Assembly: GCA_002432945.1 (NCBI GenBank)
Contig: DJHE01000027.1
Location: 1 to 39,359, forward strand
Source: Synergistaceae bacterium UBA5827
GTDB taxonomy: Bacteria > Synergistota > Synergistia > Synergistales > 79-D21
Direction of reading: 5' to 3'
Length of the DNA stretch: 39,359 nucleotides
The notes under the pieces are model-generated. The model saw only the letters and a list, made by a program, of their open reading frames with translations, was not told the origin of the DNA and did not search any database. Positions 1 through 39,359 of the stretch are shown here, one piece after another. Positions within the stretch are counted from its first letter, which is position 1; the number at the start of each line of letters is the position of its first letter. The translations under genes were made by a program, and so were the position numbers.

Positions 1-259
1 CCAGGAGAGTGAACCCGTCCCGGCTCAGGAGGACCTCTTCCCTCTGGGAGAGGATGGGGATCCCGCCTGGGGCCATCTTGTATACGAAGTCAAAATTGAC
101 GCGGCCGAATCGATCGCTGCATTTTCGGGCAAGCTCGTCGACATCCTTGAGGATCCGGTCATGGGGTTTCCCGAACACCCTGGCGACATGGCGGCTGGAG
201 ACCACCACGCGCCCTTCTTTGACCACCAGTCCCAATGCGTTTCCCGTTTCTTCTCTCAT
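1..259 (-). CDS. Rha family phage regulatory protein, 5' part (runs off window)
   Basis: Manual translation from ATG 259: MREETGNALGLVVKEGRVVVSSRHVARVFGKPHDRILKDV...LLSRDGFTLL, with both Rha hallmark motifs; GGGAGG RBS. Not in the ORF track. Confidence 0.85.
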   Translation of the reverse strand, partial: MREETGNALGLVVKEGRVVVSSRHVARVFGKPHDRILKDVDELARKCSDRFGRVNFDFVYKMAPGGIPILSQREEVLLSRDGFTLL

Positions 260-299
260 GTGCCTTCCTCCCTGTTCAAAAAAACTGCCTGGATGACCG

Positions 300-308
300 T
301 GATATAAT
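300..308 (+). promoter_or_regulatory. Extended -10 promoter (TGnTATAAT) for TA operon
   Basis: TGATATAAT at 300-308, 43 bp upstream of the antitoxin ATG. Confidence 0.55.
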
Positions 309-351
309 TCCCTTGAAGGTGGGTTGCACCCACTTTCAGGAGGTGAAACCC

Positions 352-627
352 ATGCCAACAAAAACCGTCCGTTCCACGATGCGCGTCGACGACAAGGGGC
401 GCCTGACCCTTTCTGCAGATCTCCGAAAGAAACTCGGGATCGGGCCGGGAGACGTCATCTTCTGCAAGGGGAAAGAAGGCCGATTCATCTGCGCCAAGGC
501 CATCAACCCCCTGGATGCCGTCCGCCCCTCTCTGGCCGAACGCCGTAAAATCCGGGAAGGACTTGCCGACGTCAAGGCCGGCAGAGTGACGCCCTGGGAG
601 AAGGCCAAGGAAGAACTCGGACTATGA
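352..627 (+). CDS. AbrB/MazE/SpoVT-family antitoxin
   Basis: MRVDDKGRLTLSADLRKKLGIGPGD AbrB motif; AGGAGGTG RBS; ATGA overlap with toxin. Confidence 0.85.
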   Translation: MPTKTVRSTMRVDDKGRLTLSADLRKKLGIGPGDVIFCKGKEGRFICAKAINPLDAVRPSLAERRKIREGLADVKAGRVTPWEKAKEELGL

Positions 628-896
628 ACCTCGACCTGACCGATGCTGCCAAAAGGGACATCCGGAAGATCCAGGACAAAAACGCGAGAAAGGCCATCGG
701 GAAAGCCCTGGATGACTTCGCCGCCGATCCCCGTTCGGCTCCGCTCAGGAAGCTCGAGGGATACAGGAACCTCTGGCGTCTCTCCCTCGACAACTGGCGC
801 ATGGTCCTCCTCATTCGCTGGTCCGAGGATCATGCCGTCGTGGTTTGCGTAGCTGACCGCAAGGAGATCTACCAGATCGTCGGCCGAAGATTCTGA
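624..896 (+). CDS. RelE/ParE-family type II toxin
   Basis: 90 aa; AKRDIRKI...RKLEGYRNLWRL..NWRMV...VADRKEIY RelE pattern. Confidence 0.85.
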   Translation: MNLDLTDAAKRDIRKIQDKNARKAIGKALDDFAADPRSAPLRKLEGYRNLWRLSLDNWRMVLLIRWSEDHAVVVCVADRKEIYQIVGRRF

Positions 897-931
897 AGCC
901 CATACCCTGACCGTTTGCTCCGCTCCTTGTC

Positions 932-1774
932 TCATTCCCCTATCCCCTCCATCGCATCTGCCAGAGAACCAATCCCTCTTGATGCCGCCTTCTCGTTCAT
1001 CCACAGACACTCGACTTTCGGACAGGCCCGGTCCGCATACGCCTTGCGGTCGACCCTGACCCAGCCCCGGTAGAGTTCTTCGTAAAGCGGGCTGGCGTAT
1101 CCCGAAAGCAGGACCGCCCCCTTCACTTCCTTCAACACCCCTGCCAGGAGAACGTGATCCTCTTCGCTCATCTCGTAGGGCCCGTAGGCGTTCCTGCCGC
1201 TGGACTTTGAGCGGATTTCCCCGAGGTAGGGCGGGTCCGCGTAGATGGCCGTTTCCGGGCTGTCCCATCGGGCGATGGCTGACCTCGCTTCCCCCTGCTC
1301 GATGAAGACCCCTCTGAGGCGGTCCGCCCAGGCCTCCACCTGAAACCACACGTCCTTCCATTCATCGGCCGAAGAGGTTCTGTCCTCCCTAAGGCCCCGT
1401 CTCCAGCCCGAGCGCTTCCCTCCCGTGCAAGCCCCGGTGCTCCCGTGGCTCTGGTGTCCCAGGACGATGAGCCGCCTGGCATCTTCCAGGGGATCGTTCG
1501 CTTCTTCCCGGCAGTCCAGGTATTCCCTCTCGGAACAGGGGGTGTACCGCAGCAGTCTCCTCAGTTCCTCGGGCTGTTCCCGGATGGCCCGAAAGGCGCT
1601 CGTGATCCTTCCGTAGGCGTCGTTGAGGATCTCCACCTTTGACCGGGACTTCCTCAGAAGTACAGATGCCGCCCCGCAGTACGGTTCCAGGTAGATTTTG
1701 TGAGGGGGCAGGTGGGACAGGATCCAGGGAGCGATCCTCCATTTGCCTCCGTGCCATCGGGCAATGGGACGCAT
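932..1774 (-). CDS. DNA adenine methyltransferase (Dam/D12 class)
   Basis: WHGGKWR, YLEPYCGAASV (SAM-binding motif), YADPPY catalytic motif. Confidence 0.92.
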   Translation of the reverse strand: MRPIARWHGGKWRIAPWILSHLPPHKIYLEPYCGAASVLLRKSRSKVEILNDAYGRITSAFRAIREQPEELRRLLRYTPCSEREYLDCREEANDPLEDARRLIVLGHQSHGSTGACTGGKRSGWRRGLREDRTSSADEWKDVWFQVEAWADRLRGVFIEQGEARSAIARWDSPETAIYADPPYLGEIRSKSSGRNAYGPYEMSEEDHVLLAGVLKEVKGAVLLSGYASPLYEELYRGWVRVDRKAYADRACPKVECLWMNEKAASRGIGSLADAMEGIGE

Positions 1775-1777
1775 GGA

Positions 1778-2116
1778 CTAGGAAACCTCCTTTGCCTTTC
1801 TCGAGCCTCGTTTTCTGGCCTTCAGCGGCTCTTCTCCCGTTTCCTCGGCCCAGGCCGAATCCACCTGGCGGAAGTGACGGATGAGGACCTTTTCCGAGAA
1901 CTTCGGGAGCCCCTGAATCGACAGAAGCTCGGTTCGGATCCGTTTCCAGGGCCAACCCGCCATCTTGCAGTCCCTAATCTCCGGATAGAGCGCCTCGACA
2001 TAGAGATAGACCCTGCTCCAGCTTCTTTTCGGGACGGGGCGTCCAGCCAGCTTCACCAGGGCCTGACGTGCCTTCAATCCTCCCGGGAGATCCATGGGAT
2101 CACGCTCGGCCGGCAT
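1778..2116 (-). CDS. Hypothetical phage protein (basic, possible DNA binding)
   Basis: Tightly packed between Gp37/68 stop and the MTase; GGGAG RBS before ATG 2116. Confidence 0.6.
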   Translation of the reverse strand: MPAERDPMDLPGGLKARQALVKLAGRPVPKRSWSRVYLYVEALYPEIRDCKMAGWPWKRIRTELLSIQGLPKFSEKVLIRHFRQVDSAWAEETGEEPLKARKRGSRKAKEVS

Positions 2117-2121
2117 GGCTT

Positions 2122-3060
2122 TCAGGCTCCCTCCCTTCTCCTGCCTTCGGGGATCTCGTCCCACTCCTTGCCGTCCAGGAACCGGCCGGCTATCCGCTTT
2201 CCCACTCTCCGGAACTTCACCGGACGATCCCCTTTTGGGACTTCTTTTCCCACACAGGAAGAGCACAGATCCCTCTCAACCCACCAGCATCCCTCGTCAC
2301 AGCCGTTGTTCTCCGTGCAGCCGCAGACCCGGCAGGCTCGCGCTCCGTCCTCGGGAACGAACCATTCACCCCAGGACTTGAAGAAGAACGGGACCCGGGC
2401 GGAAACACATTGATCCCTCAACCCCCGTACCCAGTCGGGGTGCAGGGGCCGGGCTCCCGGTCCTGTTTCGCCCCCACAGATCACCCAGTCCAGGGCAAAG
2501 GCAGGATTCACCGGCCCCAACATGGGTTCCACGGAAACGAAGCGGATGGCTGAGGGGGTCTCCATAAGGACCGGGATCCGCTCGTCCGCCCGTGTCTGGT
2601 TTTCCGCCGTGACCCCGAGCCAGACGTTTTTCAGCGGCCAGGGCCAATCGGCACATTCCCCTCCGTTATCGACAACCGAAGAAATGAAGTCGTCATCGAT
2701 CAGGAGGCGCTTCATTCGTCCGGGGCGCTTGGTGAGGACCATGAAGGTGTGTTCATGGGCCCAGGCCATGTTCTGGAAGATCTCGGCGAGCGTTTCTTCG
2801 GGCACGTCCTCGTGGAAGAGGTCCCCCATGCTGCAGACAAAAATCCGCCTGGGCTTCACCCATCGAAGGGGTTGACCCATCCGGCCGGCATGGACCTTCA
2901 CCCTGAAGGGATCCTCCCGGTCGTAGCCAACTCGGCCTCTGAGCCGCCCCTGTGCGTTGCGTTTTGCGTAGCAGTGCTTGCACCCCTCGGAAACGGGGGA
3001 ACACCCCGTGACCGGGTTCCAGGTTGCGTCTGTCCACTCGATCTTCGATCGGTCTCCCAT
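2122..3060 (-). CDS. Phage Gp37/Gp68 (DUF5131) family radical-SAM-like protein
   Basis: SKIEWTDATWNPVTGCSPVSEGCKHCYA, FVCSMGDLFH, LTKRP, NVWLGVTAENQ, DWVICGGETG. Confidence 0.93.
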   Translation of the reverse strand: MGDRSKIEWTDATWNPVTGCSPVSEGCKHCYAKRNAQGRLRGRVGYDREDPFRVKVHAGRMGQPLRWVKPRRIFVCSMGDLFHEDVPEETLAEIFQNMAWAHEHTFMVLTKRPGRMKRLLIDDDFISSVVDNGGECADWPWPLKNVWLGVTAENQTRADERIPVLMETPSAIRFVSVEPMLGPVNPAFALDWVICGGETGPGARPLHPDWVRGLRDQCVSARVPFFFKSWGEWFVPEDGARACRVCGCTENNGCDEGCWWVERDLCSSCVGKEVPKGDRPVKFRRVGKRIAGRFLDGKEWDEIPEGRRREGA

Positions 3061-3071
3061 GGGCCTTCACC

Positions 3072-3239
3072 TCACTGTGTGAACAGGTCGCAGATTTCCC
3101 CGGGCCAGGTGGGAACCTTGAGAGCTGCACAGGGCTTCTTTCCCCCGGAGGCGTAGGGATCCCAGAAAGCGCATCGCCGGCAGCAGAAGGCTTCCGCGTC
3201 CTGTTCGGCGCTTCGGATCTTCACGGCCGTCTCTTCCAT
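3072..3239 (-). CDS. 55-aa Cys-rich hypothetical protein
   Basis: MEETAVKIRSAEQDAEAFCCRRCAFWDPYASGGKKPCAALKVPTWPGEICDLFTQ; GAGGAGG RBS; fills the gap in the operon; below ORF-track cutoff. Confidence 0.65.
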   Translation of the reverse strand: MEETAVKIRSAEQDAEAFCCRRCAFWDPYASGGKKPCAALKVPTWPGEICDLFTQ

Positions 3240-3241
3240 GT

Positions 3242-3409
3242 CTAGTCCTCCTCATGGTTTTTCCCGTCCTCTTCTGCTGCGGCCTGAAACAGTGCCAGTC
3301 CCTCGTCGCACAGCCCGAAGACGATGGGGGTCTCCCTGCACTGGTCACAGCGCATCATGTGTTCCAGGAGGGACCGTTCGGCGACGGAAACAGATTCGAA
3401 TTCATCCAT
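3242..3409 (-). CDS. 55-aa hypothetical protein with HxxxCxxC..C motif
   Basis: MDEFESVSVAERSLLEHMMRCDQCRETPIVFGLCDEG...; operon-like spacing. Confidence 0.55.
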   Translation of the reverse strand: MDEFESVSVAERSLLEHMMRCDQCRETPIVFGLCDEGLALFQAAAEEDGKNHEED

Positions 3410-3414
3410 GACAC

Positions 3415-3990
3415 TCACAGCCCTTCCGCAAAGCTCAGGACTTTTCGCGGATACCACTTCGCCCCGCCCGAGTAGGCTTCCAGAGCCCTGGGAATATTTC
3501 CGTACCGGTTCAGGTAGTGCCGTAGGATCCAGGCCCCGGCAAGGATGGATCGCCGGGGCTCGAACAGGTCTTCCCGAGTAAAGATCTCGGGGTGCCGGAG
3601 AGTGAGCTCCTTCTTCCAGACCGGCCAGTTCACCTGGGTGAGGCCGAGGCAGCCCTTGTTGACCGCTTCGGGTTTCGCCCGGGATTCCGTGTGAATGAGG
3701 CCGGCGAGGATTGATTCCGGGAGGTTGTAGCGGTCTGCGGCTTCCTGCACGGCGTAGGCCATGTAGAGGGCCGTTTCCGGATCCAGGGCGGGGTTGGTTG
3801 TGAGGAAAAACCGCTTCAGGCTTTCCACACCCCGGGATTGTCCGGATTCCAGAGAAGCAGCCAGGACCGCGGAAGAGGCGAAGGCTTCCTGTTTCACCTG
3901 GCGCCATTCCGTGACGGCCATGCCCACCCCGGTGCCGAAGGTGAGTCCCGAGAGGAAGACGAAGAGGGCCAGTTTCCCGTGGCGCTTCAT
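3415..3990 (-). CDS. Lytic transglycosylase (SLT domain) with N-terminal TM/signal anchor
   Basis: LIHTESR (catalytic Glu), GCLGLTQV, ALEAYSGG; hydrophobic N-terminus; AGAGGAGG RBS. Confidence 0.9.
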   Translation of the reverse strand: MKRHGKLALFVFLSGLTFGTGVGMAVTEWRQVKQEAFASSAVLAASLESGQSRGVESLKRFFLTTNPALDPETALYMAYAVQEAADRYNLPESILAGLIHTESRAKPEAVNKGCLGLTQVNWPVWKKELTLRHPEIFTREDLFEPRRSILAGAWILRHYLNRYGNIPRALEAYSGGAKWYPRKVLSFAEGL

Positions 3991-4961
3991 GATTCCATCC
4001 CCTCCTCTTTCACCCTGGAGGCCAGGGCCCGAAAGAGGGCCAATAGTCCATCGATCCGGTCGGGGCTTTTCTCCATGGAGGGCTTGATATTTCCAAAACC
4101 GTCCGTTTCCACAGCAAGGTTGTCCGCCATCCATTCCATGAGGGGGTTGTCGTCATGGGTGAGGGCACCGGACCGGAGAAGGCGGGGAAGGTCTTTCAGA
4201 ACCGGGGACAGGGAAGCGAAGCCCTGCCGGATGGGAACAAGCCTGAAGCCCTTCTTCCGGAGGTCGTCGGTGAGTCCGATTCCGTTCCAGGGGTCATGGG
4301 CGATCCACAAAACGGGGTGGGATTCGGCAAATTCCCCGATCTCCCGACAGATCCGGGGAAGGTCCGTGACCCCGCCCGGGGTGACGGTGAGCCACTTTCC
4401 CTTCGCGCAGGCGGTATAGAGAAGGCCTTTCGTCCCGGGTTCCTTCAGGGCGTCTTCGGGGATCCAGAACCGGGTGAGAAGGTGGAGACGTCCGTCTTCC
4501 AGCTGGAAGAGAAAGACGGCGGCGGTAAGCTCGGTCACGCTGGTGGAGGAAACGCCGACGATGCAGGGCCGCTCGGCCAGGTCGAAGGGATCGGTATCCA
4601 CGGCGCAGGCCTTCCATTCGGAGAGGGAAAAAAGCGGGGGTTCCTGAAGGCCTCCCGAGATGGGGCTATAGACGGCCTTGACCTGCGGCACGGCCTTAAG
4701 CAGTCCTTTGATCTGGTCCAGGAGGAAGGAGACCTTGACGGCCCACTCCCGGAATTCCTCCTCTCCCTGCATGGAAAACCCGATGGTGCAGGATTTGGGG
4801 TCCGATCCGGGGCGCAAAGCACATCCTTTCCCGTGAGGGGATTCGGCCTTTCCCATAAGCCCATTCTGCAGGGCATCCAGGTCGACGGGACGGATCCGGA
4901 CAGTGCCGGTTTCGACTCCGCATTCAATCCTTCCGCTTGTCTTTTCCGGGCAGTTCTCCAT
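3987..4961 (-). CDS. Protein with stand-alone terminase large-subunit (Terminase_1-type) C-terminal nuclease-like domain, no ATPase
   Basis: RFWIPED, IAHDPWN, QGFASLSP, HDDNPLMEWMADN, GNIKPSMEKSPDRIDG match the TerL C-terminus; no Walker A/B; GAGGTGA RBS before ATG 4961. Confidence 0.8.
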   Translation of the reverse strand: MENCPEKTSGRIECGVETGTVRIRPVDLDALQNGLMGKAESPHGKGCALRPGSDPKSCTIGFSMQGEEEFREWAVKVSFLLDQIKGLLKAVPQVKAVYSPISGGLQEPPLFSLSEWKACAVDTDPFDLAERPCIVGVSSTSVTELTAAVFLFQLEDGRLHLLTRFWIPEDALKEPGTKGLLYTACAKGKWLTVTPGGVTDLPRICREIGEFAESHPVLWIAHDPWNGIGLTDDLRKKGFRLVPIRQGFASLSPVLKDLPRLLRSGALTHDDNPLMEWMADNLAVETDGFGNIKPSMEKSPDRIDGLLALFRALASRVKEEGMES

Positions 4962-5076
4962 GTTGTTGGTCACCTCGGCCTCCGCTAGAATGGAGGCGGC
5001 AGTTGGCGCTGCCGCTTCGATATACCCTTTCGCTGGTGCCCGCCCTCGTGGCGGGCTAAAACTTTTCCGAACTGGC

Positions 5077-5304
5077 TCATGGCTTTTCCTCAAACTGCTT
5101 ACCTTCGGGAAGCTCACCAAGGATCTCCCGAATCCGTGAAGGAACACTCTTGTGAAGGATGATCTCCAGGTCCTTTCGGAACCGCTTTATAGCTCGATCC
5201 AAAGCGGGGAGTCCTTTCGCGGTGTCTCCGGAGACCATTTCCACCTGAATAGAAGCGATGACCTCTCCTTCGCCAACGGACCGATAAAACAGGTCGACCT
5301 TCAT
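5077..5304 (-). CDS. Hypothetical phage protein
   Basis: ORF in operon orientation with purine-rich RBS; alternative GTG start at 5316. Confidence 0.55.
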   Translation of the reverse strand: MKVDLFYRSVGEGEVIASIQVEMVSGDTAKGLPALDRAIKRFRKDLEIILHKSVPSRIREILGELPEGKQFEEKP

Positions 5305-5368
5305 GCTGCCTTTCACCCCCTATCGATTTCGGGATCACCGATTGGCTCGAGCGCGACTTCCAAAAACA

Positions 5369-5554
5369 TCAGGGGTCGAACTTCCTTTCCGCTCCGTCGC
5401 AGGTCCCGGCCAGGAAAGCCTCCACGCCTCCGGCTTCCTCAATCCTCCGTGCGGCAGCTAGAACCTCATCAATGAAAGGCTGGAGCGGTACTCTTTTCGC
5501 TTCGAGAAACCGACGAATTTCAAGGTTGCGAGCTTCCGATAACGCTTCCGCCAT
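5369..5554 (-). CDS. Hypothetical phage protein
   Basis: GGAGGTGG RBS before ATG 5554; helical, charged product. Confidence 0.55.
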   Translation of the reverse strand: MAEALSEARNLEIRRFLEAKRVPLQPFIDEVLAAARRIEEAGGVEAFLAGTCDGAERKFDP

Positions 5555-5731
5555 ATTCACCACCTCCAATTGAGTCAAGAAAATCTCGGCCTTGGTTCAG
5601 CAAATTTGAGACACCCTGAAGGAAGCACTTTGTTTCTGGTTGGTCCGCTTTCCCGTCTTGAAGGTCCGATACGTACCCCAACACTTCCGCTGGTTCGTCG
5701 ATCAAGGCGGCAATTGCTCCGACTGCGGGGA

Positions 5732-5983
5732 TTAGACCGCAGAGGGCGTTGATGCCCCCGGTGCACGCCGCGGTTGCCCCGGGGCCGAAGTAGGGTTTCC
5801 GATCAAATCGTCGATGGTACAACCAAGTATCTTGCTCATTTGACTCAAATCGGATACACGCGGTTCCCTTTTCCCTGTCTCCCAACGGGTAATTGTTTGC
5901 CGCGAGCAACCCATTTGGGAGGCCAACTCTTCCTGCGACATTCCTTTCCGGCTACGATATTTGAATATCCCGTTCAATTTCAC
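5732..5983 (-). CDS. Cro-like XRE HTH regulator
   Basis: GMSQEELASQMGCSRQTITRWETGKREP; divergent from the CI-like gene; start approximate (GTG 5983 or TTG 5977). Confidence 0.85.
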   Translation of the reverse strand: MKLNGIFKYRSRKGMSQEELASQMGCSRQTITRWETGKREPRVSDLSQMSKILGCTIDDLIGNPTSAPGQPRRAPGASTPSAV

Positions 5984-6032
5984 CCACCCCCTGTCTCCAA
6001 TCAGTTTTTTATCTAGGCTTAGCAAATAATAA

Positions 6033-6141
6033 TGCTACCATTTGGAATCATCAATAGGTCCATAGGCCTATTTGTTTCCATTCGGGTTCTTTTTAGTGAG
6101 TCTATTTGGTGGTTGTGCCATTGTCTCCAAATGGTGACAAT
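6033..6141. promoter_or_regulatory. Candidate CI/Cro operators in the lysogeny switch
   Basis: Near-perfect palindrome ATTGTCTCCAAATGGTGACAAT (6120-6141); degenerate copies TGCTACCATTTGGAATCA (6033-6050) and TGTTTCCATTCGGGTTCT (6073-6090). Confidence 0.6.
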
Positions 6142-6161
6142 CCTAAGGGGGGGTGAGGAAC

Positions 6162-6854
6162 ATGGAGCAACATCTCATTGCTTCACGAATAAAGGGGTTG
6201 AGACGCAAGAAGGGGATAAATCAGATCGAACTTGCTGAGCTTGTCGGGGTATCGAGACAAACGATAACGAGATGGGAAACTGGATTACGAAACCCTGATT
6301 CGGAAAACCTTGCAAAAATCGCGAAAGTTCTTCAAACAACCGTAAGTTATCTCATGGGCGAAGCTGAGCAATCACATCCTAGTTATGACGAGGCCAGCAA
6401 TGTCAAAGGTCCCATGCAGGACGCCGTCTTGCTCCCAGTCCTTTCTTCCGAGATAACGGCGTGCTGCGGGGACGGCATCCCTCTTCTAGACCTCACCTCC
6501 AAAGCCTCCAGATTCGTCCCGTTCCCTAAAAGCTGGATCAGGATCTATGACGACCTGCGCCCTCCCTTCGTCATCGACGCAGAGGGAGACAGCATGGCCG
6601 GGTACGGAATCCCCGATCGATCACTTGTCGCTGTCAACCCCGCGGAAGACCTGAGATCCGGACATATAGCCGTGGTATGCATAGGTGACCAAATCGCCAT
6701 CAAAAAAATTTACTTCCGTCCTACCGGGATTGAACTGCGAAGTGCCGATAGCAGGCCGCCGATATTCATCTCGCCTGAGGAGCAGGAATGCGGTTGGTTC
6801 AAAGTAATGGGAAAAGTTCTAGGAGCCCTGAGCGGCGTAGACGAGAACCCTTAA
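6162..6854 (+). CDS. CI/LexA-like repressor (XRE HTH + peptidase S24)
   Basis: N-terminal HTH; Cys-Gly candidate cleavage site (TACCGDG); EGDSM catalytic Ser; IAIKK catalytic Lys. Confidence 0.92.
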   Translation: MEQHLIASRIKGLRRKKGINQIELAELVGVSRQTITRWETGLRNPDSENLAKIAKVLQTTVSYLMGEAEQSHPSYDEASNVKGPMQDAVLLPVLSSEITACCGDGIPLLDLTSKASRFVPFPKSWIRIYDDLRPPFVIDAEGDSMAGYGIPDRSLVAVNPAEDLRSGHIAVVCIGDQIAIKKIYFRPTGIELRSADSRPPIFISPEEQECGWFKVMGKVLGALSGVDENP

Positions 6855-6911
6855 GACAAGTAGGTTTGGAGCTTCAATAAAGGATTTCGAAAGGAAAGGT
6901 AGGCGCTTTCT

Positions 6912-7520
6912 TTGAGTTCAGACGAGTTTGAACCCAATTCGGCTTGGAAATTCGAAGAAAAATCTCCCCCAAATAGGGAGTCTTTTGAATCCTTCAAAAA
7001 GCAAATGGATGAAAAGCTCGCTTCACAACCTAATGACGGGTTTTCCAACGTCAGAGGCCCAATTGCTGAGACTATTTCAATCCCTATCGTCCCCCTATCA
7101 GAAGTTCTTACCTGTTGCGAAGGGGGCTTTCACAAGGCCATTTTGGCACTCAGGTTCCCAAACAACACCTTTTTCCCAGCCAAGGAGATCGGGAAACTTG
7201 AAGACTACAGATATCCCTTTGCCGTTAAGTCTGACGAGGATTTTACTAGAGGATTTATTGTTCCATCGGAAGGGGAAATCATTATCAATCCTGCAGAAAC
7301 AATCGAATCGGGGGATATTGCCGTCATTAGTCTGGACGGCATTATCGTCATGAAAGAAGTAACGGTGACCCCGTCAGGGTTTGAGCTTTCAAGCTCCAGG
7401 AGTCAACCCCCATTTTCGGTACCGGGAGAATACCTTTTATTCGGCCGATTCACGATCCTAGGGAAGGTTGTCGGAGTCGCGGGGCCGATCAGGAAAAGGC
7501 CAGAAAACTTCTCTATCTAA
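6912..7520 (+). CDS. HTH-less, degenerate S24 paralog of the adjacent repressor C-terminal domain
   Basis: SNVRGP/SNVKGP, TCC/ACC, PFAV/PFVI, INPAE..SG.IAV, GFEL/GIEL, LGKVVG/MGKVLG align with CI; GDSM replaced by DEDF. Confidence 0.75.
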   Translation: MSSDEFEPNSAWKFEEKSPPNRESFESFKKQMDEKLASQPNDGFSNVRGPIAETISIPIVPLSEVLTCCEGGFHKAILALRFPNNTFFPAKEIGKLEDYRYPFAVKSDEDFTRGFIVPSEGEIIINPAETIESGDIAVISLDGIIVMKEVTVTPSGFELSSSRSQPPFSVPGEYLLFGRFTILGKVVGVAGPIRKRPENFSI

Positions 7521-7579
7521 TTCATAAAAACACTTTTTCTTTTACCCATCACGTAAAACTTTTTCTTGACCGGAGGCTA

Positions 7580-7924
7580 TTGGTGGACATATACTATAGC
7601 TCGAAAGCTCTCAGAGATAGATGTTCGACAGAAAAAAAAGGCATTCGGTACTGGGGAGAACCGCTAGCCAAGAAGATACGACAGAGAATCAAAGAGTTTG
7701 AAGCCGCGACTAACTTGGGACAAATCAGCACACTCCCTCCGCCTAGATGTCATGAACTAAGGAATAATCGAGCAGGGCAATTTGCAGTTGTAATAAGCGC
7801 CAACATGCGGATTATCTTCGAACCCTACTACGAACAGGTTCCCTTATTGCCAGACGGCGGAGTGGATAAATCGAAAGTGACAAGAATCCGGATCCTGGAG
7901 GTGACTGACTACCATGACGATTAA
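7580..7924 (+). CDS. higB: HigB-type (RelE superfamily) toxin
   Basis: RCHELRNNRAGQFAVVISANMRIIFEP...IRILEVTDYH; upstream palindrome TTTTAC-N7-GTAAAA at 7540-7558. Confidence 0.85.
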   Translation: MVDIYYSSKALRDRCSTEKKGIRYWGEPLAKKIRQRIKEFEAATNLGQISTLPPPRCHELRNNRAGQFAVVISANMRIIFEPYYEQVPLLPDGGVDKSKVTRIRILEVTDYHDD

Positions 7925-9026
7925 GAGGGCCTATAAGGGACAATCGGATTATGCTGTTCCTCCAGGAGACACGCTTCTCGAAACGTTGAAAACAATCAGG
8001 ATGTCTCAGCGCGAGCTCTCGGGACGCATGGGCATGGCGCTAAAGACCATAAATGAAATCATCCAAGGGAAAGCCCCTATTACCCCTGAGACGGCGATCG
8101 GACTCGAAACCGTACTCGGCGTGGAGGCATCTTTTTGGTTGAATCTGGAAGCTAATTTCAGGGCCGATCTTGCCAGGATCAAAAACAAGGAACAAATATC
8201 GTCGGAAATCGAAACCTCCAAAAACTTCCCCTATTCTCAGATGGCAAAGAATGATTGGTTACTCGCAACAAAGAAGCCGGAAGATCGGGTTATTCACCTT
8301 CGGAGGTTTTTCGGCGTTGCCTCCCTGAGCAACATCGACAATCTCCCTATGGCTGCAAATTTTCGAAGGAAACAGACTAAACAGACTTCTGTTTATGCCT
8401 TAATGGCATGGATAAGACAGGGCGAGATCCAGGCTCAGGAGGTTAAAACCGGCGTTTTTTCGGCCACAGCTTTGCGTGAGGCAATTCCGCATATCCGAAA
8501 ACTAACAGACAGTTCTCCCGGGTTCGACTCCATACTCAAGGAAACATGCGCAGAGTGCGGCGTTGCCGTTTCGATCGTTCCAGGCATCCACGGCACTTCG
8601 GTTCAAGGCGCAACCCGTTGGATCAGCAAAGATAAGGCTCTAGTCTGCCTGAGCACCCGTTATTCCTGGTCCGATATCTTCTGGTTTTCCTTCTTCCACG
8701 AGGTTGGCCACATTTTGAAAGGACACAAAAAGAAGGAAATTTTCGTCAACTTTGGGGATCCCGGCTTTATTCCGGAAGATAAACTCCTTGAGGAAGAAGC
8801 AGACCACTTCGCCAGGGAAGCGCTAATCCCCACTAAGACTTTTTCCGCTTTCGCTGCTAAAAGAGACTTTTCAAGGCCAGCGATTGAGGCTTTCGCTGAA
8901 TCAGTAGGTGTCCCCCCGGGAATAGTCGGCGGCAGATTAGTTAAGGATGGTCTATTGCACTGGAACCAAGTCGCACCCTATCGAACAAAATTATCAATCT
9001 CTCCTCGGTGCTTTCAGGACAATTAA
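7914..9026 (+). CDS. higA: HigA-type HTH antitoxin fused to ImmA/IrrE Zn-metallopeptidase
   Basis: PPGDTL..MSQRELS.RMG...ITPETAIGLE..FWLNLE; FWFSFFHEVGH (HExxH) and EEEADHFA. Confidence 0.88.
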   Translation: MTIKRAYKGQSDYAVPPGDTLLETLKTIRMSQRELSGRMGMALKTINEIIQGKAPITPETAIGLETVLGVEASFWLNLEANFRADLARIKNKEQISSEIETSKNFPYSQMAKNDWLLATKKPEDRVIHLRRFFGVASLSNIDNLPMAANFRRKQTKQTSVYALMAWIRQGEIQAQEVKTGVFSATALREAIPHIRKLTDSSPGFDSILKETCAECGVAVSIVPGIHGTSVQGATRWISKDKALVCLSTRYSWSDIFWFSFFHEVGHILKGHKKKEIFVNFGDPGFIPEDKLLEEEADHFAREALIPTKTFSAFAAKRDFSRPAIEAFAESVGVPPGIVGGRLVKDGLLHWNQVAPYRTKLSISPRCFQDN

Positions 9027-9050
9027 CCCGCGCTTCTCCAAAGGGGTCGT

Positions 9051-10682
9051 TTGAGAATGCCTCCCACACCCACGCGCTTTATCCCAGCAGCAGCCTATGC
9101 CCGTTGCTCCCTTCGTGAACAGGTCGAAAAGGGATTATCCATTCCCGCACAAATTGAGGAAATCCATCGATGGAGCAAAGAACACGGATACGAAATCGTA
9201 GCCGAATTCGTCGACGCCGGCCGCCGAGGATCTGACGACACGCGGGAGGAATTCGTCAGGTTACGCAAGCTTTCCTCCGAGAGAAAATGCCCGTGGAAGG
9301 CGATTATCATCTGGAAATCGGATCGTATGGCCAGAGACACCGAACAAGCGGCAGTGTTCAGAGGGATTCTCCGCCGCAATGGAATTGATCTCCTATCTGT
9401 TACGGAACCGAATCTCGATGGTCCTATAGGCGCCCTTATGTCCGCCGTTCTTGATGCTATCGCAGCCTTTTATTCTGGTCAGCTCGCAGAAAATGTCCTA
9501 AGAGGACAGAAACAAGGAGCCAGAGCCGGCTTTGTTCAAGGTGGCATTGCCCCGTTTGGTCTAAAAAAAATCGCAATCGAAAACGAGTATGGAAAGACAA
9601 AATGGAAGTACGCTCCTGATCCCGCAACGGCACCGTGGGTCCGATGGATTTACGATAGATACGGCGAAGGAGCGGCAATGATCGATATCGTCAAGGAACT
9701 CAATAAGCGAGCGGTCCCAACTTTAAGGGGAGGGCGTTGGCAAACCTCGCTGATTTCCAAAATCCTAAATCGACATCAACAGACCTATCTCGGTTCTCTT
9801 GTTTACAACCGAGTCAGGCTTCCAAAGGGAGCCGTGACCCAAATCCCTAAATCCCCGGATGAATGGGTTGTCACCCCGGGAGCGCATGATCCGATCATCA
9901 CCATAGAGCAGGCAGAAAAAGTAAATCTTGCTCGGCAAGGAAGGCCCAGCCTTACAGCAAATCGCCAGAATGCCACCCCCACCCTCTTAGATGGACTTGT
10001 TTTCTGTGGAGTTTGTAAGAGAAGGCTGATAATTGGATCGGGACGTTGGTTAAAAGCTGGTAGCGAGGTTACTGAGCCTTACTATCACTGCTCACCCAAA
10101 TCCTTCGCCAGGCTAAAAGGAATAGAAACCGAGGCGTCAGCGCACCCCGGGTATTTTGTTCCCGTCAATGTTCTTGCTCCGATAGTGACCGAAAAAATTC
10201 GCGCAAAAGTTTTGGCAGATGGCTTTGTCGATAGCCTGCAAGATCATATAGCACGGCTGGAGACCGTCCAGAAGAAAAACACCCAGAAGCAACTAGCTGC
10301 CCTAGAAAAGGAAAAGGAGAAAATAAAGGCTCGCCGGAATGCTCTAGCCGAAGCCGTCCTTGATGGTTCTATCCCGAGAGATGTTGCGAGAGGGAAACAA
10401 CAGGAGATGACTCTTGCTCTTGGCGAGTTGGAGAAACAGCTTGATCAATTATCCGTGCCAGTACCTCCAAGCCCTTTGCTCCGGCTGAGCGAACTACCCC
10501 CCGAAGCCTTCCGCGAAGCCTTGAAAACTCCCAATGGCCTAAGGGCTGTAATGGTCTCCTTGGTCGAAAAAATTGAAACCTGGCCGGACCGGCATGGGAC
10601 CATTTTCTACTCCGAATTATTCCCTCCCGAGGAGATCCGTTTTCCCAGGCGCCCTAGGGGTCGGCAAGCCCTCAAAGCTTAA
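9051..10682 (+). CDS. Large serine recombinase (integrase)
   Basis: YARCS catalytic motif, SDRMAR, recombinase domain (APFG, YLG), LLDGLVFCGVC Zn ribbon, coiled coil. Confidence 0.93.
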   Translation: MRMPPTPTRFIPAAAYARCSLREQVEKGLSIPAQIEEIHRWSKEHGYEIVAEFVDAGRRGSDDTREEFVRLRKLSSERKCPWKAIIIWKSDRMARDTEQAAVFRGILRRNGIDLLSVTEPNLDGPIGALMSAVLDAIAAFYSGQLAENVLRGQKQGARAGFVQGGIAPFGLKKIAIENEYGKTKWKYAPDPATAPWVRWIYDRYGEGAAMIDIVKELNKRAVPTLRGGRWQTSLISKILNRHQQTYLGSLVYNRVRLPKGAVTQIPKSPDEWVVTPGAHDPIITIEQAEKVNLARQGRPSLTANRQNATPTLLDGLVFCGVCKRRLIIGSGRWLKAGSEVTEPYYHCSPKSFARLKGIETEASAHPGYFVPVNVLAPIVTEKIRAKVLADGFVDSLQDHIARLETVQKKNTQKQLAALEKEKEKIKARRNALAEAVLDGSIPRDVARGKQQEMTLALGELEKQLDQLSVPVPPSPLLRLSELPPEAFREALKTPNGLRAVMVSLVEKIETWPDRHGTIFYSELFPPEEIRFPRRPRGRQALKA

Positions 10683-10695
10683 ACTCAAAACGGGT

Positions 10696-10992
10696 TCACA
10701 TACTACACGGCTGGTGGGTGCTGAGGAAGACGGTTTCCCCCGGGTCCGGCCGGTTCGGCAAACGGTAGAACGCATGGATCGTGGCCGTTTCCCCGTGGAG
10801 GGTGGGATCCTCCTCCCGGCGGTTGCTGCCCGTTACCACCACGTCCAGGTTCGGCCCGGCGAGCACCGCCGCCCCGAATAGGTTGTTCCCCTCGGCCACC
10901 AGGCGCTCGGTGAGGGGGTAGATGTCGTACCGGATCACGTGCAGAAGGCGTTCGGCCTCGTCCAAGAAAACCACTCTCCAGTTCCACTCCAT
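10696..10992 (-). pseudogene. Nucleoside/cytidine-type deaminase, 5' fragment truncated by element insertion
   Basis: GNNLFGAAV, DPTLHGE, LSTHQPCSM then stop where the second Zn-ligand Cys (PCxxC) is expected. Confidence 0.8.
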
Positions 10993-11060
10993 CTTACCGC
11001 TTTTGGCTGTTAGCTACACGCTAATTTTAAAGGAGACGAGCCCTCATTCTTATCTATCTA

Positions 11061-11114
11061 TTGACAAAGATAGAGGTTCCGCTTATTTTTCTAATATTAT
11101 CCGCAAGATAATAT
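11061..11114 (+). promoter_or_regulatory. Promoter (-35 TTGACA) and palindromic operator upstream of the IclR operon
   Basis: TTGACA 11061-11066; ATATTATC-N5-GATAATAT 11094-11114. Confidence 0.55.
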
Positions 11115-11136
11115 GATTAGCCAGGAGAAAACAAAC

Positions 11137-11907
11137 ATGGAGAACATCGGCAGCATCGAGAAAGCGCTGGGCGTCTTCAACCTGCTCCGGAAAGCCCCGT
11201 ATTCGATGAACCTGACCGAGATCGCCGCCGGCCTGGACATGTCGAAACCGGGAGCGCTGAAGATCGTGCGCGTCCTGGAAGAAAACGCCTTCCTGGTCAA
11301 GGATCCTCAATCGAAGCACTATTCCCTCGGTCCCGCCCTTTTCCGGCTGGGCAACCTCTACCGCGAGCAAAAGGGAATCACCGAGATCGTCCAGCCCGTC
11401 CTGTTCCAGCTGACCGATTTCACCAAGGCCACCTCCTATCTCACCCTCTGGGAAAAGGACGAAGCCTTCCTCATCCTCGTCGAGGAAAACCCCAAGGAAC
11501 CCTGCTATGCCCTGAAGGGAGGAGTCGTTTTCGGCGATGCGGTCCCCATCCATTGCGGGGCGTCGGCAAAACTGCTGGCCGCCTACCAGGAAAAGGCACT
11601 CGTCACCGGGATCCTCGAGAAGCGGGGATTGGAAAGGAAGGGATCCAGGACCATCGTGAACATGGAGGACCTTTTCGGGGAATACGCGTCGATCCGGGAG
11701 AAAGGCTACGCCCTGTCCGAGGACGAGTACGAAGAGGGACTGATCGCCCTTTCCGTCCCCATCGCGGGCCCCGGCGGGACGGTCCGCATGGCCCTCTCGA
11801 TCTCCGGGAACAAGGCATGGCTGTCAAGGGAGGGAATTCTGGAACATCTTCCCCTCCTGCAACAGGGTGCCCGCCAGATCGCCTACAAACTGGCTTTCAG
11901 GAAATGA
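11137..11907 (+). CDS. IclR family transcriptional regulator
   Basis: SIEKALGV, HTH, YSLGP, PIHCGASAK, IREKGYALSEDEYEEG..ALSVPI. Confidence 0.93.
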   Translation: MENIGSIEKALGVFNLLRKAPYSMNLTEIAAGLDMSKPGALKIVRVLEENAFLVKDPQSKHYSLGPALFRLGNLYREQKGITEIVQPVLFQLTDFTKATSYLTLWEKDEAFLILVEENPKEPCYALKGGVVFGDAVPIHCGASAKLLAAYQEKALVTGILEKRGLERKGSRTIVNMEDLFGEYASIREKGYALSEDEYEEGLIALSVPIAGPGGTVRMALSISGNKAWLSREGILEHLPLLQQGARQIAYKLAFRK

Positions 11908-11932
11908 AACCCATCTAGGGGAGGTGCAGGAA

Positions 11933-13006
11933 GTGAAACGAGCTCCTTTGTTAATCCTCATCGCGCTGACGGCATGTTTCATCTTTCTCGGCGGCGACAC
12001 CCGGCCCGCCGAAGCCAAGACCGAGGTCAAGTGGCGGTTCGCCGTGCCCTGGCCGAGACCCGTTCTCCAGAAGGCGTTCGACCGGTTTTGCGCCGAGGTG
12101 AAGACCAACTCGGGCGGGCGGATGGAGATCACGCTGTTCCCGGACGGCCTCCTGGGCGGGCACAACGAAACCTTTGCCGGCGTCCGGCAGGGCGAGATCG
12201 AAATGGCCATGCTCGTCCCCTACGTGAACCTCGTCCCGGGCGGCGTGGTCAACTTCATGCCCTGGACGGTGTCGAACTACGACGAGTTCTCCCTCGCCTT
12301 CAGGACTCCCAAGGGAATCCTTCACAGGGTGATGGAAAAGGCTTACGACGAGGCCAACATGCACGTCCTCTTCTCGATCTCGGGCGGCGGCTACGGACTG
12401 GGGAACAACGTCCGGCCGATCCGGAAGCCCGCCGACCTGAAGAACCTGAAGATGCGGGTCTCCTCCTCCCTCGGCATGGTCCGCGCCCTGGGCAACATGG
12501 GCAAGGGAACCGGGATGAGCATGGAGACGGTGCCCTGGTCCGAGCTGTACAACGCCCTTTCCCGGAAGGTCGTCGACGGCTGCTGGAGCACGACCAACCT
12601 CCTCGTCGCCGAGCGGCAGTACGAGGTCATGAAGTACTACACGGACCTGGGGATGGCCTGGGACGCGGCCCAGATCGCCGTCAACCGGGAAGCCTGGGAA
12701 AAACTCCCGCCGGACCTGAAAACGATCGTCGAAAAAGCCGCGAAGGGCGCCGAGGCCTACGCCCTGAACCTGCAGAAGAACGCACTGGCCGAGGATACTG
12801 AGACCCTCAAGAAGAAGGGGCTGCAGGTCGTCCAGCTCACCCCTGCCGAAAAGGAAGCCTTCTTCAAGGCCTCCGACGTGGACAGCATCTGGAAGGAAAT
12901 GGTCAAGCCCTGGATGGACAAGGCGTTCCCCGGGCAGAACATGACCCAGGTCGTGCAGGCCGAGCTCGCGAAGGTGCGAGCCGAAGCCGCGAAACTGAGG
13001 AAATAG
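11933..13006 (+). CDS. dctP: TRAP transporter substrate-binding protein
   Basis: Signal peptide; SGGRMEITLFPDGLLG, DLKNLKMRV, WSELYNAL..VVDG, WEKLPPDLK; GTG start after GGAGGTG. Confidence 0.92.
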   Translation: MKRAPLLILIALTACFIFLGGDTRPAEAKTEVKWRFAVPWPRPVLQKAFDRFCAEVKTNSGGRMEITLFPDGLLGGHNETFAGVRQGEIEMAMLVPYVNLVPGGVVNFMPWTVSNYDEFSLAFRTPKGILHRVMEKAYDEANMHVLFSISGGGYGLGNNVRPIRKPADLKNLKMRVSSSLGMVRALGNMGKGTGMSMETVPWSELYNALSRKVVDGCWSTTNLLVAERQYEVMKYYTDLGMAWDAAQIAVNREAWEKLPPDLKTIVEKAAKGAEAYALNLQKNALAEDTETLKKKGLQVVQLTPAEKEAFFKASDVDSIWKEMVKPWMDKAFPGQNMTQVVQAELAKVRAEAAKLRK

Positions 13007-13015
13007 CCGCAAGCG

Positions 13016-13058
13016 GCCCGAAGAGCCGGATTTTCTCCCGGTTCTTCGGGCTTTTTTT
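13016..13058 (+). terminator. Intra-operon stem-loop with U-tract after dctP
   Basis: GCCCGAAGAGCCGG/CCGGTTCTTCGGGC stem followed by T7. Confidence 0.7.
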
Positions 13059-13079
13059 CGCCCAAAGGGAGGCTTCGCC

Positions 13080-13580
13080 ATGTTTCATCGCTTGGACCAA
13101 GCCCTGGGAGGCACCGAAAAATGGGTGGCATCCGTTTGCCTCGCCCTCACCACCGCCCTTGCCTTCATCCAGGTTTTCAACCGCTACCTTCTGCACTTCG
13201 AGATCATGGGAATCGGCGATCTTTACGTCTACATCTACGTCATCTGCCTCTACGCCTCGCTGGCCTACACGACGAAGGAGGGCGGCCACACGGCCGTGGA
13301 AGTGCTCCAAATCTTCCTCAAGCGCCGGTCGCCCAGGGCCTTGCGTCTTCACGGCCTGGCGATCCAGGCCTGTTCCCTGCTGATCCTGCTTGTTTTCCTT
13401 TCACCGGCCAGCCATACCTTCCGCGACGCCATACGGTTCCCGGAATGGTCAACCCTGGTTCCCTGGTTCAACGTCAGCTGGCTGGCCTACGCCATGACCC
13501 TCTCTCTCTGCCTCTGCGTGTACCACATGCTGAGGAACATCTACCTGTCGCTGGCCGAATCCCGGCGGTCACCGGAATAG
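13080..13580 (+). CDS. dctQ: TRAP transporter small permease
   Basis: 4 TM segments, QVFNRY, GGHTAVE. Confidence 0.88.
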   Translation: MFHRLDQALGGTEKWVASVCLALTTALAFIQVFNRYLLHFEIMGIGDLYVYIYVICLYASLAYTTKEGGHTAVEVLQIFLKRRSPRALRLHGLAIQACSLLILLVFLSPASHTFRDAIRFPEWSTLVPWFNVSWLAYAMTLSLCLCVYHMLRNIYLSLAESRRSPE

Positions 13581-13593
13581 GAGGGGGCGGACC

Positions 13594-14922
13594 ATGGAAC
13601 CCGGCATCGTCCTCAGTCTCGTCCTGTTCTTCCTCGGCCTCGCGGTCGGGATTCCCATCGGCTGGGTGTTCCTCGGGAGCACCTTCGCCGGGCTATGGCT
13701 ACTGGGGGATTCCCTCAGGTTCACGGCCACCACCTTCTACCACTCCCTCAACTCGGAGATCCTCGTCGCCGTGGGATTCTTCATCTTCGCCGGGAGCCTG
13801 CTCTCCGTCTCCGGCCTCGCCGAACGGATCGTGCGGTTCTCCAATGCCCTCGTCGGGAAAGTGAAGGGTGGGCTGATCGTCGTGGCCATCGTCGCCACAC
13901 TCTTCCTGGGAGCCCTGACGGGATCCTCCCTGCCCTGTATCTCCGCCCTCATCCCGCTCCTGGTGCCCGAGCTAGCGAAATACGGCTACCAGAAGCGCTA
14001 CACGACGGCCGTACTCTGCGCCTCCAGCTTTCTCGGCTACCTGATCCCCCCGAGCGTCCCCGCCCTGATCTACTGCCTCGTGGCCCAGCAGTCGGTGGCC
14101 GCCCTCTTCCTCTCGACGATCTTTCCCGGGCTCCTCCTGGCGGGCGGCTACATCGTGCTGAACTACTTCATCGTCGACCAGTACCGCGACCCGAAGTTCG
14201 CCCAAGAAGAAATCCTGCCCGGCTCGCTCGAGAAGACGTCCATCCTCTCCGCCTTTGCCGGGGCCCTGCCGGCGCTCGGCTGTCCCCTGATCATCCTCGT
14301 CGGAATCTACGGCGGGATCTTCACCCCCAGCGAGGCGGGCGCAGTCGCCGTGGTCTACACCCTGCTGATCGGCAAGTTCGTCTACAAAGACCTCAAGGGC
14401 AAGGGCATCCTCGACTCGATGACATCCACGGTCGTCACCCTCGGCATGTCCACGATCCTGCTCGCGGGCGGGGCCGTCCTTACCCGGTATTTCCTCCGGT
14501 ACGGTGTCGCACAGGCCTTTGCGGGCGGGCTGCTCTCCCTCTTCCAGACGAAGATGCTGATCCTCTTCTCGATCAACATCTTCCTTCTCATCCTCGGGAT
14601 GTTCATCGACGGCATCCCCATCATGGTCATGGCCGTTCCCCTGATCCTGCCGATCGCGCGGGAACTGGACATCAACCTGGTCCACCTGGGGGCCCTCATT
14701 GTCGTGAACATCGGGATCGGGGTCATCACGCCCCCCTTTGCGATCTCCATCTTCTTCGGGTCCCGGCTCTCGGGCGTCCCCGCGGGGGAACTCGTCCCCC
14801 CGATCATGAAATTCCTGTTCATCGTCGCCATCCCGGTCTTGCTGCTGACCACCTACATCCCCTTCCTGTCCTGCTGGCTCCCCTCCCTTGTGCTGGGTGA
14901 AGCCATCGTGGGGCCCTGGTGA
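13594..14922 (+). CDS. dctM: TRAP transporter large permease
   Basis: LGYLIPPS, GGIFTPSEAGAV, IGVITPP; about 12 TM segments. Confidence 0.93.
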   Translation: MEPGIVLSLVLFFLGLAVGIPIGWVFLGSTFAGLWLLGDSLRFTATTFYHSLNSEILVAVGFFIFAGSLLSVSGLAERIVRFSNALVGKVKGGLIVVAIVATLFLGALTGSSLPCISALIPLLVPELAKYGYQKRYTTAVLCASSFLGYLIPPSVPALIYCLVAQQSVAALFLSTIFPGLLLAGGYIVLNYFIVDQYRDPKFAQEEILPGSLEKTSILSAFAGALPALGCPLIILVGIYGGIFTPSEAGAVAVVYTLLIGKFVYKDLKGKGILDSMTSTVVTLGMSTILLAGGAVLTRYFLRYGVAQAFAGGLLSLFQTKMLILFSINIFLLILGMFIDGIPIMVMAVPLILPIARELDINLVHLGALIVVNIGIGVITPPFAISIFFGSRLSGVPAGELVPPIMKFLFIVAIPVLLLTTYIPFLSCWLPSLVLGEAIVGPW

Positions 14923-14927
14923 CGGCC

Positions 14928-16529
14928 ATGGCCGACCTCGTCGTCAAAAACGGGCTGATCGTGGACGGGTCGGGAAACCCCGCCTTCCGGGGCGACGTCG
15001 CCATCGAGGGCGACACCCTCACGGAAGTCGGGACTGTCACGGCAAGCGCCCGCCGGACCCTCGACGCCGGGGGGCTGGCGGTCTCCCCCGGGTTCATCGA
15101 CATCCACACACACGCGGACATGGGGATCATGACCTGCCCCGGTGCCCCCAACTACATCATGCAGGGCGTGACCACGGCCGTGACCGGGAACTGCGGCCTG
15201 ACCCTGGCCCCGTGCTCCGAAGCGCACCTGGCGGAGCTGGAGCAGTACCTGAAACCGTTCCTCCCGTCCTCCATGCCCGCCTTCACCTGGAGGAGCTTCG
15301 GCGATTTCATCGCGGTCATGGAGGCGGCCCGGCCGGCGATCAACCTGGTGCCGATGGTGGGGCACGGGACGCTCCGCATCGCGGTCGCCGGTTTCGAGAA
15401 CCGGCTTTGCACGGAAGAAGAACTCGAATCGATGGGGCGCCTCCTGGACGAAAGCCTTTACGACGGGTGCCACGGCCTGTCGACGGGACTCTTCTACCCC
15501 CCGGGGAGCTACTCCGACCTGGCGGAACTGGAAGCCCTGTTCCCCGTCCTGGAAAAACACGGCGCCTTCTACTCTTCGCACCTCAGGAGCGAGGGGCGCT
15601 ACCTGGAGGAATCCGTCCGGGAAGCCATCGCCCTGGGCGAGAAATACGGGGTGTCGGTGCAGCTGTCCCACCACAAGGCCTCGCCGCAGCCGAACTGGGG
15701 GAAGGTGGAAAAAACCCTGGCCCTCATCCGCGAGGCCCGCTCCCGCGGCGTGGAGGTGCGGTGCGACGTCTACCCCTACGACGGCAGCAGCACCACCGTG
15801 ACCGCCCTGCTCCCCGCCGATACCCTCGAGGGAGGGGTGCCGGGCCTCCTGGCCCGCCTCGCGGACCCTGGCCAGCGCATGGCCCTTGTCGGGCAGATCA
15901 CGAACCCCGGGGGGGGAGACGACTCCTTCATCCGCGATGTCGGATGGGACAACATCTACATCGTCTCCTGCCCGAAGGGGAACGAAATCGAGGGGAAGGC
16001 GCTCTCCTCCGTCGTCGGGCCCCTGCCCGTCGAAAACCAGGCGGAGCGCTTCCTGGACTGGCTCCTTTCCGTCGAAGGGGAAGCCCTCATGGTGGCCCGC
16101 GCGATGTCCGAGGCGGACGTTGAACAGGTCCTCGTCGACCCCGACTCCATCGTCGCCTCGGACTCCTGGGTCTCCGACCCCGCAGCGCCCGGGAAATGCC
16201 ATCCCCGCGCCTACGGGACCTTCCCCCGGCTGATCGGCCGCTACGCAAGGGAAAAGGGGCTGATGAGCCTTGAAAAGGCCGTGCGGAAGATCACCGGCCT
16301 GCCGGCGCTAAAGATCGGGCTGAAGGACAGGGGCCTGGTCGCCCCCGGAATGAAGGCGGACCTGGCCCTGTTCGACCCGGAACGCTTCCTGGACGGCGCC
16401 ACCTACGCGGACCCGAAACGGCATCCTTCGGGGCTGAATGCGGTGCTGATCAACGGGGAGATCGTGGTGGAAGAGGGGAAAAAATCGGGGATCCGGCCGG
16501 GGAAAGTGATCCGGAAGAGCAGTCGATAG
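14928..16529 (+). CDS. N-acyl-D-amino-acid deacylase (D-aminoacylase, amidohydrolase family)
   Basis: PGFIDIHTH, TGNCG, GLSTGLFYPPG, SHLRSE, SHHK, DVYPY, HPRAYGTFPR. Confidence 0.92.
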   Translation: MADLVVKNGLIVDGSGNPAFRGDVAIEGDTLTEVGTVTASARRTLDAGGLAVSPGFIDIHTHADMGIMTCPGAPNYIMQGVTTAVTGNCGLTLAPCSEAHLAELEQYLKPFLPSSMPAFTWRSFGDFIAVMEAARPAINLVPMVGHGTLRIAVAGFENRLCTEEELESMGRLLDESLYDGCHGLSTGLFYPPGSYSDLAELEALFPVLEKHGAFYSSHLRSEGRYLEESVREAIALGEKYGVSVQLSHHKASPQPNWGKVEKTLALIREARSRGVEVRCDVYPYDGSSTTVTALLPADTLEGGVPGLLARLADPGQRMALVGQITNPGGGDDSFIRDVGWDNIYIVSCPKGNEIEGKALSSVVGPLPVENQAERFLDWLLSVEGEALMVARAMSEADVEQVLVDPDSIVASDSWVSDPAAPGKCHPRAYGTFPRLIGRYAREKGLMSLEKAVRKITGLPALKIGLKDRGLVAPGMKADLALFDPERFLDGATYADPKRHPSGLNAVLINGEIVVEEGKKSGIRPGKVIRKSSR

Positions 16530-16562
16530 GCGAAACCGCCCGGAAACGGTTCGAGCCTTCCC

Positions 16563-16598
16563 GCCCGGGGCCCCCGCAACGAGGGACCCCGGGCTTTT
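16563..16598 (+). terminator. Rho-independent terminator
   Basis: GCCCGGGG...CCCCGGGC stem followed by TTTT. Confidence 0.65.
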
Positions 16599-16674
16599 CC
16601 TGTCGATATCCGTTAATGCAACTCTCTCGTTTTATGCTTACAATAGGTTATCTTTCAAGCGAGGGAGGCCCGTC

Positions 16675-16953
16675 ATGTCCGTCCGCCTGAGCGGAGTCCC
16701 GAAGAAAAACCGCCCCTTGGCCGAACGCCTGGGAGAAACCCTGGTGCCCCGCCCCTCCTCGACCTTCGTCTTTCGCCTGGAGCCCGCCTCCATCCTGGTG
16801 GTCGACCGCTCCCTGCCGCCGGAGGAAGGCTGCCTCGCCGTGGTCGCCACGGAAGCGGGGGGCCTGGCCTGCCGCCGCCTCGAGCGGGGCTTTGCCCCCT
16901 CCTCGGTCTGGGGGAGGGTCACCTGGATCCTCAAGGACCCCAACAAGGAGTAG
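16675..16953 (+). CDS. umuD: Minimal UmuD-like protein (degenerate S24)
   Basis: PSSTFVFR, ILVVDRSL, VWGRVTWI resemble UmuD; directly upstream of umuC; lacks GDSM. Confidence 0.65.
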   Translation: MSVRLSGVPKKNRPLAERLGETLVPRPSSTFVFRLEPASILVVDRSLPPEEGCLAVVATEAGGLACRRLERGFAPSSVWGRVTWILKDPNKE

Positions 16954-16959
16954 GTTCCC

Positions 16960-18210
16960 GTGCGCTTTGCCCTCTGCGACTGCAACAACTTCTTCGTCTC
17001 CTGCGAACGGCTCCTCCGGCCCGACCTGGCGGGAAAGCCGGTCATCGTCCTGTCCTGCAACGACGGGTGCGTCATCTCCCGGTCCAACGAAGCCAAGGCC
17101 CTGGGCATCCCCATGGCCGAACCGTTCTTCAAGATCGCCGCCCTGGCGAAGGCCCACGACGTGGCCGTCTTCTCCACCAACTTCGCCCTCTACCACGAGG
17201 TCTCCCGGCGCGTCATGGCGGTCCTCTCCCGGTACACCGACCGCATGGAGACCTATTCCGTTGACGAGGCCTTCCTGGACCTCTCCATCGCCTCGCTGGC
17301 CGACCCCGTGGAGTACGCGCGGGGTATCCGCAGGACCCTCCTCGAGGAAATCGGGATCCCCGCCTCCATCGGCATCGCCTCCACCAAGACCCTGGCCAAG
17401 CTGGCCGCGGACAGGGGCAAGAAGGACCCCGAAACGGGAGGGGTCTTCTCCCTCGAGGGACTGGACCTGGACGCCTTCCTGGAAAAGGTCCCCGTGGGGG
17501 ACGTCTGGGGGATCGGCCGGCGGTGCACCGAATCCCTCTCCCGCTCCGGCATCCGCACGGCACGCCAGTTCCGGGACGCCAAGGACGACTGGCTGCGCCT
17601 GCACTTCTCCGTCCGGGGCGTGCACACCGCCTGGGAACTGAGGGGGATCTCCTGCATCCGGCTGGTGGAGGAGGATCCCGCCCAGAAATCGATCCAGGCG
17701 TCCCGCTCCTTCGGCACTCCGGTGACCGACCTGGAAAGCCTGAAGGAGGCCGTGGCCGGGCACGTGGTCTCGGCCGGGGAACGGCTGCGGAGCCAGGGAC
17801 TGGCCGCGCGGGCCCTGCAGGTCTACATCTCCACCAGCCGTTTCAGGGGCAACCTCTTCGCCCCCGCCGTCACGATGAAGATGGACGCCCCCACCTCCAG
17901 CAACCTTATCCTGGTGAAGGCCGCGCTGGAAGGGCTCGAGCGGATCTACGCCCCCGGGCACGCCTTCACGAAGGCCGGTGTGACCCTGCTCGAGCTGGGC
18001 CCCGACGGCGTGACCCAGCAGGGGCTGTTCGACGAAGAGGGAGTTCAGCTGAAGCGGAAGAAGGACCGGGCGCTGATGGCAGCCGTGGACGAGGTGAACC
18101 GGGCCCTGGGCGAGGGAACCCTGCAGCCGGCGCTGCTGTTTTCAAAAGAGAGGGAATGGGAACCGAAGCACGAGAAACTTTCGGATGGGCTGGAGGAGGG
18201 GCTGCGATGA
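16960..18210 (+). CDS. umuC: Y-family DNA polymerase V subunit UmuC
   Basis: DCNNFFVSCER, SNEAKALG, YSVDEAFL, TKTLAK, VWGIGRR, SRSFG. Confidence 0.93.
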   Translation: MRFALCDCNNFFVSCERLLRPDLAGKPVIVLSCNDGCVISRSNEAKALGIPMAEPFFKIAALAKAHDVAVFSTNFALYHEVSRRVMAVLSRYTDRMETYSVDEAFLDLSIASLADPVEYARGIRRTLLEEIGIPASIGIASTKTLAKLAADRGKKDPETGGVFSLEGLDLDAFLEKVPVGDVWGIGRRCTESLSRSGIRTARQFRDAKDDWLRLHFSVRGVHTAWELRGISCIRLVEEDPAQKSIQASRSFGTPVTDLESLKEAVAGHVVSAGERLRSQGLAARALQVYISTSRFRGNLFAPAVTMKMDAPTSSNLILVKAALEGLERIYAPGHAFTKAGVTLLELGPDGVTQQGLFDEEGVQLKRKKDRALMAAVDEVNRALGEGTLQPALLFSKEREWEPKHEKLSDGLEEGLR

Positions 18211-19064
18211 CGTACATGGACGATACCGTTTACTACCCGCAGGATGAAATGCATACGGCCCTGGTGCTGGTCACGTCGGGATGCTCCTACAACAAGTGCG
18301 CGTTCTGCTCCATGTACAAGGACGTTCAATACTGCCAGGTCCCGTTTCCGGACATGGAAATGCAATTGCGAAGCGGATACGCCTACACGGAAAAAGTGTT
18401 CCTGACAGGCGCGGACCCGATGTCCATAGGGTTTGACAGGATGAAGCGATTGCTGGACCTGATCCATCGCCATCTGCCCACTTGCGCGTGCGTGGCATCG
18501 TACGCGTCCATAAGGAACATTTCCGCCTATTCGGTCGCGGAGCTGTCCATCCTTCACGATGCGGGGCTCAGGCTCCTCTACATCGGTTTCGAAACCGGCC
18601 GGGACGACATCCTGGAACTGATGAACAAAGGCCATACGGTCAGCGAAGCGATCGAACAGGCGAAAAAACTCAACGAGGCAAAAATACCGTTCAACTCCGT
18701 CGTCATGTATGGAATCGCCGGAAAGGGCGAGTCCGTGGCCAACGCCGCTGCGACCGCCAAAATGATCAACCGGTTCGTGACGAACAGGGTCATCACCATG
18801 AACCTGACGATTTTTTACGGAACGGAGCTGAACAAGAGGGTGGAAAGAGGCGAGTTCGTTCCTGCGTCCGGGAACGAAAGGCTGCTGGAAATACGGACAC
18901 TGCTGGAAAATCTCGAACCCGGGCAGCCCATGGTGTTCGATACGACCCACCCGACCAACCTCATCAAGATAAAAGGCACCCTGCCCCAGGACAAAAAACG
19001 CCTGTTGAACGAAATCGACCGTTACGGGTGCCCGGCCGATCTTTTTGAGAAAGATATTCAATAA
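18207..19064 (+). CDS. Radical SAM protein
   Basis: GCSYNKCAFCSMY CxxxCxxC; YIGFETG; true start ATG 18207 overlapping the umuC stop. Confidence 0.88.
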   Translation: MTYMDDTVYYPQDEMHTALVLVTSGCSYNKCAFCSMYKDVQYCQVPFPDMEMQLRSGYAYTEKVFLTGADPMSIGFDRMKRLLDLIHRHLPTCACVASYASIRNISAYSVAELSILHDAGLRLLYIGFETGRDDILELMNKGHTVSEAIEQAKKLNEAKIPFNSVVMYGIAGKGESVANAAATAKMINRFVTNRVITMNLTIFYGTELNKRVERGEFVPASGNERLLEIRTLLENLEPGQPMVFDTTHPTNLIKIKGTLPQDKKRLLNEIDRYGCPADLFEKDIQ

Positions 19065-19142
19065 ATGTGCTAAAATCTGTACGAATTTTTCCTGGCACTC
19101 CGAGTCCTACCGTCTAAAGGCAAAGCCCAGGGGGAGATACCG

Positions 19143-19628
19143 ATGGATTCGATCGTGCTAAACCCGATAGGGATCATCCGCACGCCGCACAAGAGCCTCG
19201 AAGGAACCCCGATCCAGCCTTGCGGGGCCTGCGGGATCCTCGGGACCGTCGAAGTGGAGGAAGCCTTCCGGGAAGGCCTGCTTGACCTCAAGGGCTTTTC
19301 GCACCTCTTCCTTCTTTACCTCTTCCATCAATCGAAAGGCTTCAACCTGACCGTCAAGCCCTTCCTCGACGATGCCAGGCATGGGGTCTTCTCCACCCGG
19401 GCGCCCAGGAGGCCCAATCCCATCGGCCTTTCCGTGGTCCGCCTGGTAGAAGTCAGGGAAGGGACGCTCCACGTGGAAGGCGTCGACATGGTCGACGGGA
19501 CCCCGCTTTTGGACATCAAGCCGTTCATTCCCGATTTCGACCTGCCCTGCGGGGAAATCTGGACAGGGTGGCTCTCCGGGCGGTCCAAAAACGCAACCTC
19601 CCTCAAGGCCGACAACCGTTTCCTTTAA
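19143..19628 (+). CDS. trmO: tRNA t6A37 N6-methyltransferase TrmO (TsaA)
   Basis: GVFSTRAPRRPNPIGLS, DGTPLLDIKP. Confidence 0.92.
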   Translation: MDSIVLNPIGIIRTPHKSLEGTPIQPCGACGILGTVEVEEAFREGLLDLKGFSHLFLLYLFHQSKGFNLTVKPFLDDARHGVFSTRAPRRPNPIGLSVVRLVEVREGTLHVEGVDMVDGTPLLDIKPFIPDFDLPCGEIWTGWLSGRSKNATSLKADNRFL

Positions 19629-20110
19629 ACCGCCTTGCCGACCTCCAATAGCTCCCCCATCCGGCCGCGGGGCGCGACGTGGACCTTCTGGCCCGGACCG
19701 GCGATCTCCCTGTGCGTCCCGGCCGCCACGCCCGGGGTGTTGTTTTCCCCGGAAAGGTGCGCCAGGCAGACCCAGGAAAAAACCTTGCCCGCTTCGGCCA
19801 CCAGCCGGGCAGACTCCTCGTTGGAGATATGCCCGCCCCGACCGGAAATCCTCTGTTTTAGAAAAGCGGGGTACTTGCCGCACCGCAGCATATCGGGGTC
19901 GTAATTGCTTTCCAGGAACACCGCGTCCAGGGACCGGACGACCGTCCCCAGCCCATCAAAAACATGCCCCAGGTCCGTGAGGATCCCGAGGCGCAGGCCG
20001 CCGTCCTCGATCACGAAGACGGAACCTTCGACCGAATCGTGGGGGGTGGGGACCGTTTCTACACGGACCGGCCCGAAGTCCAGGCAATCACCGGGTGAAA
20101 AATGGCGTGC
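19625..20110 (-). pseudogene. MBL-fold hydrolase (YycJ/WalJ-like), 5'-truncated
   Basis: PHDS, TDLGH, LESNYD, GHISN, AHLSGENN present; N-terminal HxHxDH half absent; 5' boundary approximate. Confidence 0.7.
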
Positions 20111-20264
20111 CGAACACAGGGAAGGGAAACGCCGCCTGCGGCAGATCGCTACCTCCGTCGCGGCCGGGCACCCGGCACCCACCCAAGGAATCACTACTTC
20201 ACTCGTTCATGGCCCCTATAATGGGGCAGGAACGAGTGCCTGGATGGACCGGGGAGGGAAACCG

Positions 20265-20648
20265 ATGAAACGCGAAAACGGGTGTCTTTTCTGCAGCGTC
20301 GGCGAAGAGCGCATCATTGCCGAGAATGACCTTGCCTTTGCCATCCGGGACGGGTTCCCCGTGACGGAACTGCACTCCCTTATCATCCCCAAACGGCACG
20401 TGAGCGACTATTTCGAGCTCACGAAAGAGGAACTTCTCGCCTGCAACGAACTCTTGCGGATCGTGAAAGAAGAGATCCTCGCCAGGGACACATCCGTGAA
20501 GGGCTTCAACGTCGGGGCGAACTCGGGACTCGTTGCCGGGCAAAGCATCTTCCATTGCCACATCCACCTGGTCCCCCGGAGGGAAGGCGACGTCCCCAAT
20601 CCCAAGGGCGGGATCCGTCACGTCATCCCCGGCAAGGGAGCGTACTGA
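20265..20648 (+). CDS. HIT family hydrolase
   Basis: CLFC, DGFPVTELHSLIIPKRH, AGQSIFHCHIHLVPR; GGAGGG RBS. Confidence 0.92.
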   Translation: MKRENGCLFCSVGEERIIAENDLAFAIRDGFPVTELHSLIIPKRHVSDYFELTKEELLACNELLRIVKEEILARDTSVKGFNVGANSGLVAGQSIFHCHIHLVPRREGDVPNPKGGIRHVIPGKGAY

Positions 20649-20731
20649 CGGAAGCCTGGCTGTGCCGGCCGTACTAGACAGCTAAGCCGTGCTATCCAGC
20701 CTAGTTAAGCGACCGGAAATTCGCTCCTTTT

Positions 20732-20804
20732 CCCTCGCCTGAAGGTGTCTGCCAAGTAGCCCCTAAGGAAACTTGAATACCCGGCCTCAACGGATGGCGT
20801 GCCT
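20732..20804 (-). repeat. Decayed duplicate of the HD gene 3' end
   Basis: Three colinear blocks match 21437-21464 (23/28), 21502-21529 (24/28) and 21543-21556 (12/14). Confidence 0.8.
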
Positions 20805-21127
20805 TATCGCAGGGCCTTCTTCGCCAGTTCACGGTCTGCCCGAAGACGTTTCAGGCTGGATTCGATTTCCCGGCGCCTTTGGATGCTCTCGCCGATCTTC
20901 ATAGCTTCGTCCCGAGGAACGAAAACGCTCTTCACCTTTTTCCCGTCGCGGAAGCAGCGGTAGAGATATTCCCGCCCCCGGATGACCTTCACCTGGAGGG
21001 ACCCCTTCGGCATGGACTCCAGCTCCTTTATGTACAGGGCCTCCATCCGCTGCGATCGGTCGAGTTCTTCCCGCAGGATGCCGCGAATGATGCTTTCCTT
21101 CTCCTGCTTGACAAACCGGCTGGGCAT
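20804..21127 (-). CDS. Small basic hypothetical protein (probable DNA-binding or antitoxin-like)
   Basis: MPKGSLQVKVIRGREYLYRCFRDGKKVKSVFV core plus C-terminal coiled coil; GGAGGG RBS. Confidence 0.75.
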   Translation of the reverse strand: MPSRFVKQEKESIIRGILREELDRSQRMEALYIKELESMPKGSLQVKVIRGREYLYRCFRDGKKVKSVFVPRDEAMKIGESIQRRREIESSLKRLRADRELAKKALR

Positions 21128-21149
21128 TGGGTTTCCCTCCTTTCTTTGC

Positions 21150-21250
21150 TAACCAACCATATATATCATATAGCCTTTTTGTTGGTTATCAACCTTCCGA
21201 TTCCGGCGAAATAACCAACAACTATCCATATTATACATTATTGTTGGTTA
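21150..21250. promoter_or_regulatory. Two TAACCAAC-N23-GTTGGTTA inverted-repeat operators
   Basis: Half sites at 21150, 21181, 21212 and 21243; each spacer contains a minus-strand -10-like hexamer (TATGAT, TATAAT). Confidence 0.7.
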
Positions 21251-21337
21251 GCGAATCCCTCTAAAATAGCTCGACCATGCACAGCATTGTCCCGGATGCT
21301 GGGGCCGCGAGAGGGAGGGGGCACTGAGGAAAAAAGA

Positions 21338-21371
21338 GGTCCCTTATTATCACTTGTGATAATAAGGGACC
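21338..21371. repeat. Perfect 16-bp-arm palindrome
   Basis: GGTCCCTTATTATCAC-TT-GTGATAATAAGGGACC; extra partial half-site TGATAATAAGG at 21407-21417. Confidence 0.85.
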
Positions 21372-21439
21372 CTCGGAGATAGTTTTATTTTAAAAATAGC
21401 TCTTTTTGATAATAAGGAATCGGGTCGCGGCTCTCCCCC

Positions 21440-22600
21440 TCACCTGAAGTAGTCCGCCAGGTAGGCCAGGTTCGTGCCCCCGAAGCGGAAATTCCCGTAT
21501 TCCCTCAGGAAGCTCGAATACCCGGCTTCCAGGTGGCTCGAGCGGATCCCGTGCCTCATCGACAGGGCGGCCTCGATGAAGGCGGCGTACTTGTCGCAGT
21601 AGTTGACCAGGGTTCCATCGATGCGGACTTTTCCGGAGACCCCGTCCATTTCAAACTCGCGGTCCTCGAACTCCCGCGCCGTCAGTTCCCTGGCGAGGCC
21701 CCGCATCCGCTCGGGCAGAAGCGGGACGACCCGCTCCTCCATCATCTCTTCCTCGTAGGTCTTGAGCAGGCTCTCCAGCCCCTCGACGTTCCGCTTGATC
21801 GGCGAAATGATGTCCCGCGTCAAAACCTCCGGCAGGTCGTGGAACAGCCCGGCGATGAAATTCCAGGTCGACCGCTCCCGGCCACTCCCCGTCTCGGACG
21901 AGAGAAAATACGCCATGAGCGCGACGAACAGGGCGTGCCCCAGCACGGAGGTCTCCGGGACCCGCGGCGTTCCCGTCCAGCGTTTCTGGAACCGCAGCTG
22001 CCCCGCCAGGTCCACGAAAGCCGCCAGGCCTTTCTCCTTTTCCGCCATGGCCGCGGACGCGATCTTCTCCTCGACCAGGGGGATGTCCCGGTATTTCAGC
22101 AGCTGGCCTCGGATCCGTGCCTGCGTTTCCTCGAACCCGTAAAGCTTCTGGCTCAGGGGGGCGATCAGGTCGAACTCCCAGAGCGTCGCAAGGTAATGGG
22201 CGGCCCCCAGCACGCGCTCGACCTCCGCGTCGGCCGGTCCCGAAACGAGGAAGTCCCCGAAGGCCCGGTGGAAATCCCCTTCCAGGGCGCCGGTGTCCTT
22301 CTCCAGCGTCTTCAGGACGAAGTCGTCCACCGCCGGCTTGCTCGTCTCCATCAGCCAGTAAAAGACCGGGGGCTTCATGTCCGTCAGGACCGCGCGCTGC
22401 AGGAAACCGTAGACCAGCCCCTCCACGATCTCCGGCAGCTTTTGGGCCATCCCGTCCATCGAACAGGCGATGGAGACCGCGATGACCGCCTTGTGCGCCT
22501 GCTTGTCCATCTCGGTCAGGCTGAGCGGCCGGGGATGGTCGTTCCACCGCTCGATGCTGAAGGCCGAAAAGATCCGTTCGATCAACCCGCGGGAAATCAT
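21440..22600 (-). CDS. HD-superfamily phosphohydrolase with tandem YfbR-like domains
   Basis: ERWND..KQAHK; QKRW...TSVLGH..GLFHDLPEVLTRDIISP..CDK. Confidence 0.88.
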   Translation of the reverse strand: MISRGLIERIFSAFSIERWNDHPRPLSLTEMDKQAHKAVIAVSIACSMDGMAQKLPEIVEGLVYGFLQRAVLTDMKPPVFYWLMETSKPAVDDFVLKTLEKDTGALEGDFHRAFGDFLVSGPADAEVERVLGAAHYLATLWEFDLIAPLSQKLYGFEETQARIRGQLLKYRDIPLVEEKIASAAMAEKEKGLAAFVDLAGQLRFQKRWTGTPRVPETSVLGHALFVALMAYFLSSETGSGRERSTWNFIAGLFHDLPEVLTRDIISPIKRNVEGLESLLKTYEEEMMEERVVPLLPERMRGLARELTAREFEDREFEMDGVSGKVRIDGTLVNYCDKYAAFIEAALSMRHGIRSSHLEAGYSSFLREYGNFRFGGTNLAYLADYFR

Positions 22601-22640
22601 GGCATCGCCCCCCTCGAAGGCCCCTGGAACAGGCCGGGCG

Positions 22641-23324
22641 TCACTCCATCACGATCCGGTTGCGGCCGGGCATGTAGGCCAGGGATTTCAGCCCCTGCAG
22701 GACCTCGTTGCCGATGATGCCGTCTGCGCCGGCCATGCCCAGGCTCAGGCCGAGCATCGCGGGGAGGGTGCCGGTCACCAGGGAGAAGGCCCTGGACACC
22801 AGCTTCACCTCCAGGCGGTAGGTATCCGTCTCGAACCGGCCGAACCCCGGGTAGAAATCCTCATCCGTGCCGATCTTCGGTCCTTTCGCCAGCACATCCT
22901 CGTCCTGGAAGTAGGAAATCCGGGCCCCAGTGTCGAAGAAGAAACCGTAGGCCTGCCCGTCAACGGACGCTTCCACCAGCGGCACCCCCATGAGCGGCTT
23001 GAACGGGATCGCCTCCCCCTCCAAAGGCAGCGGAGCGCCGGGGACCACCAGCTTGCCGCGCTCGAAATCGAACAGCAGATCCCCTTCGTTCAGAACGTCC
23101 GTGCCGAGCAGCCCGTGGACTTCCGTGCCGATGAACCCGGAGAGCTGCGAAGCCGTCAGGCCCATGACGTTCCCCGGCAGCCGGAGTTCCTGTCCCCCGA
23201 AGTTCAGGCCCGATGAAGCCGCCATGCTCATGGGCGAACCCGTGTCCAGGACGAACTTCTTCCCCTCGATTTCCGCGAAAAGGTGCCCCTTCTCGAAGCT
23301 GAGACCGTACTCGTAAACCGGCAT
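22641..23324 (-). CDS. Retropepsin-like aspartyl protease with two DTG motifs
   Basis: FVLDTGS...GLLG and FFFDTGA...GIIG; AAAGGAGG RBS; no evident signal peptide. Confidence 0.85.
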   Translation of the reverse strand: MPVYEYGLSFEKGHLFAEIEGKKFVLDTGSPMSMAASSGLNFGGQELRLPGNVMGLTASQLSGFIGTEVHGLLGTDVLNEGDLLFDFERGKLVVPGAPLPLEGEAIPFKPLMGVPLVEASVDGQAYGFFFDTGARISYFQDEDVLAKGPKIGTDEDFYPGFGRFETDTYRLEVKLVSRAFSLVTGTLPAMLGLSLGMAGADGIIGNEVLQGLKSLAYMPGRNRIVME

Positions 23325-23340
23325 GAACGACTCCTCCTTT

Positions 23341-25863
23341 TCAGGCGATCTCGATTATCAGGAAAAACTCCAACTTATCCCGAAGCCCCGCACTATCCGG
23401 CACGAACAGCCTGCACTCGAGGGCCTCTTCCGGCGCAACCCGGATGTTGAGCGGCCGGCTTCCGCCCCCGCCGAGGAGGGCTTTCAGGCTGACCTCCACC
23501 CGCGGGCTGACCATATCCCCGACGAAAAGCCGGAACAGGATCGTATCGGCCACGGGGGCGAGTTCAGCTGCCAGGGCAGAACGAATCAACACGACCATGC
23601 TCTCCAGGAGCAACTCGCTTTGATCGTTCTTTCTTTCCTCTCTCCCGATAAGGATTGCGACCTCGGCATCGTCAAAGGGCGGCTTGCCGGAAAAAGTAAA
23701 ACATCCGGACATCCGGCTTCTCGGATTCAACGTTTGACAATACAGGTGTCCCCCGTTATTTGCCTGGGGTGAGGGCACGTCTTTTTCCCTCCAGCATTCC
23801 TTTAAAATGTGAAAGAAGCTCGGCCGAGGGACCCGCTGAACCGCAGTCTTACACCTCTTGGGCAAGGGTGCACAGGCCATCGTGTCGAAATCACCGACCC
23901 AGCCGCGGGGACGCATGCTCGGGACCACCAGCGTTTCGGACACCCTTTGCCCGGCCTCGCTGCGCACCGCCACGAAGGCGGTTTCCGTCGAAACGATCCC
24001 GGCCGAGATGGATTCCTGTGCCAAGGCTTCACGGATCCTTTCCGACACCTGGAGTTCCCGGTTTTCCGGGTAGAGCGGTTTCTCATGCTCTTCCGATTCC
24101 AGGCCCATGGAGCCGAGGATTTCCTCGATTTCCCGTTCCGAGGGCTCCGTTTTGAGAAGCCTCTCCAAACGGGAAACGCGCAGTGCCCCGCAAAGGCCTT
24201 TCACCGACTCTGCCGGGTTTTCCGACGGGGCGGATTCCGCGATCGATTCCCCATCGGGGCCCGCCAGGACCAGCCCCGGCTTTTCGGCCCCCTCGAGCCA
24301 GCCGGCCACCCAGACCGGCCGCCCAATCGGCAAGTCCCCCAGTTCGATTCCCTCCCGGGCGCCGGCCTTGACCGCCCATTTCACGCCGGAAGCCTCTTGG
24401 ATCCGTCCGTCTTTCGCGCAAAGGAGCAGATCCTGCCGCAGCGGGCGTGCCATCCCCTCCAGGACTTCCTCAAGCGCCGTGGTGATATCCGATTCCTCCG
24501 GGTTGCTGGTCAGGAAGACGGCCTCACCGCCGCTTTTTTCCGCCAGGCCGGTGACCAGGGGCTCGTTGGGCGCCGAATCGATGCAGACGACGCTGACCCG
24601 GCGGTGGTTTTTCTTTTCCGATTCACGATCGGCCAGTTGGAAAATCCTTTCGGCATCCGTCACCTGGCCGTCGGTCAGGATCACGACGTGCCGGGCAAAG
24701 TTACCGCGAGTCCTCGGCATTCTCAGGGACTGCTCAAGGGCAACCCCCAGTTCAGTTCCCCCGCGAGGCCTGATGTGATCCAACAGTGAAAGGGCTTCCG
24801 AGACATCCTTTTCCCCAAGGGGGAGGCCCCGCGTACCGAACCATCCAGCATTGCGGAACCATTCCACCGTTTGGTCGAAATACCCGACGTTGAAAACCTC
24901 ATCCTCGCCCAGCCCAGACAGCAGGCTCCGGACCGCCCACGAGGCCGCCTCCCACTTCGGGCCGCCCATTGAACCCGACCGGTCCACCAGCAGGATGATC
25001 TCCCGGGGCACGGTTTCATGGACCCTGGTGTCCGGTGCCTGGACGAGCGCCAGGAACCACTGCCGCCCCTCCTCCCCCCAGCCGAACGAACGGAGGGAAA
25101 TCCCCTCTGTGCCGGATTCCAGGGGGAAACGGATCACGCAGTCCTGGTCCGGGAATGCGCCCTGGTCCTCCAGGAAGAGGCGGTAAACCTGCCCCAGGGA
25201 TTCCGTCCTAAGGGGGTGCGTGAGGCTCTCCGGAGCCCCGAGTCCGCGGCACTCCAGTTCCAGATTGAAGCGGTAGCCGGGATCCCACGCCACGCCCAGG
25301 GGCTGCCGACGCAAAGCTTCCATTCCCTCGTCATCCCGGGTGTAGCGGGGGGCCAGCGTCAGGGGAACCCGCAGTTCGCAAGCCCCGCGCCGGGGACGCA
25401 GCCAGAGCAGGAACCCCGTTTCGACCGTCACGTCCTCCCCCGATCTCAGCCCCGCGATCCGCAAGGTGAAGACACCCGCCCCCTCTTTTTCCAGGAGCAC
25501 GGCCTGGCGCCCCTCTTCGAAGGCCTCCTCGTAATCATCCCGGGCCGTTTCGCGACGGGCGAGAGTCGTCTCGATGCGGACCTTCCCGAAGGAAACCGCC
25601 ACCGACTTCACCACCGCATCCCCGGGAAGGGGAAACCGGTAAACGGCCTCGACCGCCTGTTCGGGCTCCATCCCAGGCCCCCGGAAGACCTGTTTCAGCC
25701 CCAGGTTCCCAAGCGGGCCGTCGAGACTCCCGGAAAGGACCATTTCCTTCAGGGGGCAATAAGAGATGCCCTGTTGCCGTCCCTTGCCGGGGCCTTCCAG
25801 GAGCAAAGTCGGAATTCCGTCCCGGTAAAGCGCGTTGAAATGACGTTTGTCAAACATGCACAT
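23341..25863 (-). CDS. VIT + vWA domain protein
   Basis: EAVYRFPLP..VV VIT motif; LVDRSGSM MIDAS, GGTEL, ILTDG; start ATG 25863 or 25857. Confidence 0.88.
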   Translation of the reverse strand: MCMFDKRHFNALYRDGIPTLLLEGPGKGRQQGISYCPLKEMVLSGSLDGPLGNLGLKQVFRGPGMEPEQAVEAVYRFPLPGDAVVKSVAVSFGKVRIETTLARRETARDDYEEAFEEGRQAVLLEKEGAGVFTLRIAGLRSGEDVTVETGFLLWLRPRRGACELRVPLTLAPRYTRDDEGMEALRRQPLGVAWDPGYRFNLELECRGLGAPESLTHPLRTESLGQVYRLFLEDQGAFPDQDCVIRFPLESGTEGISLRSFGWGEEGRQWFLALVQAPDTRVHETVPREIILLVDRSGSMGGPKWEAASWAVRSLLSGLGEDEVFNVGYFDQTVEWFRNAGWFGTRGLPLGEKDVSEALSLLDHIRPRGGTELGVALEQSLRMPRTRGNFARHVVILTDGQVTDAERIFQLADRESEKKNHRRVSVVCIDSAPNEPLVTGLAEKSGGEAVFLTSNPEESDITTALEEVLEGMARPLRQDLLLCAKDGRIQEASGVKWAVKAGAREGIELGDLPIGRPVWVAGWLEGAEKPGLVLAGPDGESIAESAPSENPAESVKGLCGALRVSRLERLLKTEPSEREIEEILGSMGLESEEHEKPLYPENRELQVSERIREALAQESISAGIVSTETAFVAVRSEAGQRVSETLVVPSMRPRGWVGDFDTMACAPLPKRCKTAVQRVPRPSFFHILKECWREKDVPSPQANNGGHLYCQTLNPRSRMSGCFTFSGKPPFDDAEVAILIGREERKNDQSELLLESMVVLIRSALAAELAPVADTILFRLFVGDMVSPRVEVSLKALLGGGGSRPLNIRVAPEEALECRLFVPDSAGLRDKLEFFLIIEIA

Positions 25864-26215
25864 CGTCTCCCTTTTCCGGTTTTTTCTCCGAATCGCCCCC
25901 GAAAAGGTTCCTGAGGGCACCGACCAGGCTTTCCTCCGTGAGCAGGCCGCTCGCCATCATGGCCAGGGGAGAGGTCCCCGCCCGGCAGACCGCGCCGCCC
26001 ACCAGCAGGATCCGCTTGAGCGTTTCCGGCTCCATGCCCCCCTTTTCGAGTTTCGCCTCGAGGTACTCCAGCTGGGCCACGTTGCGCCCCTGCGGGACCG
26101 CCTTGCCCGTTTCCCAGCGGCTCAGCGCCACCGCCGTGACACCCAGGATCTTGGAAAACTCCTCCTGGGTGCAGCCCAGCGCCTTCCTCAAACAAAGAAT
26201 TTCTTCCGCGTTCAT
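25850..26215 (-). CDS. XRE-family HTH regulator
   Basis: LRKALGCTQEEFSKILGVTAVALSRWETGK; overlaps the VIT gene start. Confidence 0.88.
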   Translation of the reverse strand: MNAEEILCLRKALGCTQEEFSKILGVTAVALSRWETGKAVPQGRNVAQLEYLEAKLEKGGMEPETLKRILLVGGAVCRAGTSPLAMMASGLLTEESLVGALRNLFGGDSEKKPEKGDDVHV

Positions 26216-26258
26216 TTCGATTCCCCGTCCCTCGTCCGATAGGATCCGGACAATATCA

Positions 26259-26287
26259 CTTATACTCTACTAGTAGTTTTGAGTCAA
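26259..26287 (-). promoter_or_regulatory. Sigma70-type promoter with palindromic spacer
   Basis: Minus strand TTGACT-17 bp-TATAAG; spacer contains CTACTAGTAG palindrome (26267-26276). Confidence 0.65.
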
Positions 26288-26321
26288 GAATAAAGCCTCT
26301 TAAAAGGCCTTATTCTTTCAG

Positions 26322-27968
26322 TTACCTGTAATCGTCGTCGTAGACCGCTCCGCTGGGACCTTCCCACACGGGTGGCAAGGGCGGCGTCTGGTCCGGGCAA
26401 TCTTTGGGAAGGACATATTTTGCCAGTTCAGGCCTCGGGATAGTCAAGCCGTAAGCCACCGCCAGGCGGGGAAAATCCTTTGGAGCCCCATCGAAATCGG
26501 AAGGAGCTGTCAAGGGAGTCACCTCGTAAGGTCCCCATCCATCGCAATGCCAACATCGTCCGAATATTTCCCCGACATAGGGGACCTTGCTTCCCCCACC
26601 ACACACGAACACCTTGACGTTGTTCTTATACCACTGGCTTTCTTTTCTTCTCTTCTTGAACGCTTTTCCCCAGGCCGGATAACGGGCTTCTTCCCATATT
26701 TTATGCAGTTCATCTTTCACGATCGTCTGAATTTCCGGCCCCGTCGCTGTAAGGCTCTCCATGACCTTTTGCAGCTCGGAAAAATCCAGGTCTCGGCCAT
26801 TTCTCCGGTTCCACGTGGCAACTTTGTCTTCAATCTTCGCCATGCCGCCGGGGAAAGTGACCGCGTTGTACCAGTAGGCGCATTTGTCTTCTTCCTCATC
26901 CTCGCAGAGGTTGAAAATCGAGAAATCCGTGGTTCCGGCCCCGAAGTCGATCACACCGTGGATCTTGGTTTCCGCGGCAAGAGAATTCACGTAACAAGCC
27001 ATCTGTGCAACCGCCTCCGGGACGAGGTGGATTCTCGATTCACTCGTTTCGGAATCCGGAGTCCTTTCCCATATCGAGGCCGCGCTTTCGAGCAGCTCGA
27101 TCGCCCTTTGCCCACCCCAATTCTCTTCTATGGCTTCCGCCACGTTAACTGCCTTCTGGAACCCTGCTCGCACTTCTTTCATCTGGTACGTGTCGATCGG
27201 AATGCAAACGTTGAAGTTAACCAACTGCTCATGGTCGAAAGTTCGCCCAAGTTGTTGCTTGATTTTCCTGATGAGGTAAGCAAGAAACGCTGCTACCATG
27301 TACCCGGGCTTCAATAAAGCCTGGTCGACCTGCTGGTTTTCACAATACCGGTCGAAATAGGCTTTCATGTGTTTATCCAGGAAAACGGGGTTGATGTCTC
27401 CGGCGAAGAGAATTTTCAGGTACCTAGCGCCCTCGTACCAGGGTTTGCCCCTGAGGAAACGGTCGGCTTCGTCCCCGAAAAGAATCCTTCCACCGTCAAA
27501 AGCGACAAGCGATGGAACTGCGTAGGGCATTTTCGGACTCGACCCCAGGTTCAGGGGCAGCACCTTACCCGCACCGCCGAGGACCCGATAGGCTAACTTG
27601 GTGTAACTCGTTCCGAAATCGATCCCCACCCAGATCTTGATTCTTTTGGATGGTAGGGGGGTGATCTTGCCCCGTCTCTCGGTTGATTTATCGGTTTCTT
27701 TGAACCTTGGATTTACAATCGTCTCCGCGATCTTCCTGTCTGTTTCTTCCGGAGACAGGAAAATATCCTCCTCAAGGTTCTCTTTCCCCGGTGACGGCTT
27801 TACCGCAAAAAGCCCAGGGACAGGAGGGGAAAGCCTTGCAGGAGCAACAGGCGGGAAAGTGACGGACTCGGTAACAGGCGTTTCTGCCCTTCCCCACTTG
27901 TCCTCTTTCTGGCTTTCCCCGGCTTCATTCTTCTGGAACAGGGACTTGAACCATTCAGTAAAACCCAT
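26322..27968 (-). CDS. Hsp70/actin-like ATPase-fold protein (NBD only)
   Basis: VGIDFGTSYTK (phosphate 1), VPEAVA, IDFGAGTTDFS (phosphate 2), VCGGGSK (adenosine); no Hsp70 substrate-binding domain. Confidence 0.82.
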   Translation of the reverse strand: MGFTEWFKSLFQKNEAGESQKEDKWGRAETPVTESVTFPPVAPARLSPPVPGLFAVKPSPGKENLEEDIFLSPEETDRKIAETIVNPRFKETDKSTERRGKITPLPSKRIKIWVGIDFGTSYTKLAYRVLGGAGKVLPLNLGSSPKMPYAVPSLVAFDGGRILFGDEADRFLRGKPWYEGARYLKILFAGDINPVFLDKHMKAYFDRYCENQQVDQALLKPGYMVAAFLAYLIRKIKQQLGRTFDHEQLVNFNVCIPIDTYQMKEVRAGFQKAVNVAEAIEENWGGQRAIELLESAASIWERTPDSETSESRIHLVPEAVAQMACYVNSLAAETKIHGVIDFGAGTTDFSIFNLCEDEEEDKCAYWYNAVTFPGGMAKIEDKVATWNRRNGRDLDFSELQKVMESLTATGPEIQTIVKDELHKIWEEARYPAWGKAFKKRRKESQWYKNNVKVFVCGGGSKVPYVGEIFGRCWHCDGWGPYEVTPLTAPSDFDGAPKDFPRLAVAYGLTIPRPELAKYVLPKDCPDQTPPLPPVWEGPSGAVYDDDYR

Positions 27969-27990
27969 GATCCCACTCTCCTCACCGGAA

Positions 27991-30900
27991 TCAGTTATTC
28001 CTAATCTCCAAACATCCGGCACAAAGGATCCCATGTTCGACTTTCAGTTTTCTCCTAGCCTCAAGTTCCTCTACTTTTACTTTTTTTTCAGCTTCAAGGT
28101 TTCTAATCTCACCCTCTAGCATCCGAACAATCCTTTGTTCAACGACCGGTCTCTGGAGTTGGTTTTGCAATTTTTCTTTCCTTTGACTCAAGGTTCGGTC
28201 GTATGAGGAAACCAGCGTTTGAATCCGCCTATCTATGAAAACGTTATTGGCAATACTCAGCCTTTCTTTTATCTTCGCACCTCTGACCTGCATCAAACTT
28301 TCTGCCTTGTCCACAGCGTTTTGCATATCCTCTTCCTCGAAAGTGGGAGGTGGGGTAATCGAGCTTTTCCCCTTTTCCAACATTTCTCCGAAAAGGAATT
28401 CCGCATGTTCTTGATCACAGGCTTCATCCAGATACTTGTTCAGGACAACTGTCTGGAGCAAATGTTCTTCCTTGGCGGCTTCAACATCCAGCATGAAGAG
28501 AAAGAAGAAATAGAGCCCTTCGGGAATTTCGCGAGTATGCAAACATACGAAGTGACAGCTGCTAGGGGCTGCTTCTTGTCGATCAAGGAAGCTCACTATC
28601 CCACGCACGAGAGGGTGTAGTAAGTTGATAAACTCCTTTTTCGGATTTTGGAAGGCGATATCCCCATTGAAGGTGATTTCCCTCCATTTCCCATGCGTCA
28701 AGGCAATAGAATTGAAATCTCTCAATAAATCTTCCCTTGCTAGAATTTTAATCAAATCGTCTGCGGGCTGAAGCCGGCCCCATTGTTTTTCTGGGTCATA
28801 GTCGAGCTTCGTCAAAGGAGCATGGTTTTTTAGAAAGTCTTCCACAAGACCCCTTATTTGGTCCGGGGTGATATATAGCCGGTTCTTCTGTATCCTCGCA
28901 ACTTCCTCCTGGAAAAATGCATCCGTACCGATAAAACGAGCGGCGTCCGATTCTATCCTGCTCAATTCAATTTCCTTATTCTGCAATACAAGCAACTTTC
29001 TACCGAGTGCTTCCTGCTCTTCCTCAGGCGTCATTTCTCTGCTGAAAAGTTCATAGGTAAGTTCTTTTGTGATTTCTCCCAGGATGAGCTCAAGTTCCCC
29101 AATGGACCGCTCAAAGATGCCGATCCTTTCGTACAGCCTTTTCAGGATCCTTTCTTCGATCGTGTCCTTGATCCAGAAATGGTAGATGGCGATGAATTCC
29201 GATTCCTGGCCGATGCGGTCCAGTCGGCCGATCCTCTGTTCCACATCCATCGGGTTCCAGGGAAGGTCGTAGTTGAAAAGGATATGGCAGAACTGGAAAT
29301 CCAGTCCTTCGGACCCGACCTTGGAGGACAGAAGAACTTCGATCTCCGGGTCTTCCCTGAAGGCGTTGATCTTTTCTGCCCGATCGTCTCCGGTCACGTC
29401 CCCCGAAATCAGGGCACACCGGATACCGTCAGCGGTTAGGCGGCGCTGGAGGTATGAAAGCGTCCCCTTGAAGAAGGCAAACACGAGGATCTTGGGATTC
29501 GCTTCGGTTTGCCGAATGCTCCTGACCGACTGGATGAAGGCCTCGTATTTCGAGTCCCTGGCGTTATCTGGCCAGATACTCAGGAGTTCCGACAACTTTT
29601 GCCTTGCCACAGCCACGGTTGGAACCTGTTCCTCCCCGTTGCCGTTATTTCCGTTGTCTTCGTCGAGCAACGGATCCAAGTCCTCGAGGCCCTCGCCATT
29701 CTCGAGCAGGATTTCGCCCTCTTCCCGCATTTTCTGCCGATAATGTTCGACCATCGCCGGTATGGACGACGCCAACCGCCGTTGCGGGGTGTTCAAGATC
29801 CATGTTTCGATGAGTGCAGTTTGTCCCTTGCTCGCGGAAATTGCGCGCACGTAATTCGTCACTGCGTCATAAAAAGCCCTTTCGTAATCCGTAAACTCGA
29901 CGAGAACCGGATGGGCCTGCCTCCTGGTGAAGTTTTCGTGAACCTCACGACGCCTTGTCCGGGTGTAAATGTGACTGATTAAGTTCAGGGACGAAAAAGC
30001 CCTTAGGGCTTCGATCTGGGCCCGGTTACGCTCTTTTTCGGGAGTTGCGTTTTCCACTGTCTCCTTCAGTGCAACCAAGGCGCTGCAGGCTTCAAGGTAA
30101 TACGGGTTATTTCGTATGATTTCGTACCGCCCCGCAGATTCCAGGCATTCTCGGGCAGAAGAGAGGTCCGGAGGAACCCTCGACAGGGCATTTTGAGCCT
30201 GAACCACATTCTCATTGACCTTGAACCGGAACTCGGCCCCGTGTATCTCGGGGAATTCCTGACGATCCAATATCTGGAGCAAGTGAAAGAGGTTTTGTAT
30301 TCCTAGCTGAACCGGGGTCGCCGTCAGCATCACCATCGAGGTCGCCCCGGCGGAAAGAGCCCTTCCCACTTGCCACTGCTTCTTTCCCGGGTTTCTCATA
30401 TGATGAGCCTCGTCCACAATGACCATATCGAAATCGGGGGCAGTCTCATGTAATCGTTTAAGCAAACGGCTAGACCGGATCGTTTCAAGGGAAATGATCC
30501 CATTGAACTTGACCCTTTCCGGCGAAGCCTCGTATTGGTCAAGAATCTCCATAAAGTCAGCAACTTTGAAGATATTAAACTCCTCGTCAAAACGTGACTT
30601 CATTTCCCGTTTCCACTTATCTCGAAGCCCCGAAGGACAGACAATTAAAACTCGGCTTGCGGAAAACCGGGCCCGGAACTCAGTCAGGATCAACCCGGCT
30701 TCGATCGTCTTTCCCAAGCCAACTTCATCGCAAATCAGCACTCGGTTTTTCTCGGAATCCAGGAACTTGATCAGAGGTTTGAACTGGTAAGGATAAAAGC
30801 GGGTCCTGGAAGCATTGAAAGCATAAAGAGTGTTCTTGATCGGCTGGTTCTTCGAGAGACGTTTAACGGTAATGATTTTCAGAAATTCTTCAAAACCCGA

Positions 30901-31113
30901 AAATATACTCGCGACAAAATCTTGATAGGCCCCCCTCTCCGGGTTGAAGGGAAGCAGGTCGTCCTCCATGACCGACTTCACCCCATGCGGGTGCGGCCAC
31001 AAAACCTTGTAGTACTGCACGCCCCCCTCAGGAACTAGGACCTTTCGAACCGTGCCATAGCGAGTGGAATCGTTCCTGTCCTGAACATCATCACCGACCT
31101 GGAAACGTGCCAT
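27991..31113 (-). CDS. SNF2/RapA-like SF2 helicase
   Basis: DEVGLGKT, VDEAHH, LTATP, SEGLDFQ, YDLPWNP, EQRIGRLDRIGQ; N-terminal Tudor/SH3-like segment; C-terminal coiled coil. Confidence 0.93.
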   Translation of the reverse strand: MARFQVGDDVQDRNDSTRYGTVRKVLVPEGGVQYYKVLWPHPHGVKSVMEDDLLPFNPERGAYQDFVASIFSGFEEFLKIITVKRLSKNQPIKNTLYAFNASRTRFYPYQFKPLIKFLDSEKNRVLICDEVGLGKTIEAGLILTEFRARFSASRVLIVCPSGLRDKWKREMKSRFDEEFNIFKVADFMEILDQYEASPERVKFNGIISLETIRSSRLLKRLHETAPDFDMVIVDEAHHMRNPGKKQWQVGRALSAGATSMVMLTATPVQLGIQNLFHLLQILDRQEFPEIHGAEFRFKVNENVVQAQNALSRVPPDLSSARECLESAGRYEIIRNNPYYLEACSALVALKETVENATPEKERNRAQIEALRAFSSLNLISHIYTRTRRREVHENFTRRQAHPVLVEFTDYERAFYDAVTNYVRAISASKGQTALIETWILNTPQRRLASSIPAMVEHYRQKMREEGEILLENGEGLEDLDPLLDEDNGNNGNGEEQVPTVAVARQKLSELLSIWPDNARDSKYEAFIQSVRSIRQTEANPKILVFAFFKGTLSYLQRRLTADGIRCALISGDVTGDDRAEKINAFREDPEIEVLLSSKVGSEGLDFQFCHILFNYDLPWNPMDVEQRIGRLDRIGQESEFIAIYHFWIKDTIEERILKRLYERIGIFERSIGELELILGEITKELTYELFSREMTPEEEQEALGRKLLVLQNKEIELSRIESDAARFIGTDAFFQEEVARIQKNRLYITPDQIRGLVEDFLKNHAPLTKLDYDPEKQWGRLQPADDLIKILAREDLLRDFNSIALTHGKWREITFNGDIAFQNPKKEFINLLHPLVRGIVSFLDRQEAAPSSCHFVCLHTREIPEGLYFFFLFMLDVEAAKEEHLLQTVVLNKYLDEACDQEHAEFLFGEMLEKGKSSITPPPTFEEEDMQNAVDKAESLMQVRGAKIKERLSIANNVFIDRRIQTLVSSYDRTLSQRKEKLQNQLQRPVVEQRIVRMLEGEIRNLEAEKKVKVEELEARRKLKVEHGILCAGCLEIRNN

Positions 31114-31207
31114 GATCTCCCTCCTGTTCCTTTCAAGAGAATCGAGATCTTAAGCAATGCCAGAATTTCAGGGATTTTCTCTTACAAGGTCTTCCCCTTA
31201 GGTGGCC

Positions 31208-32164
31208 TCATAGATAATTCTTTTCCAGCATCGGCAGATTTCCGCCAAGACTGGCCATCTGGGCAGCGGCCTCCATTCCTACGAAGGCTACTTGCTTCTG
31301 CTCTGCGAAATCGCCGGCATGGTCCAACCTGGGAACCGCCATTCGGATCGAACAGGATTTCCCGGTCTTGACCACCTGCATGCCTTCCTTCAGCCAGGGT
31401 TCGCACGCCAGGGCAAGATCCTGCAAGCGATCCGCCTTAACAGGAGTCTGCAGGTCGATAGTGCCTTCCTTGAGCTTGTGATATATCCAGAATCCTTTGG
31501 GGAAATCGAAGGGGTGAAACTCGATCCAGGATGCGTCCGCCGGTTTCGAGCCGGGTTCTTTCATCCGCAGGTCCGGGAATCTCGCTGTGACGCCTTCCCA
31601 GTAATTGCGCCAGAAAAGGGTCACCTTGTCGTCCTGTTTCGGGGAATAGCCTCGACGGTTCTGATCGATGGCATGCTTGAGGAGTTCCTGGCGGAATCTC
31701 GCCCTTTCCGGGAACCCTTTCAAGCTGGCCCCAACCAATTCGGAAAGGGTCTCGTAAGACACCTTCGTTTCGTAAAGCCCCGCATCGGGCGTGTTCCGAA
31801 GGTAGTACTCCGGGGCAAGGATGCAGGTCGTGAAACCCTGCCATAGCCCTTCATCTATTCCCACTTCTCCCCGTTTGCGGTATCGGTTTGCCTGGTCTGG
31901 CTGAGGAATGGCATCGACCTTGTTTTCAATCAATACCGCGTGAAGGGAGCCCTCTGGGTCCGAAAACTCGACGACCAGGTCCGATTCACCAAGAGTCGGG
32001 TGACAGACCGAGTGCCACGCGCCCTTGAACTTCCAATCTTGGCCGGGGGAAAGTCCGACCAAAGAGCGAAATTTCGTCCTGAAATCTTCGTTCGCCCACA
32101 GTTCTTCGAGGATCAGTAAGTCGATATCGCGTTCGAGCACGGCTTCCACAGGCATTAAGTCCAC
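31208..32164 (-). CDS. PD-(D/E)XK nuclease-family protein
   Basis: ERDIDL...GESDLVVEF...VLIENKVDA..QP.QANRY; AAGGAGG RBS before GTG. Confidence 0.8.
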   Translation of the reverse strand: MDLMPVEAVLERDIDLLILEELWANEDFRTKFRSLVGLSPGQDWKFKGAWHSVCHPTLGESDLVVEFSDPEGSLHAVLIENKVDAIPQPDQANRYRKRGEVGIDEGLWQGFTTCILAPEYYLRNTPDAGLYETKVSYETLSELVGASLKGFPERARFRQELLKHAIDQNRRGYSPKQDDKVTLFWRNYWEGVTARFPDLRMKEPGSKPADASWIEFHPFDFPKGFWIYHKLKEGTIDLQTPVKADRLQDLALACEPWLKEGMQVVKTGKSCSIRMAVPRLDHAGDFAEQKQVAFVGMEAAAQMASLGGNLPMLEKNYL

Positions 32165-32286
32165 GATGTTTGATCCTCCTTGGAAGAAAAGTTCTGCTCC
32201 CGCCTCGTTGGCGCCTATGCAAGGGTGGCTGATGATTTACCTCACCAAAAGGGGATATCAAACCTCTAGGGTACAGGTAGAATTTT

Positions 32287-34344
32287 CTATTCCCCTACCT
32301 TCAGGTACGTCACCTCGAAAGCCTTGCAGGGACGGTACTGCTGACCTCGGTTGGCCAGGACGAAGGCGTCGTTCATCTCGTACTGCTGGTAAATGTCCAG
32401 CCCCCGGTCTAGGCTGATCTTCCAGCCCGTATCGGTGACGATATGCCGGGCATGCATGCCACCAGACGTATTGAGCTCCCAGGTGAAGGTAACCCCGGCG
32501 ATGGCGACGTTTTCTTCGATCTTGGCAAAGTTGTCCGCCTGTTTGTCCGGGTACATGCCATCGGGGGTCGTTATAAGGTGAATCTTGACCTCCTCGTCGT
32601 CGCCTTTAAGCCGGATAACCGTCTCGATCAATTCCATGAGATTCCGTATCTGGTAGAAGGCCCGGATGTAGGGGTCGGTGATCGTGATCGACGCCGCTCC
32701 CTTCAGGTACGGCCCGAAAAGGGCATCGAAGGTGACTCCCTTCTGGTTTTCCTGGAAAGCGTAATGCCCTGGTTTCGGTTCCTTTTCGGACACACCCCGC
32801 TCAGTTTTCTTCTCGTTCGCGGTATCGGCCACGGATTCCACAAGTCCCATTTCGTCCGCGCCTGCGGCAGGTTTTCTTTGGAAATACTGGGGATACTGCT
32901 GTTCCTCCAGAGTGAAAAGGTGCTGGGTCTTTCCCGATTTCAGGTCCTTGTAGCCGAAATCGACCGCAGCGTAAGTCGTATCGATCCGCATCAGCTGGTC
33001 CTTGACGCGTTTCCGCCCCTCCATGCTGAACCGGAAGATCTCCTCTATTTCTTCCCTCGATGCCTCCTGGTGGGGAAAAAGGATTTTCATCAGCCCGGAG
33101 AACGTCTTCTGCACGCCGTCCCGGTCCCGGGTGGAAATCTCCTTGAGCAGTTCGAAGTCCTCGTTGTAAAGGTGGGAGTAATCCCGGTTCCGCAGGTCCC
33201 TCATGATCTCGGCCAGGTAATCCACCACGAAACCGTACCCTTCCGAGAACATCTCCCCGCGGATGATGTCGACTTCCCAGCCGGGCAGGTAGAAATGCAG
33301 CCGGTCCAGGAAGGCCGAGTCGTGGTACTTGGCGGGCAGATCGTCGAAAAGGTCGGCATGCTTGAGCATGTAGGGAAGGTTGTGCTGCGTGTTGCCCACG
33401 AAGACCATGGAGGCCTCGGCCCCTATAGTTTCGACCCCGCGGGAGAAGGTCTTGTTGGCCATGTAGTTCTTGAGGATGTCGACGAGGGCCTTGTCGCTGG
33501 TCTTGTCCTTGCCGGCGAACTCGTCGAAAGCCACCGCGTCCCAGTAGCCCACCAGCCCAAGTTTCCCGTTCGAGTTGTTGACGAAAAGCTTCGGAACGGT
33601 GACTTCGCCGCCCGAAATCAGGATCCCGTGGGGGGAAAACTCCGAATAGATATGGGACTTGCCCGTGCCCTTCGGCCCGAGCTCAATGAGGTTGTAATTC
33701 CTTTCGCAATAGGGGATGAGTCGAACGAGCTGGAACAGCTTGCTCCTTTTCCCGAAAAGCTCCGGGTTGAACCCGATGCTCTGGACGAGCAGGTCGATCC
33801 ATTCGTCCGTGGTGAACTGTTTCCGGGCCGCAACGTACCGGTCGAAATCGAAGCTCGAAAGCTGGATGGGCTTGAGCATCCCCAGGATCCAGGGGCAAAT
33901 CTTGATATCCTCCGAGTATTCGTATTCCAGGTCGGCGATGCACCAGACCCCGCTCACGAGAAGGCGGGGGTGCCGCTTGACCGTGTCCGTGTCGACCAGG
34001 ACTTCCTTGATCCCTAGGTTGGCGAACTGGGCCTCGTAAACACCCCGCTTGTCGTTCAGGGACACCGAAACCTTGTCGATGACCTTGTGGCGCCCCTTCT
34101 CCTTGATCGTCGACTTGACGAGCCCCGCCTCGTTCCGGTGAACGTAGTGCTTCCTGAGGATCTCCTTGACCGTTTCGATGCCCGACTCGATGCTCTTTTC
34201 GTCCTGGGTGGCGCAATACTGCCCCAGCAGGTATTCCAGGACGTAGGAGGGAACGATGGCGTTTCCCTTGACCGTCTTCACCAGGTCCTTGCGGACCACC
34301 AGTCCCTCGAAATGCTCATTGATTTTCCGGTCCAGGTCGTTCAT
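32287..34344 (-). CDS. brxL: BREX BrxL-family AAA+ protein with C-terminal MIT_C/PLD-like domain
   Basis: VPSYVLEYLLGQYC, ELGPKGTGKSH Walker A, AFDE, AFLDRLH; directly after pglZ. Confidence 0.9.
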   Translation of the reverse strand: MNDLDRKINEHFEGLVVRKDLVKTVKGNAIVPSYVLEYLLGQYCATQDEKSIESGIETVKEILRKHYVHRNEAGLVKSTIKEKGRHKVIDKVSVSLNDKRGVYEAQFANLGIKEVLVDTDTVKRHPRLLVSGVWCIADLEYEYSEDIKICPWILGMLKPIQLSSFDFDRYVAARKQFTTDEWIDLLVQSIGFNPELFGKRSKLFQLVRLIPYCERNYNLIELGPKGTGKSHIYSEFSPHGILISGGEVTVPKLFVNNSNGKLGLVGYWDAVAFDEFAGKDKTSDKALVDILKNYMANKTFSRGVETIGAEASMVFVGNTQHNLPYMLKHADLFDDLPAKYHDSAFLDRLHFYLPGWEVDIIRGEMFSEGYGFVVDYLAEIMRDLRNRDYSHLYNEDFELLKEISTRDRDGVQKTFSGLMKILFPHQEASREEIEEIFRFSMEGRKRVKDQLMRIDTTYAAVDFGYKDLKSGKTQHLFTLEEQQYPQYFQRKPAAGADEMGLVESVADTANEKKTERGVSEKEPKPGHYAFQENQKGVTFDALFGPYLKGAASITITDPYIRAFYQIRNLMELIETVIRLKGDDEEVKIHLITTPDGMYPDKQADNFAKIEENVAIAGVTFTWELNTSGGMHARHIVTDTGWKISLDRGLDIYQQYEMNDAFVLANRGQQYRPCKAFEVTYLKVGE

Positions 34345-34354
34345 GATCCCCCTC

Positions 34355-36850
34355 CTAGAAATCGAAATCGCTGGTGATCGCTCTTCGCACGGTGTAGCGC
34401 ACCGATCGGTACTCCCGGTAATGGCTGGTATCAGGGATGAGTTCATCAAGCCTCAGGAAGACTTCCTGGCCGTTGAACTGTTCGGCTTTTTTCGTCAGGA
34501 TGAAGCGGACCGATCTCTCCCTTGCCCGCATCTCCGGTGAATCCAGGTTGAAGTCCAACTCCTGAAGGTCTGAAAGCAGCTCACCCGTTAGAGAGTAGAT
34601 CCCGGCCCGGAGCCTGCGCGCCTTCCTTTTTTCTGTTACGGGCTCGACCTGGAAGAAGGAAACGGAAAGCTGGCCCGAAGTGATGAGAGTCGAGGTCCCC
34701 TTGATGATATCGACCTCTACCTGGCTGACATCGCTCTTGCGTTTCTTGTTGATGTGGATGACCGGCAGAACGACCTCCTGCAGGCTCCCCCCGCCGTGAA
34801 CGAAGCGAATGGTTGCACCGGTGAGCCTGAGTCGCTTTATCGAGCGGGCCAGCCGGACCTGGACGTCACCCTCCAGCCCCATTTTCCCTGTATCCAGGCC
34901 CCAGAGTCCTGAATTGGGTTTCAGGCCGCGCCCCAGGATAAAGCGCCGGTCTCGCATGAGGATCTCGGTTCCCTCAAGTCCCAGGTCCGTGAAATCGCTT
35001 TCGTGGACTTCACCTGATTGGAAAAGGAAACCATGGTCGGCTGTCACGAGGATATTGCTGGCGTTTGCCGCAGTGAGCTTTTTAGCGAGCCTGACCAACT
35101 CGGTCAGGGTCTGTTCCGCCGCTTCAAAAACGGTGTCCTCTGTTGAGACACTCCCCCCCGCTGCGTCGATGCGGTTGTGGTAAATATAGAGGACCTCGCA
35201 GTCCTTGAGCAGGGCGCGGGCTTCATCGCCATTCATGGCCAGGAAGTCTTCGGCCTTTACAGTTTTCCCTCGGGGTCCAAGGGTTGCCTGCAGGATCTTT
35301 TCACGGTTCGCCAAACCACGGCTATCCCTTCCATCAACCATGACGGTTCCGGCTCCATCACCCAAAAAGGCAATTTCCCTATTAGGCAAGAGCGACGCCA
35401 TCCCCAGCTGGGTGAAGCTCGGGAGCATGGCAAGCATAGGCTCGAGTTTCGCCTCGTACCGGTCTTCCTTCCGGATCGCGGTTAACAGCTCCTGTCCCAG
35501 CTCGTAGCGCAAAGCATCGGAGATGATGACGACAACCTTTTTCCCTTCTGCAGTGAAAGGTTCAACCCAGTGCCGATAAAAGTCTCGCTGGAGATAGACC
35601 TCATCAGCCTTCCAGGCATCCAGCCTGTCCAGAACAGACTGCCAGCTGTCGTTCAAAGGAAGAAGGAAAACATTGACGTAAAGGTTTTCAACCTTCTGTG
35701 AGAGGCTTTCCAGTAAGCTTCGCTCTCCCGATTTCCGTGCATGGTAGCAATACTGCCGGTAAAGCTGGTCCAGCAAGTGCCAGGAACGGGCATAACGCTG
35801 CACCCCTTCGCCAAGACTCCCGATGGAGAGATCAGCCTCGCCCAGGGCCTGGAAGAAGCGCGAAGCACAGAGAATCGCCTCGTAAAGGTCCTCGAAATCC
35901 CCAAACCAGTGCCCTTGCCTGCGGAGTCTCACGAATTCCGCACAATCGACAGCGGAAAGGGTCTTCTGCTCCACTTCCCCAAGGAGGGAGCCGAGGATAT
36001 TCATGTCCACGCAACGGAAGAGGTCAAGTTCCATCAACTCCCGGTAGTCCTTGGAGGCAATCCCCTTTTCGATAGAGAGGTCCCGGGCAGCCAGGTCCGA
36101 TAGGGTCCTGAAAGAATCACCGTGCCGCTTGCTGTCCTTCCAGTGTTTCAGGAAAACAAGGGCATCCGCGTTTAAAGAACCCCCTTCTCCCAGGACACGC
36201 TCGTATCCCGCCAGGAAGAGGTCCAGGAGAAAACCTTTAAGACTCGGCTTTTCAGGCTCGTAACCGAACGCCACTTTCAACTGCTTCCAGAAGACACCCC
36301 AGAGGCCGGCACGATCAACGAGCCGTTGACGCTCCTCGCGCTCTTCGGCCAATTCAGCCAGGAGGCTCAGCAGGATCTCGTCGATTCGTGGTTCCGAATC
36401 GGTACAGATGGCCAACATCTTCAGTTCGAGGAGGGCTGGCGTGTCCGCTTTTCCCAGAATCTTTTTCAGGGCATCCATGCGCTTGGCGGAGGCAAAGAAA
36501 GACCGATGGTTCCTCAAGACCTCGGCAAAGTGGAAATCCAGGCCCAGCTCCGAAAGCCATAACCCAATCTGGTCCGCCCGGAAGACACAGTTCGCAAGCT
36601 GTACGTCAAGAAGCCAGTTGTCCAGGTCCCTGGGTTGAGGGCCTTCGTGGTAGAGAAGGAACTTTTGGTTGGGAGCCTCACGAAGGATCCGGTGCTTTAT
36701 CGCCAGCTGGTTGTTGAGGATTTCCAGCTTCTCTACGCCGGGGACCTGCAAGGATTCATAAGCCTCCCGCATCTCCCGCTCGGCGTCGTACCAGAAAATG
36801 ATCCGGTTTTTACCAAAAAGACGGGTCAGAGCCTCTTCAATCCCACTCAT
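34355..36850 (-). CDS. pglZ: BREX type 1 phosphatase PglZ
   Basis: RIIFWYD, IISDALRYE, LPSFTQLGMASLLP, YHNRID, TADHGF, FVHGG.SLQE. Confidence 0.95.
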   Translation of the reverse strand: MSGIEEALTRLFGKNRIIFWYDAEREMREAYESLQVPGVEKLEILNNQLAIKHRILREAPNQKFLLYHEGPQPRDLDNWLLDVQLANCVFRADQIGLWLSELGLDFHFAEVLRNHRSFFASAKRMDALKKILGKADTPALLELKMLAICTDSEPRIDEILLSLLAELAEEREERQRLVDRAGLWGVFWKQLKVAFGYEPEKPSLKGFLLDLFLAGYERVLGEGGSLNADALVFLKHWKDSKRHGDSFRTLSDLAARDLSIEKGIASKDYRELMELDLFRCVDMNILGSLLGEVEQKTLSAVDCAEFVRLRRQGHWFGDFEDLYEAILCASRFFQALGEADLSIGSLGEGVQRYARSWHLLDQLYRQYCYHARKSGERSLLESLSQKVENLYVNVFLLPLNDSWQSVLDRLDAWKADEVYLQRDFYRHWVEPFTAEGKKVVVIISDALRYELGQELLTAIRKEDRYEAKLEPMLAMLPSFTQLGMASLLPNREIAFLGDGAGTVMVDGRDSRGLANREKILQATLGPRGKTVKAEDFLAMNGDEARALLKDCEVLYIYHNRIDAAGGSVSTEDTVFEAAEQTLTELVRLAKKLTAANASNILVTADHGFLFQSGEVHESDFTDLGLEGTEILMRDRRFILGRGLKPNSGLWGLDTGKMGLEGDVQVRLARSIKRLRLTGATIRFVHGGGSLQEVVLPVIHINKKRKSDVSQVEVDIIKGTSTLITSGQLSVSFFQVEPVTEKRKARRLRAGIYSLTGELLSDLQELDFNLDSPEMRARERSVRFILTKKAEQFNGQEVFLRLDELIPDTSHYREYRSVRYTVRRAITSDFDF

Positions 36851-36873
36851 GAAAAGCCTCCTCCAAAACGCCG

Positions 36874-39359
36874 CTAATCTTCATTTTCCAGGCCCTTGAT
36901 CGGCCTCAGCGCCTTGCCTAACTTGGCGTAGTTAACCTTCACCCCATCGTCGAGGTCGATTTCGATCATCTGGGCCGCCAAGGGGAACAGGACATTGCTT
37001 TCATATTCATCCAGTTCCTTGATGAGTTTTCGGATTTTCTCCATTTCCTTCAGGGCTGCCGTCTTGTCCTTGTTGGCGGTCTGTGGATTGGCCTCTACAA
37101 GCTGGAGATGTTCCATACGGCTCTTGAGTTTGGTGCGAAAATCCCTGAGGTAACTGTTCAGGACCACCGAAACGGTATCCGGACGATACCGGTGCATGTA
37201 GATGAGGGCATTGAAGCCGCCATTAGGGGAAGAGAAAAGCCAGTAAATGGGGCGCTTCTTGTACCGCTTCACGTGGTCGTCGTAAAAATCCTTCAGGAAA
37301 AATTTTCGAATGTCCTTGCCGATCGCGTTCTCGATGAAAGCGAGGTTCTCGGCATAGTGATCCTCCCCGAACGTGATTTTCAGGAACTTCTTGAACCGTT
37401 CGGTGATGTCATCGGAGAACCACTCGCCTTCAAGGATGGGGATGACGTTGTCCTCGTCGGGTGAAAAGGTGGGATTCGGAACCTGCCTCAGGTAGTCTTT
37501 TATCGTTTCGCCCTGGTTGGCCAGAATCAGGCCGGGCTTGTCCAGCGAGTAGCGGCCGAACATACAGCCCACAGCATAAGAGATCAGTTCGCGCATGGTG
37601 TCGGCCAGCAGCAATGCCTCCAGTTCTTCCTCGCTCTTGCTGTTGCCGTAACGATAGTGCGGGTTGCAGGTCAATGTGATTTCGCTAAGAGGCACATCCG
37701 GCGTCAGTTCGTCCTGCAGGCCGTAAGCCTCGATGAAGATGCGGTTGTTCTCTTCCTCCAGGTTCCACATTTTCTGCGTCATTTCTTTCCAGTGAGCGCG
37801 GACTTTCTGATACGTGTCTTTCAGTCTTGACTGACGGAACTCCGCATGTAACAGCGGAAGGCCGCTGAAGTTCCAAGATGTTTCATAGGAATCCCAGTCG
37901 GATTGGCTTTGCCCGATTAGTGTATGAACAACATCAGGCCTCTGCTGGATATCAGGAAAAGGGAATTTTGAGATTTGCCCCACCTCATAATTCATCGTGG
38001 GCATCAAAGCGCGATATAGGGTGTTCATCACAGGAGAGTTAAGGGCACCTAGAACAGGATGTAGTGATCTCCCATCGTTCGTAAATATCGAACAACCAGC
38101 AACATCAAAAAGGAACCCCGCAGGGAAATACCTGATAGAAAAACTACTAATTGTAACTTTAGACCAACTTGCAGAAGCAAGAAAATAACGATCAGGATTT
38201 CGAATAACGGATTTCGGTCTATTTGAAAAAAGCGCCTCTCCGTCATTTTCCCAATCTACAACATTGTCTTGATTCCCGTACCATTTCCTAAATCCGCCAC
38301 CCTTGTTGTACGGGAACCATCTGCAGCCTGATTTTTTGGCTTCTTCTCTAGAACCCATATTAAAACCAATATTAGTAATTGACGGTTCGTGCCATTGACG
38401 GAGAAAGAGTCCATTGTCCGCAGTTGCCAACCCTTGTTTTACATCGAAATAAGCATCGAGAGGCTTATTCAAATCGAATATTGATAATGCTCTATCGCTT
38501 AGCCAGTATGCTAATGGACTTCCATGTATACGGATAAAACTCGTTTGCGAAATCTTGTAAACAGAACTATCTTCGTTAAAGAACAGCTCCCTTATTTCAT
38601 CTGAACTTCGTACTATAGAATTCTTTTTAAAAAGCTTTTTATAGGTTCCTTTGCGTGAAATGGCCTCCCAATTAGGCGCTTTGTTCGGTTTGAATACCGT
38701 AAAAGCGATTGAGCCAAAATCCGCTCCAAAAATTCCGCGACCGAGGTGAAGCAAGGTGTCAATTTTAGATCTCTGCAACAGCGATCCTCGAAGATCTGCA
38801 AAGGACTGAAGAAACATCCACGAAGGAAGATTAATCATTCCCCAAAATCCGCCATCTTGGACAATTTGATCCAAACGTTCCATAAAACAAGTCATTAAAT
38901 CTGATTTTCCCAATGGGTATGCTTCAGTTAGAAAAACCTTGAGATGATCGTTCATTCCTTTTGCGCCCATATATGGAGGATTCGTAACCGAAACGTGATA
39001 GTTCATATTCAGATAATTGGCTTGTCGCAGGGCTTTTAGTATCTTTTGATGGGTCCGCGTAAGGAAGAGATTTTCCGAAACATTTTTCGATTCAAGAGTC
39101 TTAAGCATCCATTGCACATCGGGAATGGCTGGCCGGATAAGGGAACCGAAGTTGTCGGCCTCTTCGAATTGCCGCAAGGTAGTTTGGAGCGATTCAGTGA
39201 ACAGGTCTCGCCCAATATAATCCATGTAGTTTTTTAGTTCGCTCTTGTCGAACCGGACGTTCTCCAAAACACAGATGTTGGGCTTGACACCCTTCTGGAA
39301 AAAGCGGCGCTGCCTGGCACGGGCCTTCATGGTCAGGGCAAAGGCTGCCAGTTCTCCTG
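36874..39359 (-). CDS. pglX: BREX type 1 adenine methyltransferase PglX (5' end outside window)
   Basis: NFGSLI, TNPPYMG, NKGGGFRKWYGN, KRYKKRPIYW, DLDDGVKVNY; the frame stays open to the window edge. Confidence 0.95.
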   Translation of the reverse strand, partial: GELAAFALTMKARARQRRFFQKGVKPNICVLENVRFDKSELKNYMDYIGRDLFTESLQTTLRQFEEADNFGSLIRPAIPDVQWMLKTLESKNVSENLFLTRTHQKILKALRQANYLNMNYHVSVTNPPYMGAKGMNDHLKVFLTEAYPLGKSDLMTCFMERLDQIVQDGGFWGMINLPSWMFLQSFADLRGSLLQRSKIDTLLHLGRGIFGADFGSIAFTVFKPNKAPNWEAISRKGTYKKLFKKNSIVRSSDEIRELFFNEDSSVYKISQTSFIRIHGSPLAYWLSDRALSIFDLNKPLDAYFDVKQGLATADNGLFLRQWHEPSITNIGFNMGSREEAKKSGCRWFPYNKGGGFRKWYGNQDNVVDWENDGEALFSNRPKSVIRNPDRYFLASASWSKVTISSFSIRYFPAGFLFDVAGCSIFTNDGRSLHPVLGALNSPVMNTLYRALMPTMNYEVGQISKFPFPDIQQRPDVVHTLIGQSQSDWDSYETSWNFSGLPLLHAEFRQSRLKDTYQKVRAHWKEMTQKMWNLEEENNRIFIEAYGLQDELTPDVPLSEITLTCNPHYRYGNSKSEEELEALLLADTMRELISYAVGCMFGRYSLDKPGLILANQGETIKDYLRQVPNPTFSPDEDNVIPILEGEWFSDDITERFKKFLKITFGEDHYAENLAFIENAIGKDIRKFFLKDFYDDHVKRYKKRPIYWLFSSPNGGFNALIYMHRYRPDTVSVVLNSYLRDFRTKLKSRMEHLQLVEANPQTANKDKTAALKEMEKIRKLIKELDEYESNVLFPLAAQMIEIDLDDGVKVNYAKLGKALRPIKGLENED

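Follow-up and report, generated by a model that had tools for sequence, protein, structure and literature searches.

A conserved SNF2 and Hsp70-type ATPase gene pair next to BREX-1 in a Synergistaceae genome is a candidate two-gene defence module

The window analysed here, the whole stretch of 39,359 nucleotides from Synergistaceae bacterium UBA5827, carries an SNF2 ATPase gene and a gene for a protein with an Hsp70-type nucleotide-binding domain (NBD), and these two genes form a conserved unit. The first-pass annotation had taken them, together with a PD-(D/E)XK nuclease gene in front of them, for a single three-gene module appended to BREX-1; it is the pair and not the trio that is conserved, and its genes are adjacent across many phyla. 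As the pair travels together and is often found among anti-phage genes, it is a credible candidate for a new defence module, compact, unnamed and built from known kinds of parts, and a role in defence is quite likely.

On the minus strand the genes run in the order pglX, pglZ, brxL, nuclease, SNF2, Hsp70-like, HTH regulator and VIT-vWA, and the intergenic gaps from brxL onward are 122, 94 and 22 bp, which bears out the earlier description of three co-oriented ORFs following brxL, its coordinates and its gaps of about 120, 95 and 22 bp. The BREX-1 system upstream is complete: pglX, pglZ and brxL are above the NCBIfam cut-offs, brxL, pglZ and the 3' part of pglX occupy 32287..39359 (minus strand), and the system runs on past the window, where three more ORFs have the sizes and order of brxA, brxB and brxC and are labelled on size and order alone. 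Then follow the nuclease gene (31208..32164, minus strand, 318 aa, PDDEXK_4-like by ORF and family alignment), a neighbour outside the pair; the gene for the RapA/DrmD-like SNF2 ATPase (27991..31113, minus strand, 1040 aa, called from Pfam, PADLOC and a structure model); and the gene for the Hsp70-type NBD protein (26322..27968, minus strand, 548 aa, called from a model, Foldseek and VIA-align), which has an ATG backed by a ribosome-binding site at 27968, while its longest ORF would begin at 28034. The HTH regulator and VIT-vWA genes further downstream (23341..26215, minus strand, Pfam) probably form a separate unit, and in the survey of pair loci they were found near the pair in just one other species (L004). 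The nuclease, SNF2 and Hsp70-like genes are each present in one copy in the genome. Among its 652 ORFs the SNF2 gene (49.7% GC) lies at the 2nd percentile and the Hsp70-like gene (53%) at the 7th; the AT-richness first ascribed to patches of the trio holds for these two and does not extend to the nuclease gene (55.5%, 26th percentile). The closest named relatives are Synergistaceae and Aminivibrio. A promoter and terminator scan returned two promoter-like sites against 3.2 by chance, and two metatranscriptome runs, with 7% of words and short contigs only, carry no information on transcription.

The linkage of the two genes was followed in several samples. The GTDB set held 18 loci, one of which (L018) was dropped as PilM, and the pair genes adjoin in 15 of the 17 true matches: SNF2 is directly upstream in 13, the order is reversed in one and remnants of both genes are found in one, the remaining two being a locus that begins at a contig end and a lone fragment. 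From 29 metagenome loci, 22 were kept at a score of at least 94 bits (L048-L054, at 36-67 bits, were dropped before counting and comprised five PDC-M61B, one Hsp70 and one unscanned), and SNF2 adjoins its partner in 17 of these; of the others, three have no upstream sequence and two are fragmentary, on contigs no longer than about 2 kb. Duplicates were removed (L028-L030, L062, L063, L065-L067 and L079; L003 and L066, for instance, are near-identical). The partner occurs in nine of 268 genomes of the phylum and a full SNF2 orthologue in eight, all eight among those nine; the genes are adjacent in seven and split by a contig break in one, and in the ninth genome a contig begins with an SNF2 fragment. 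Another phylum, sampled with 401 genomes, has the partner in four of them, and the four best SNF2 matches come from those same four, adjacent to it; five genomes of this sample gave partial SNF2 matches only, one of which was inspected (L117). The distribution is thus patchy; cultured carriers include Shinella (L075), Aminobacter (L076) and Sphingobium (L078). Broken partner genes were found beside intact SNF2 genes at two loci (L015 and L115), and five weak matches on viral contigs (35-45 bits) all lacked the pair.

The two proteins have also diverged together. Over 30 loci the SNF2 and partner identities correlate (Mantel 0.83, reached in 0 of 2000 permutations), and 16 of 19 supported splits in the SNF2 tree recur in the partner tree against at most three in shuffles, a count in which kin are not independent. 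Both trees place one archaeon among bacteria, an observation that agrees with transfer of the pair as a unit. The tight linkage of SNF2 and Hsp70-type NBD that had been proposed is therefore seen both as conserved neighbourhoods and as co-divergence; of the three-gene co-occurrence expected among homologues, the SNF2 link to an Hsp70-like gene stood and the link to the nuclease did not.

The SNF2 protein, identified by its Pfam matches and RapA-like fold, consists of an N-terminal beta module, two RecA lobes and a C-terminal alpha/beta domain with a long helical hairpin (residues 927-1019). Its motor motifs are intact (K135, DEAH at 234-237, QRIGRLDR at 626-633) and invariant in an alignment of 118 sequences. 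The best PADLOC model is DrmD PDLC02623 (residues 8-1017, 531 bits), and the protein falls below the NCBIfam cut-offs for both DrmD (370.8 against 610 bits) and RapA (231 against 576 bits). The predicted structure (pLDDT 87) has E. coli RapA as its top structural match (Foldseek E 4e-39, 773 residues aligned over 58-1034). No nuclease domain was recognised in it by Pfam or in the full-chain predicted structure. Sliding identity along the SNF2 proteins showed that the non-motor regions all diverge about equally, and no partner-specific surface stands out.

The model of the Hsp70-like protein (pLDDT 83) has a short amphipathic N-terminal helix, a disordered linker, the NBD at residues 109-524 and a proline-rich tail. 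Neither Pfam nor NCBIfam gave a match, including Pfam HSP70 at E<=0.01. By structure the model matches DnaK (Foldseek E 1e-14), and VIA-align gave Z scores of 25.0 for BiP, 24.9 for Sse1, 23.2 for MreB and 20.9 for FtsA, the NBD aligning to BiP over 339 residues with an rmsd of 3.4. Across 119 sequences residues D117, K124, K185, E318 and D341 do not vary, and the phosphate-1, connect-1, phosphate-2, adenosine and connect-2 motifs of the Hsp70/actin (ASKHA) fold are conserved together with the fold itself; catalytic residues, Pfam matches and folds thus uphold the domain calls first made for all three proteins. A substrate-binding domain is absent from the model, only about 25-30 residues following the NBD, and a canonical Hsp70/DnaK chaperone can be ruled out for lack of this C-terminal domain. 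The family comprises 445 clusters at 50% identity (E<=1e-30), so that a large unnamed Hsp70-NBD family missed by Pfam and NCBIfam is hereby defined.

The codons of the N-terminal helix (residues about 1-10) lie at 27939..27968 on the minus strand and encode a predicted membrane anchor, called from the family survey and from the model, where the helix spans residues 4-10 at low confidence. The N-terminus is amphipathic in 78 of 121 extended homologues, transmembrane in nine and neither, by the pattern used, in 34, and the amphipathic pattern matched 8 of 449 control windows from linkers; in three homologues (L076, L078 and L080) no anchor is evident. At many loci the Hsp70-like gene starts 35-60 bases inside the SNF2 gene, where the last strand of SNF2, read in another frame, encodes the helix of the partner. 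This signature of an overlap with the SNF2 tail occurs in 43 of the 121 homologues, in which the helix may partly be a by-product of the overlap. Against a by-product speaks that at 7 of 30 loci there is no plausible Hsp70-like start downstream of the SNF2 stop. In addition, the helix is retained where the genes do not overlap in the window and at 12 other loci (judged by eye), and in 45 of 78 proteins without the overlap signature when transmembrane ones are counted. Such N-terminal helices bring FtsA and MreB to membranes, and the sequence pattern somewhat favours the same anchoring role for the helix of the Hsp70-like partner.

Relatives of both genes combine with other proteins. Ten plasmid records match the SNF2 protein, six with an adjacent Hsp70-like gene (two of them near-identical) and four with a TmtA-like gene. 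Among the 401 genomes, the 11 full-length SNF2 matches that rank next score 675-725 bits; ten of them are followed by a TmtA-like gene (interrupted or split in three) and the eleventh by a type IIG enzyme. The Tiamat-paired helicases cluster apart from two Hsp70-paired clades, but the deep branching has a low support of 24.5. The accessible part of the Tiamat preprint reports that genes neighbouring the Tiamat-like ones include Swi/Snf helicases (10.64898/2026.09.30.754977), and because of this the Tiamat-paired SNF2 branch may be known in outline. On the side of the NBD, the sister family is the PADLOC candidate PDC-M61B (HHalign 99.7%, 19% identity, over the whole NBD), whose own partner M61A is unrelated to the SNF2 protein of the pair and has no solved structural relative that could be found by sequence. 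These associations suggest that one SNF2 subfamily may be a common motor for two unrelated chaperone-fold ATPases.

The defence context was assessed with the ORFs that lie up to 3.5 kb from the pair and PADLOC models at E<=1e-25, in a PADLOC version dating from 2023 and with pre-chosen stretches of Synergistota only as control. Defence models matched 27 of 111 neighbouring genes against 4 of 113 in the control (Fisher p 4e-6, computed on 27/110), several of the matches being generic helicases or PDC candidates whose own defence role is putative. The defence-island enrichment looked for on the basis of the first-pass annotation is thus present per gene, whereas per locus it is only 16 of 31 against 4 of 18 (p=0.07), the other 15 of the 31 loci being free of PADLOC matches over that distance. 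The neighbouring systems vary and include type I and IIG RM, Hma, Druantia, Gabija, CBASS, Pbe, GmrSD, Hachiman and TOTE; at L012 and L013 the pair lies amid metabolic genes and transposases.

The two genes are co-inherited, both carry full nucleotide-binding motifs, neither contains a recognisable nuclease or any other effector domain that was found, and the partner as a rule has its N-terminal amphipathic or transmembrane helix on a disordered linker. It is conceivable, and the case stands about evenly, that the pair is a two-gene anti-phage or anti-plasmid module in which a membrane-tethered nucleotide switch gates a DNA translocase directed against incoming DNA. In such a module, inserted here, it would seem, at the tail of a defence island, the partner would be tethered by its helix at the inner membrane, the point of entry for foreign DNA, and would work as an ATP/ADP switch rather than as a chaperone. 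A direct complex between SNF2 and the Hsp70-like partner is proposed, and the balance leans in its favour; the partner would bind probably at the C-terminal domain or the helical hairpin of SNF2. Once triggered, the SNF2 motor would translocate on the incoming double-stranded DNA and, much as RapA moves RNA polymerase, dislodge this enzyme or replication complexes; alternatively it would hold or present the DNA for other nucleases. In the sister clades a Tiamat-like GHL ATPase would occupy the slot of the partner.

Three other accounts bear on the same evidence. First, the pair may be a non-autonomous booster that remodels or presents DNA for an adjacent restriction-type system (type I or IIG RM, GmrSD, Hma, Druantia, or, in the window, BREX or the PD-(D/E)XK gene) and would not protect by itself. 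That neither gene encodes a nuclease agrees with this, as does the position of the pair directly after RM-type operons at many loci (L002, L007, L008, L010, L014, L040, L055 and L115); there is however no constant third partner, and with 15 of 31 loci free of any PADLOC match such dependence is unlikely. Second, the roles may be reversed in an abortive infection system, where SNF2 would sense foreign or damaged DNA and activate the Hsp70/actin-fold protein; this protein would then polymerise on the membrane, as FtsA or MreB do, and arrest or kill the cell. The membrane helix and the actin-superfamily fold, with the Z scores for MreB and FtsA given above, speak for it, and so does the probable effector that holds the partner slot in the Tiamat-paired clade, but the fold is closer to the NBDs of Hsp70 and Hsp110 (Z 24-25), and the broken partner genes beside intact SNF2 genes agree with such a system without being specific to it, which leaves this account distinctly unlikely. 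Third, and quite improbably, the pair may not be a defence system but a mobile cassette for stress or transcription recycling, in which a RapA-like motor and its co-factor free stalled RNA polymerase and which hitch-hikes in variable islands. RapA as top structural match over residues 58-1034, the non-defence surroundings of L012 and L013 and the lack of significance per locus are what this account would expect; the patchy distribution, the enrichment per gene, the defence-type relatives of both genes and a RapA score far from its cut-off are set against it.

The nuclease and BREX-1 are mere neighbours of the pair. In the nuclease family E11, D62, E80-x-K82, Q91 and Y95 are invariant in 36 sequences, among them D62, E80 and K82 that define the PD-(D/E)XK catalytic site, and PDDEXK_4 is matched by 32 of the 36 members at E<=0.05, the window protein itself being below the cut-off; a solved structural relative was not found by sequence. 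At the other 31 loci with a pair, of which 26 extend at least 1.2 kb upstream, the nuclease profile found nothing. The nuclease occurs in two of the 268 genomes of the phylum, and in the second (G011) it is located after a different brxL in a genome without the pair; three of ten plasmid homologues of the nuclease were inspected and none of these three has the pair. Neither pglZ nor brxL was found at the 31 other loci, at two of which (L006 and L036) a weakly matching BrxC-like gene lies 2-4 kb from the pair in the opposite orientation, and the pair accordingly belongs neither to the BrxH types of BREX nor to BREX-1 as an accessory, the latter having been proposed at first. Because the nuclease is missing from these loci, the sensor-translocase-nuclease scheme of the first-pass annotation is left without its effector. 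That the three genes nonetheless make up one tripartite system or an accessory to BREX, as their shared orientation and close spacing here and the brxL-linked nuclease of G011 might suggest, is scarcely credible given these counts, the nuclease without a pair in G011 and the difference in GC between nuclease and pair.

It is tempting to speculate further, if only tentatively, that the preferred reading of a gated translocase describes a widespread unnamed system, in which a membrane-anchored Hsp70/actin-fold ATPase directly gates SNF2 at the site of DNA entry and invaders are stopped without a nuclease. This system would be a single branch of a bigger family, in which Hsp70-fold and Hsp90-fold (Tiamat-like) ATPases could replace each other as partners of one motor. 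Eukaryotic SNF2 remodellers are regulated by actin-fold subunits, and a gated SNF2, if true, would be a prokaryotic parallel to them. Protection without a nuclease and from the membrane would likewise be an unusual mechanism.

The pair matches no named system that could be tested, be it DISARM, BREX, ARMADA, PDC-M61 or CoCoNuT, as the first-pass annotation had suspected. Class 1 DISARM, composed of the SNF2 protein DrmD plus drmMI, drmA, drmB and drmC, resembles the pair in its RapA-like SNF2 ATPase of about 1040 aa, the one of the pair being matched by PDLC02623 over its full length. It is rejected as the SNF2 protein scores 370.8 against 610 bits and no DISARM partners are among the scanned window proteins; across the 92%-complete genome the DrmA model matches nothing but the SNF2 of the pair. 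The full-length match of PDLC02623 where other DISARM genes are missing is a likely annotation trap. E. coli RapA is the best structural match over nearly the whole chain and differs in sharing 19% identity, the SNF2 of the pair being below the family cut-off, patchy, mobile and accompanied by a dedicated partner gene. According to the accessible parts of the respective sources, IetHAS requires a DrmD-like SNF2, IetH (PMC13069673), and ARMADA joins the SNF2 protein ArmA to a PglX-like methyltransferase and a YprA helicase (10.1101/2025.09.15.676423). DrmD, ArmA and IetH thus show one SNF2 type reused with different partners, and the pair differs from these systems in having no methyltransferase, YprA/DrmA helicase or protease and an Hsp70-type NBD as constant partner; ARMADA is rejected as its methyltransferase and helicase are not constant partners of the pair. 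A separate cluster of a 946-aa SNF2, a methyltransferase and a helicase is found next to the pair at L004 and, at L011, next to the Hsp70-like gene.

PDC-M61 (M61A and M61B) is likewise found in defence islands, and the homology of M61B to the Hsp70-like protein covers the entire NBD. True members score 308-557 bits, whereas the window protein reaches 34 and M61A is absent; PDC-M61 is therefore rejected. CnuD of CoCoNuT is an Hsp70-like domain inside a predicted defence system and is described, in the part of the source available, as an NBD with substrate-binding domain, HEAT-like repeats, degenerate motifs and McrBC partners (PMC11090510). The partner of the pair is set apart from that description by being an NBD only, with invariant motifs, and CoCoNuT type III is rejected on this modelled architecture and as no McrB-type match was found among the scanned neighbours. 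A description of the pair was not found in the literature searched, including the accessible parts of 10.1101/2024.04.30.591980, 10.1101/2024.01.29.577857, PMC7159879, 10.1101/2025.09.30.679545 and 10.64898/2026.10.19.760177; big supplementary candidate tables, outside this search, might list it. In the accessible part of the Tiamat preprint (10.64898/2026.09.30.754977) Hsp70 has no occurrence. Tiamat resembles the pair in that a sister SNF2 clade lies directly before TmtA-like genes, again an SNF2 with a chaperone-fold ATPase, and differs, as far as that text describes it, in that here the partner has an Hsp70 fold, is half as large, lacks a nuclease-like domain and probably carries a membrane anchor. 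An SNF2 subfamily with two partner types ties the pair to Tiamat-like systems.

At the SNF2 stop of some loci the same bases are read in two frames, encoding both the last beta-strand of the SNF2 ATPase and the N-terminal amphipathic helix, a predicted membrane anchor, of its Hsp70-like partner. This dual coding was found at the SNF2 stop region of loci L006, L010, L012-L014, L016, L031, L032 and L035. Where the gene order is reversed, the Hsp70-like protein is extended by a long stretch at its N-terminus (loci L015, L033 and L041; proteins P0118, P0120, P0123, P0129 and P0158). This extension is WD40-like in five proteins and in L015, the latter also having an internal TGA stop. Copies of the pair are split or broken in L009, L017, L037, L039 and L115, as expected for a cassette subject to gain and loss.

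The PD-(D/E)XK nuclease gene follows brxL in both of the two nuclease-bearing genomes (window, 31208-32164; locus L102, 7211-10205), even though the two brxL share only 39% identity and hit different PADLOC models. Within the genus the nuclease may be a passenger of the BREX tail (n = 2). Upstream of BREX, and beyond the window, lie five further co-oriented ORFs (G000:C17, 45516-54391), two of which are very AT-rich (34% and 44% GC); the island is about 28 kb long. An HTH and VIT-vWA gene pair was found near the cassette at two loci (window, 23341-26215; L004, 1042-3890), and in the window a TTGACT-17-TATAAG site, seen by eye and missing from the list of the promoter scan, lies 5' of the HTH gene. 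Window positions 336-10682 hold a prophage-like remnant with a terminase nuclease domain, a transglycosylase, DUF5131, an adenine methyltransferase, an S24 repressor, an HTH-IrrE gene and a serine recombinase.

A DEAD helicase fused to sigma-70 domains (1560-1580 aa) adjoins TOTE genes (L001, 9296-14050; L002, 15881-20569). An Hsp70-type NBD also occurs as PDC-M61B of the PADLOC candidate system PDC-M61 (L048, L049, L051, L052 and L054), whose partner M61A (about 490 aa) had no Pfam or solved-structure match. In the sister SNF2 clade the partner is a Tiamat-like GHL ATPase about 1030 aa long (L104-L113; L071, L072, L074 and L077), and several of these Tiamat-paired SNF2s have about 170 additional residues at the N-terminus.
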